Positions 1 through 62,829 are shown, numbered from the whole stretch's first letter. The stretch: DNA of 62,829 nucleotides, filler included, from Klebsormidium nitens (GCA_000708835.1; 11 parts of 11 records of this genome joined end to end with filler, not necessarily neighbours in it), one strand, 5' to 3'. The notes: generated from the sequence alone by a model not told the origin. Numbers and translations are program-made.

Positions 1-21
1 CGTGTGAACCCTGTCCAACCG

Positions 22-891
22 TCACACTACTGGCGTCGCTTGAAGATTCCCGTTCTTCTTCTCGCCACTTGCTTTCCGCCCCTTCTTGGACTCCGTTTTC
101 TTCTTGTCACGTTCGCTTTCACCGGTGCGCGCTTCTGCCCGGCTGCCGCTGTCCCCTTCGGCTTTGGGCGACTCCTCGTGGTTCTCCTCCGAACGGCCCC
201 CCTTGGCTGCGCTTGCCCGTTTGGGATTCTCCTCCGAGCTGTCGCTGTCGAGCACGGTGCCCCGGTCCTTGCGCCCGCCTCCGGTCTTCGGTTCTATCTC
301 ACAATTCCCCGTTCTTTCTGTTGGTCCGGTTTGTTCTCGCTCAATAGTTTTGGCTCGGACCCCTTTCTCCGCTTCCGAATGCTTCTCAATCGCGCCACCA
401 GGGGACTTCACTTCCGTTTCCTGGACCACTTTCTTCCAGACGAGCCCCGCCAAGCCTTTGCCGCCGAGCCCGCTGACAAGTTGCTTGCCCAAGTCAGCCG
501 GCTCATAGAGAGACTTTCTTGCAGTGATCTCACAAGCAATGGTCGCAAGGCTGTCGAGGGCTGCTAAGTTTCGAGAGGTGGCGACCTTAGTTGACACAGG
601 GTTGGTTTCGGGGGCACTGTTTGTCGCTGGGGGAGGGGCACTATTCGTCGGGGGAGGGGCACTCAGGGAAGCTGCGTTGCACTCGGAGGGATTGAGGAGT
701 GGGCCAGTTTCACCCTCGCCGCTGACGTCACGTGGCGAAGAGTTGTCAATCTTCAAGGGCGGGTGGCGGGTTGGCGAGGGGTTGCCAGCTTCTGTTGCGA
801 TGACGTCGGAAGGGCGGGTAGAGCCCTTGGGAAGAGTAGGAGTTGGTACCTGGAAGATTCGCACCAGAGATTCGTCAATCTTCTTGACCAC
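22..891 (-). CDS. Low-complexity (P/S/E/K/G-rich) hypothetical protein, probably a distal exon of the minus-strand gene that includes the zinc-finger exon at 1545-2135
   Basis: 289-aa open frame with disordered composition. The frame continues upstream across one TGA (AERKKERAAVYKSRP*AKGERHVVKK). No recognisable domain. Confidence 0.35.
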   Translation of the reverse strand: MVKKIDESLVRIFQVPTPTLPKGSTRPSDVIATEAGNPSPTRHPPLKIDNSSPRDVSGEGETGPLLNPSECNAASLSAPPPTNSAPPPATNSAPETNPVSTKVATSRNLAALDSLATIACEITARKSLYEPADLGKQLVSGLGGKGLAGLVWKKVVQETEVKSPGGAIEKHSEAEKGVRAKTIEREQTGPTERTGNCEIEPKTGGGRKDRGTVLDSDSSEENPKRASAAKGGRSEENHEESPKAEGDSGSRAEARTGESERDKKKTESKKGRKASGEKKNGNLQATPVV

Positions 892-1544
892 ATGACGCTC
901 TCCTTTTGCTCATGGCCTCGACTTGTAGACTGCAGCACGCTCCTTTTTGCGCTCGGCTCCTGACAATACAAGGTGGCGCTTTTTGAGCATTTTTTTGGAA
1001 TTGGCAGCGCCGTGCGGCGACGGCCTGAAACTATTCTTAACTCTTTCTTGCGCTAACCCGGTCTTACCCAGACACGTGGCACAATCAACCCGCCGCGGAA
1101 CACAAAGACCACGTGTGCTGAGCACCTTTCAGGTCAGAATCGGAAGCCCCTGTTCAAGCTTAGCACGAAGCTTCCCTAGCCGTAGGCTTTTCAATTTCTA
1201 ATCAGCTAAGCAAAACTTGGGTTATCCTTAACCCACAATAATTCCCACCATGCTAGTTCGCGCTTACTTGAAAGGCATGACCGGCCGAACAGCCAAACAG
1301 ATTTCGGTATGACGCTCCGTGCGAACCCGATTTAAGAAGTTCATTGCGCAACGCCTGTCATGACAGAACGGGCGTCAAAGTGCTCACTCGAAAACATGGC
1401 AAACGATTTCGTACACAAAACTTTGTTGAAAACGTATCGTCGCAATAGGAAGTCTGCTCTCGTGATAATCCACTCCAGTCAGTCCTCGCTACTACTAAAC
1501 GATATCATCTCGTCCAGTTTCTCCTCTCACTTCCTAGCAAGGCC

Positions 1545-2135
1545 TTACAAGAGGCTTCCTGGTGAGTGTGTGCGCTTGATCAAACGGAGGTGAAAATAAA
1601 AATTGCAGGTCGGGACAAACAGAGATTGCAAATGTTTACAAATACAAACAAAACGTTGCGACGATTGCGTCAAGTAGCTTCGATCGCTTGAAAGCTTGTC
1701 TCTGCCTGTCGTCGGGTCCAATTTGGGAGACTTTTGAATCGCGCTTACCTTAGCCTTGAGACTATCTGGCAGGTGCAGGTTGCAGAAAAGGAACTCTCCC
1801 TCGAACTCGTCCCCCACCAGGGCGCGCATGCACAAGCTGTGCAGAGGGCGCTTGCAGACCTGGCACCCATGCTGCGTCGCCGCACCGCGGCCGCGCCCTT
1901 GGCTGTCCGGGACGCACACGTCCATCACGCAGTTGAAGTGCCGGTCACAGTAGTAGCTCTCCCCGTACAGGTCCCCTTCATAGTGTTCAGCCATCAGGGA
2001 CTTCACGCACTCCACGTGGAGCGAAGCCTGGCAGACGCGGCACTGAACACGTGCTGCCCCGTCGCCCTCCTTGGTGGCAGCGCACTTGGTCATGTTGCAG
2101 ATGCTTTCGTTAGGTGAAGCAACTTCCTCTCCTTC
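1545..2135 (-). CDS. Exon encoding two tandem PHD-like Cys/His zinc fingers
   Basis: Two copies of C-x4-C-x13/16-C-x2-C-x4-H-x2-C-x19/15-C-x2-H (ICNMTKC...CRVCQASLHVEC...CDRH and NCVMDVC...CQVCKRPLHSLC...CNLH). A ctgcag splice acceptor lies just upstream of EGEEVASPNESIC. Confidence 0.6.
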   Translation of the reverse strand, partial: EGEEVASPNESICNMTKCAATKEGDGAARVQCRVCQASLHVECVKSLMAEHYEGDLYGESYYCDRHFNCVMDVCVPDSQGRGRGAATQHGCQVCKRPLHSLCMRALVGDEFEGEFLFCNLHLPDSLKAKVSAIQKSPKLDPTTGRDKLSSDRSYLTQSSQRFVCICKHLQSLFVPTCNFYFHLRLIKRTHSPGSLL

Positions 2136-3104
2136 CTGCAGATGAAAGAAGAGTAAAACCCGTTTCTTTGCTATGCGCTTTGAACAGATGGGCCACTGCC
2201 CACCCCGCTTTGCATCGAAAGGAGGGGAGGATCAATAAGAACAGCCACGCCAAGCCACAATCACACAAACTGATTCCAACCGGTTCGTGCCAGGCTGTAT
2301 GTCAATTTCTGGAACACTTATATATCTCAATTTTGGGAACAACAGTTCCAGTTGCCGCAAGAAAACTGCGGGTAGAAACAACCCGAATCTGCTGCACTTT
2401 AAGTACATGACAATACCAGCCAACGTTGGAGGGTCGGCATCCAATTCCATAAGAAACACTTTTCGAAAGAATAGATCATCGTTCATGTATCGATCGATGT
2501 GTCTCAAAGGCGCAATTTCTCTTGCAGGCCAACGAAGAGTATACAAGAAAGCCAGCTTTCAAGGATATGCTTACCTCCAATGCAGATTGCTTACTTCCGC
2601 ACCTCATGAACTGGGCATAATCTTCTTCAAATGCGGCAGATGACGAAAGCAATACTGCGAAGCACAGAGTGGCAGAAAGAAAGAGCCAATGATTAGAATG
2701 CTCGGAAAGAAAGAGCCACTGATTGGAATGCTCTTCACAGCTTTTCAAAGTGTGAAGGACTTAACTACAGAAGACTTTTTGCAAGCCCTCGTTGATACTT
2801 CGATCATTGGAGTGACTCCTCATGTCATTCAATGAAGCCATGCGAATGAAATGAAACATGTTGAGGGGGCCTCAATTCTGTTTCCTCAAATCCATTGTCA
2901 AAGTACGACCCGGCGACCCCGGCGCTTTGCGGCGCAGGTCTTCAAGTTCTCACAGTAACTTGTAATCTACCCGTTTGTGACGGTTGGCCAGCTTAAGCGA
3001 AGCGCTTGCAGGATAACTAGACACACATAGGGCAGCCATGTGCGGAAACCATGGTTGCAGGCATTCTCGGATGGAGGCGCTTGCTCTGTAAAAATGTTGT
3101 CTTT

Positions 3105-3204
3105 NNNNNNNNNNNNNNNNNNNNNNNNNNNNNNNNNNNNNNNNNNNNTTAATTAATTAANNNNNNNNNNNNNNNNNNNNNNNNNNNNNNNNNNNNNNNN
3201 NNNN
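3105..3204. other. Assembly gap with TTAATTAATTAA spacer. Same pattern at 6659-6758, 8800-8899, 12729-12828, 18098-18197, 36735-36834, 39292-39391, 41935-42034, 43640-43739 and 56280-56379
   Basis: N runs flanking an identical 12-mer that has stops in all six frames. Artificial; true gap sizes are unknown. Confidence 0.97.
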
Positions 3205-3290
3205 ATGACATACTGCCATGACAAAGTAGGAGAAGTTCGTCTGCGCCATGCATCTGCAAATGTGCAGCGAAGTCATCTTCAGTGAGCTCA

Positions 3291-3603
3291 TGCCCGGTTC
3301 ACATGCGTCCAGTTTTGCTCAGTTTTGCTTGGTTTTGCCAAATATGTCCGACGTGGCAGCTCCGTAATCAGCGGGACGCATATGAACACCACTTTCGAAA
3401 ACCGAGCAAAACCGAGCTCGGTATTTGCCGAGTATCCGAAAACTGGCCAAAACTCGCTGAAACTCGACCGCATTTCAAAGCTGCGTATTTGTCAAAACCG
3501 AACGCGGTCGACGGAGGCCGCGTTTTGAAAGACGAAAACGCGGCCCATTTTGCCGAGTTTTCGCCGGTTTCGGCAAACTTTGAAAACGCATGTGAACCGG
3601 GCA
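3291..3603. mobile_element. PIF/Harbinger-type MITE (313 bp)
   Basis: Perfect 18-bp TIR TGCCCGGTTCACATGCGT (3291-3308) / ACGCATGTGAACCGGGCA (3586-3603). 3-bp TSD TCA at 3288-3290 and 3604-3606. Interior is full of short AAAAC/GTTTT subrepeats and has no coding capacity. Confidence 0.78.
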
Positions 3604-3779
3604 TCAGCAAACGGTCTGTCATTTGGCAGTAACGCCAACCGGTCTCGAAAAACGTCGAGGATATGCATGCTTGCCGAAATGGTCTCGGAAAGCCCGGACC
3701 GGGGTATGGAACCGGGCCGACGCGGGTTGGGGAGCGGCTGCCTCGGCCGGGACCATAATAGCCGGAAGGTCCCGAAAGT

Positions 3780-4000
3780 GTTCCATGTCGGGAGGGCTGG
3801 AGTACCGATGTCGGGACCGTACTCGGTCCCGTGTTTCCGTACCATTTCGGTACTAAATCGGCACAGTACCCGGTTCGAGATCGGGACCTGCATCATTGCC
3901 GTCGTCACACAAAATCGGGCCGTTTTCGGTACCGGAGATCATACTTTTACGGTACTGTGCTGGACAAAATTCGGTACGGTGCTGGTGCCGAGAGGCACCG
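3780..4000. repeat. CGGTAC/GTACCG-rich segment resembling DNA-transposon subterminal repeats
   Basis: Many CGGTAC/GTACC motifs on both strands. 10-bp inverted pair GCACAGTACC (3861) / GGTACTGTGC (3951). No TIR/TSD found. Confidence 0.3.
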
Positions 4001-6758
4001 TGTTATGGTTGTGGTAGCACTCGTCGGCTCATTGCAGGACCATTGCGCGCTGCCAGCAAATTACACTAAGGCACTTGGCTACTGTGCATCACTCAGATGC
4101 TAGGAAAAGCCTTATGAAGTTCAGTTCAGTGGTGTATTATCCAGATTATCTACCATCACTTTTGACAGAAGCTTAGCGTACGACATGGTCTACTAACGTT
4201 TAATTGCTCCCCAGTTTCAATGCCAGAGCTGAGGATGTTCGCCATCTAGAGGAAGTGGAGCAGATTAATTTTAGGTTTGCTCCTGTGGCTGAAGCCACAA
4301 GTGTTGTCTCTAAGGCTCCAAGTCGTAGCTATCATTGCTTCATTGAACTGATTACGGAGAAGTCACAATCAAAGCTGGCCGCTGCGCATGAGACTCTGGT
4401 TTGAGCCTGCCAAACTGCTCAGCCTGCTCATGACGACGGCTTACCTTGCTTTCCAGAGCACAATCCTCCGGGGTCTGCTTTTCAGGACCTTCTTTTCGTT
4501 GGGTCACTGCAAAAGTGAACAGACCAATTCAGATAACTGCTGATCAAGTTGACTATGGATATCAAAATCTTCTTTGCAGATGCTCACAATTTTCTAACAG
4601 ATCCCTTGACTTAGTAAGCCTAACCACAGCAATGATATTGTGACAGTCTCCCAACATAATGTTGCTCAACTGAATGGATGATGCTGCTATGATGCATGCG
4701 GCTTTGACTTCTGATGATGTGGCAGGTTGCAGCTACAGCCTAGGCTAAAAGATGGAAAAGAAGACTCACAGGTCAGATCGACTCAATTGGAGCACAATCA
4801 GCTACAGCTTAACTTTTCCCGGTTGCAGTCCTGTTTTCAATCGCTAAGACCCTGTAAACGAGATAAGACACCTATGTTAGCTCTAATATGAGAAGCTTAT
4901 CGCACATGATCGTTACCAACATTTGATCAGAAACTTGCGGATTCTGTATAGAAGCCAGCTTCTGATGCTCTGATACACAAGCTAAATATTCCATCAAGCT
5001 AGTCTAAATGCATGCGGGCCCATGCATGGCTTGAAGCTAAGGAAATATGCGGACCATGCTTAGAAGCAAGAAATTGTACAGGGGCGTTCGAGCAATTCTC
5101 TGTGTGCTTGAATCTGCTGTTAAATGAAATGAAAAGTGAAGCTGGATACACAAAGTTCATGAAGCTCACAAGTTACATTGGCAAGCATATCATCTTACTA
5201 ATTTGCTGCAGAGGCACTTGACCTAGGTTATTGCGACACACCTTAAGGGCTTGTTTTGAAAGTCACCCGCCCGTGGCGTCCCAATGAGCCTGCACATCAT
5301 AGGACCAGATATCAGCTAGCAATGAACACCAAGAATGCCTTGAAAGCCTGCTCTTCACATTGTCCAGGTACTTGCAGCATTTAAGACCTTGGAATCAATT
5401 ACAAGCATACAAGCTGCCGTAGAAAGAAGGTCCTCTCAGTCCTCATCAGCTCGCAAATCCTAGTCTCAATCTCAGGCTCAACACTAGTGCAAGCTCAGCT
5501 TAGGCTGAATGAGTACTTACCAACTCAAAGGAAACAGATGCAAAGCCTGCTGAGGCTGCCAGCTTCCCTTGTTGCTCAGCTGACATTGAGTGGGGCACCA
5601 TATATGGCTTAGGCCACGAACCTGATCAACGCAGTAGGTACATGGTCACGTTGATCTGATTGATTATTGAAATTTTAGGAAGGGAGCCCTTTGGACACAA
5701 TCACAATTGCAGCGATGCTTGGCCTGTGAAAGAAGCTGAAGAAGAAGGAAGCATGGAAGCATGAAGACGCGCTCAAGAGAGTCTCACAAAAGCTGCTTGA
5801 CATGAGCTTAAGTCAGCTGGCCAAGAAGTGCCAACACAGTGCTCAAGACTATGAACAGATGCAGTACTTCAACCTACCGGCAATATGAGACCCATCTAAG
5901 CTAGCTGATCTTCAATCGTATTCCACTGGAGCAAATCGATGTTACTGAGAGTGAAGCTTAACAAGAGCTCACCTGTAAGTTGTAAGCAGTCCAGTTCTGA
6001 AATGTGGAACCCAGGCTGAAAACAACAAGAGTATACACAGCATGCCCCACATGAGCTGCGCAAACAGCGGCCGGCCCTTGGCGCTAGCCGATAAGTTGCG
6101 CAGCGACGCAGGGTCCCTGGCTGTCTTATCTGCAGGCAATGCAGGGTTTTTCAACCATAGAGTACTTGCATTGCTCCATCTTAGATCTTCATTGTAGGAC
6201 ATTGATCTGATACATCAGTAGCTCCGGTCAAGCAAGCAAACATTTGCCAAGCTAGAGTGCACCCTCAGGTCTAGTCATTCCACTTGACGATAGGCTCCTA
6301 CTTCAGCTGACATCTGAGTGATTTTGAATGGAGATGTATAAATAATCATGCTGACGATAACACTGATGCCGTTGTGCTAAGGCCATTCTGTGGGTTGTTC
6401 TGCTTGGCGTACCTTGTTGATCGTCCGGCAAGTCACTGATCAGGGTGCAGCAGCCTCCGGCGGGTCCGCAGCCAAGATTTTCCACAAGTTTTCACCTCAG
6501 GCAGCCGTCCAGCAGACTCTGACAGCTTCTGGCTGCTTGTTTCACCAGGCTTCAACTGCTCAGTTCGTTGAAAGAGCGCCACAGCAAAATGACCAGATAC
6601 CGCCAATCTAGACTGAGTCACGGTGAGTGTCTGAAGACTGAAATCAGTATTATTGCGGNNNNNNNNNNNNNNNNNNNNNNNNNNNNNNNNNNNNNNNNNN
6701 NNTTAATTAATTAANNNNNNNNNNNNNNNNNNNNNNNNNNNNNNNNNNNNNNNNNNNN

Positions 6759-7181
6759 AATGAATGAGTGGGATGTTTTTCAAGTAGTACAAGTCTTCTG
6801 AGCTAGCTCAAGCCTAGCTTTAAACCCTAGCTGTTTCAATCGACAAATCAACGGTCACTATCCGTCGTTGCCTACAAAAGAACTCATTGGACGGCTACAC
6901 CGAATTACACATCACAAAAGAACCCTTTCACAATGGACTCGATTCTACATCTCACCTTTCGCGCATCCTACGATGGATATGTAATCATGCAAGCTCACAA
7001 TCGTACGGCCAAACCTTATGCATCAAACCTACGATTCTATGGACGACTCAATCACAAGACATTATAGCGTTCTCAAAGCTAGTACCTCCTACATCTAGCA
7101 TAAGGAGAAAGAGCGGAAGTAGCCATTAATTCCGCCTACTTCTATCACAATTTGGCCGTCTATCAACCCCAAATCTGAACA
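6759..7181 (-). mobile_element. 3' LTR (partial, runs into gap) of a minus-strand copia element
   Basis: On the minus strand a purine tract GCGTGGGAG is directly followed by TGTTCAG at 7181. Contains AAACCCTA. Copia protease remnant lies upstream on the same strand. Confidence 0.6.
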
Positions 7182-7559
7182 CTCCCACGCGGATAATTGT
7201 CCCGCTTGCATCTAACCCCTCCTACCCGCTCGCTTCTTGGCCTTCGGTATTACCCAACCCGTCTCGCTTTTCCAAAAATTTCTGGATGGCACACGTGCCC
7301 GCTCTGAATAACGTTTGCCGTCCATATCTAGCGACATCACCTCTTCGTTGGTCCATCCGTGTCAATTTCTCGTGTCAACCGTGCTTCCACGGCTTCCGCT
7401 GCGGCAGTCGCTCCCACGGCTTCTGCTACAGCTCCCACGGCTTCCGTGACGCCGTTCCTCTCCGTCTCCATCTTGATCAGGTTCTTTGCCACCGCCGGAG
7501 TCTTGGTTCCCTCGATGCTCCCATCCACCAATTGTGCGCTTCCCCCAATCGTCCGAGTC

Positions 7560-8013
7560 AAGGTCACCTCCGTTTGCTTCTTCTCCACACCCACTTGCGG
7601 CTTCGGTGCCGCCTTCTCCGATGCTCCGTCTTGACCGGCCCCTTGACTGTCAAAAATGCTTTTGCCTTCTCACGGTCGCAATCTCCTACAATCCGCCGTG
7701 TTGCACCGCCTTCATTCTTACCACGCCTTCCGTCTCAAACCGCGCAACCCCCTTGTCAGAGGAGATTCGTGCTCCCGCATCCGTTGCTCGTCGCATGGCG
7801 AACAAGTTTGCTCTCGCTCCCGAAACGTGCAAATCTCGTTCAAATTTACCGTGCTCGCTTCGAGTGGCGTCTCACACTTCAAGACAACTCTCTTCATCCC
7901 CATCGCCGTCGAAGCTTCTCCTCCAAGCCCCCCAATTTTCTCCATATGTGCAAGCCTCTGATAGCTTGCAAATTGGCTTTTTTCCTCTTGATGTGTTGCG
8001 TGCTTTCCGAATT
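7560..8013 (-). pseudogene. Degenerate Ty1/copia protease to pre-integrase fragment of an internally deleted element
   Basis: Frameshifted translation: SESTQH (DSG-x-TQH protease motif), KSQFASYQRLAHMEKIGGLGGEAST, LHVSGARANLFAMRRATDAGARIS, EIATVRRQKAFL. Several stops and frameshifts. Confidence 0.6.
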
Positions 8014-8365
8014 TGTTGAAACACAGCGTGGCTGGAAGTGATATTGAATCAATCAAGTTCACCCAATGTATATAGAGTGTGTCAAGTCGTGGCCTAGCTT
8101 TAGGTCTACACTACTAGCCTAGTAGGCTCAGTGGAGTGTCACTATGTAAGTTCAAAGACTTCACTCTATACCGCACCTCGATGGCTAATATGGAACCTAC
8201 TTCATATCGACGGTTATCGTAATAAGTCATTCGGGTGTTACCGTCGAAACCCTAACTCCAAATTACCGTCAAACAACCGTCGACGTTTCCAGCGCCCAAT
8301 CTTTAATTTGCGGTCCCAAACTTCTAGTCTTAGATTCCATGTGTCTACGCTCCTTAATCTTAACA
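8014..8365 (-). mobile_element. 3' LTR (352 bp) of a second copia family, nested in the protease site of the first
   Basis: TG...CA termini (TGTTG/TAACA). PPT TGGGGGAG adjacent on the minus strand, followed by RNase H. A second copy of this LTR starts at 12669. Confidence 0.82.
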
Positions 8366-8799
8366 CTCCCCCACAAAATAATTTTGGGCAATTCTTAACT
8401 CGCTCAGCTTGCACTTCTTGAACTTCCCCGATGCTGACGCCTTGGTCAGGATGTCCACCTTCATGTCCTCCGATCTGGAGAACGCAAACCCGACATCCTT
8501 GCGTGCCACGCGCTCCCATGCAAGGTGATGAATCACTTCAATGTGCTTTGGTCGCTGTGAAGCGATCGGATGCTTTAGGAGCCGTATTGCCCCTTGGTTG
8601 TCGCAATAAATTTGAAGCGTTCCGAGGCCCAACTCAATATCTCCCCCAAGCTTGCGAAACCATAGCGCCCCCTTTACAGCTTGCGCTGCACTCAGGTACT
8701 CAGCTTCCACTGTCGAGGCCGCCACCGTTGGTTGCAACCTGCTCGACCAGCTGATCGCACCCACGTACATCAGGAAGATGTACTCCGTTGTGGACTGCC
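8366..8799 (-). pseudogene. Ty1/copia RNase H domain (C-terminus of Pol)
   Basis: AISWSSRLQPTVAASTVEAEY...IYCDNQGAI...KHI...DILTK are canonical copia RNase H motifs. Upstream part is lost in the gap. Confidence 0.92.
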
Positions 8800-8899
8800 N
8801 NNNNNNNNNNNNNNNNNNNNNNNNNNNNNNNNNNNNNNNNNNNTTAATTAATTAANNNNNNNNNNNNNNNNNNNNNNNNNNNNNNNNNNNNNNNNNNNN

Positions 8900-9906
8900 A
8901 TGACGTCGTCCCCGAGGACGATCCTCGCCAGCTTATTGCCGAGTTCCGTAACCACCCGTTTCTGGAAGCTGACGTCCGGGTCCACCCGGTGCTGCATCCG
9001 CGAAGTGCCGCAGGCAAGATCGTCCCGGCCCGGATCAAAGAAATCTACATACAGCGACGCACATCCCACACAATCCACCTCGTTCAGTAAAAGCAGGGGT
9101 TTGGCTGTATCGAGGACGCAAAAAAAGTCCCCGTCCCGGTGCTTTTTCGGAAAAAAAGCGACCACGTCCAACCGGAACAGGGCCTTCCGTCCGATTTCCA
9201 CTCCGAAACCTTCCGTGAATGCCTTGTGGGCGGCTGCCGCGAACTCGCACAGCCTGTTGTAGAACCCCGAGTTGGCCCATGTGCGGATAAGGTTGTTGGC
9301 CCGGTCCCCGCTTGCACCTGCCACCGTTGTGGTGTAGTCCGGCGTCAGCATGACGTCATCCGGCTTCACCACATCGCTGTACGTCTCCCCTTCTCTGCAG
9401 TACACCGACCCGTTGCTCCCGTTGCTGTATCGGGGCGTATAGACGACCCGGATCCTCTCCATGCAGCTCGATGGGCTCAATACACTCCACCTCCTACACA
9501 GATGCAGACGGACCGTCAGCCAGACAATGAGCCACTGAACTTGAAAGGGGCTATTGGCCTCCGCGCTCGCAGCGACACTTGAATCAACCGTGCGTCCCTG
9601 CAAACCGGACCACGTGACAATTTTGAGCGACCGCAATAATGCAAGAGGGTGTAATCGGTTGCCCTCTGGGACATGTCCCATAACGTCCTCTTCAAGCTCT
9701 AAGCAGACGGCGTTCTCTCTCCTATAGGTCGCTTTTCCGGAACCAATATACCTGACAGCTTGAATACACAGTGGGTTGTCAGGGAGAGTCAGACCCACTG
9801 GCACCTTGACAGCTACGTACCTCTTCTTCTGTTGCGTGCGATGCCGAACGCAGCAGGCCAGCATACCGGCCGGTAGGCACATTGCCTTCGCTGCACCGCG
9901 CATCCT
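8900..9906 (-). CDS. Hypothetical protein with possible ATP-grasp-like C-terminal subdomain; probably multi-exon (upstream exons to ~10970) and truncated by the gap
   Basis: Long open frame. LFRLDVVAFF...LLLLNEVD...ASLY resembles the R-x-D...N-E-x metal-binding region of ATP-grasp ligases. GT/AG sites upstream. Confidence 0.35.
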
Positions 9907-11120
9907 ACACAAGACAATTAACCCGTAAGAAGATGTCGCGCCGTTGGATTTGGCATGTGATGCGAAGACGGTGATCTTCCCGTGGGGCCAACTTGTAAGT
10001 CCGAACTAAAGATTGAATAAAATAAACAAGTTTATAGATAAATTTGCTGCTTTTTTGCGACGGGTACACCGGGCCCCACGCTCACAGGCTTTGGGTCACC
10101 TGCAAACACAAACTTTGACCAAGCATAATTTGCTCAATATTAACCTGCTGATATTCAACTGGCAGTCAAAGTTCATCCTCTTTTTGTCAGCTTTTCAATG
10201 GTGTTACCTGACAAAACCAGTTCGAACATGATATGGTTATAGACTTGAAAACGTATCGGGAGGTACGCCTGGTCACACTTTTTGTTTTCTCGGACAGGAG
10301 TTGTTCTGAGCAGAGACGTGCTTCAAAGACATCCGCCTGCTTAGATGTACGCTCAGCAATCGGGGAGAAGCATGGGTGCAAAAGACAGCTACATACCGAT
10401 CTGTGTGGTGCGCGGCGTCCCGTCCCACTCCGGACAGCCCCCCTCGCAGCTCCACGCTGCGTCGCCAAAGTGCCAACGGCAGCAGCGTGCAGCCCGCCTC
10501 TCTGCTTGGAAAACAACACGGCGCGCATTATCCGGAGTAACGCGCTTATGTGAAATGATGCGTTGAGCGGCTGTGATCAGGACTTGATCTACAATGCAAT
10601 TATCCCTAAGAGTTCACTGCCAGTCTGATCGCCCCTTTGACCTCCTCTGGCTGTGCACGCCAAAGCAATGGGACCCCGCCAGTGTCAACCTGGCAGTGGG
10701 CCGCTACCGCTTCATGTAACAAGCATTGGACATGGTCAGGAACTATGTGTCCCATCTTCCTTCCAAAATTCCCGGCCCCCCGCACTACGATGTCCCATGC
10801 ACACTCCGCCGACCGCTTCAGCGAGCTGCCTAAAATGTAGTAACCAGCAGAAGCAAGCGCTCAGAAGATGAGCAAGGGGGGCGCAAGTTTGAGCCTGGAA
10901 AGATGTCAGGAAGTAGTGCAGTCTGCGATGTGTTGAATGGCCGCCAAGATTTGCGACGTGGAGGGTCAAACATTGGTTGTTACAACCATTGGCCTTGAAG
11001 CGCCCTTTCGACCTCCCTCCACTTCCTTCGACTGTGCTTCGTCAAATGTGCTAGGATTCCGAGTTTATGGGCACGTACCACTTAATGTCTCGATTGAATC
11101 TGTGCGCCAAGGTCGGCCAA

Positions 11121-12668
11121 TGGTTCTCTCATGTCAATGAAGGCATCGGTAGGAGCGGTCTGCTTTATCGTGGATGCTCTTTGAGCACAGCGACATTTGA
11201 AAGCCCGTAAGGGGGATCAAGAGGCAGGGAAAGCCTAAAAGGAAATTTTCCACCTTTGGTCCTGAGAAGGAGAGAAAGGGAACGCAATCCCTAAAATGGC
11301 CGACGGATACAAGGTCCACATCGATAAGTTGGATGTGCAGAATTATAGAACGTGGAGTTCAAAGCCTTGAGTTTCTTCTTACTTCCAAGGATCTGTGGAA
11401 CGGGGTTGAGGATCCCGTAGCGCACCCTGCTCAATCAAAGAAAGCGTTGTCCATCATCGGGCTAAACGTTGAGGACCACCATTTAGGATCGATTGAGGAG
11501 TGCAAAACCGCAAAGGAGGCGTGGGATCTCCTTGAGAAGACCTACAAGAGCAAAACCAATGCAAGGAAGATGCAACTCAGGCAAGAGTTGCATTCTCTCA
11601 AGATGAAGTCGGGTGAGCCCGTGACCATGTATGTGGGTCGGGCAAAGGATCTGTATAGGGACCTGGTCGCCACCGGTTTTGAGAAGAAGCCAGATGAGTT
11701 GGCATGGAGCGTGCTTGCGGGATTGCCCAAGACGTTAAGTAACCCTGAGAACAATCCTCGAGGCTTCGGAGAGCGCCATTAGCTCGGTGGATGCGATTCT
11801 GCCGAAGCTCTTGGTGCATGAGCAGGGGTTTGAGGAGTCGCCCAAGGAAAAGGGCGGCGGTGGGTCAGACTCCGCTGTGGCCTATGTGGCCGGGCGGAAA
11901 GGGGGCAAGGAGAAGAGCCACGGCAAGGATGAGAGCCGGGGCAAGGGTCCCAAGTGCTATTATTGCGGGGAGTTTGGCCACATTGTTCGGAAGTGCGGCA
12001 AGCCGGATAGGCGGGAGCACAAGCCGGAGCAGAAGAAGGGGGGGAAACCTCCCAAGGGTGTGGCCTCGATGTGGCCTTTAGCGTCATTGAGGGGGTGTCG
12101 ACCGACGAGGGGCTCGTCGATTCGGGGGGCTCCCAACACCTAACCGGGGACAAGAGCCTATTTGAGACCCTCGAAATGTTCGGGGGGAGTGGCCGAGAGT
12201 TCACGTTCGGGGACAAGGAAATCCTATGGGCAGAGGGGAGCGGCTCGGTCCAGCTGCGATGTGCGACACCGACTGGAGAAAGTTTGGTCACTCTGCAGAA
12301 CGTGATGTATGTCCCGGGGGTGGCGGCGAATTTGATCTCGGTGAGCAAGGCCACCGAGGTTGCGTCAGTGCTGTTCAAGGAGAACGGCAACTGCGAGCTT
12401 GAGGTTGACGGGGAGGTAGTCCTTGTGGCTCGGAAGGTGAAGGGTGTCTATGTGATCAACCGGGCGGAGAAGGAGACGTGCTTCCTTGTGAAGAAGCCGG
12501 AAACGGCGGAGTTGTGGCACCGTCGGTTGGGACACGCTGGGTACGAAAACTTGGCGAAAATGGTGCAGGGAGACCTCGTGGAAGGGGTCGGGGTGAAACC
12601 GAGTGCGTTCAGGGCGCTTAAGACCTCGGTGTGTGAGCCCTGCATTATGGGGAAGCAAACTAGGCTCT
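11121..12668 (+). pseudogene. Ty1/copia gag-pol 5' half (UBN2 gag, CCHC knuckle, protease, GAG-pre-integrase), frameshifted and truncated by an LTR insertion
   Basis: ATG at 11296 (MADGYKVHIDKLDVQNYRTWS). KTAKEAWDLLEKTY...LRQELHSLKM; CYYCGEFGHIVRKC; LVDSGGSQHLT; LWHRRLGHAGY...CEPCIMGKQTR. At least three frameshifts. Confidence 0.92.
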
Positions 12669-12728
12669 GTTAGAAACACAGCGTTGTTGGAAGTGATATT
12701 CAATCAATCAAGTTCACACAATGTATAT
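12669..12728 (-). mobile_element. End of an LTR of the 8014-8365 family, inserted into the copia integrase region (rest in gap)
   Basis: TGTTAGAAACACAGCGTTGTTGGAAGTGATATTCAATCAATCAAGTTCACACAATGTATAT is nearly identical to 8014-8073. Confidence 0.82.
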
Positions 12729-13147
12729 NNNNNNNNNNNNNNNNNNNNNNNNNNNNNNNNNNNNNNNNNNNNTTAATTAATTAANNNNNNNNNNNNNNNN
12801 NNNNNNNNNNNNNNNNNNNNNNNNNNNNCCCGGCCTTGTCTTCAGAGAAAAGGTCAAGGCCCCGGTCCACATAGCCACCACCCGAGCACAATTTTTGGAC
12901 ATAAGCACTATCGTATGCATGTAATTGCGCCCATTGTTAACGTTGAAAAATGCTTTTCCGATACATCCATAGTCTACCATCTCTGACCTGTGGGCTAAAA
13001 GATGATATGTTAGCTTGAAAAAGCATGTATGCCAGCCGAAATCCGGCTGGGGCTTCGCCCCAAGCCAAAGGCCAACAGCCCCCCCCCCTCCCCGCCTTCG
13101 GTTGGTTGAAGCAACCCAAGCCCCCCCCCCCAACAGAATACCTAAGG

Positions 13148-13184
13148 GGGTGCCACTTCAAAGTGACGGTACCCTTACTTCTAG
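13148..13184 (+). mobile_element. Possible Helitron 3' terminus
   Basis: Imperfect hairpin GGGTGCC-ACTT-CA-AAGT-GAC-GGTACCC (13148-13174), then TTACTT-CTAG followed by T. Confidence 0.33.
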
Positions 13185-14323
13185 TAGTTGTGCTTCCTCT
13201 TGAAAGGCGCTCAAGGCGCGTTTATTTCAACATTTCTTCCATCACAAGTGGAAACTAGATCGAAGCGTCCTCTCCAACTTTATAAGGGAATGCTTTGAAG
13301 TTTGATCCGTCCAGACCATTACCATGGTGCAGTCAGGACTGCAGTCAGAGATTAGTAGACTGGCTCAGCTTGGGCAGGCAGGGCAAAGTTGCGCACAGAA
13401 CTTGGCCATGTGACGTGAACGGCGGCTGGCAAGCCCATGATCCGATCCTGCATTGAAAGTTTGGGGTGATACCTGAGGACTGCATTCAGGATGGCACACC
13501 GCCCTGTAAGAGGCGAAGCACTGGGATTGTCGGAGTGCTCGTTTGTGGAGGCGGGGCGCCTGTTGCGCATCTTCCTAGCGGCGCGCAAGGAGCTGATAAC
13601 GGATGCGCCAGACACGTTTGCTCAGCTCTTGGCTGTCAGGCAGTCTCTTGAGCATTTAGGGGGGCCAACCAACGCTCTGAGGCAGGCTGACAGGTAAGGT
13701 TTCTCACTTTCTTTGTTTGATTCTGCCTGGTTAATGGGGGCCAATCTGTGAAGGAACTTACTGTTTTCAAACCACTCTCAGGTGCTCGTCCTGACTGTTT
13801 TCCTCAGAACTTTCAAATAGTGGCATTTTAAGGCACTCCGATGCACATTGCGGTCGCCCTGATGTTAGGCCACTTCAGCTTTCATTGCATTGATCTGCCT
13901 GATTCGGGGCGGCCTCTGCATGAAGTTGCAGGTTTTAGAGACTTATCTGTAGGCTCCTGAAGTCAGCTTTTGGAAACAGTTTTTGGGTGCTCGCGTCGAT
14001 GTGGTTCTCAAAAATAGCCAAGCAGGACCAGATCGAGGGGACGCCGATGCAGGTTAACTTCGCATCAACCGCGGGTCATTTTCATTGTTGGTACACTTTT
14101 TCTGCAGAGTGTATGGAGCAACTCGATTTCCGTCCTTCAGGCAAATGCTATTCCTCTGTTTCGCTGACAGCTGACGGAGCTCAATAACATGTCGATGGAG
14201 TGGTGGTACATTTTTGTTGCCAGCCTGTTTGCTGTACCACAGAAAGGAGTCTTTGGGCCCACTTTCTTGAAGTATCCAAGTATGGAAGTTGTATCCAAGT
14301 TCGCCTCCCACTCCTGAACCCCC

Positions 14324-15712
14324 TTGACCGCTGCCTTACTCTGCAGCAGAACCTCCATGAGGACCGCTGCACAACCCCCAACTGCTCCAAAAACGCCGTC
14401 TGGTCAAACGCCGCAAACTGAAGCAGGGAAGGCTAAAGATCCTGTTGGTCAGGCTGGAGTGGCATCCGCTGGTGTGGAAGCTTTAGGCACCCCTGCAAGT
14501 CTGGAGCAGCAGCGAAAGGAGGAGAAGCAGAGGAGGAAAGAGGAAAGGCGACGCCAGAAAGAGGAAGCCAGGGGGAAAGACGGTGGTGCTGCGTTGCCAG
14601 AGGTGGCCGCGGCGGCGCAAAGAGTTGCAGCGGGTGGAGGAGGGCTAAATGAGGAGGAAAGGAGACGGGAACAGAAGCGACTTAGAAAGGAAGAGAGGCG
14701 GCGAAAGAGGGAAGTGGTCGCAAATGGGGTTGAGGCAGGGGGTGGGGAGGAGTCAGGGCTTGGTGTTGGCTTGAGCACTTCTGGTCAGAATGACGGCGCC
14801 TTGCGAGGGATTTCGAGAGAAGAGGACGAGCTGAGGAAACAAAAGGAGGAGAAGCGGAGGAGGAAAGAGGAGAGGAAAAGGGCAAAGGAGCGGGAGGGGA
14901 CATTGGACGCTGCTGCGCCGCCACCTGTCAGCGCGCCGTTGGGCGGAGTTGCTTCCACCAAGAGGCCGTCAGAAGAACTAGAGGTGGATCAGCAAAAGGA
15001 GGAGAAGCGGAGGAGGAAAGAGGAAAGGCGACGCCAGAAAGAGGACGGCAAAGAGAAGGATGGTGTGCCAGACGCGGGTGCCGCAGCGCAAACAGCTGCA
15101 TCGGGTGAAGGAGAGCGGAATGAGGAGGAAAGGAGACGGGAAGAAAAACGGCTTATTAAGGAGGAGCGGCGGCGAGAGAGGGAAGCGGCCGCGAACGGAG
15201 TCAAGGCCGGGGATCGGGTGGAGTCGGGGCTTGGTGGTGTTGACAATTCTTGGAGTCAGAATCAAAAGAGTGTCCCGTGAGGGACTTTTGTACAAGAGGA
15301 AGAGCGGAGGAGAGCGAAGGAGGAGAAGCAAAGGAGGAAAGAGGAGCGGAAAAAGGCGAGAGAACTCGGGGAGGTGCCGGATGCCGCTGTGCCGCCACCT
15401 GTCAGCGCAGCGTTGGTTGGAGCTGCTTCCACCAAGAGGCCGTCAGAAGAACCAGACGGAGATCAAAAACGGGGTCAGAAGCGAGCGAAAGTGGACACGC
15501 CGCAGGTTATGAGTAAGAGGCCTAGAGAAGAGGAGAACGGATTGGAAATGGAAAAGCCCGTTGGAAAGAAGCAGCGAGGAGATAGACTGCCAAGGTTAAG
15601 TGTTCAACCGAACGGGGTGTCAGCGGGCAATACTGACGAGGAGGCTGTGAGAAAAGGAGAGCAGGGCAGGCAGAAGGAGCAGAAGGGGAGGGCGAGGGAC
15701 ATGGTTGGATAG
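14324..15712 (+). pseudogene. K/E/R-rich repetitive protein with a ~480-bp internal duplication and one in-frame TGA (15278-15280); upstream exon around 13500-13693
   Basis: ORFs 14324-15280 and 15374-15712 share a frame, separated by a single TGA that aligns with CGA (14804) in the first repeat copy. Repeated KEEKRRRKEERRRQKE motifs. GTAAGG donor at 13694. Confidence 0.5.
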
Positions 15713-17725
15713 CCCTGGGATCAGCGGCGAGGCGGAGAGGATTCAGCGGGTACTTTCCAAACGAGGAGATATTCAGCTTTGCATCCCAAGTGGGGAGCGG
15801 CGGGGGTGGTGATAGCAAAGTCAAAGGTTTGCCTGCCTTTGTCGTTGTGGTTGAGAAGAGGTAAGGGGGCACCAATTACGTAATCGAAAGGCTGTCAAGT
15901 GGTTGCGTCTAGGAGTCAGAGTGGCTTGGCGTACGCTCCCAGCTTGCTATGAAGCTATGAAAGGCGCGTACTCGGTGTACAAACTCTCCGGCCGGAATTG
16001 AGCCGCCTGCAAAACCTACAACAAAGTTTGGACTTAATTCAACGGTTATGCAACACCGTCCCTTTTAGTGCCGGCCTGGCATGCCGATCATGTTCCTTCT
16101 ACATCTAGCTTTGAATATTGAGGACATATCTGCCAGCTTAATTGCAACTATGCCTTGCCAAGGTTCGCTGGGCCTCATAGCTCTCAGTATTTGACTTGAG
16201 GCTCGTTAAGATAATGAAGTCATCCCCACTTCAACCATGTCAAAGAAGTTGGCCATTCGGTCGCCAGGCAACTGGCGGTTGCTGTTCCATCCATCCATTA
16301 GGTACGTTTTCCTTGGAGCAGTCGCGACCATACATGCATCATACCATCTCATATAATGTTATACATCAAACAACAAGCAAACCGCTGCATGACACCTGCA
16401 ATGATGCATATGGTGGGGATCGGATCCAATCTACTGCGTTGAGCTGATGAAGTCAACCATGCATATAGCATTGTTGCATACGCAAAATTGGCGCGGCCTC
16501 TTGAGTACGTATATGATGTCTCATGATACAAACAGTTGTGGCCGCTAAAGATCGGACATGCAGTGATACTGCATATTGAATTCATCGACAGTCGATCCGA
16601 CAGGTCCGTACGTCCGAATCATCATGTGTTGGTTGCGCTCGCTGGCAACACAAGCTAGCTTGCGAGTCGGGTATACACGTCGCGAACTCAAAAGAAATAG
16701 CTAGAGATGAGTTGCATGATGAGTCGCCATGCCATGTATTCAACAATTGTAGACAAGAGCTCGCTAGGTTCAGTATTCTAGCCCTCGGCCAAGCTACTCT
16801 TGTCTATCTTTGCTTGAGTCACCATCTTCTTCCGCGGGTTTTGCCGCGAGCTTGCGAGCCACGAAGCTCGTTACTAGAAACGGGGCGACAGTGTCCTTTA
16901 TCGCAGATGCGATTGCATCTTTGAGTGCCGCATTCTTGGACCAGAGGCTCAGACCGGGGAAGAAGGTGCGTATCACCGGTAGTGGCGGCCAGGTATGCCG
17001 CCAGAAACATTAGCGCTAGCAAAATCTCATGCGGCGAAAGGCCGCCGAACTCCTGCTCAAGAGAGAGGGATGAGCTGTTATTGTCTTGTCAAACGGCGCA
17101 TATGACGCACATATGACGTAACATCCGCATTGATCAGGTCACATACAAGTCAATCAAGTTCGACTCCGGAGGCCAGGCTAAGTCACGCTATTTCACTAAC
17201 GTAATCTTCAGTAGGCATCTGTATCTGTGCAAGGAACTTGAATCCTTGCTTGTACGTTCCTGGAATGTATTCACAACGGCTGAACGGAATTGTCAAGCTC
17301 AAAGTAGAACTACGTACTTCATGAAATCTCTATATTATTGAGGCAATCTTCGTGTTTCTGAGAAAGATCCAAGTTACCCCGCTTCAAACACAATAATATA
17401 CAATTCCCGAAAAAAAGTGAGGAACTCGTCTCGTCGCAAGCAAGTCGTCGTCCTTGCTAGTGCTCAAAGAGGCTTCCGGAATGCTTACAAAGTGTGCAGA
17501 TATCTGGATCGTCCGATTTGTCGGAGCTTCCTGTCCCCTCGTTGTCCAGATTATCAAGGGCACGCCGCTGAAACTCACCTGGTTGATGGTCGATGCTGTC
17601 GAGGTGGAAACCTCCGTAAGGCGATTAATCGCGACCATGAGCTCGTGGGTCTCCGGGCCTTCTGGAAAAAAGATGATTATGAGCTTCAAAGTGACGTCAA
17701 CAAGAAGCTTGCATCAAGAGCCCTG

Positions 17726-18035
17726 TGTTGGAAATCAGCTAGAGACAGCACACATGGATGCAGAGGTTCACACAAAGCACATGGGAGGCGCCCTTCACTC
17801 TCAATTGCACAAAGGCACACTCTTGTTATGATGCAGGTTTGAGTCAGGTCTCTGTCCTAACTTCCGGCCTACCCAGATCTACTTCTAGAGACTTCCAGAT
17901 CTGGGGTACTCCCCTTACTCCGAGTCACGCAACCTAGATTCGGGTCTAACTCGATCTAATTCCGACTCTAACCCTCAAACCCTAATCTACTAACCCTAAT
18001 GTTTGGCGTCCGGATTGTCTCGTCACAATCCAACA
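17726..18035 (-). mobile_element. 3' LTR (310 bp) of a third LTR family (body in gap)
   Basis: Perfect 7-bp terminal inverted repeat TGTTGGA...TCCAACA. PPT GTGGGGGAG abuts it on the minus strand. Two telo-like AACCCTAA motifs. Confidence 0.8.
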
Positions 18036-18198
18036 CTCCCCCACGCCGAACATTATCTCTCTTTCCACACTGCCTCTCGATTACATCCCTAGCAATTNNN
18101 NNNNNNNNNNNNNNNNNNNNNNNNNNNNNNNNNNNNNNNNNTTAATTAATTAANNNNNNNNNNNNNNNNNNNNNNNNNNNNNNNNNNNNNNNNNNNNA

Positions 18199-18282
18199 CT
18201 GCCAGGACTCGAACCCTGGCCAGGCTGGGGCTCGAGGCTCAAGCCGTCCGACCAAACTCTTTGCCCACTGGGCTAAAAAGAG
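18199..18282 (-). mobile_element. tRNA-derived SINE-like head (Pol III A and B boxes)
   Basis: Minus strand: TAGCCCAGTGG (A box) ... GGTTCGAGTCC (B box) within the stem GCCAGG-GTTCGAGT-CCTGGC. No valid cloverleaf. Truncated by the gap. Confidence 0.5.
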
Positions 18283-18315
18283 CGCGTACGTTTACTCAAC
18301 CTTGCAAATCTCAAA

Positions 18316-18606
18316 TCTATATAATAAAATTATTCGGCAGTGTACGGCCGTAAATCCTGGAACCGATATCGACGACCGTCATTCCTTACACGTGGCAGAT
18401 TCCTATGTTCTTGCCCTGTCGCAACAGCACGAGAGCAGTTTCAACGTTCGACGCGGTTCGGTACGCTTAGTCGATATTCTGCGCCAGTCATCCAGAGTCA
18501 GCTCCGAAGATATCTACACTTCCGTTTTTTTTCGATCCGTCGCTTTCAAACCCCAGGTTGTCGCGGCCGTCCGATAAAGCGGATCGGCCGTTCAACAGGG
18601 AATTAG
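18316..18606 (+). mobile_element. Possible short non-autonomous Helitron
   Basis: 5' A|TCTATATAATAAAAT. 3' hairpin CGGCCG-TCCG-ATAAAG-CGGA-T-CGGCCG followed by TTAG|T (non-canonical; CTAG expected). Confidence 0.28.
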
Positions 18607-19024
18607 TATGCTAGCGAAATAGAACCGTCAGTCGTTACGGTTATTGATTGATCGTTCGATAAGAAAAGCGGCTATCTGGACGGCTAGAATTGTCCCGGAT
18701 AGTGCCATAGGTTGGCCATCCAATCACAATGCATCGTCACCCAAAATATGGCGCCAAGTCCGCATAGCTTTATTAGTACAAGCCTGGCGGATAACACTCG
18801 CAAAGCTGACGGGGATTGTCGCCGAGAATCTGAGCTCCTGAGTCCTGGCGAACTGCAGTGCGAGAATCGGAGCTGAGAATCTTTCATTCTTCAGTTTTCT
18901 GAAGGATAAGACTTACCAGCTTTCAGGCGTTCTAGCGTCCTGCTTTCCTGCGTAGTGCCTGCTTTCCGATTGCGTTAGACAGCCCCCCACCGTGAGTTAG
19001 ACAGCATCCGAGAGGCGCCACACC

Positions 19025-22000
19025 ATGGCGTCTCTCTTCAGCCTCGTTGACCAGGCGTTTGTTATGCCCCTCGAGCACATCGCTCACTTTATCCGAGAGG
19101 GAGCATGTGATTTCACAGAGGTGCTCTGCACCAGTCTGAGTGAGGTCGCTGGAGGGGATCTCCTCGCAGAGACCGTTCGAGGCCTGGTTGGTGGGGCCCT
19201 GGAGGCGCTTCTCCCAGTAGAGGAGAAGGCCCCGGTGCAGGTGCACTGGGGGGTGTTGAGTGAGCTTGTAGAGGGAGAGGAGGAGGAGAGAGAGGGAGAG
19301 GGGGAGGCGGTGATGCTGTCTCTTACTGTCCAGGAGGAGGATGACGTGGCGGGGTCTCCCTGGGCAGACTGCGCAGAGGGTGACCGCCAGCAGGTGAGGA
19401 TGTTTCAGAAATGTTTGTTCAAAGAATGGCATTTGACAGCTAAAAAAAGGGCTTCCAAATGCAGCCAATTGCAGGTAAAATTACTGGTTTGACGTCACTG
19501 CGAAGCATAGTCTTTTCAAGAAGGCTGTCTCGCATCTTTTGCTTGTTCTTTCAGGAAATGTCACGTATGCTGGAAGATGACTTTTTGTTGATGACTGTTG
19601 GAAGCTGAGTCTAAATTGTCTCACGATGTAGTAAGTAACCTCCAATCCAAATGTACAATGCTGCGACACAATCTCAGGCTTTGCTGGCATGTATGTCTAA
19701 CATCAAACATTCTGACAATTGGGAGAATACTCTAGGGCCAGTATTTGTTCAGGCCATTTGTAAACTTTAGCAACTGAAGTTCACCTTTCCCTATAGGCGC
19801 CCTCTGCAGGGCCCCTCCCTGACATGGCCGACGTCCCCCTCGCCGCTGCCTCTGCGCCCGACCAGACGGAGCAGCGGGGCACCGGTGCAGTGGAGGTGGA
19901 GGCCACTATCACTGCGGAGGAGGCAAAGGGTCTCGATGATTTCTTGCTTGCAAAGGGCTTGCCCTCGTTCGAGGCTCTTTGCGTAAGTGAAAACACCAAT
20001 ACAAAGTCGATACCCGTGCCTGAAGCTTTGTTCCTAGCTCAAACCCTGGCTGAAAGAAAGCGTGATTCGTTGTGTTTTGAAATGGCCAGCGGAAAATGGT
20101 TTGCTTATGAATACGAGCAAACGACTCTGGCGCCCGGGATGGGGATGAGGATCGGTCTCCCGGCGCCTCCTGCGCAGAGGTTGGCCAGCACCAGGTAATG
20201 CGCTGGCAGACTTACTGAGAATGAAAGCTGCAACCGAAGAGTCTCTTGAACAAAGCCAGGAAGAAGGGACACTTTATGTGCTACGATAGACGAACATGAA
20301 GAAAGGTGGTGACACAATGTTTGTCTTCAGCAAGAGCAGCATTTTGTACAACAAACACTTCATTTGGGATTAATGACCCATAGAGTTCTGACAGTATTTG
20401 CCTATAAAGAAAAAAATGGGCTAAATCAGCCAGAAACAACAATCGAACAAAGCCAAAAGACGACATGCTTCAAAAGTGCAGGAAAAGTCCACGTTTTTGT
20501 AGACCAGAAGTCTTGCCGTAACATAACTTCATTCTTCTGAAGTCAGACTAGATGCGATCGACACTCTTGTTGGATCAAGTGTGGTTTGGAAGGCCATAAG
20601 CGGAAGAGGAAGTTCTGCAGGATTTCCCTACACAGTACTTGCTGCTTGAGCATTTGCACTCTTGTGCGTACTTCCGTTTGGGACGCTTTCGCTCCAATGC
20701 CAGTTCTCTAATGGTTCAGCTCCCTCCACAGGCACCCTCTGCCGCGCCCCTCGCTGAGGCGGCCGCAGACCCCTCCGTCGCTGCCCCTGCGCCCGCAGAC
20801 CCCCACACGCCCAGCCCCCAGAAGGAGCAGCGGGGCAGCGGCAGGGGCGGGTCGTCATCCGCAGGGGGGGGTCTCTTCAGCTCAGACGCCTTCACCCTCC
20901 CCAGTGACGACGGCACCCTCTTCTCAGACCCCCACTTTGAGTACCAGCCCCTCCCATCCCCCGACGCTCGTGCCCTCTCCATGATTGTAGCACTCGATCG
21001 GCAGCCTACCCCACAGCTGCTTGAGACCCTGTCGGCACTTGGCTTCTCAGAGGTCGTGCACATTGGTGGAGATGCGAGGGCAGAGTGTGAGGCGGTCACA
21101 GAGGTCCTTGGGTGCAGTACTAGAGTGTCAGAGACATTGGGGATCAGTGAGGGTGAGACGGTGGCGCCGAGTTACGCGGAGGCGCTGCTGCCGGAGGGGG
21201 TCCTGACGGACATGGAGGCGGACGGGGCTGGGGCTACGGAGGAGGCGATGACGCCGACGGCGCGGGGACAGGACCAGTCGCAGGTGCGTGCTTATCAAAA
21301 TGCCCGGTATATCTTTTTTGTGCCCCTCTTGACTTTTCTCTCTTTTCTGCAATCTGTCTCGATATTTCAGAAGAACATGCTTGATTCCGTTTGAGTGTCT
21401 GTCGTCTTTTCAACAGTTCATTTGGATTGTCCCGAAATTGCGAAGTCAATTATCCTGCTTGCAGCAAGCTCGAAGTTCGTGTCGACCTAACCCTCTTTCT
21501 AACCCTCTTTGATACGGTGTCTGCAGGCCAGCACGGCTGCTCTGCGCATCCCGTCCCCGTACTCGTTTCTGGAGGGGGCCCTGGAGTACTACCCAAACGT
21601 CACGCTCGACAGGGAGCTGGGCAGGGTGAGGAGCCAATGTTAATACCCGCTCTTGGAATCGTGAACCAACACCTGGTTTAGTAAGCATTGCCGAGAAGCA
21701 CTAACAGGAAAGGCCCGGTACACAGCATTCGCTGCGTCAGTTGCCACAGTCTCTAACTGAATCTGCTTCCGTCGCTGAAACTTCTGATTGCTCTCAGCAA
21801 GTTGTTACCTCACTGCTCTTCTTTGTCCGAATCGATACGGATCAAGTACTCTGAAAGGATACTGATAAGTTGATCTCCACTCGCAGGGCGGGCAGGGCGC
21901 GGTCTACTTGGCGCTCGCGACTCGCCCGACGGGAGAGGCCTTCCTCGTGGCCGCCAAGGTGCCGCTGGCGTGCCTCCCGGGGGACTACTTGCTGCCCGAG

Positions 22001-24360
22001 GTGAGGCAGCCGAGGCCTTGTTTACAATGCAGACGTAACGGTTAGGGTGCGGAATGTTGAGAAAGCAAGGTTCCAATTGAGATGAAGATTGCGCTCCCAA
22101 GTTGATGACAACCATTTGCTCGTGAGGTTGGAAAAGCTGAGAAGGAACTGCCTCGTGCGTCGACAACGGTAAAAAGGACTCTCTGTGTTCCAGACTCTCG
22201 TCTAATATTCTGTTATTTCGCAAGACGTTCACCGTGAAGTGCTGGAGAAGATTCGTGATGACGGCATAAGGTGAAAAAGTCGACGACCTCGTTCTTCTCT
22301 GGAAGGCGTATAGATGCTGCCTTGCACAAGCTAGCACTTCAAAGACCCCTTGCTTGACCCCCCAATTCTTCTCTTCTCTGCCAGGCCCTCAACTGGATCG
22401 AATGCGCTTCGTGCCCGAACCTGATTCCGCTCCTGGGGTTCACGATCCAGCAGGACACGTTCATTCCGCTCTTTGGGCTGGCGGATCCGTCCCCCGCCTG
22501 GACGGAAGCGGGTGTCAGGGTGCAGGAAAGCCCCTTTGAGCTGTACCGGGTGGCGGTGTTTGCGCACCACATTGCGCGCGCGCTCGCGGCCATGCACAGC
22601 CTCGGCTGGCTGCACTGGTGAGGACACCCGTTGCTGTCGCTTTCCGTTCTGGAAAATGCGAAGCAGGGGTTGCTAAGGAATGGAAGTCAAAGCGAAGTCT
22701 AGCAGGGTCGAGGAGGGAAAGCTTGGGAACTTGATGAGAAGATTGAAGTGGTCTGATTCTGGTCGCAATTATGGCTCCGTTTTCGAGCTCGTTCGTTGCG
22801 TGGTAAGTGCGACAAAAGTTTTCCTAGTCCAATCGGCTGCCGCTGCTCAGTGCTGAGCGGACCTGGTTTGGTGACTGCCACGTGCTTCTATTTACCGGTC
22901 TCGATGGCTCAGCTGAACTTTGTGAGCTGCTTCTGATGTGCCTGCAATCCTGTGTCGAGTTTTCGTACATCAAGCTGATCTCTCTTTTCCCCCTGCAGTG
23001 ACGTCAAGACCGACAACCTGCTCCTCAAGGACGGCTGCCCGGTGCTAGCCGACTTCGGGCTGGCCATCCACGAGCGTGACGCGCCGGGCAGGGGGTTGGT
23101 GAGCGCTCTTCGTTCTCCCTCCTCCTTCGCTGACCTTTCTCCTTTCTCCATCTTCGCTTACCTTCCTTCTTTTCTCCTCTTCGCTAGCCATTCCTCACTC
23201 TCTCTTCGCCGGCCTTTCACCCTTTTTGCTATCTTTCTCCTCTTTGGCCACTCTGTTCCGTCCATTCTTGGCTTTCAACAGCGTGCTATCTCACGAGCTT
23301 CCAACGAAAAAACCACTATAGGTTAGTAACATGAATTTCAGAGCGTCAATCCGACGAGTCTGCATTTGCTGAAGTCACCAACTAACCCACTAGTCGAGCG
23401 ACGTGGCTTCTCCTCAACACTGCCATCAGGCCTGAAACTTTGCCAAACCCTGCTTAAACCCGTCTGAACCCCGTACAAGCGATGCCAATTGCCCTTCTAA
23501 GTTATGCCTAGATGCTGTGTATCTACCGCTCTTCGAGCTTGTCAAACCTCGCATGAATCTCAAGTAAGCCCTGCCTAGATCGCCCCTTACCCCCCACTGA
23601 CCCTGACCAAACCCTGACGTAACCCTGCTTTTCTACAGTGCGGCAGCCGGGGCTACATCGGCCCCGAGGTGTACCTGAAGGGGTATCACACGCAGAAGGC
23701 CGACGTCTTCGCCCTCGGTGTCGTCATTTGGGCGCACGTCACGGGCGGCCGCCCCCACTACGGCTTCCGCGACACGCGGGTGAGGAGATCTTCGCCCTAG
23801 TTGTTTCTCGCGTGCTTCGAATGGGTCCCGTATGCACTGTGGCGATTGGACTGGTTGAACGCGCACTGTAATCCCTTGATCTTTTGCCCTCCGAACAATT
23901 TAAAAGGGATTCGAGGCATGTGTTCCGACCCTTGGTGCTCTAAGGTGATGCGATCGAAGCCTTCGCATACCTGCTCTCTTTCCGCTCTTGGCCAACTCGA
24001 CAGCCCTTGAAAAATGGGAAGTAAACACTACCAGATATGGACATCTGAACGGACCAACATTGACCAAGTTTACATATCTCTTATACTCCGGGCACCCATC
24101 GTTCTATTTCTAACCAACTTTTTCCCCTTTTATTTCCCCAGGCGCTGCTCGCGTGGATGGCCCTGGGCGGGTGGTACTCGTGGCCCGCGGAGGTGCACGC
24201 CCACGGCGGCGACCTCATGGCGCTGGCCGAGCGCTGCTGCGACGCCAACCCCGACCGGCGGCCCACCGCGTGCCAGCTGGCAGACGAGCTGCACGACGTT
24301 GCGGAGCTGCTGCGAGCGCAGTGCAGCGACACGGACATGGCGCGGGGGTGGGATGGCTAA
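19025..24360 (+). CDS. Spliced Ser/Thr (TKL-like) protein kinase, non-RD, with acidic/low-complexity N-terminal extension
   Basis: GT-AG exons in frame: 19025-19393, 19797-19982, (possible ~20125-20194), 20732-21283, 21527-21625, 21887-22000, 22385-22617, 22999-23098, 23639-23779, 24142-24360. Motifs: LGRGGQGAVY, VAAK, HCDVKTDN, DFG, GYIGPE, DVFALG, RRPT. Confidence 0.9.
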
Positions 24361-25886
24361 AGGAGGGAGGAGAGAAATTGGTCCATTGCGTGGAGAAGAT
24401 TGGGGACGGATTCTTCAGCAGGAGATGATTGGTCCCGGTCAGGCGTGTTGAGTATATTAGTGGATGATTGTCATTGCGCGCGCGCCATATCGAGAGTAGC
24501 AGGAATGTAGTATAGAGATAGACCGGACTGGACGAGTTGCTTGAGGGGGGCGGTATTACATTACAGAAAACTGCTTCTGGAGATTATTAATGCAGCAATA
24601 GTGTGTTGTGCTTCGGCGAGTTGGTGCTATAGAATAAGAGTGTCAAGCGGCGGGAGGAAGGGGGGGGGGGGCTTACGGACTGCATAATTGAAATCGCGAC
24701 CAAGGCGGGCAGCAAGGTTGGCCTGGTGTGTAAGGTTACATTAATGCGCTTCCAGTTTGATTATCTTATAATCATTATTGATGCTAAATTAGAGATACTG
24801 AGACTGCCCACCAGTTTGATTAGAACTGGAAGTACTGATCTACTTTTTGCAGCGGCTTCGCTACGCTAGCTGGTAGAAATTGACCAGCTGCATTTGACTT
24901 AGGATAGGAGAGCATAACTGCACGCAGTATCATGAAGATTGACAAAGGGACTGATCGTCTGCAGATGTGGGACAGTACAGTCCATTAATAGCCATTATTT
25001 GACCGCTTCAATCAAGTTGACTACGCGCTGTTTGAAAGATCGTTTGAGACTCACCGCGATCAAAGTACGACGGATTGCAAAAGCTGTCGTTATTTGCAGC
25101 TGACTCGGTACGGTACATCAGGACTCCTCCTGCATATCCGCTGGACTTCTATCCGATCTCATGCTGCCTATATCAATGATCTGGCGGCCTTCGCAAGCTC
25201 GTTTTCTATCTTTGCATGATTGCGCGCGATCACGGCGAGCTATAGCTCGAGCGTACCGTACCTTACATACGGTATCATTGTCCGACGCTGCATGAAGCTG
25301 ATCGATGTACTTGACCTACTCGAATGCAATTGTGACGATATCCAGATTGAAGTGCATATATCGCGCAGCGCAGGGCCTCGCGCGAAGTTCGTTAAAATAT
25401 CGCTCCAATCGATCGGCGCGGCCGCCTGTGCTGTCATATGAAGACACAAGCGTGATCCGATATAGAGTCCATTATTGTCTATATATAGAGGTATACGACG
25501 GTCGCCGCCTGGTATAGCCGGCATGCAGCACGCGGGCCTATATGTATCGCAATCTTCATGCACGTGCATGCATCAACTTAAGCAAATCTATATAGTCTCG
25601 TCTTGAAGCGTAATATTGGTTCTTTGTGATTTTGCGCGGGCGGCCAGCATATCTATACGCACAGATACTCGGAATGATGATCTTATTCTTTCTACATTGT
25701 GTAGGTCGACCCGACCTTGATGATGTCTGAGTTAGCGCATGCTGGCTGACTTTGCATAAACCATGGCATGACCTCAGCTTGTTTATACCTCTGCTTTATA
25801 CAGTTGCTTTATTGCTGAAGGAACAAGTATTAGTCTCTGCTGATGTACTCAATGCAAAATGTTTTGAGCCAATCGGACGAGGAAGG

Positions 25887-28800
25887 TCAGTCGATAACAC
25901 TGTCAACAATCCGCTCTACCATAGCCGCATGCATAGGCAGAACGGAACTTCTGCAGCCCCCGGTGTCGGTGGCGTTTAACCACGACAGAGCATGGAAGCC
26001 CTCAATGATCGACTCTAGCAGTTTTGCGCCCTGCTGACCATTTTCTACCGGGGTGAGTGTATTTACATTGTCGACGCAAACCGCGAAGTGGCTGATCAAG
26101 TCCACGCGTACTGCGGCCGGCCAGTCGTCCCCGGCCACGAACGATCCGACCCCGGACATGACGTCACAAACGGCACGCGTCTCGTCCCTGACGTCACCCA
26201 AGAGGTAGCCGCTTGCGACTGGGGTTAGCGGGGGTTCAACTTGCCCGTCTTGACTTAGACCGCGGGTTAGGCGTTGCAGCGGCTTGGAGGGGATGAAAAG
26301 CTGGTCGTTCCGGTTTGGGGGCACCGCGCGGGCGGACATGCCGGCAATCGGGTTGCTGCCGCTTCCTGCACGAGGAAACCGCGCACACTCAACAAACTGC
26401 ATGGCCAGATGATAGGGCAAAACTTAAGAAGGCGCAGCAGATTGAGACGACGAATCGACACTGCAAGCTGACGGCAAAGGGCTTCCAGATTCTGCACGAA
26501 GCTCCAAAAGTTGGTCAATCTGTATTACGCAGATCGTGTTCGATGCTCCTGCCCAATGACCCACCCTCTCTTCCTCGTCGTCATGACAATTCCCTAGAAT
26601 ATTCGCTTTTCCCGTGGGCGAAGACTGTTGAGTGAAGCCACTTTGAAGCCACACACGCAAGGAGTCTGAGCTGACAACCCGCAGCAATGACGTCACGATG
26701 GCCTCACCCTGCCGCTCGTCTCCCCCGTGCACCAACTGCAGGCTGCGCTCCCGCTCAAGCACTACCAACGTGACGCTTGCAAGTGACCCACGTGGCTCCC
26801 TTCTCCCCGTTTCGGGGGGGCTCTGGAAACCGCGTTCGTCACCTCCCCCAAAGCGGCCGCCGAACGCGCCGGGGGAGACAGGGCTCAGGCACTGCTGCTC
26901 CAAAAATGGGAACCGTTCCATGTCAGGGGGGAGCGCGTCGCCCCCCATTTCGAGGCTGAGGTTTCGCCCGTGGCCCGGCACACCCCCTGAAGCGAAGCGC
27001 TCGTCATGCGCCATATCGGCGCCACTTGGCGGAGACCGACCAGCGTGCAGGACCGGCCGGAGCATCTTGCTGACGTCATGCTGACGCCCTCCTAGGAGGC
27101 GCGCCCAAACCAGCGACTCCTCGTGGGGGATCCCCCCAAGGCGGGACATGATGACGTGGCAAGGGGGGGAGATCTCGCCTTCGGGGATGGCCGCCTCCAC
27201 CAGCGCAAGTAGATATTCACACTGGTCCAGGAGTCCGCCCAGCAGAGCCTCCAAAGCCTGGTGTGAACACGCACCCTCTACTTCTAAGTGCGTATCCTTC
27301 TGCGGAGGCTCTAGATTCAAATCATTCTCCAAGGGCCCCGCTCTTCGTTGAACCCCCCCGGACTGGGACAATTCTGGTCCGTCCCCTTCAGCCAGTCCTG
27401 GCTGCAAAAGCTCTGCCATTCCTGCCGAAAGTGACCCCCCAATTTCTGCAACGTCCGTTCTCCGACTCCGCAGAGCATTGTCGCCCGCAAGAGTCTGGAC
27501 GTACGCATCGAGCAGCTCCCCCTGTCCGTCGGTCCACACGCTGACAAGTGTCGCCCCGTCATTCGCCCACACATAGCAGCAATGCACCGAGGAGCCCGCC
27601 CCGAGATCGTGTTCCCCCGCCTCTAGTTCGCCCGTCTCCCTCTCTTCCGAGCGCCCGGTAGGTCCAACCGGGCAGATCGGGGGGTGCTCCGCCAACACAA
27701 CCAGCGGCTCAAACAAGAGCGGCCCGTCCCCTCCTGGGTCGCCCGACCCCGCACCCTCCTCCTGCGCCTTGCCCTTCGAAGAACCGTCGATATTAATGCC
27801 ACGTGGCAGCTTGCGATTCGTTCCCCGGGCCTTTGTGTACACGTCGAAAGCGACCCGCTTGAAAGCTTCCTGCGCCCCGGTTTGGAACCCCGCCCGCGTC
27901 ACGTCTCTTTCCGAAATGACTTGCAGAGTGAGCCGGGTATCTGCGAGGCTGGTTTGAGTGACCCCGAGTGAGATTCCGCTGGTTCCGGAGGTCCGGTGTC
28001 CGGTTCTGTCCCCCGAAAGGATACTTGCGATTGTCGCGGTTGCGGTTTTCGCCTGGTCGTCGGTGCAGAGCGGGAGAACCACGTAGACCACCTGGCAGGA
28101 TGAATGCACTCTGATTGTTGATTATTGACGGGGATGAGATTTACGAGCAGAGTACGAAATTTGAGACGGTAATCACTGAGCGACAAAGAAGGACGACAGC
28201 ATAAGTACAACACATGCAGGGCGCCTTTGCAACAGGCCCCATAACGCCCGTCTGTTCCAACGATCAGGAACTGAGAGCAAAGAAGAGGCTCCTGAACGAA
28301 TACTATTCAACAAGAGGTTTTTTTTGAAGCAAGCGAAGAGCGTAAAACAATCCGTTTGCACACCCACAGCGACAAAAACCAGAGTTATTCTTCGCAAAAC
28401 TTTTGCAGAAGTCGGGTTGGTGACCAATTCCATATGGGTAACTTTTGCACGGCACATCCAATAAATCAGAGCTACCAAAGACTTTTCGACCGGTTCCAGG
28501 CCGGACGAATCCACCTTTGCAGAATGGACCATGTCCATAGAAGCTTCCAGTCCGCTTCAAGGGCGTAAGCAAAGATCGAATGCATTGCTCACCACGCACG
28601 GGTCCTCGCTGCCTTCTCTGCCCTCGCGCCCATTCCCACCGACTAGTCGCAGCCTTGTTGCCGCGGTGCGAATACCCTCCACAAACGCCTCTACCCGTTC
28701 CCCCCCCGACTTCAGAGTAGCCTCGTTTCCAACCGTCGGATCTGAAGCAATTGCCACTGACGCAATCCCTGGGGCGCTTGCAGTAGCCAGATCGGGTGGC

Positions 28801-31800
28801 AGGGAAGCTGCCACGTGGCTGCCCAGCTGGCACATCTCGTACGTCGATCCGACCTCCTTTAAATACCGTCCGCACAGCGAAACCAGCTCCGAAGTGGCAG
28901 GGCAGAAAGCGTAGTAAACAACCGATTTCGGGGCCGCGTATGGCTCCAGGGGGGCCTTTTCCCACTGCTTCAGAACCCCCTGCGGAATCCTCAGCCAGTC
29001 TTCCTGGTACCCGACCAGAAACGGGGGGGCGCTCAGAAGCTTGAAAATGCCCACGTCCGTTTCCACCGTCTCCGCATCCGTTACGTCCGGGTTCTCTAGC
29101 GGGGGGACAGATTTGCCTGCGGAACCGACCCCCCCGGAAGGTTTTAGGGTGACGGCCCATAGCTGGGGGGGTGTCACTGGGTGCTCGATTGCAGGAGACC
29201 CAATTTGCATCGCGAGGGGAGGCTTGAGCACTCCCCCGAAACTCTTCTCTTGACACAGCTCATCAACCGTCAGCGGACCGCAAAACTTATCCTCCCCAAA
29301 CGCGGCCCGAAACGCTTCAGAGACATCCGAAGCCAACACCTCAGCAACTGCAACAGCAGATACCGGTCCAACTGCTGCGAGCTCCGGTTCGTCCCAGGGA
29401 CCGGTTCTAAACCCGGCTTCAATATTGTGGCAACCCGAGACTGCCTGTTGCAACAAGAGCGGAGAAAGCAGTCTCCGCTTTCTTTCCACCCCAGCCCCCC
29501 AATCCGGCGTTGCTTTTTGGAACCCCTTGTCGGAGCTTCCTTCCACAGACCCTCGTAAAAGCAGCCCCGGTTGCTGCTGGTTCGGAGCACTTGCAGACCC
29601 CGCCCACTCAGAATGGATCCCCGCCAAAGCGTCGGCACTGGGTTGCAGAAAACCCGTTTCTGAACCGATTCCGTCATTGCTAGCCGCTGCCAAAAGCCCG
29701 TTTCTTCGGGTCAGCCTGGCAGCCTCCCGTTGCAAGAGCACTAGGTCTGTAGCAACGACGCTCCGCAGCCGAGCGGAAAAACGTTGTCCGCTCAAGCCTT
29801 CCTCCTTCTGCTCAAAGGGGCGCCCCTTTCCTTCACTGTTCCGCTTTCCGGCCTTCCGTTCTCCCGCTCTCCCGACTTCCTCCTGCGCATCCCTTGGCTC
29901 GCTTCCGTTTCCGTCGTTCGGCTTCCCGGAACCCTCTAGATGTTCCCCACTTCTCTCCGCCACAACCAGCTCCCCTTTCCGGGTTTTCCGCACCCTCGGC
30001 TTCGGATACTTTCCCCTTAGCTGCACTTCCTCAGCCGGACCCTCATCCAATCCGGACGTGCCAGCTGGCAGCGCCTCATAAGCCGTGCCCTTTCCCTGCC
30101 CAAGCACCGCCCGAATAAAGTCGACTTTCGTCTCCTCAGGTCGATAACGGACACGGGTCGCGTCCTCATGGGAGGAATCGCTCCGCGCTGGCAGACTCAG
30201 CTGAGCCGCCCTGTACTCGGGGGGAACCAAGAGCAGCCCGTCGTCCTCTTCAGCGACCCCCCCTGAGGGTTTAGTCTGCGCTAGACTGTAGGTTGGACTC
30301 GGAGAACCTTCTTGAAGACCTTTGGAAAGCGGCCGTTCGTTGGTTGTGGGCTCCAAAAACAGGTCGTCCAACAGAACCTTTAAAGGTTCACTGGGGTCCA
30401 CTTCGCTTGCTCCTGCCGAGAAATGGGAAGCGGTTCCGTCGCGAGCACCAGGTAACGGCTCAGCAGCAGAGGCACTTGGGGAAATGACGTCCTCGAGGAT
30501 GGGTGCTTCTGTGGCGGCTTCGGGGCTGCCTTTAGGTGATGTTCCGGGGAGCTGCGAAAGGAAGGAGTAGACGTTTGGTTTGTCAGTCTTGAGAGGATAG
30601 AAAAAGTCTTGACGATGCAAGCCCTGAAGGAAGTAATGCAGGTCCGAATCTCATTTTCTGACGATATCGAATGGGCGCAAAGGTCTGACAGTCTTGGCAC
30701 AGGTAAAACTCGTCAGATGACCTGAAACATGCCCGTTTACAGAGGCTGTTCTTCGACACATTTCCGCTTGCATGAGCAAGGATGATGTCATACCTACATA
30801 CATAAAACAAGAAGTACTTACAATCATGATACAGCACGTGGAGTCAGACGTGCTTACCTCGCCAAAGCCCCCCACGTCCGCAAACGCGTCCCCGAAGTCC
30901 GCGAAATCCGCTAGGAGCCCCACCTCCATCCCGTCGTCCTGCCACCAGCCCGCTCCGGTGCCGGCGCCCCCTTCCCCAGCCCCGGAACCCAAAAGCTCCA
31001 AACTTTGCGCCCCCCCCTCGGTTTTCTGCACTTTACTAGGCGGTCCGTCGTCTTTCCGCAGCCCCTCTGACCGGTCCCGCTTGTGACCCGCGACCTCCGC
31101 CTTGACACCAGGCTCTGGCAACTGCCCCTCCGCAGGCTCGTCCTCTGCGTCGGTGTCAACTAAGCTTCCGCTTTCGCTTCCGCTGTCATCGTCGCTGGCT
31201 TCTTGCTCGGACGGCCAGCCGGCAAGGCTGGCCACCTGCGGGTTTTCGAAACCGTTTGTGACGCCGACACCGCTAACCGTCTCTAAACCCATGCCGATCC
31301 GGAGCTCGGCCGCGCATTGCCTGAGGTTCGGCAGTGAGACCAGCACCCGCTCAACCGGGAGGATCAGCCTGTCCGGCCCAGCTGAGTTCCGCCCGGCCGA
31401 AGTTCGTCCGGCCGGATTCAGTTGGTCTGGACTCTGTTTAGGGCAATCAAGTGCAGAGAGACTTTGAGCGACTGAAGCCTTGTTGAGGACCTGAAACCCC
31501 CTGTCCGATTCTTCAGCAGTGGCAGGGCCGCCGGCAGGCGGGTGATCAGAATCCCGACCCGTCTGTGTATCCGCCTCCCGATTCTCCTCAGACTCGTCTT
31601 CTAGTATTCCAGCCGGCCGCTGTTCCACTTCGACCTTATCCAACTCCAGAGGGTTTCGAAGGGTTTCGGATGGCCGCCTGGTAACCCCAGCCTTTATGCC
31701 CGCATGTGAGCTCCCGTCAAACTGTACTTCCACATGCTGACCAATCCCCTCCGCACGACCCTCATGCTTTCCCCGTCGTTTTTCAGACTTCTTCGCAGCC

Positions 31801-34800
31801 CGGTGCTTTTCCCGGCTGTCCAAGTCCTCAGAACGTGGCTCGAAGTCGAGGGGTTGGGTTAAGTCAGGCTGGGTTAGCCGTGCCACGAGTTCAGGGGAGC
31901 AAGAGCCGAGAAGGAAGGCGGGCTCGCCAGAGGGGCTGCAGATGACTGCAAGGAAGGGGACAAAGGATTTACGTCTCTGCGCGTGAGCACAACGATGGGT
32001 CTTTCTAAACCAGACGGAAGGTGCGGGCGCAACAGCGGCCGTTGGAAAAGTAGCTTGGACATACAGAAGTTGTCCAATATCAACAGGATGAAAGTGATTG
32101 GCAAAGAACATGGTGGAAAAGGATCCAGCCGAGGACTCATACAACGTCTTGAAGACTTGAGGGGGAAGCCCAGACGCGAAGCTCCTTTTCAAGGTCAGAA
32201 GTGCGACGAGAGAACCAGCCGATACATGAAGCATAGAGTGCATTGAAGGCCATTACAGAAACATATAGCAGCTTTTTCTTTCATTGCGAAGACATACAGA
32301 ATTTGTGGCTCAAAAAGGACGTGAGCTTAAGGCATCAGCACTTCTCTGGAGGACATGCCATGTCTTCTCCTTACCTTTGAGCGGGCGACTGGCGGAAAGG
32401 TCGCTCAGTTTAAGACGGCGCACATTCCTGCACGCGGGATGACGTTACTATTTTTACGGCCGCCAATCAAAGCTTCACTTCTGACTGAAGTGGCACCCTG
32501 ATGACGTCACAAGTTGCTGAACCCGCATGCCAATCTGCATAGCTCATTTAAAATCTAGGTCAAAGCGCAACGTGACCTCCTCGATCACAAAGTCTCTGTT
32601 TCCCGGATGATCTGTCAAAACATAGATTAGACTTTGTTTCCACGAAGGCGGGTGAAAAGCGGAGCAGGATGCTTTGGAGATCCTAACCGAAGAGCCATTC
32701 GCCACAAGCCGTGTCAAACGGGACAACGCCAGGTCTTTCTTAGCAGACGGCAGCCATACCAATATTTCACTTGCACGGTGGAAACGGAGCACTCCTCGTC
32801 GCAAGTGCCTCGTTTCGTTGTGCGGCTTCGATAGCAATTGGGCATCTCAGGAGAGCTTACCGCCTTGAAACATTCGCCTGGAGGTAGAGGGAGTCGGGGC
32901 TGCTCAAAAGACGGACCTCGCACGCAAGGAGGGGACTGCATACCAAGTAGCGAACAAAAAAATCGAGGAGGCGCCCACTGGAATACAGGAGCGCTCAAGC
33001 CAGCTTCGAACCAACCATGTGCCTGTTTTCAACGGTGATTATCTGTGGGCTCAAGCAAGTTGCATGTATGCTTCGGTTTGGAGACCTAGGGTTGATAGCC
33101 GTGCTGGCGGTTTCTCACCCACAGCCTTATTGGTCGATGCGGCCCTTTGGGTCAATGTGGCCCATTAATAAGAAGCCCGACGGATTACCAATACGCAGCT
33201 GCGTTTTGCAACGTCGAAAACGTAGTTGCGCAAAAGCAGGGAGGGAGGTAGAAAATCCTGACATCGCAAGCGAACGTTCGCGGTCTCAATGTCTCGGTCA
33301 GAACACTGCTACGAGTCCCAATCTCTCAACGGTCGTTTTGGCCCCAACCCACCTCTCTACTGACGGGTCTTGTCGTCCGGTGCGGATGAACACGTCCCCA
33401 AATTTGTGGTAGGACAGGTCCTTGAACGCCCTGGAGTTCGTGAATACAAAAGGCTTGTTAGAAAGACTGACAGGTGCAGATGCAAGGGGACAGCAGCTTA
33501 GACTTAGCGTCAACAGTCGCTTGAGATTGGTAGGTGAAAACAAAGCCTAAATGCCGTACTTCCCTTGCACTGGATCCTTTCGCCGAAAGTTGCCCTCTTG
33601 GACCGCGTTGGAAGACCATCTGTCCGAGCATGGTCCAAGCAGTTCTTTCATCTGATAAACTCGCCCTGAAAGAGCAAGGCGTTGCTTGGCAGTGCTCAGC
33701 ACCCGGCGGTCTTTTCTAACTTATTACTAAGTCGAGATGGATTGACCGTTTTGAGAAATGTCGGGCTCGCTGCCTTTAAGACTTTGTCTTGAGAATCTCA
33801 AAACTGAATGACGAATTTCGCAACAGACTAGGTCAGAAACGGATTTACCCTTCAGGGCTACGAGCAAACGAGCAATTGGATTGGCAGCTGATATTCTGAC
33901 CTGGTAGATATCGAGTCTCCATCATTCGTCCTACGATGGCCACGTATTTGCGACACACGTTTCCGACCACCTTGTTTTGCCAGAGTCAATTCGAGCTTGG
34001 TAACCGTACCTACTGCGACACCATGATTTCCAGGTGATTGTATAAGAGTTTTGACTCACCTTTCCAGCTTATTGGCGATTGCTTGCGAGAGCGCGTCAGA
34101 GACCGATGGCTGCCGTGATTGGGGGCTCCATGTTCCAGTTGCGGTCACTGTCAAACACACTCATAAGTGGTCAATCAGTCTGCTAGGCTGAGCACTAGAT
34201 CTGCCGGCTAACTCGGCCTTAACCTAGAGGTAACCAGCTTCCGATTCAGATCGCTTTTCATAAGGGCCCACCTAGTTCCGAAGATTGTTTATCCCATTTT
34301 TCCAGCTTCTCTGTTTGAACCGACAGGAATCAATTCTAACTTCTTGTTTCGAGAATCGCAGTTCTTTGCTCAATTCTTACTTTGATACAAGCATCATCAA
34401 TATTGCTGGCCGCGAGCCTCAACCGTCAACAGTGGTTTGCAACATCGCTTGAGCGACTCGCTGCGTACCTTGGAAGCCGGGTAGCAGCATCAGCAGTTCT
34501 TTGTTTGGATCATCGCTGGGGGCGGAGGACACCGTCTCAAAGTGCCAGAGCTCGAGGGGGGAGGCTGGAGAACCAAGATCCATGCCAGGATTTGTACAGG
34601 GGCAAGTCGGCTGACGACACTGAAGGTATTCAACGGTTTGAGAACAGCCAGCAGTTAAGTAAAGAAACAGAGCTGAGGCCCCTGGATGAAGTGTGGGGCC
34701 TTCTTTTGAGAACTGCCAGGCTCCCTAGGTCACCTCTTCTACTTAACATATCTTGCTCTTGAGAATGTTGACACCAGACTAAGATGCAAGTCAGGCGTCC

Positions 34801-35671
34801 AGGCGGGGAGCTTGAAGAATTATTTTCATAACTTCCGTCACAACGATTGCACCAAGGACCAGGATAATGTTGAGACGGGCGGCCGGCAGTCTGTCAAAAC
34901 TCTCGATCGCTAGCAACTCTTCAAATGATACTATATGTCACGTAGTAGAAGAGTTTATGTTTTCCTGAAGACCTTGTCATGGGTTTACGTCGGAACGCCT
35001 CACTCTGTACTCCCCCCCCTGTTTTTGTATCATCGCTTGGTATTACTCTCCATGTTGTCAAGTGCCCCAGGTTCAGAAGCTTTAAAAACGCCTCTAACAC
35101 CAGATTGGCAGCCTCTGTGCCCCCGGCTGGCCCCCCAGCTTCTGGTGTCAAGAGAACCCAGTGAAGCCTCTCATAACCAGTCTGTGGAGCGGCCAAAGTT
35201 AGGCAAACTTGTTCCCGGGATGTGGGCAAGAGCTCTCTTTGTCATGAGCTCCTTTATCGTGTTGTGCTTAGAGGGGCAAAATTTACACATTACCACTCTT
35301 TCAAAGGACATCAGACACCAAATGCAGGAATTTATGCGAGCTGTCGCTGTATTGCTTGGGTGACCAGCATTCGAGCGAGGACGGTAGATGCACAGGTGTG
35401 TTAGTCTAGCATAATGCAGCAAAAGTGGTGCGTGCTGAGGCGCGGAGTTGAGATTACCAATGAATTCCTGCTTTACCTCCCAAGCATTTTGACCAGATTT
35501 CACCTCCTCCTTTGAAGCATGAGGACTTGCCACAGTACTCGCCGACAAAAGTCATGCAATGAAAGCTGGACTAGGGTACCCCATTTCCTTACATAAAGGT
35601 GAAAGTTAATCTACGCACAAAGATGGTGCAATGCAGATGACTTACCAATCTGAAGATGTTTGAGAGCACCA
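25887..35671 (-). CDS. MED13: Mediator of RNA polymerase II transcription subunit 13 (multi-exon)
   Basis: Exons match recalled plant MED13/GCT motifs in the right order: MVLSNIFRL (ATG 35671), ANLVLEAFLKLLNLGHLTTW, KELLMLLPG, DALSQAIANKLER|AFKDLSYHKFGDVF, VICSPSG, FLVGYQEDWL...WEKAPLEPYA, HCCYVW...SVWTDGQGELLD, LESIIEGFHALSWL...VLPMH. Consistent GT-AG junctions. Confidence 0.9.
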
Positions 35672-35808
35672 TTGCTATCGCCTCACTTCCATAACTTTCG
35701 ATTCTGGCACCTCAAAAAGATTGCCCTTGTCCTCACATCACTGTTCTCTTCACCTGCTGGCCACTTCGCAGAAACGCTAAATTCAAGAACTCTCATGCCT
35801 CAGCCACC

Positions 35809-36546
35809 ATGCACCATTGCACGGGCAGTGTAGCACCCTCCATTCGCCTCGTCTTTCCAACGGTCAGGCCTGCACTCCCTCTCCCAGGGCCAAAGGTCCT
35901 CCCAATCTCTTGCATGGAAACAGAAGGTCTGGTGTTCGATTCACTAAACAATATTTTCAAAGAGGATTTCATCCGTCTTGGCATAGAATCCGATGGAAAT
36001 TGCCTTTTCAGATCAATCAATGTCGCTCGCGGCCTGCTAGGATCCCAGCATATGATCCTGCGAAACTTGTGCGTTCGCCACATAGTGATGAACTGGAACA
36101 GATACTCATTGTACGCAAACTTTTGCCAAAAACCTGATGTCCCCGAGGCCCCGTCCACGGAAAGTATCAGCTCGTCCCAATTGTTTCCAAACGCTCAAGC
36201 TTACAGTAACTACATGGGTCAAGATGGGAACTGGGGAAGTCAACTTGAAATTAATGTGCTAGCGCACGTACTCCAAGTGCCAATTCTCGTTTGGAAATTG
36301 GAAACAAGAAAACCAATGGACATAATAAATTACAGGCCGCAAACCAATCGATCGGCAAATATGATACATATTGTTCACTGCAACGGCAACCACTATGAAG
36401 CACTCATTTACCCAGGAGGCCGAGATACGAACATATTATTAACGAAACATTTGGCGGAACAACAATTAGCTGAGCGCGAGCTAATTCGAATTCCAAATCA
36501 AGAAACTTCGACTTCAGAACGTCGAGATTCTCAACTTAGATGCTGA
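35809..36546 (+). CDS. OTU-family cysteine protease (deubiquitinase-like) domain, intronless
   Basis: IESDGNCLFRSI (catalytic Cys loop), WGSQLEINVLAHVLQVPILVW, NGNHYEAL (catalytic His). Confidence 0.85.
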   Translation: MHHCTGSVAPSIRLVFPTVRPALPLPGPKVLPISCMETEGLVFDSLNNIFKEDFIRLGIESDGNCLFRSINVARGLLGSQHMILRNLCVRHIVMNWNRYSLYANFCQKPDVPEAPSTESISSSQLFPNAQAYSNYMGQDGNWGSQLEINVLAHVLQVPILVWKLETRKPMDIINYRPQTNRSANMIHIVHCNGNHYEALIYPGGRDTNILLTKHLAEQQLAERELIRIPNQETSTSERRDSQLRC

Positions 36547-37629
36547 ATTGAAAACCAAAAAGCGTACTCAATTATCAGAATATCACGATGCGGATCCAGT
36601 AAAGAAGCGCCGATTTGCTGGCCCGCAGAATGTTAGAATTCGACCATTTCCAGGATCAGCGTGGCAAAGCCGCAACGATCAGTCGGCGACCTTTTTGGAA
36701 TCACATATAACGTTTTCGAACAAGGATCTGTGCTNNNNNNNNNNNNNNNNNNNNNNNNNNNNNNNNNNNNNNNNNNNNTTAATTAATTAANNNNNNNNNN
36801 NNNNNNNNNNNNNNNNNNNNNNNNNNNNNNNNNNGTCACGCAACCTCGATCAGAGAATTGCTCAAATGCTCAAATGCCGTCGGTTCGAGATCAAAGTAAT
36901 ATGAGCGGGGCAGTCCCGGGCAGTCCAGAGGCCGCAGTAGTATGGGGCGAACATCATAGCTCGGGGAGCCGCGTTTGGATCTTTCGAGCACCTTCGAAAC
37001 TAACGGTCCTATCTCTAAAATAAACTTTCGACAAAAGATGTATATTTTGGTCAAAGAATTCCCCTTTTCGACCATTCAAATTCGTACCTTTCCATTCCAC
37101 AACGGTATATGCAAACGTGAGCGCAGCGGGACGGTCATGATGTTGTAACGTGAATGACTTCCTAATAGGCGTAGCATTCAACCAACAGCTTGGCCGGCCC
37201 CAACGGGCGGAGTTTACATTCAAGGACCTGAAATGAAGTTGAACATGCCAGCGCCGTGGTGCCAGCCTGCAGCCCGGCTGCAGGCCAGCCTTTCAGTGAT
37301 CGGCAAAAAAGTCATGTAAAATTAGATTGGCACTGCATGTGATGATGCATGCATGTAGTCACGTACGGTTCAATTCCTGTCCATAGTAGTAGATTAAAAA
37401 ATATTATCTCTACAGACGGGCTGTACTGTAAAATGTCGTCGACTGAGGCCAGATTTGCAGATTCGTCGAACAGGCCAAGGGGACAAAGGGAGCGAAAGTC
37501 AGGAGAAAGGCGAGGGAGGCTTATAGAGAAGATGTCTTACGCTATGCGCCTATACTAGGAGTTTTAGATAATAATACTTTGAGATTAGAATAATTTAGGC
37601 CACTTATGCACACCACAATATGTGCCAGA

Positions 37630-37688
37630 TTATGGCATCTACGCCCCTGTCTCGCGCGAGGTCGCGGGTTCAAGCCCGACTCCATGCA
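37630..37688 (+). ncRNA. Degenerate tRNA-like / SINE head fragment
   Basis: CGCCCCTGTCTCGCGCGAGGTCGCGGGTTCAAGCCCGACTCCA resembles a tRNA-Asp-like anticodon arm plus T arm. T loop is one base short; no clear A box or acceptor stem. Confidence 0.25.
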
Positions 37689-39485
37689 TTTGTTGCTTTT
37701 TTGCATGTACCACTTTTTGATGGGCAAGATTCGCGTGCTTCACAATATTGTTCGTTACTGATGGATTTGGGTTGACCGGCGAGACTTCTTGAATCTACTA
37801 ATCCAAAGCTTCCATCCTCCACAAAACTCGCGCGGCAGACACTGTGACTTTGTACGCCTGCCGCCGGCTTTCGAGTACGGTTCTTCTGCAAAAGCCTGGG
37901 CCAATGGGGAAACACAACAAGCCATTGTGTTTACAAAGCACCATTAGGAGCGAGAAGAATTTATTTGAGGTGTCAAGGCCGGAGCTTTACTATGAAGGGA
38001 TCACCACTGCACAATTCGTGGCAAAAATGAAGCCATTTCAATGGCACACTGACACGTCCTAGTAATTTATTGCTATTTTTGTATTGATCACCTTACATCA
38101 ACTTTCAAGCTGCTTGCACCTCAAACATCTCATAGTAGGAGTTGGCTAATTTTTCAAATTTCGAAATCAATTGAGAATGGCCCCAATTGCCCGTGGAGTT
38201 TATACGTCTATGGTGCGTCCGGTTTAATAATACAAGTTTATGAATCGGGGTGTAGACTCAGCAGCTTGCCATTGGTACCTACCTTAAACATGTCCGATCG
38301 AGTATCGGATACTGCACCGAAGGAAAACTTTGCGTAACCAGACCTTCTAGTATATTTAGGCCTTTTTTACTTGGCGCCCCACCGGCGGCGGCACGCCAGG
38401 ATTGTTTCGGTAAATCCTCCATGGCAGATTTCCAGATATTCGAAACAATCCCGGTATAGTAATGGTCTTGCTAGCACAAATGTCCAAGAGTCCGGTAAAA
38501 AGGTCAAATCCTGATTTGTTTTGGCACGGTGTGGTCTTTGATGGCTGGCCGCCAGAATTTCACGAAATTTTTCTCTGGCTGGCGCCAGAGTTAAAAACCT
38601 TTTTGCGCAAGAGTTGCGGGCTGGGGTGCGGTGACTGCGGTCCCCTGGAGTATATACTGTCGAGTACGTCGGACGGTCTGAACGACCCGGTTCGCCTACT
38701 AAGCATCACGCGGCCGCATTTTCCCTCTGTTGCAGCAATGCTCGAATGCAGTCAAACAGCGTACGGGTGAGTGGGTCACTCCAGTAGTCGGAAATCGGCC
38801 AGCCTGGCTACCATATATCTTTTAAGTTGCGCGTCGACCGAAAACCTACCACCCCCCACTCTTATGTTGATAGACCACGTGGTTCTGGAAAACCATGGTT
38901 TCGGCAGAGGTTTGCAGCAAACCCTTCACATCTGTGGGCCCTATTTCACCCAATTCTGCACCAAAATGCTCGATCCAAAGCAAGTGGGCAATGGCCATGT
39001 GTGGTGGCAATTGCCGACAAGGTTTCTTTGAGCAGAAAAGATGCGAATTTGATAGATGTAGGCGACACAATCACTTCAGTGTTGCAAACCTCTTACAAAC
39101 CCAGGTTATAAGAAGCAAGCCTCTGATTGGCTGAAAAACCAGGGATGACCTCGGAGGTTTTCGGTCGACGTGCAACCTTACCGGCATACTGGCCCCGGCT
39201 CGAGAGTCGGGCTCGAGAGTCGGGCCGGGTTGGAGCTCCTTGGATCGAAGTTGGTGCCAGTATGCCGGCCCGGCCGCAACGCAGTAACTCCNNNNNNNNN
39301 NNNNNNNNNNNNNNNNNNNNNNNNNNNNNNNNNNNTTAATTAATTAANNNNNNNNNNNNNNNNNNNNNNNNNNNNNNNNNNNNNNNNNNNNTTTAATGGG
39401 AACGGTATTCATCTTTCATCTCTCATCAAGTCTTATTCTATCGAGATCAACCGCTGCTTGTAAGACGCCTTAGCTGCTTGCAACC

Positions 39486-40703
39486 ATGAAATTGCTCAAG
39501 AAGGTTATGGATCTAGGAGCGGCAATGATGGTAATTATGGTGGCGACCGCCGGTTATGTTGAGGAAGCTAGCAACATGATGGGCGGAGGTCGAGACTGGT
39601 GGGTATTTCCAAAGCAGCAGACAGAGTGGGATGTTATCCAGATGGAGATCTGGAAGCTCAGCCCAGCTTTGCTAGACGAGAAGTGGATTGAGAATTACAG
39701 AATGTCATACATGACATTTGAAGAGCTCGTCGAAGAGCTCCGGCCATATATAGAGCAACAAGACACGCGTTGGAGAAAGGCAATCCCAGTGGAAAAAGCT
39801 GTAGCGTTTGTATTATACAGGCTGGCACATGGGCATGCTCCAAAACATGTTGGACGCTTTTATGGAGTTGGTGGCAGCACAGTAATCAAATATACAAACC
39901 TTATAGTTGATACACTTTCAGATCCGGATAAACTTCTTCTCAAGCACATCCAGATTCCATCAGGTACCAGATTGAAGCGTATCATAGCGGATTTCAGATC
40001 TGGAACAGGCATAGACAATATGTGCGGCGCTGTAGATGGGTCTCACATCAAGTTGTACCGGAAGCCTCCGTTTTGGGCCGTACCGGCAGATTATTGGTGT
40101 AGGCACGATATTCACTCAATCCTATTGCAAGGGATTTGTGATCACAACAAAGTGTTCTGGAGCGTGTGCGCTAAACAACCAGGGGGCTGCCATGACGCCA
40201 CTCACTTGCGAAGCTCTACCATCTGGAAGCAAATGAGAGGAGGGCAGGTGTTAGAGGAGCCAGTCGTCAGGATAGAGGGGAAAGATGTGAAACCTTTCAT
40301 TATTGGCGATAGCGCATACCCGTTGATGTCTTTCCTTCTTAAGGCATTCAACAACCGGGCCACAGGCAGTCCAGATCAGAACCTCTTTGACAAGCAGTTC
40401 AGGAAAGGAAGAGTCAAGATAGAAAATGCTTTCGGAATTCTGAAAAACAGATGGCAGATTTTGAAGAACCTTAACGTCGCTCTTGACCAGGCACCCAAGG
40501 TTGCAGTAGCTTGCGCCGTGTTGCATAACATTTGCCAAACAGCTGGTGAACCAGGAGATGGCGAAGACGTAGTGGATGCGCACCCCAATGATTTGAACCA
40601 GCAGCGGATTCCCCCACAGAACTCTGAGTACGCCAGCAAGAGAATAGGCCAGGATGTCCGTAGCGCGCTATTGAGAGATCTGATAAGCAGAAACATTGAC
40701 TAG
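39486..40703 (+). CDS. Harbinger/PIF DDE transposase (DDE_Tnp_4-like)
   Basis: YRMSYMTFEELVEELRP, VAFVLYRLAHG, GAVDGSHI (D1), IIGDSAYPL (D2), RVKIENAFGILKNRWQIL (E), ACAVLHNIC. 405 aa, no stops. Confidence 0.95.
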   Translation: MKLLKKVMDLGAAMMVIMVATAGYVEEASNMMGGGRDWWVFPKQQTEWDVIQMEIWKLSPALLDEKWIENYRMSYMTFEELVEELRPYIEQQDTRWRKAIPVEKAVAFVLYRLAHGHAPKHVGRFYGVGGSTVIKYTNLIVDTLSDPDKLLLKHIQIPSGTRLKRIIADFRSGTGIDNMCGAVDGSHIKLYRKPPFWAVPADYWCRHDIHSILLQGICDHNKVFWSVCAKQPGGCHDATHLRSSTIWKQMRGGQVLEEPVVRIEGKDVKPFIIGDSAYPLMSFLLKAFNNRATGSPDQNLFDKQFRKGRVKIENAFGILKNRWQILKNLNVALDQAPKVAVACAVLHNICQTAGEPGDGEDVVDAHPNDLNQQRIPPQNSEYASKRIGQDVRSALLRDLISRNID

Positions 40704-40751
40704 AACAAAGAAACCCTTGTTAAAAACTTCTCACCTGAATGCATTGATGTA

Positions 40752-41681
40752 TTACAAACCGCGCCTCATCTTCTCGATCTCCATCTTGAGATCCATATGC
40801 ATCTTTGCCAATTGCAAGTCTAACTCTGTTTTCTTCTGTGCAATCTGCGCGTCTGATTCAACTTTTTTTTGCGCCATCGCCTGCTCAATCTCTATTGCCT
40901 TCATCGCAACCTCAGAATAAATCTTGGCGAAGTTATCAATGCTCTTTGCCATAGCAGTCCCGGCAGAACCTCTGTCCCTCTTTCTCTTTCTTAGACTGTT
41001 GCTCTGGCCATTTACTCCCGGCTTCTGATTGAACTTTCCCGTGGGGCTCAACTCTACCACATCGGCCTCCTTCCCATCAGGCTTGCAAGGATTGCTTCCC
41101 TCTGGCTTCTCAGCAACTGGCGGGGAGCTGCTCTCCCCGCCGCCACCCTGCTCCTGGCTGGCAGCACTTCTCTCCGCTGCTTGCGCCTCTCCTTCCGTCC
41201 CATCCCCCTGTGCCCAATATTCTCGCTCCTCGTCGGTCCACCCTCTGGCTGCAGTCTTGGCAGCTGCTGAAGGCACCCTGGCGTCACTGTCGCAAGCCCC
41301 AGGGATGCCTGCAATCTTAGGAAGCTTCCTCAAGAAAGGACCGATGCGCTCAAAGTGGACCCATTGGCTATTCACCGACCCCGTCCCATTCTTTTTGTCT
41401 AGCTCTGCTTGATACCTCTTCTTCAGCCCATCTATTTTATTTTTACAGTGCTTCACAATGTACTGAGGCTGCCCTTCGTCTGGTTCTGCATTGATTTCCT
41501 CGCAAAGCTTCTCCCAGTTGTGCTTTGCAAAGTTGCCCTGCTCAAGCCTCACATGCTCTGTACCCCACAATTGGATGAATCTCTCCTCGGTCTTCTCTGA
41601 CCAGAAAATGGGAGGACTCCGCTTACCCTGCTCTGCAGCTGGGGGTGCCCCAGCACCTGCTGTAGCACTGGCAAGCGCCAT
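40752..41681 (-). CDS. Harbinger-associated Myb/SANT (trihelix) DNA-binding protein
   Basis: FWSEKTEERFIQLW...NWEKLCEEIN...CKNKIDGLKKRY...W.HF trihelix pattern plus a C-terminal coiled coil. Tail-to-tail with the transposase. Confidence 0.9.
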   Translation of the reverse strand: MALASATAGAGAPPAAEQGKRSPPIFWSEKTEERFIQLWGTEHVRLEQGNFAKHNWEKLCEEINAEPDEGQPQYIVKHCKNKIDGLKKRYQAELDKKNGTGSVNSQWVHFERIGPFLRKLPKIAGIPGACDSDARVPSAAAKTAARGWTDEEREYWAQGDGTEGEAQAAERSAASQEQGGGGESSSPPVAEKPEGSNPCKPDGKEADVVELSPTGKFNQKPGVNGQSNSLRKRKRDRGSAGTAMAKSIDNFAKIYSEVAMKAIEIEQAMAQKKVESDAQIAQKKTELDLQLAKMHMDLKMEIEKMRRGL

Positions 41682-42034
41682 TGCTGGCCTTCTCTTGAGC
41701 TTCTTTCTTCAAATACCTCCCTGTTGTGCTTTGAAATCCGACCTAAATTTTGTGTTGGCAGTCATCATTTGGCGCCACAAGTAACTAGGCCGGGTACAGG
41801 CTGGAAAGGATGCAGTGCCCTGCAGCGGACCCAGCTGTCCGAACGGCTGTCCAGCAGACGGTCCGCCGGGAAAAGTATGTTGGGAATTTCCCGGCCGCCG
41901 TGGACGGCCACGGCGGCCGGAAGTTGGGCCATCCNNNNNNNNNNNNNNNNNNNNNNNNNNNNNNNNNNNNNNNNNNNNTTAATTAATTAANNNNNNNNNN
42001 NNNNNNNNNNNNNNNNNNNNNNNNNNNNNNNNNN

Positions 42035-42338
42035 GTACATCACGTTCTGCAGAGTCACCAGACAGTCTCCCGTCAATGTCGCACACATCAGCTCAACCGA
42101 GCCGCTTCCCTTTGCCCACAAAGTTCCCTTGTCCCCGAACGTGAACTCTCGGCCACACCCCCCGAACATCTCGAGGGTCAAATAGGCTCTTGTCCCCGGT
42201 TAGGTGCTGGGAGCTACCCGAATCAACGAGCCACTCGTCCGCAGCTACCCCCTCAACCACGCTAAAGGCCACTCCTTTGGAAAGTTTCCCTCCCCTCTTT
42301 TGCTTCGGCTTGTGCTCCCGCCGATCCGGCTTGCTGCA
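42035..42338 (-). pseudogene. Copia protease-region fragment, same family as 11121-12668
   Basis: CSKPDRREHKP...WLVDSGSSQHLTGDKSLF...TLEMFGGCGREFTFGDK...LQNVMY, colinear with 11994-12310. Confidence 0.87.
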
Positions 42339-43639
42339 TGTAACGGCGCCAGCTTTCCGAGCCCTCCGCAGGAATTTCTTGGGAGCTACGCGCGTGCTGT
42401 CCGCGCGGACTTGTGTCATTAACGCGCAATGCGGCCGCGAGTTAAACCCCGAGCCAATCCCGCCGTCGGACGGCCAGATCCGGTTGAATTCAAAACGGGC
42501 ATACTGTCTGAGTCTATGCATGTGCACGTACTGCAAGTTTGCGACTCAAAATATCATACACATGAGGTTATGCATGCAACTCCCAAGGCGGAGCAGAAAT
42601 GAGACAATGTAGTCTCTGGATTCCATCAAAGGTGTAACCTTTGCACTACCTTCTCTCCGAGAAGTTTATCACCAGGCGCCTTTGCGCCTCTCCCATGCTC
42701 ACCAGGAGTAAGAACGTTTCAACCGGATCAGAGGAAAACTCCTCAGCCCTGTTAAGGACCACCACCTCTCGCTTGTGCTACTCTCGGACATATCTGACGC
42801 AGAAGGGAACTTGAACGTGTCCAAGTCGGAACTTGGTCTTGAGGACGAGCAGAAAAGAAGGGAGGGGAAGAGGAAGTCCCTCCTCTTAGAGGGAGTCGCT
42901 CCCCCTCTCCACAGGCTGAAGAGGGCGAAGGGGAACATGGGGCACAGCAAAGAGGAGAAGACCCCAACCCTGATGACCCCTCTAAAGGCAGTGGAAGCGG
43001 AGGTGGCACTTGGGATGGCAAAAAGGAAGTCACTGAGTCCCATAACAGTAAGCCTCCTGCTACACCTGCCGGGGGTGGAGTGACTAACCCAGTTTTGAGA
43101 AAGAGGTTTGAGTCACAGGATGCTACTATTAAGGCCCTGCAGGCCCAGGTAGCAATTCGGGTGGCAAATGCACAGGCTACTGTTGCTGCTCCTATGCATA
43201 AGTCAGCGTTTTAGGGGGTGAAGCTTCGTCTCAGGGATCCCCCCATGTTCACAGGGGATGATAAGAAGTACCCTGTTAAGGACTGGCTTGCCACTGTTAC
43301 GGAGTGGCTTGACTCTGGATCATGTGATTCTCAGCTTCGTGTGGGGATGGCCCAAACCTTTTTGGATAAGGGGGCAGCCTCCTACTGGAGGGCAAGGAGT
43401 GCAGCACTCAGGTCTCAGGGTGTGGACCTGTTGACCTTGCCATGTTTGCCAAGACTCTGGAGTCAGAGTTCGAGCACCAGGATCCCAAGCAGAATGCAAG
43501 ATATAAACTGGAGAGACTGACGCAAACTGGGTCAGTGGAGGACTATGCTAGCAGGTTCCAGTCCCTCTCGGTGGAGATTGTCACACTGCCTCTCTCAAAG
43601 GGTGACAAGATCCAGAGGTTTAAGAATGAACTCAAGTCT
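42339..43639 (+). mobile_element. Ty3/gypsy retrotransposon 5' part (LTR starting TGTAAC, then degenerate gag)
   Basis: TGTAAC begins exactly where copia homology stops. LRDPPMFTG...WLATVTEWL...AQTFLDKGAASYW...LERLTQTGSVEDYASRFQSL is a Retrotrans_gag-type domain with a stop and a frameshift. Confidence 0.75.
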
Positions 43640-43745
43640 NNNNNNNNNNNNNNNNNNNNNNNNNNNNNNNNNNNNNNNNNNNNTTAATTAATTAANNNNN
43701 NNNNNNNNNNNNNNNNNNNNNNNNNNNNNNNNNNNNNNNCCAAAC

Positions 43746-44145
43746 AGAAGGCCTGATTTTTTGGGGCAAAAGCTTGGACACTTAGACAGTTGGCGGTATG
43801 CGGGACTCTGTCTTGAAGGCGTATCCAAGTGTTCAAGGTCCTTCGTAATATTGTCTGAGTGTAATTGTTGACGTCACCGAAAAGAAGGCCTGATTTGTTT
43901 TGGCAAAAGCTTGGACACTTGGACAGCTGGCAGTATGTGCTTGGTCTTGGAGGCTTGTTCAAGTTTCGAGGTCTTCCAAATAATTGTTTGTGTATTGTTG
44001 CTGACATCATCGAAAAGAAGCCCTAATGTTTTTTTGGTAAAAGCTTGGACATTTGGACAGCCGCCGGTATCCGATCGCTCTTGGGGGCTTGTCCAAGTGT
44101 CCAAGGTTTAATGGAAGAATGTGTGGTGTAGTTGCTGACGTCATC
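43746..44145. repeat. Tandem array of three ~135-bp units, each carrying an internal inverted repeat
   Basis: Unit starts (AGAAG) at 43746, 43883 and 44016. Left arm AAAAGCTTGGACA(C/T)TT(G/A)GACAG; right arm TGTCCAAGTGTCCAAGG (best preserved in unit 3). Confidence 0.85.
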
Positions 44146-45081
44146 ATAGAAGTCCGAATGTCAGCGCAGCCTGCCGCCACACATACAGCAAGAATTGCCA
44201 GCGCCAGAGGTACGCTTTTTGAGGCTTTGCACAGAACTTACCATGTCCTTAACTTTGGCTGCTCCGCAGGAAACGGGAAGGGGGTACTGAAAGAGGTGCT
44301 GCAAGCTGCTACCGGTGATTACTTCGGCGGCATGTCTAAGGATGCAGTGGTTACAGCCCCCGGCCAGAAATCTTCCTCGAAGAACGCCCCTACCAACTAC
44401 ATCTACGAGCTGATGGGCGTGCGGCTTGCCGTCACCGATGAGACGGCAGAGGGAGAACGAGTGGATTTGGGGCTCCTCCTAGGAATGACCGGCGGGGGTA
44501 AGACAAAGGCGCGTTGTCTGTATGGAAATAACGTAGAGTTCACCATCACTCACACGCCCTTCGTCCAAACGAATTACCCGCCCGCAATGTCTGCAACCGC
44601 AATCAAGGAGAACGTCCTGCGCCGCCTGCGAGTGATCCCGTTTCCGAACAGCTATGTTGGCGCCGACACCTTTGATCCCAATAATGCAACCCACCGCCGG
44701 CGAGACGACGGACTCAAAGATCGCATGAAGGAGGAGGAGTCTCTTCGGCAAGTACTCTCGTGGTTAGCCCGCGGTTCGGTTGAGTGGTATACTAGTACCG
44801 ACGGGCTTGGGCGTCCTCCTCAAGCGGTGCAGAGTGCGACGCGTGAATATGTGACCGAGGCAGACAAATTGCAGCTATTTCTCGACCAGCATTGTGCGTT
44901 CGGAGAGGGGCTTTCCATCCTACAGGCCGAATTTGCCACCCTCTATCGCGAGTTTTCCTCAGAGAGGGTTTCAAATGAGGAGTTGGCAAGGAGGATGGAA
45001 AAGCAGGGGTTCAAGAGGCTCAAGAACGGAACGCCGCGACAATTGTATTATCCAAAGATAAGGTGCGAGTACACATTCTGA
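44053..45081 (+). CDS. D5/P4-type primase-helicase C-terminal part (SF3 helicase plus winged helix); primase/N-terminal domain absent
   Basis: Walker A-like AGNGKG, Walker B RLAVTDE, MTGGGKTKARCLY, motif C QTNYPP, RRLRVIPF, C-terminal FLDQHC...LYREF...LARRMEKQGF. The ORF-track start lies inside the repeat array, so the true start is uncertain. Confidence 0.85.
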   Translation: MDSRRYPIALGGLSKCPRFNGRMCGVVADVIIEVRMSAQPAATHTARIASARGTLFEALHRTYHVLNFGCSAGNGKGVLKEVLQAATGDYFGGMSKDAVVTAPGQKSSSKNAPTNYIYELMGVRLAVTDETAEGERVDLGLLLGMTGGGKTKARCLYGNNVEFTITHTPFVQTNYPPAMSATAIKENVLRRLRVIPFPNSYVGADTFDPNNATHRRRDDGLKDRMKEEESLRQVLSWLARGSVEWYTSTDGLGRPPQAVQSATREYVTEADKLQLFLDQHCAFGEGLSILQAEFATLYREFSSERVSNEELARRMEKQGFKRLKNGTPRQLYYPKIRCEYTF

Positions 45082-45353
45082 TAGTTCTTTCAGGTTTACA
45101 GCCTGGTACGTAAGTTAGATCGAGGACTTAGACAAGGTAAATAGCCTCCACTTGGAAACATGAGTATAAGATATGTCAAAAAGTCTTGCCAAGAATCTAT
45201 ACGTATACGGTGACACTTTGGCCCGGGTTAGAAACATAAGCTGGCTTATCGAAAGAAGACCCTTGAACAGATTGTTTTAATAACCGTATGATGACGTCAG
45301 CATGTTGCGGCCAAGATTGTTTTTGCCAGGATATCCAGGACAAAAGCTAATTG

Positions 45354-45893
45354 CTAGACCACCTGCCCGAGTGGTTGGCACCCGGCTTTTTGAGCTTTGC
45401 TCGTATATACCAAGTTTGCAATTTTGTCCGATCTCAGATCAGCTCCATCAATCAGTAAGTAGCTGGATGCATGCTCCAATAATGTAATGATCTGATGTTG
45501 GTGAAATATCTCGTCGTTGATGATAAGGTCGTAACTCTGATCTTGCTCTGCCGGTTTTGCCAGCATGCACATGAGTCTTTCATATAGATCGCCTAGTGTA
45601 AGACTGTTTGCCTTTGTTTGTTGCTCAACAATTTTGCGGATGAGAAGGCATAAACCAACAACAATGATTTTCGTGCTTTGCGTCGAAAGCCCAATTCGCA
45701 GAATGCATGGATAGTGCTTCATGCCAGTGCCGGTCGATAGGTTCTTGCATCGGGCTAAATCGATCTCTTTATCAAAGACGCTGTTAACATTCGACCTTGA
45801 CATATCCATTTCCATTGCTGGTACTCGAGGCCAAACCCCATACTTATCGTTAAAAAAAAATGGTTCACCGAATGCGTTTCCAGGAATGAGCAT
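45354..45893 (-). CDS. Intronless hypothetical protein
   Basis: 179-aa open frame with globular composition; no motif recognised. Confidence 0.33.
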   Translation of the reverse strand: MLIPGNAFGEPFFFNDKYGVWPRVPAMEMDMSRSNVNSVFDKEIDLARCKNLSTGTGMKHYPCILRIGLSTQSTKIIVVGLCLLIRKIVEQQTKANSLTLGDLYERLMCMLAKPAEQDQSYDLIINDEIFHQHQIITLLEHASSYLLIDGADLRSDKIANLVYTSKAQKAGCQPLGQVV

Positions 45894-45925
45894 AGCTCAA
45901 TTCTGACCCAAAAATTAAATGTACA

Positions 45926-46580
45926 TCATATGGCTTTTGACGTATTCCCATCAGGTTTCTTTGGGTGTAGTACACGTGAATATCTTCTATTGGTCCCTTT
46001 TTCCTTATTGGTTCCCTTCACCAACTTTGACGGTGCTTGAGTCTTGCGTTTTGGTACAGTATCAACTTTCGACTCGTCATCTAATGGCTCCTCTGTCTCC
46101 GAGAGTTGTTTGTTAGTAGCTTTCAACGGAGGCTTGTTTTGCCTGCATGACGTCCAGCTTGAAATGGCATCAACGGAAAACTTCATTGTATGCGTTCGAT
46201 AGGTCCCAGCAAAAGGAAGACCGGTTGGTTGTTCGGCCTTTTTCAAGGTCTCGATATTGACTTGATATGCAAACAACCTCCCTTTAGATTTACGGGTAGT
46301 TTCTACCAATAGAACATAGTAGACCAGAGGGGGTCGACATGTTTTAGTTGCTTCCGGCTTCATGCTTCTGTATAAGGTGGAACCAATTCTAGCGCCCGCT
46401 TGAAGGGGGCGACCGCTTTTTTCATTAATTTGGAGCCGGCTGCTCCGAACTCTATCGGTCAAGTCTATTTTACAACTACCACCGAAAGCTGCTTGTACTC
46501 GAAAAGACCTTATTGTTTCAGACGCCATGATAAATCCGTATGTTACTACCTCGACAGAAAAAATGTTATTGGTCATGTGA
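45926..46580 (-). CDS. Intronless hypothetical protein (fused in the ORF track to the LINE tail)
   Basis: Open frame from MTNNIFSVEVV with a basic C-terminal tail; no motif recognised. Confidence 0.33.
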
Positions 46581-46679
46581 TGCGTGATCTCCTTTTTATT
46601 ATGTTCACTAGCTAAGTGCTCTTGTGCGGGAGGTGCATCCGCAGAAGCCCGAGTGCAGATATTTCTCCCTTGCAATGCG

Positions 46680-47150
46680 TCCTGCTTACTAAGAAACGAC
46701 TTCAATTCTCTCTCTGTAAAGGATAGATCGGAAATTTTCCTTATCTCACTATATATAGGACAACGAAACACGAAATGGACCTCATCTTCTACCTCGTTGG
46801 TCTTGCATAACATTCAATACCTCTGGTCTCAAGGCTTCCCTTGCCGAGTCGTGATTTCTGCAGCCAGCCTATGAGCCCCAACTCTAAGCCTTGCTACCGT
46901 GGGCAGGACGGGCATATCGCTAGTCTACTCAAGTAGGACTCGTACGAATCACCTTGCTTCACATCCTTGACGTAATGTGTCCATACTGCTCCCTCAAATC
47001 TTGCATGTATGCAAAATCTGCTGAAGTACGAAGAGACTTGATATCAAAGCCTTGTGCCAACTGACCATCACGAACCAATTGCGAGCTTTTGCCACCACTA
47101 GAGCGAACCACCCTCCTTGAACGGAAGCCCACATACTTTTGACTCCTCTA
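46680..47150 (-). mobile_element. 3' fragment of a non-LTR retrotransposon ORF2 (C-terminal Cys/His motif)
   Basis: ARLRVGAHRL...DQRY*MLCKTNEVEDEVHFVFRCPIYSEIR matches the LINE C-terminal pattern R-x-G-x-H-x-L...C-x2-C...EDExH...CP-x-Y-x2-IR. Contains stops. Confidence 0.6.
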
Positions 47151-47899
47151 GCGCTTGTCGAGCCAATCTGTCCTCCACGAGACTAGAAGTTCCATGAAGA
47201 AACTTAGAAATCTGTTCCAAGCGCTGAATGACCACTCAAAAACGGCCAAATAGTACAGGTACGGCGCGCCTGATCATTTCCAATACGACCGCACGTACAC
47301 GTCGGCATATGCGCATTTGCAATCGTGCCTGCGGCTTTCTCAAAGTTCGGCAACTCTACATGCTTGATGGTCGCAAGCGCATGCAAGAGACGAATAGAGA
47401 ACATGCATTTTTGGAAAACTTGGCCGCATGCATGCAATCCACCGCAATACATGCACATGTGCCGTCGGACTCCGTGAATGTACCGGCAGCCTAAATTCAC
47501 TGGCGCAGATCAATATATATTTATGTGCAAACCTGAACTTAACTTGTTGCCCGTCTCTTATGCATGATCGGGTGATCCTCGTCGTAGTGTTCCCTTTCAG
47601 TCCACCAGCTCCAAAAATTGGATCAATCTGTTTAGCCATACACCACCAAGGGCGTGCTAAAGTCATTGTAAAACCAAGGATTTACGAACTTCCGATTTAC
47701 ATGCATTACATGCATGAAGCATTTGCACGCCAGGGCTAACCTTGAACGCACATATATGCAACTAATTGCCTGCTAGGAAGCACTTTCTGTTACAAGTACG
47801 ACATTGGTAGCGAGCGCTTTCCACAGTAGCAATGCAAGACGCAATTTGTCTGGTGCAAAAGGCCAAAAATCCGTTCGCTTCTATCATTGCAAACACTCC

Positions 47900-50800
47900 T
47901 TCAGCATTTACTCATTCAATCAGCAACGGGCGGAGGGAACACGTGATCACAACAAATCCGCTTTGTCCCACACTAATTCCTCCAGGTTTCTTGCCTCTCC
48001 ATGCCTTTTCCAATCGCGAGCCCAACCCTTCCTGTCCATCCTCTTCAACATCTTGTCGCGGCGAACCGCCCTTTTATGCAGATCTTCCTCCAGTCTCGTC
48101 CTCACGTCTTCCCACGTCCACTTCGTGACCCGTTGACCAATTCCGATTAGAAGTTGGCTCTCCAGGAAGGCCCACGTCGACGGTCCCGGTTCTCCAATCA
48201 GGGGGACTTTTGTAAAAGTATGAAGCTAGAATGGAGGGAAACAAGAAAAGACGGAGTAAGCGGTCTTGAAAAAGCTGCAGAGTCGCTTTTCCTTACCACT
48301 GTTCCTTTCATTAGCATTATTACAGCAATTTGCAGTTGGAACTTCCTTCTTTATCTGGCTAATAGCTACCCCAAGAGCATGAGAATGAACGTTCCGGCTT
48401 CATGTACGACCGCCTACTTTCGTCAGCAAATGCCTTCTACAGAGAGTAGATGTCCCGTCTGAAAAGCATGGTGCCAGGCTGCGAGAAATTTTCAGTCCTT
48501 TACTCGGAACAAGGTTCGGACACAGTGATTAAACACACTCTCTGTCGACAATCAACAGAATCTGCTCACTGACAGCTTGACAGCTTGCGCAGCTTGTGCA
48601 GAGGCCTGCCTTTCTACCTTTCTATGGAAGCTTTAGCTTTCACCAGCAACTGGATCGTCCAGTAAGTGGAGTAAGCCCACCAAAAACCCTCACAAGCTCA
48701 TGTGCATGTCTCTGTAAACCATTCAGGTACCCGACTTTAACGCATCCTTATTCTTTTTTTGGAACATTCCAGTAGCGAACGATATACTTCCGAAGGAAGA
48801 AAAACTCACCGAGTCGTTTCGATAGAAGTCTCCGACGACGTACTTCCTGGCGGGCAGCCGGGCATCCTCTGGCTTTACACCATAGCGTGTTTGCAGAAGC
48901 TCCTCCGCCTCCTTCAACTGGGACTCGAGCTGGTCCCTGCTGACCAGCATCGCCTCGTCGAACACCTTTCTTGGGTGTTGTTGCTTGAACACCTTCTTCT
49001 GTAATTCGTGCGCCGCGGCAAGCGCCTCCGGGGTGATCTTGCCATACTCATCCAGCTGGAGAAGCAAAAGCAATCCGCGTCATATCAAGTGTCTTTCCAG
49101 ACTTCTTGCCTCAATCCACGCCTCGATGTATGGCGGATTGATGACTCGATGACTAGCGGAGAACTTCTTGAACGATTTATTGGACCTTGCCAACAGCTGC
49201 TGTGTGCAGAAACATTTTTTCCAAAGCTTCGCAGCATAGTCCTGTTGGATGTACCACTTTCAGACTTAGTTTACAGAAGGGCAGAAATACGCTCAAAGAC
49301 AGGTCGGTAATGCAAACACACAGAGCTTCGAGAGAAACTATCACATGCAGTGTTTGCCTTGTCATTAACGTGTAGCTTGTCTTCGTCTAATCGACCAAAA
49401 ACTTATTGCTGCATGTGAGCAGAAGGGAAATTCAAGAAAATGAAGGAGATAGGAATCTTAGGAACTCTTCATCTTAGCCCTTCCTCCTTCCCAAAAGCCC
49501 AATGCTTTTCCAAAGGCGTGGTCTTACTTCGATGATGGTCGTAAGAACTGTTTCGGCCCCCAAATAGTGTTCAACATTGAAGAGCTGACTGTAGACCGGA
49601 GAGTACCGCCCATTGCTCGCGTTGACCAGCAGATGGTGACACGAGTAGGCCTCCAGCTGGTTGAAGCCCCCTTGAGACTCATCACTGACCTGGAGAAAGA
49701 CAAAACAAAAGGGATTCAGGAAGGGTGTTGAAGTATGCGGATGTCTCTGGATTTCAGGAAGCAAAGAAAGGCTGACACAGAACATGAAGATCCTTCCTGC
49801 AAGCAACGTAATCGAATTGCAATTACATGTCTGAGAAAGATCTACTCTGCAAATGGGTCGTCCTGCCATTAAGCAGTGTTTCGACCCCTTTCCCATCACC
49901 CCCTTTCCTTAACCCACAATCCAAGCGGTCCCTTTGCCTTCTGGCCCCGACCTTGAGATACACCGAATCAGCATTTTCCTCCCACCATGTACCTGATGTT
50001 CACCCAACTGGACCTCGTTCACCCACACGTCAATCTGTTTTCCAGGTCCCCTGCCCCGACCTTATGAATCTGCAATTATTGGACCAGCATCGACATTCCA
50101 CATTCTGATAGCATTCTTTAATGCGTTTCTTGCCAGCATCACATCCAAAATGAATGAGGTGGTTCAGAGATGAAGTAGCTCATATACTCACCACTATCGT
50201 GGCGGCCCCCTTGCCATCTGTTAGGTTCTTGATCATCTTCGGCAGGTCTGGAAAGCGCTTGTCGCGCACTTTCAACCCGAGGTCAACCGACCAGTGGCCC
50301 ATGGTCAGCTCGTGGGTGAAATCGGGCTCACAGAAGCTGTCAGGCGAATCGCTAGCGGGGTGTATCTGAGGATCCACTGGCGGTTTCATCTGATCTTTGG
50401 GTGTCTGCAGAAGCCAGAAAGCTATGACCCGTGGAAGAGAGTTGCACTCGCAAAGCAGCACTTAATCCTCAACATGAAGAATCCTGTTACGACTTTAAGC
50501 TTCATTGCAGCTTTCCTAAAAATTTCAACACAAGGCAAGCTTCAGGATTCATACTTGCTTGAAGAAGTCAGTGCAGGGATTATTTCAGTTCATTTGACCA
50601 GAAAGAAAACGAGACAGCAGGCACCCTCGAGTATCCTGGTTTTACCAGGATACTCACCACCACGTCAGCCCCTTCTGGCTCAGGCTCCGCTCTGGTTGCA
50701 TGCTCCTGCAGCAGGAGGAGCATAAGTCTAAAGCACTGACCTGAAACCGATATGCGCTTGACGCTGAACACGAGAGACTCACCATCAACACATATAGAGC

Positions 50801-51632
50801 TGAGACAAGGATGCAAAAGCTGTGCAGAATCGATGGGCTGTCTAGCCCAGATATTCATCACTGCCAATCACTCACCAGGTGCAATGGTGCAGGGGCGACA
50901 AATGAGTGACCAGCTAAGTAGCACCAGGAAGACGAGCGACAGCTTGCCGAGAAACCCACCAATGAAGCCCTTGTCCTATGGTCACCAGCAGCTTAGGTCC
51001 TTGACACTTACCAACACATTTGCTAACTCCTGCTCCTGGTCCATCCGAGACCTGAAGCGACAGTACTCAGGTTCATCGTCGTCCTCATTCATATCCTGCT
51101 TGGACCCCTCATCATTGATTCTCAAAAGCCTTGAGAGATCGCTTGTCAGAGCGACGATCTTTTTGTGCAGCATTTCAGCGTTTCCCTGCAGCTGCTCGGG
51201 AAGCCTCTTCAATACATCCACAGCTTCTTGAACTGCAGCACTTTGGGCCTCTGGGAGAGGCACAGGGTTGGGGGCAGTCTTCTTGCTCAGGGTCATTATG
51301 AGGATGGGAATGGCTACGAAAGAGAGACGGTTATTTAGCTCGCCAGCCTTGTCACCAAAAGTATCTCTGACAAGCTCCAGTAAAGGCAGCAGGTAGTCAA
51401 ATAATATGCGCTGCAGCAATTCGTGGTCTATTTTGCCCCCAATGTACTTGTTCACGTGCAGATCCCGCTCAGCCATTGCACGGTGCGCCACAAACGGGTT
51501 CGTTATTTTGGAGTCTGTCTTTGTCCAAGACGATGGACCTCGCATGAATGGCGGCTCCTCTTTCTTCATTTTCTTCGATGCTGTACCTGACAATGAGAGG
51601 GACAGAGCCACTCTTTTCTCATTGCCGCCCAT
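47900..51632 (-). pseudogene. Multi-exon hypothetical gene, partly disrupted
   Basis: Series of same-strand open frames (50982-51632, 50180-50461, 49474-49899, 48723-49073, ~47900-48200) bounded by GTGAG/GTAAG donors and pyrimidine-rich AG acceptors. TTTAGGG motif upstream at 51784. No domain recognised. Confidence 0.33.
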
Positions 51633-54424
51633 GTTTGCTACCTCGTCTCCGTTTCTCTGCTGCCGCCTCGAGTAGGTCGCTCTGCTGGTCCAAGGCAGTT
51701 GACAAGTTTTTCAGCCGACGTCAGCCTAGGCACGGGTACGGATCAAGTCCACGTTACTCGAACGGGTGGGGAGGGTTTGGGGGTTTAGGGCGTAAAACCA
51801 TAAAATGTGGTCAGGTGCGAAGCGTAGAAGCTCCTTGATCGGTCACCGACTTCACCCATTCGAAATCCCATATGCTGCTGAGAGCTCGGTACGTATGCGT
51901 ATCCTCGATGTACGTGAACGCATCTCTGGCCTCGCCTCGACGGCAGCAGAGTGCGGACTTGGTAAAATGCCATGGTTTTCGAACACAAATGCTCATTTTC
52001 CAGCTTCCATACCTTCTCAACAGGACCGCCAAGGCGACGAGAGTTGCAACGCCCCAACCTTGAAGCCAGATGTCCGGCTGCCTTCAAAGAGTTGTGAAGA
52101 CCTCAGGCCTGCGCAGAAGCGGCAGGGCCAGTGGTAGCAGAGGCCCCAGTTGCGTGACTTCTGTGGCAATTTGCAAGCAAAATGGTCGTCAGGCTGCCAT
52201 TAGCAGAAGGCAGTGAAGGCGCCTTGTACAACAGCACAAGAGCAGCTTGAATCAATTGCCAATCAACAGGTCATGCGCCATTAGAGAGTAGGATGTCCAT
52301 GTAGTGCATTGGTCGACAGCAAAGACGGCCCAGAGACCAGTATTTGGGCTTTCCCAAATGAAGTGTTACATTTCTCGGGCAGACAAAGAGGGGCTTGCCA
52401 CGATCTTTCTTCCAGATTCTCCAGCTATCCCCCGGGACTAGCTTTCCATGGAGCTGAGAATCGCGTAACGTTGATAAGAAGACTGCATACGCATCCGAGT
52501 ATTGAGCAAAGGGGCGACATTGCGGGCAATAAAAGCCGCCGTTAAAGCTCGACCTTTTCCATCTGCACCAGCGGTGAGCCAGTATCTCTATTCTGATGGA
52601 TCACTTTGTCTTACATATTCAATTATCAAGTCTAGTTGTTGAACATCCGCAAGTCCTTTTTTAGTGCAGGGCGTGAATACATGTTGTATTCCTTGATTGT
52701 AGGGAGTGTGGGGGCTCAACTCCAATTCAGCATCCCTTGCGACTGGGGCCGCCACTACTTCTCAACAGGTGCAGCTTGCTCAGCTTCTTTCCGTGTGGCC
52801 TCATCAGCTGGTGCACCTTGCTCGGTGGCTTGGTCTGCGGTGCCGTCCTCTGCAGGTGTAACATCAACTGTTGTCGTATCATCCTCTGCTGTTGGTGCAG
52901 CCATCTCTGCACTTGGCCAGAACCACAGCGCCATCTCGGCCGGCAACAGCGGCAGAATTGCTGCGGAGCAGTTCACTTGAAAGCTGTTTCGATGGCTTCG
53001 CCATACTTGTTGATGGTCTGAACCTGATCAAGGTGTCCCCCTCATAAATGATTGCGTCAACTCGAGCAGTATCTTTCCAAAGAGTCCAGGCTCTATATCA
53101 AAAGTACTCTTGCGCGCCATTTGATGAGTTCATCGAACCGTTGTAGCGGACTACGTCAACCAAGTCAGGGCCTGTCTGAGCTTGTCCAAGCTGTCCGAAG
53201 TCCGGCATAGATGATTCCTGTCGACTGCGTGCTGACGTCTTCACTTTCAATGTAGCTGACTGCCTCTATCCAATCCAACTGTGTCTGATCTGTCCAAGCT
53301 CTGTATTTGAAAAAGCACACTTACTTGAATTACTGATGTCAGCAATGTTTTATAGCTTTTAGTTGACTGCATTGACTGTTGCTTGCGCAGATGGACGCTG
53401 AGCTGGAGCAGCTACACTTGGACGTTGGACGTTCAGTTGAAACCGGGCAAGCTGGGCAAGCGGGGTAATCGGGTAGGAGGCGATCAAAATGGAGACCCGC
53501 AGCCTCGTCCAGTACGCCGTTGCCAGGTGGGAGTGTCATTGTCGAGTCAGGTTGCGGAAGCTGACGAGGAAGCGGAAGAGTTCGGTTCCGAAGATAGACT
53601 TCTGCTTGGTCAAGTGACTGGGGCGACGTTTGTACTGACAATGACGACCCTTCATGGGACTGGACGACGATTGTGATTCAGAGGAACGGCGGCATACTTC
53701 AGCGTCTGCCGCATCGACCTCCATTCAGGCGGTGATTGGAGGGAATCTGCATCTCAGGTGTGCTCACTCTCAGACTTAAGACTTAAGCTCCTTCCATTTG
53801 CTTCTTGACGACGCTTTTGCCAAGTTGCCTTCATGAATACAAACCCTCAGGAAGTCTGTACCCATCATGTTTCATATTTGAAGCAAGAAACGGAAAGATT
53901 GTGTTGCACTGGACTTAGCCATCTGTTGACTTGAAATCACATGTGGTGGTACAAAGAAACAGAAGAGAACGGAGAGAAGTTTGATTTGGAGTGCCCTGGC
54001 CAATTGGCTTTCGAATCCGTCCTTAACTTGTGTAGTTCAAATGTGTCCGGCTGGGGTAGCATGCTGGCCCTAACCCTCAAGTTGAAAGTCCAATTTGGGG
54101 GGACGTCTTGGTTCTGCGGTCTGATATTGTCCCAAATCTTGTGTGGGTTGAGGACTTGTTCTGACGCCGTGGAGGACGCTCACTCTTGATGGGGTCTTGC
54201 TCATCTTTTTGATCGCCATGCCATTCGCCAAGGCCAATGCTTTTATTTTTTTGAGCCGCATCCGTGGTCGTTAAAGCCTTGGAGGTCTTTCATTCTGGAG
54301 CATGAATTTTTGCACTGCCAAGGTCATTAGTGGTGCGTTTCAGAGCTTCAGGCTTGAAAGTTTGCGTTTAGTGGTTCGTCGAATCTGCGTTGACGTCGTT
54401 TAAAAGCAGTTTGAATTCTCGGAT

Positions 54425-54537
54425 AAAAGCGTGGACAGTTGGACAGCCAGCCATAAGATAATAGTTTTGTGGGGTTCATCTAAGTGTCCAAGGTCTAACG
54501 AGGGATTTGCGTGGTCAGTGTTGTTGCTGATGTCATT
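54425..54537. repeat. Dispersed single copy of the 43746-44145 repeat unit
   Basis: AAAAGCGTGGACAGTTGGACAGCC...ATCTAAGTGTCCAAGGTCTAA...GTTGCTGATGTCAT aligns with unit 3 (44039-44143) with the same arm spacing. Confidence 0.72.
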
Positions 54538-55171
54538 TCAGGCTTAGACCATCTGCAGCTTGCGATGGTAACAAGCTAGGAAATCATAGCGGAAGATTGA
54601 TTAAGTTTTAGCGGGGAGTCTCTTTGTGGGCCCCGGGATTGGGGTGCTCTTCCTTAGCGTATTGTTTGTGTGATGATTGCCCTGGCAGCCAATCTTGAAA
54701 GGAAGTAAGGTCCCTTCATTGAGATTCTTTTCTTGCAGGTACCACGTCCAGCAGCTAGGAGGCTAACGCGGTCAAGGGTTGAGTCGACGGTGCAAATCGA
54801 CATCATCCCACCTGAGTTTTCGAGATTGAATATCTTGTCTACTGATCTTGAATCATACTTCAGAACCATAGCAAATTTTTGTTGCTGTGGTCTCAAGGGC
54901 AGGTCCTTCTTTTCTGTTTTAACATACGAACCGCTTCTGCTAGAGGTTTTGCTACACAAATCTGATAAAGCTCTTTGAAGTAACTATTTATCAATTTGAG
55001 AAAAGTGCACTTTTCTCTAACAAATGCCTTGGCCGCTAGCATTTTCCAACATATAATTGTTGGGTAACATTTCGTTGTCATTATTTTCTGACATCAATGG
55101 TTGATATAAACAGGTCAGCACGTCTGATCGTGTGAAAATTATTGTCGAAACACTGATGTATACCAATAAGT

Positions 55172-56002
55172 ATGGATGCCTTGCGTCAGCTGTTCACTGA
55201 CAATATTCGAACTCAGGCGTCCGTTGACCAATACATAAGGGGCATTGCTCTTATCTACCAATTGTGCCACAATCGACCACTCCCTAGTACAGGCGAGCTA
55301 AGCTTTCTAGAAACAGACGCACACGTCTTCACTCAACTCGTGCATGATCGATATGCAAATCCTGGATCGAGAAGGACGCGATTGGCCCCTTTTCTTGCCG
55401 CTTGTAAAAAGCTCGGAAACTCAGAAGCTTATCAAATATATTTTCAACCGTTTCAGAAGGATAATCAGCCGTTGAAAGAACTTCGTGAGAAACAAGCCGT
55501 TGAATCGGGGCAAAACCCTATGAAAGAACTTGAGATGTCACGTGAAGACATTGAACTTTTGGGTAGCAAGCTTGCCAGAAAGGTCCGATCTTTGTCACAC
55601 GTTGTTGCAGACGACCTCGACAGAAAGGATGTGAAGACCATAATGATACATTTGCTCGTCGAATGGCACCTTCTGATCAAAAAACACGTCAGACGAGGTG
55701 TGAAGATCTATCATTTACCTATCATTCTCAAGAAGAGTAATGGCCAGCACGATGACACCAAGGATGCATTGATCCAGACAAGTCGGTCACATAACACGTT
55801 TTGTTTACTGAAACAACAAGAGTTGTACGAGCTCCCAACAATGTTCTGTAAGTACCTTGCTAGAACGTTAGAGCTCATCCCTCGAGACTTTTTCATAACC
55901 TCAGTGTCTGATCCGCTAACACCAATGTCAGGAAGCAATTACAGCAATTTCTGCGGCAAGCTTCTTTTCAACGAGAAGTCACTCAATCTTGAACGCATCT
56001 AA
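55172..56002 (+). CDS. Tyrosine-recombinase-like protein of the Polinton-like virus/virophage/NCLDV type, probably degenerate at the C-terminus
   Basis: Resembles that family throughout: N-terminal S-x2-Y-x-R-x-I helix (ASVDQYIRGIALIY), SRRTRLAPFL, HLLIKKHVRR (putative catalytic Arg), YELPTMFCKYL, and C-terminal LLFNEKSLNLERI* where R-H-I-Y is expected. Intronless, lower GC than the host genes. Confidence 0.55.
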   Translation: MDALRQLFTDNIRTQASVDQYIRGIALIYQLCHNRPLPSTGELSFLETDAHVFTQLVHDRYANPGSRRTRLAPFLAACKKLGNSEAYQIYFQPFQKDNQPLKELREKQAVESGQNPMKELEMSREDIELLGSKLARKVRSLSHVVADDLDRKDVKTIMIHLLVEWHLLIKKHVRRGVKIYHLPIILKKSNGQHDDTKDALIQTSRSHNTFCLLKQQELYELPTMFCKYLARTLELIPRDFFITSVSDPLTPMSGSNYSNFCGKLLFNEKSLNLERI

Positions 56003-56082
56003 CTAAGACTTGCTTTTTAGGCAAAAAATAAATCTAACGATATGTATAGCTGAAGGACTCCCGCTGCGAAGCTATAAGGAAG

Positions 56083-56279
56083 ATGGCCACACGGGTAGTT
56101 CACATCGAGGGGCCACACAATCAGAGGAGGGCATCGCCACCAGAGTTACCAAAACTAAGGAGCATTCTGAAGGTCAAAGACGGTCGTGATGGCTCAGAGG
56201 CAACGTTACGAGCCGACTCTACGGTAAATGTATACCTCCGTCAGATCCAAAACATATACACAATTCTTAATCCAAACGA
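56083..56279 (+). CDS. N-terminus of a second, paralogous recombinase-like ORF (truncated by gap)
   Basis: LRADSTVNVYLRQIQNIYTILNP parallels IRTQASVDQYIRGIALIYQLCHN of the upstream ORF. Confidence 0.4.
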
Positions 56280-56379
56280 NNNNNNNNNNNNNNNNNNNNN
56301 NNNNNNNNNNNNNNNNNNNNNNNTTAATTAATTAANNNNNNNNNNNNNNNNNNNNNNNNNNNNNNNNNNNNNNNNNNNN

Positions 56380-56637
56380 ATAGGCTCACTAGCCTAAGTC
56401 ACACACTTCCAGGCTCAGTGACTAGCCTAGCTCACAGTCACACTCAATCTTAGCCTTCGATATCCTCATCTACGGCTAACACTGACGGCCGCTCTCAACC
56501 GCCTACCCTCCAAACCGCCTAACGGTTTAACCGTCCAACCGCCGTACACGCACGTCGGCGTTCACTAGTCCAAACCCTAACTCGGGCCGAACCCTAATCA
56601 CAATAATTCGGCTGACTATAATCACCGAATCTTAACA
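56380..56637. mobile_element. Partial LTR of a fourth family (homologue of the solo LTR 61710-62189)
   Basis: Colinear with 61938-62189; ends ...CTTAACA. Confidence 0.82.
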
Positions 56638-58911
56638 GTCCAAAACAGGTTCCACCAAAGGCAACAAAGGTTTGGGGCTTTGCTTCATTCTCCGCTTCTT
56701 TGAAGCCCGTCTCGTCTACAAAAAAGAAACTGATCGTTGAGGCGTAAGCTCGTGAAGCATACAGAATTAGGCCTCCTTGAACAAGATAACAAAACGTGCG
56801 CACAGGAGCGGAATAAGATGTGAGCGCACTCGTCCGCGGCTGGCACGAGCTTAGCCTGGACGCTGAGTGCACGTTGTCCAAGCCACGTGTCTTTGTTTCC
56901 TCCTGATAACGCGAGGGTATAAAACCGGTGTCCAAGACCTGAGTCGTCCTGGACGCTCGTTGATCCTAATTCATTCGAGGGCTCACCCCCCTTTTCGAGT
57001 AGAGGTTCTATTGAGCTCCTCTTCTTGCCAGGCTTCTGTTTAGTCTGCCACAAAGTTGATCAAAGGATTGACCAAAAGCGCGCGAGTGCGAGCGAATGCA
57101 GATCGCAACTTTTTCCAATGTGACAATGAGCACCGGGCGTCTTGATACACTGAGTTAGAAAGGGACCACACGAGTCACCGTCTTGGCGTTCACAGGCGTA
57201 GCGGCGACATTTTGTGACTCTGCCCACCTCGGACCGCCTGCTGATCTCCACTGATTGTTTCGCCTCGTTCTTGTTGTGCAGCTTTTGGTCGTCTGTGTCA
57301 GGGTTGAATCACTTTGCTTGTTTTTGAAATTGTGGTGAATCATTTGCTTGAGCTGCGCCTCCGAGTATTTGCCAAGAAAACTTAGCTCTTGAAAGTCCTT
57401 CGCAATTTCGCCAACGCCTCCATTAGAGACCTCCGACCAGACAACGTTTAGGGAGAGTAGGCGTATCTTGACCTCGTTGTTCAGCCATTTCTGCAAAACG
57501 AGATCCGCCGTGAGACTTGTACACTTGAAGCCTGACACAAATTCATGGCAGCCCTGCTCTATAGCCAAGAGTCATCATGCCGCAAAGAACAAGCAAAAAT
57601 CGAAAGGCCTTACGGGACCAGGGGAAGTAGTCATATCGGATGCTGGTCCTACTTATGTGAAAGAAAGCGAGCTTACGAGAGCAGGCTCCCTCTTTTTGTA
57701 CTTCTTCCGATTCTTTGGAGGAGGCTCTACGGGTGTCGAGGCTAGATCGACCATCAGATGAATTGACAGGTCTGCAAGCTTCTCTGATAAAAGGAGGTGC
57801 CCCTCTGGGATTGACAAGAGCCGAGCTACTTTCTCGTCCAACAACGGATCCATGACAATTGATTAGTACAAATAGCTACTTTCTTTAGAAGTTTTACAGA
57901 AATCAGCCTGCGGCCAGGGGGAGGCTCTGCGCCGGTAGACCCGTGGAAACTACAGCAGAATTATTAGCGAGCATTTACAATCAACTCACTTTCGCTCACT
58001 ACCTTCGGTTTGACCGTTTTGCGAGTTCGAAAAGGTGGTTAATCTGAAAATGTGATGCTCATGTTCCTGAGATAGTGCCCGAATGTTTGAAGCCGATAAC
58101 GCTACCTCAATTTCCTCAGAACTTGTAGCGAATGTATTCGCATCGTGCTACCCGAAAAAAAGTGATCTGCGTGGGGACATCTTCTCGGGGCGTGCATAAT
58201 CAACGCCACCACGGAGCGACGTAGGCGGCCGCGGCGAGGGGTCGGTACGCGCTCGCGATTAAGAATTCCGTCAGCGCGCGCGGGCACGGGGCCACCACCC
58301 CTGGCGGCTGCACGTCCAGACGAAAGCGACACGTTAAAATTGGTTCTTGTTCTCGATCAATGTAAAAGCCGGGTGAGGTTATTTTGGAGAATGGGGTTCG
58401 CTAGAATCCGGAGCAAGGCATAGTGTGTTTAGATGGTCAGTTTGGATGGTCAGGTAAGCAGAAAGTCAATCTTCGTCAATGTCAGACCCTTTACTGCCAT
58501 TTAAGGTTTACTGATAATTGAGGCTTGCGGTGCAAAATATTCCTGATTAGACCTGGCCGGCGCAAAAGAGTATTGTTCGAGCGAGTATACTGGCCAAATA
58601 TTCGGAGCAGCTTAAAATGTTGCAGGTCTACAATTGCATTGAAAGACGTACAAGACTCGGCGTCCGGAAAGATTGACGTCCATCTTGATCACCTCGACTT
58701 CCGCTTGGCTCTGCAAAACCGAACGCCAAAGTCAAGAAGGTAAGTCCACTTACCTGCAACCCGCGACAGCGGCGAGCAGTACGACTGATTAAAATAGTCT
58801 TCGTTGAAAAACAGGGCCTGTCTCCATTGGATCTATCAACCACTTATGAACTGCTCTCTCATCATTTCAAGTACTTCAAATCGAGCGTGGAAGAGGTGAG
58901 TCTTCTTAATA

Positions 58912-59858
58912 CACGGGATCGCTACGGCGCGACGCGCGATCATAAATTTTTTCGAGGTTCTACCTCGATACCCGGTCGGTGTGACGTACAAATTACCATT
59001 TTCGCCAACCCCAGTCGGCCTCCGGGAAACCGGTAATTCCCCGATCGGATACAGGTTGTAAATAATACTCAAGTATTGAGAAGTGCACTGTGAAGATACC
59101 GTACGGTATATGACGTCGTGATACTGCATGAAGTAACACTTACTAGCAAGTACCCTCACTCGTACGGTACTCGCTTTCCGGTCCTAGGTTCCGACCGGCT
59201 GTACCGGTACCTGGACAACCCCTGATCCGTACCGTCCGATCGAAAGCTTGAAATGCTGTAGTTATCGGTAATACGACGGTGATAAAAGACAGTGCCGAAG
59301 GTGGTGGACTGGAAAGGCCCCATTGTAGGCTAGTAGACTTCGGCTCGCGACCATTTTGGGTAGCATCCTAGGAACATCTCAGTGAAACGGGACCTGCCGT
59401 AATGACTCATAAGGAAGAAGGAGCTTTGAGTTTCTTGCGCCAATGGCGTTTTACACCAAGCAAGAAGCCACCATGGCCATGGTTCCAATACCTTCCCAGT
59501 TGATATTTGAGGACTAGAGCAATATAATCGAGGGTTGCAACTTGATCTGTAGGCCTTGGACTACCTAAAGCCGAAGGGACAGCCTTGCCTCCTCTCTAAA
59601 ATTCACGTTATGCAGCTCGTTACTTGGCTCAAATTTAGCGGCAAATTCCTTTTTCCAGAAAATTCCAAGGTTCCAAATTTATCTCCTAGCTTTTCCTCCG
59701 CTGCGACCGTAACCGGACCTCCGAGTATCTCAAAATTTACCTCGGGAAACCGTCGATCGACCGTTGCGAGATCTGTCGGGAAATGGTCCGACCGAGGTAA
59801 ACCGTAATTAAAATACGGTCGGACCGAGGTCCGCAAGTCGCGCCGTAGCGGTCCCGTG
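58912..59858. mobile_element. Non-autonomous Tc1/mariner-type element (947 bp) in an apparent intron
   Basis: 22-bp TIR CACGGGA(T/C)CGCTACGGCGCGAC with one mismatch (58912-58933 / 59837-59858). TA TSD at 58910-58911 and 59859-59860. Removing it restores a short GTGAGT...TGCAG intron. Confidence 0.78.
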
Positions 59859-60990
59859 TACGCACACTAGCGTGGGCATCAGCGAAATGCAGAACTGCTC
59901 TTCAGCTCTTCGATTGAAGCGTCTCTTATTACTTGATTTTATCGAAGATATGAAGAGGCTGTGCAACTATTCTGAATACATAGAGTGTTGTAACGACGGT
60001 TTACTGATAGTATATCCTGCACGAGCTGCAAAGTTGATTCACCTTTGAAGGATCATGGTCTAAGGTTTGTTCTTCTTGTGATTACGGGGTGTAAACAAGG
60101 TCTGTTACTCCGACTTAAACGAGATTGACGGCATTACTTGAACCTGAAACAGTGACATGAATAAAAGAATTGCAGCATCTCGTCGGAATCATGCGAGAGG
60201 CAATGCAAGTTTGAAGATGCTCCGCAAGTTCAGCATGGAGATGGCGTTAATCTGACTATACAACAATTCTCGTTTCTCTGCAGGCTGCAAAACTAGACAG
60301 AGACGTGTGGAGCAAGATTAGAGAAGATCCACAATTCACGCCGTCCCCGCCGCTGACCTGTCTTCATTTCGGGTGGAATCCTTTTCCTTGACCGTCTCGA
60401 AGTCGCCTCAGACATCAGGTATGTCCAGACCAAACCATTCATGAAGTTTTTCCACGTATCTGACAGGGCTTAACGAGTTTTAACGTCTGCCCCAACGGGA
60501 TCAGCCACCTACTAGGAAAGCGATCCTGCATGCACACGCGACAACCATCTATGATAGCATGAGATTCTGAGATTTGCGGGCAAAGCCTTTTAGTAGTTCC
60601 TGCGAGGAAGACACATACAGCAAAAATCCTTCATCAATAGGACCTAGGCAGCTCATAATCCGCCCTCCAACCCGGCTTGCTCTAGTATTCAGCTAGAAAC
60701 TAAGGGACCGGATCTCCTCATGTTCTCGAATCTTAAAGCTTCCTCATACTGTCGGCACGTTGCAGCTGAGAGGACGCGGGCACCATGGGCACATTGGGTG
60801 TCGAAAGTGACAAGGCAAGCTGTGCATGTATCCTCGATACGGATTCCAGGGGTTGGAAACGAAGGTTGGAAGAAGGTTGCACCATCGACAATGCGGTCAG
60901 CTTTTATTCAACACAAGTGAGCTCAAAAGTCTGTAGGGTAAAAGTAAGAAATTGGTTTTACCAGTTTCCAACCGCACGACGAACGAATCA

Positions 60991-62301
60991 ATTATTGCAG
61001 TGAGGCCCCTTGCCATGGCTCATCCTTGCCGTGGCTTTTCTCCTTGTTTTCTTTTCGCTGAGTTGCATAAGCCACAGCGGAGTCCGACCCACCACCGCGC
61101 TCATTCTTAGGCAGCTGAAACCTTTGTCCCTCGATCGAAAGCTTTGCAGAAACTCAACCACCGAGCTCATGACTGCCTTCAAGCCACTAGGATTGTTCTC
61201 GTGGTATTGATGAGCTCGGCATTATCGCAACCACGCTCCAAGCCAGCTCCTCCGGCTTCAAATCGAAATACCTGTCAAGCCTAGAAACAAGTCCTTTGCC
61301 TGAGCCACGTGATGGTCACAGGCTTACGGGACTTCATCTTGAAGAATGCAACTCTTGTCTAAGCTGCATCTTTCTTGCATTGAAAGTGCTCCGGTAGGTC
61401 GTCTCAAAGAGATTGCGAGCCTCCTTTGCGGTCTTGCACGCCTCAATCGACCCCAAATGATGGTCCTCAACGTTCAATTCAATGATGGCCAACCCTTACG
61501 TTGATTGAGATGCGTGCTCGCCGGGATCCGTCACACCAATTCTTAGATCCTTGGTTCTCAACAAGAACCTGATTTTGCGACCCCAATTGGTGTGGTTGTC
61601 TACATCAAATTTGTGTTCGTGGACTTTGAACCCGTCAGCCATTTTAGAATTTGCTTTTGTTTTCTTTTTTTCACAGGATCAAAGCCGGAAAATTTCCTTC
61701 CGGGCTTTCTGTTGAAACTCATGGTAGGGAGTTGTGGTGTAGTTGAGATGCTCATCATCGGGTCTTATCGTGTCGCGCGGCACCCATGCTCATCACTCAT
61801 TGATGGCGGCCATGCATTCTAAGAGGAACACACGAAGCGCCTCACAAACGGCTTCCTTCTCCACAAACTTCTCTTAGAAGGATGTATCACAATAGTAGTT
61901 TCCACCACTATAAGTCTACGGTTCTCTCCCGTTCCACTAGGCTCACTAGCCTAACTCACACACTACTAGGCTCACTAGCCTAGCTCACAGTCACACTCAA
62001 TCTTAGCGTTCGATATCCTCATCTACGGCTTACACTGACGGCCGCTCTCAACCGCCTAACCTTCAAACTGCCTAACGGTTTAACCGTCAACCGCCGTACA
62101 CGCATGTCGGCGTTCACTAGTTCAAACCCTAACTCGGGCGAACCCTAATCACATAGTAATTCGGCTGACCATATCACCGAATTCTAACACTTTCCTTGCC
62201 ACTTGATCCCCCTTACAGGGGTTCAAATGTCACTTGGCTTAAAGAGCACCCGTGACAAAGCAGACGGTCCCTACGATGCCTTCATTGCCAGAAGAGAACC
62301 A
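60991..62301 (-). pseudogene. Degenerate copia leader plus gag, same family as 11121-12668, interrupted by a solo LTR
   Basis: Colinear with 11121-11960 (leader, ATGGCTGACGG start, GACCATCATTTGGGGTCGATTGAGG etc.). Homology ends at the start of the CCHC knuckle. Confidence 0.82.
61710..62189. mobile_element. Solo LTR (480 bp) with 5-bp TSD
   Basis: TGTTG...TAACA termini flanked by CTTTC at 61705-61709 and 62190-62194. The empty site is visible in the homologous copia leader at ~11230. Confidence 0.9.
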
Positions 62302-62829
62302 TACGCAGATTTGCACCACGTTTTGCAAGTTTTTCCCCGTGACGGAACGTGGTCTCCTTCTTGCGGATTTCACGTCTTGCATATTTAATGGCTGCAAGTG
62401 ATAAAGACCGCTTCTTTACCAACGTTGTCGCGACACGAAGAGCATCCTTGGCTAATGTTCCTCCATGCCACAAAGGATTGTAAGCAAATCGGCTTCGCTA
62501 AGCAACTCAATCCAATCATCGTGTATAGACCCACCAACGGTGCCGCAATGAATCTTTGAGAGTCGGATTGCTTGGCTCCGTCCGACCGTTGGTCCAAGAA
62601 TGAAAGGTTGTGTATATAGCCAATCTAGCACTTGCCGATTGATTTGCATTAATACTTCGCCACGCTTGTGGACGAAACCAACAACCAGGCTTGGAGTCCC
62701 CTTGAGCAAAACGGCGAGATGGCCAAAGTGACTGAGCAGATCGTTTAATCCGTTGAGGTTGTGCTATTAAACGGTGATTAAGTCCGCCGAATTTTTGTAA
62801 AATCCATGAGCGCCGGCGTGCGTGCACAG

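Follow-up and report, generated by a model that had tools for sequence, protein, structure and literature searches.

A candidate multi-copy mobile element family pairing viral-type primase-helicases with a tyrosine recombinase in Klebsormidium

Introduction

Polinton-like viruses (PLVs) and virophage-type elements of protists form multi-copy insertions of 15-30 kb, in which a primase-helicase and a tyrosine recombinase are the usual replication and integration pair, and terminal inverted repeats (TIRs) are present in only about half of the known insertions (PMC10120064). Among prokaryotic integrative replicons, satellite phage P4 and the Sulfolobus plasmids of the pRN1 type are capsid-less. 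They encode an integrase together with a protein (P4 alpha, pRN1 ORF904) in which a primase and an SF3 helicase are joined to a C-terminal winged-helix DNA-binding domain with a presumed role in origin recognition (PMC2777425). Other described systems with related components are the Cryptons, the KDZ (Kyakuja-Dileera-Zisupton) transposons and the SPbeta proteins YopR/MrpR (PDB 8bj6, 8a0a), which are encoded by a mobile element, have a recombinase fold and presumably do not cleave DNA.

The locus studied here lies in Klebsormidium nitens, within a window (the whole stretch of DNA that was analysed) of 62,829 nucleotides. It is proposed, with a probability of about 0.6, that the piece between positions 43740 and 56279 represents the middle of a single integrated copy belonging to a multi-copy Klebsormidium mobile element family, ~15-17 kb or longer and similar to an integrative plasmid or satellite. 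A family pairing a tyrosine recombinase with viral-type primase-helicases appears to be undescribed.

The element shares with PLVs and virophages its size class, its multi-copy integration, the primase-helicase and tyrosine recombinase pair and a recombinase fold near proteins of algal giant viruses and of a virophage; unlike them, it has no detected major capsid protein (MCP) and no detected minor capsid protein, packaging ATPase, protease or TIRs, and it carries two SF3 helicase genes, a large spliced KDZ-like gene and introns. With P4 and pRN1 it has in common the apparently capsid-less organization, an integrase with a primase-SF3 helicase bearing a candidate C-terminal DNA-binding domain, repeated short sites as a candidate origin, and a helicase match to TIGR01613 ('phage/plasmid primase, P4 family'). 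It differs from them in its eukaryotic nuclear host, its spliced genes, its tandem recombinase pair with a Tyr-less member and its extra large gene, and it is known here from integrated DNA. As in Cryptons, integration would presumably proceed by a tyrosine recombinase without TIRs, and as in KDZ transposons, the large gene has a Cys cluster and a KDZ-like region, with sub-threshold matches; to our knowledge, neither Cryptons nor KDZ transposons carry primase-helicases.

Gene order, copies and genomic context

The features reported in the initial annotation of this DNA are real: 134-nt units occur three times in tandem and a fourth time 10 kb away, an ORF encodes the C-terminal part of a P4/D5-type SF3 helicase, and a tandem pair of ORFs is recombinase-like. 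The piece contains the last helicase exon, two small ORFs, a Tyr-less paralog and the start of the recombinase, with a nested segment between the small ORFs and the recombinase pair. The helicase and recombinase genes do belong together, as had been suggested, since they are found jointly in four copies that are independent of one another (that of the window and those of L001, L005 and L006, which are K. nitens and metagenome contigs). However, they had been taken for two remnants, and instead they are parts of a single copy split by an 8.15-kb segment (46638..54788), which is flanked by a 6-nt direct repeat (GGTGCA) and absent from the closest relatives, including the closest K. nitens copy. 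In K. nitens DF238583.1 the equivalent of 43772-46637 directly adjoins that of 54808-55125, the same adjacency is present in L001 and L005, and the helicase, two small ORFs and recombinase pair fall within ~4 kb in the closest K. nitens contig and two metagenome contigs. The closest relatives of the window copy are from K. nitens (88-91% nucleotide identity); in K. nitens DF238135.1 the upstream helicase module is oriented differently with respect to the recombinases.

The same gene order is shared by eight related contigs of at least five diverged lineages (Klebsormidium-type and one other eukaryote), and was seen in L001/L003, L005, L006, L041/L046, L042/L043, L045 and the distant L048. It runs from the upstream helicase module through a small ORF, the recombinase or recombinases and a ~970-aa PrimPol–D5_N–SF3 helicase to a spliced gene that encodes 1308 aa or more. 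The small ORFs ahead of the recombinase number one or two and are on the minus strand, and a ~94-aa ORF stands between the recombinase and the ~970-aa primase-helicase. The orphan ORFs listed near the helicase are present, but the one given as 45354-46580 corresponds to two conserved minus-strand family genes. The first (45354..45893) encodes 179 aa, with 60% aa identity to L001 and 43% to L005, a Ka/Ks of 0.36 and no match in the family libraries searched, and the second (45926..46528), of ~200 aa and with a Ka/Ks of 0.18, recurs upstream of the recombinase genes in six related contigs, the two without it being L006 and L045.

The family is multi-copy and integrated, as had been supposed, with copies lying between host genes. 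The ~15-kb copy in L041/L046 is bounded on both sides by host genes. Among the host flanks, one copy has a TIR-NB-ARC-LRR gene and SURP/G-patch exons beside it, and another has a gypsy element and a mitochondrial-type RNA polymerase. At the element ends, neither TIRs nor long terminal repeats were found. Ka/Ks values of 0.09-0.36 in all five coding parts show purifying selection, as judged from sequence comparison.

This context bears on the reading of these genes as scraps of an endogenised giant virus (phycodnavirus-like NCLDV) instead of an autonomous element. Klebsormidium is reported to contain NCLDV core genes (PMC5294986), the D5 protein of NCLDVs has the PrimPol-D5_N-SF3 architecture, the recombinase relative P0067 shares a contig with EsV_1_7_cys, DUF5901 and SET genes, and the best BFVD fold matches are NCLDV proteins. 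However, the compact gene order recurs across many diverged copies (40-90% identity), each among different host neighbours, Ka/Ks between copies is well below 1, the genes are spliced, and the same survey gives no D5 marker for K. flaccidum (PMC5294986), so that this origin is considered quite improbable.

Primase-helicase and large spliced gene

The mechanical ORF 44053-45081 is the C-terminal part of a P4-family primase-helicase, matching positions 86-294 of 304 in TIGR01613 (E 1.6e-25) with 89.6 bits; the score stays under the cut-off of 108.7 since the domain lacks its first third. It also matches phrog_1156 (E 6e-35), had no match in Pfam, and contains both an SF3 helicase core and a P4-type C-terminal region. 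Homology to the relatives begins only at ~44266-44269, just 5' of Walker A, and the first ~72 codons of the ORF cross repeat unit 3 and are not conserved. The last exon of this upstream ('#1') primase-helicase gene is placed at 44269..45081 on the plus strand and includes Walker A (GNGKG), Walker B, motif C and the C-terminal domain. Walker B and motif C are conserved, and Walker A has GKG, not GK[ST], with G replacing S/T throughout the Klebsormidium clade. The Ka/Ks of the exon is 0.20 against K. nitens and 0.13 against L001.

The genes had been described as intronless, which does not apply to the family, as its helicase gene has a shared intron just 5' of Walker A and the large gene has five. 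In L001, L005 and L006, Prim-Pol and D5_N pieces lie upstream of the helicase in exon-like blocks; the corresponding exons of the window copy would be beyond the piece edge (gap at 43740). The primase-helicases are predicted to replicate the element.

The large gene is encoded on the opposite strand and has a Cys cluster and a weak KDZ-transposase-like region. K. nitens KFL_014540010 maps in 6 blocks with 96-99.5% identity and has a CxC4 match (E 4.5e-3, 17.3 bits; Pfam cut-off 26.9), and one copy has a KDZ match (E 9e-4, 19.4 bits; Pfam cut-off 26.6). These sub-threshold regions stand in the expected order, neither KDZ nor CxC4 was matched in the other copies, and the C-terminal region is conserved in L048. 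We know of no large spliced gene with KDZ-transposase/CxC signals in PLVs.

Recombinase pair

Both tandem ORFs had been described as recombinase-like, and this holds for the second, which is the start of a ~360-aa tyrosine recombinase (56083..56279, plus strand; first 65 codons, cut by the piece edge), with 92% aa identity to K. nitens DF238135.1. Among 20 diverse relatives of this recombinase, every sequence has K, the second R and Y, nearly every one has the first R and the last H, and T, S or N takes the place of the first His of H-x-x-R; these residues are those of the relatives, the catalytic domain of the window copy lying beyond the piece edge. The family profile found 869 cluster representatives. 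There was no direct Pfam or PDB-sequence match, and the link to PF00589 Phage_integrase is transitive via P0065, which matches the profile (E 1e-20) and PF00589 (30.5 bits; cut-off 27.1). A model of a 364-aa recombinase (pLDDT 71) has XerH, Cre and YopR as its best Foldseek matches, which are weak (E 0.03), and the 8bj6 and 8a0a chains are among its matches. The recombinase would mediate integration and excision of the element.

The first ORF (55172..56002, plus strand) is intact and encodes 276 aa. It has no match in the sequence libraries, and its AlphaFold model (pLDDT 83) has the two-domain Cre/lambda-integrase fold that the initial annotation had expected, with core-binding and catalytic-domain folds and an end before the His/Tyr box. 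The model matches Cre, Xer, lambda integrase and tyrosine-recombinase-like proteins of algal giant viruses. Almost all of its top 40 PDB matches are Cre, Xer or lambda Int (best E 9e-3, probability 0.97), and eight BFVD matches have E <= 1e-3, one of them a 'Tyr recombinase domain' protein. In hhalign, the ORF aligns to the catalytic family over 224 columns (probability 91.7%, E 7.6e-7). However, no segment with the catalytic Tyr and preceding His box was found in this ORF or in any of the 10 full-length relatives (10/10), all of which stop at the same place, near the second Arg box position, and it is therefore not itself a recombinase. Its Ka/Ks is 0.10-0.16.

Sequence and fold comparisons show that the recombinase was duplicated in Klebsormidium, yielding a Tyr-less paralog and a catalytic copy. 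The Tyr-less paralog may act as a DNA-binding partner or regulator; the regulatory role is suggested by analogy with YopR/MrpR, from which it differs in being the tandem paralog of an apparently active recombinase. This conserved paralog would show how, in nature, a recombinase fold can be taken over for a predicted non-catalytic role.

Capsid search and a possible viral origin

The label 'PLV-type' given to the recombinases is not borne out by the rest of the element, in which MCP, minor capsid protein, ATPase and TIRs were not found and the large spliced gene has weak KDZ-transposase/CxC signals. The absence of capsid or packaging genes, already remarked in the window, extends to all copies as searched in sequence libraries: no ORF of six related loci matched a capsid protein, minor capsid protein, ATPase or protease in Pfam and PHROGs, where PLV capsids are poorly covered. 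No inverted repeat longer than 13 nt joins the end regions of the L041/L046 copy, and no TIRs were found in the window.

A remnant of an endogenous PLV or virophage, with the capsid module outside the piece, lost or too divergent, would agree with the primase-helicase and recombinase pair, which is the usual one of 15-30 kb insertions (PMC10120064), with the matches of the ORF 55172 model to algal giant virus and Qinghai Lake virophage proteins, and with recombinase relatives in the Tara 0.1-0.22 um fraction. This origin is rather improbable, however, as in the host-bounded ~15-kb copy all ORFs of at least 300 aa are recombinases, primase-helicase or the large spliced gene, except for one 301-aa ORF at the right edge, besides the lack of capsid, ATPase and protease matches in Pfam/PHROGs and of TIRs, the introns in two genes, and an IMG/VR search that returned no relatives. 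The preferred reading is that of an apparently capsid-less element, on sequence grounds, which would act as an integrative plasmid or satellite and not as a virus.

Repeat units and double-octamer arrays

The piece starts within a repeat array of three ~134-nt tandem units (43746..44150, plus strand), which adjoins the assembly gap and is cut on its left; TRF reports a 134-nt unit repeated x2.7 at 43746-44107 (score 420). The array sits in a putative intron 5' of the last helicase exon, and K. nitens DF238583.1 has the same array 5' of the helicase exon. Each unit consists of a double octamer (TTGGACAnTTGGACA), an inverted copy and a tail bearing TGACGTCA. The 17-nt arm pattern has 6 occurrences at <=3 mismatches against 0.05 expected, and TGACGTCA has 3 perfect sites in the piece against 0.12 expected, with a lone perfect palindrome (45292..45299) between the convergent helicase and ORF179 genes. 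The units had been described as hairpins, and the repeats are indeed present, but a strong hairpin is found only in unit 3 (DNA dG -22.8 kcal/mol, z -5.3), those of units 1 and 2 and the distant fourth copy being decayed (z -0.6 to -1.8). The fourth unit (54405..54540, plus strand) aligns full-length to the three tandem units, with 60/143 columns invariant. It had been tied by position to the recombinases; it lies within the nested segment, and so its location upstream of them in the window is secondary.

Most related copies also have the double octamer in their non-coding DNA, with 4-16 per related locus against ~0.1 expected. A copy can have arrays at as many as five sites, both intronic and intergenic; their period varies among copies (50, 71, 81 or 134 nt), and as such they are absent from two subfamilies. 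One divergent subfamily carries tandem units of its own, ~95 nt long, in which the inverted motif is a different one and the cores are ACGT. A scan of metagenome DNA for the 134-nt unit gave 34 loci, unrelated and mostly bacterial.

The arrays may be helicase-binding iterons, a regulatory module or a satellite, and the 134-nt unit may serve as an origin or recombination site. A repeat with no role in replication or recombination, either an independent satellite/MITE-like sequence or a TGACGTCA-based host-factor regulatory module colonising non-coding DNA including the element, is a possible but doubtful explanation. The multiple sites, variable period, absence from two subfamilies and decayed hairpins fit a satellite/MITE as well as iterons, and the placement of several arrays in introns and intergenic DNA, the fourth unit in the nested segment, the enrichment of TGACGTCA and the breaks of both this assembly and the K. 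nitens contig within the array, as happens in high-copy repeats, all point the same way. Against it, all double-octamer matches in ~190 kb of Klebsormidium-type loci are within element DNA, with none in ~8 kb of host flank (L046), and the divergent subfamily carries comparable arrays built on an inverted motif of its own, which is what co-evolution of the sites with an element protein would produce. As iterons, the double-octamer arrays in non-coding DNA would be bound by an element-encoded DNA-binding domain, most likely the C-terminal domain of the SF3 helicases, and the TGACGTCA core could add host bZIP-type regulation.

Scope of the family and nested segment

Taken by itself, the window yields a modest finding, namely an incomplete and interrupted copy that borders on two assembly gaps. 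If the proposed family is confirmed, it would link virus-type replication proteins, plasmid-type integration and intron-bearing transposon-type genes in a close algal relative of land plants, provide a streptophyte case for the interconversion of capsid-less elements and small DNA viruses, and explain 'hypothetical' multi-copy genes that fragment Klebsormidium assemblies. As a tentative and bolder extension, these elements might constitute a class of eukaryotic, capsid-less replicons of the integrative kind that is so far undescribed, corresponding in the nucleus to the P4/pRN-type plasmids and combining a tyrosine recombinase, two SF3 helicase modules, a KDZ-like transposase and host-style introns, ranging from Klebsormidium to at least one other eukaryote, with lineage-specific iteron arrays as origins.

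The nested segment itself contains, in addition to the fourth repeat unit, minus-strand exon-like ORFs that gave no matches in Pfam or PDB, and short patches (53062-53809) that resemble non-coding DNA of other copies.

One element copy interrupted by a nested segment

The K. nitens contig DF238583.1 is collinear with positions 43772-46637 of the window (88.5% identity) and continues directly into the equivalent of 54808-55125 (85.6%), and two metagenome contigs have the identical adjacency at 71-78% identity. Because the helicase side and the recombinase side adjoin each other in these relatives, positions 46638-54788 (8.15 kb) constitute a nested segment, and the two separate remnant loci proposed in the initial annotation are replaced here by a single element copy, split between the small ORFs and the recombinase pair. 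The hexamer GGTGCA is found at both edges of this segment (46632-46637 and 54789-54794) and once at the undisturbed K. nitens site; it could be a target-site duplication, a microhomology or a chance match. The CpG ratio differs slightly between the nested segment (0.74) and its flanks (0.91), and the right part of the segment contains short patches resembling non-coding DNA of other copies.

The ORFs of the nested segment have no family or structure match in Pfam or PDB, and no TIRs or LTRs were found for either the segment or the element. The minus strand of the segment includes two stop-free stretches of protein-like composition, at 50985-51710 (242 aa) and 48726-49079 (118 aa), which have no relatives in Pfam, PDB or IMG/VR and may be exons of an unknown gene brought in with the segment. 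At the left edge, positions 46562-47273 (minus strand, ~46.6-47.3 kb) might, in several frames, encode the C-terminal end of an ORF2 from a non-LTR retrotransposon, a likeness that Pfam and PDB do not support.

Helicase gene and repeat array

The ORF at 44053-45081 covers the last two thirds of the C-terminal domain of P4-family primases (SF3 helicase), with matches to TIGR01613 (E = 1.6e-25) and phrog_1156 (E = 6e-35), which confirm the D5/P4-type SF3 helicase annotated beside the repeat array. Homology to all relatives begins at about 44266-44269, just before Walker A. The coding block before it is ~540 nt further upstream in the related contig L001 and ~300 nt further upstream in K. nitens DF238135.1. 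At the same point the NCBI gene model KFL_011860020 has an intron, and in the window a run rich in pyrimidines ends there in CAG; together, these features would place the array within a shared helicase intron or immediately upstream of an internal start. The remainder of the helicase gene, which in relatives includes Prim-Pol and D5_N blocks, is beyond the gap. Comparison of the helicase exon gives Ka/Ks values of 0.20 with K. nitens and 0.13 with L001, and one helicase relative (P0007) is transcriptome-derived.

The piece under study (43740-56279) starts inside the tandem array, right after an assembly gap, where TRF detects 2.7 copies of a 134-nt unit (score 420). Each unit contains the double octamer TTGGACAnTTGGACA with an inverted copy 30-33 nt further on, as well as TGACGTCA or a near copy in its tail, the latter motif being enriched within the piece. 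The 17-nt arm occurs 6 times against 0.05 expected, with up to 3 mismatches allowed. The DNA hairpin is strong in unit 3 only (-22.8 kcal/mol, z -5.3); the remaining units are decayed. The fourth unit reported upstream of the recombinase ORFs is indeed present at 54405-54540 and can be aligned over the entire unit length; its position there is nevertheless secondary, since it belongs to the nested segment.

Recombinase pair

The first of the two tandem ORFs annotated as recombinase-like (55172-56002, 276 aa) has 14 relatives, every one from the same kind of source. It has no match in sequence libraries (Pfam, PHROGs, NCBIfam, PDB sequence) and was identified by fold and profile methods only. 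In PDB, its model (pLDDT 83) has Cre, Xer and lambda integrase as matches, the best at E 9e-3 with a probability of 0.97; in BFVD it matches algal giant-virus proteins (E 7e-5 to 7e-4), one of which is named a Tyr recombinase domain protein. The downstream ORF is the start of a ~360-aa protein, whose family profile found 869 cluster representatives; one of these (E 1e-20 to the profile) passes Pfam Phage_integrase. Among 20 diverse members of the ~360-aa family, the Lys, the second Arg and the Tyr are invariant, and the first Arg and the last His nearly so.

The two families align with an hhalign probability of 91.7% (E 7.6e-7, 224 columns) and, by this profile comparison, are paralogs. The 276-aa family ends consistently before the His/Tyr box: the first ORF has the recombinase fold, but its catalytic end is absent. 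With a Ka/Ks of 0.10-0.16, the 276-aa protein is a conserved non-catalytic paralog and not a pseudogene; K. nitens DF238135.1 has a copy with one break, and the copy in the window is intact.

Architecture of the whole element

The gene order is identical in eight contigs, which represent at least five diverged lineages. Among them is a contig of another eukaryote, whose recombinase is just ~22-27% identical. The shared order starts with an upstream module that encodes an SF3 (DUF5906/D5-type) helicase and, in some copies, also has an origin-binding-protein-like piece. Next come a small ORF on the minus strand, the recombinase(s) and an ORF of ~94 aa. A PrimPol-D5_N-SF3 protein (968-994 aa) follows, and a large gene occupies the other strand. 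The K. nitens large-gene product KFL_014540010 (1308 aa, partial) could be mapped on one copy in six exon blocks and includes a Cys cluster with a weak CxC4 match; the large gene of another copy has a weak KDZ-transposase match, both being below threshold, with CxC4 and KDZ in the expected order. The copy with host genes at both ends spans ~15 kb. No tRNA or other RNA gene was found as an integration target.

The same architecture, with a single recombinase, was observed in the contig of the other eukaryote (L048; ENA ERZ26165376, ctg343552, 2000-18600), where its neighbours are a chromovirus-type LTR retrotransposon on one side and a mitochondrial-type RNA polymerase gene on the other. As this distant relative has one recombinase, the tandem pair is a duplication within Klebsormidium lineages. 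The upstream helicase module is directed towards the recombinase pair in L001, in the related contig L005 and in the window, but away from it in L006 (K. nitens DF238135.1, 1-8400); octamer motifs lie between module and pair in L006, where an inversion or an independent junction might account for the orientation.

The initial annotation saw no capsid or packaging ATPase, and in six related loci, too, no ORF has a capsid, ATPase or protease match in Pfam or PHROGs. The element is interpreted as a capsid-less integrative replicon, with a probability of about 0.6. A remnant of a PLV or virophage is improbable: PLVs have the same replication/integration pair (PMC10120064), but the capsid and TIRs by which one would be recognized have so far not been found, the family here has introns and a KDZ-like gene, and no relatives were found in IMG/VR, for which the queries were an ORF of the nested segment, the 968-aa primase-helicase, a recombinase and the alignment of the helicase.

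A distant recombinase relative (P0067) was observed in contig L044 (JGI 3300060285, Ga0590115_0004573, 1-20942) within a giant-virus-like gene set, including EsV_1_7_cys, DUF5901, SET, methyltransferase, a TnpB-like gene and JmjC. The sample is one that also yielded Klebsormidium-type contigs, and L044 may represent an NCLDV region that became endogenised. Such a relative in an NCLDV-like contig speaks for the reading of the genes as scraps of an endogenised giant virus (PMC5294986), which is considered very unlikely.

As a capsid-less integrative replicon, the family would work like the P4/pRN-type integrative replicons. No description of it was found in the literature. It may represent a distinct class of element, although this is less likely than not.

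Host and copy number

The closest helicase relatives are nine K. nitens proteins on nine scaffolds; two JGI samples also contribute proteins annotated as 'putative DNA primase/helicase'. The JGI contigs have 96-99.5% protein identity to K. nitens genes and contain plant-type TIR-NB-ARC-LRR and SURP/G-patch host genes. Given the relatives in K. nitens and these host genes, the source of the window is Klebsormidium or a near relative, and its genes belong to a dispersed repeat family. In contig L041 (1-2421), an 807-aa TIR-NB-ARC-LRR gene, with one 806-codon stop-free frame, directly adjoins an element copy.

Octamer arrays and proposed functions

Most related loci show an enrichment of double octamers, with 4-16 in each where ~0.1 would be expected. 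These always lie in non-coding element DNA: on both sides of the helicase, ahead of the recombinase pair and within large-gene introns, with array periods of 50, 71, 81 or 134 nt among copies. They are absent from ~8 kb of host flank and from two divergent subfamilies; one of these has, in comparable places, tandem units of ~95 nt that carry ACGT cores and an inverted motif of another kind. In L042, a contig of a divergent subfamily, three arrays of ~92-98-nt units (4089-4343, 6833-7125 and 17326-17651) are situated in intergenic DNA and in the region of the large gene, each with its own 10-nt inverted motif and ACGT-core site.

In the proposed replicon, the recombinase would carry out integration and excision, and the primase-helicases would replicate the element. 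The Tyr-less paralog may bind DNA as a partner or act as a regulator, as suggested by inactive regulators with a recombinase fold among the fold matches of the ~360-aa recombinase. The octamer arrays might serve as iterons for the C-terminal domain of the helicases, by analogy with P4 alpha and pRN1 ORF904 (PMC2777425); this role is the weakest step of the reading and is proposed tentatively, against a regulatory module or a satellite.

A metagenome scan with the hairpin pattern returned 34 loci, none of which resembles the 134-nt unit or encodes a helicase or recombinase, and many of which are octamer-array hairpins beside ordinary bacterial genes. In L019, L020, L023, L025 and L030-L036 (unrelated, mostly bacterial contigs), 3-5 tandem octamer copies are followed by 3-5 inverted ones in intergenic DNA beside housekeeping genes, among them those for proline dehydrogenase, Usp, Kdo transferase and an ABC transporter; this looks like a convergent simple-repeat hairpin and no kin of the 134-nt unit.
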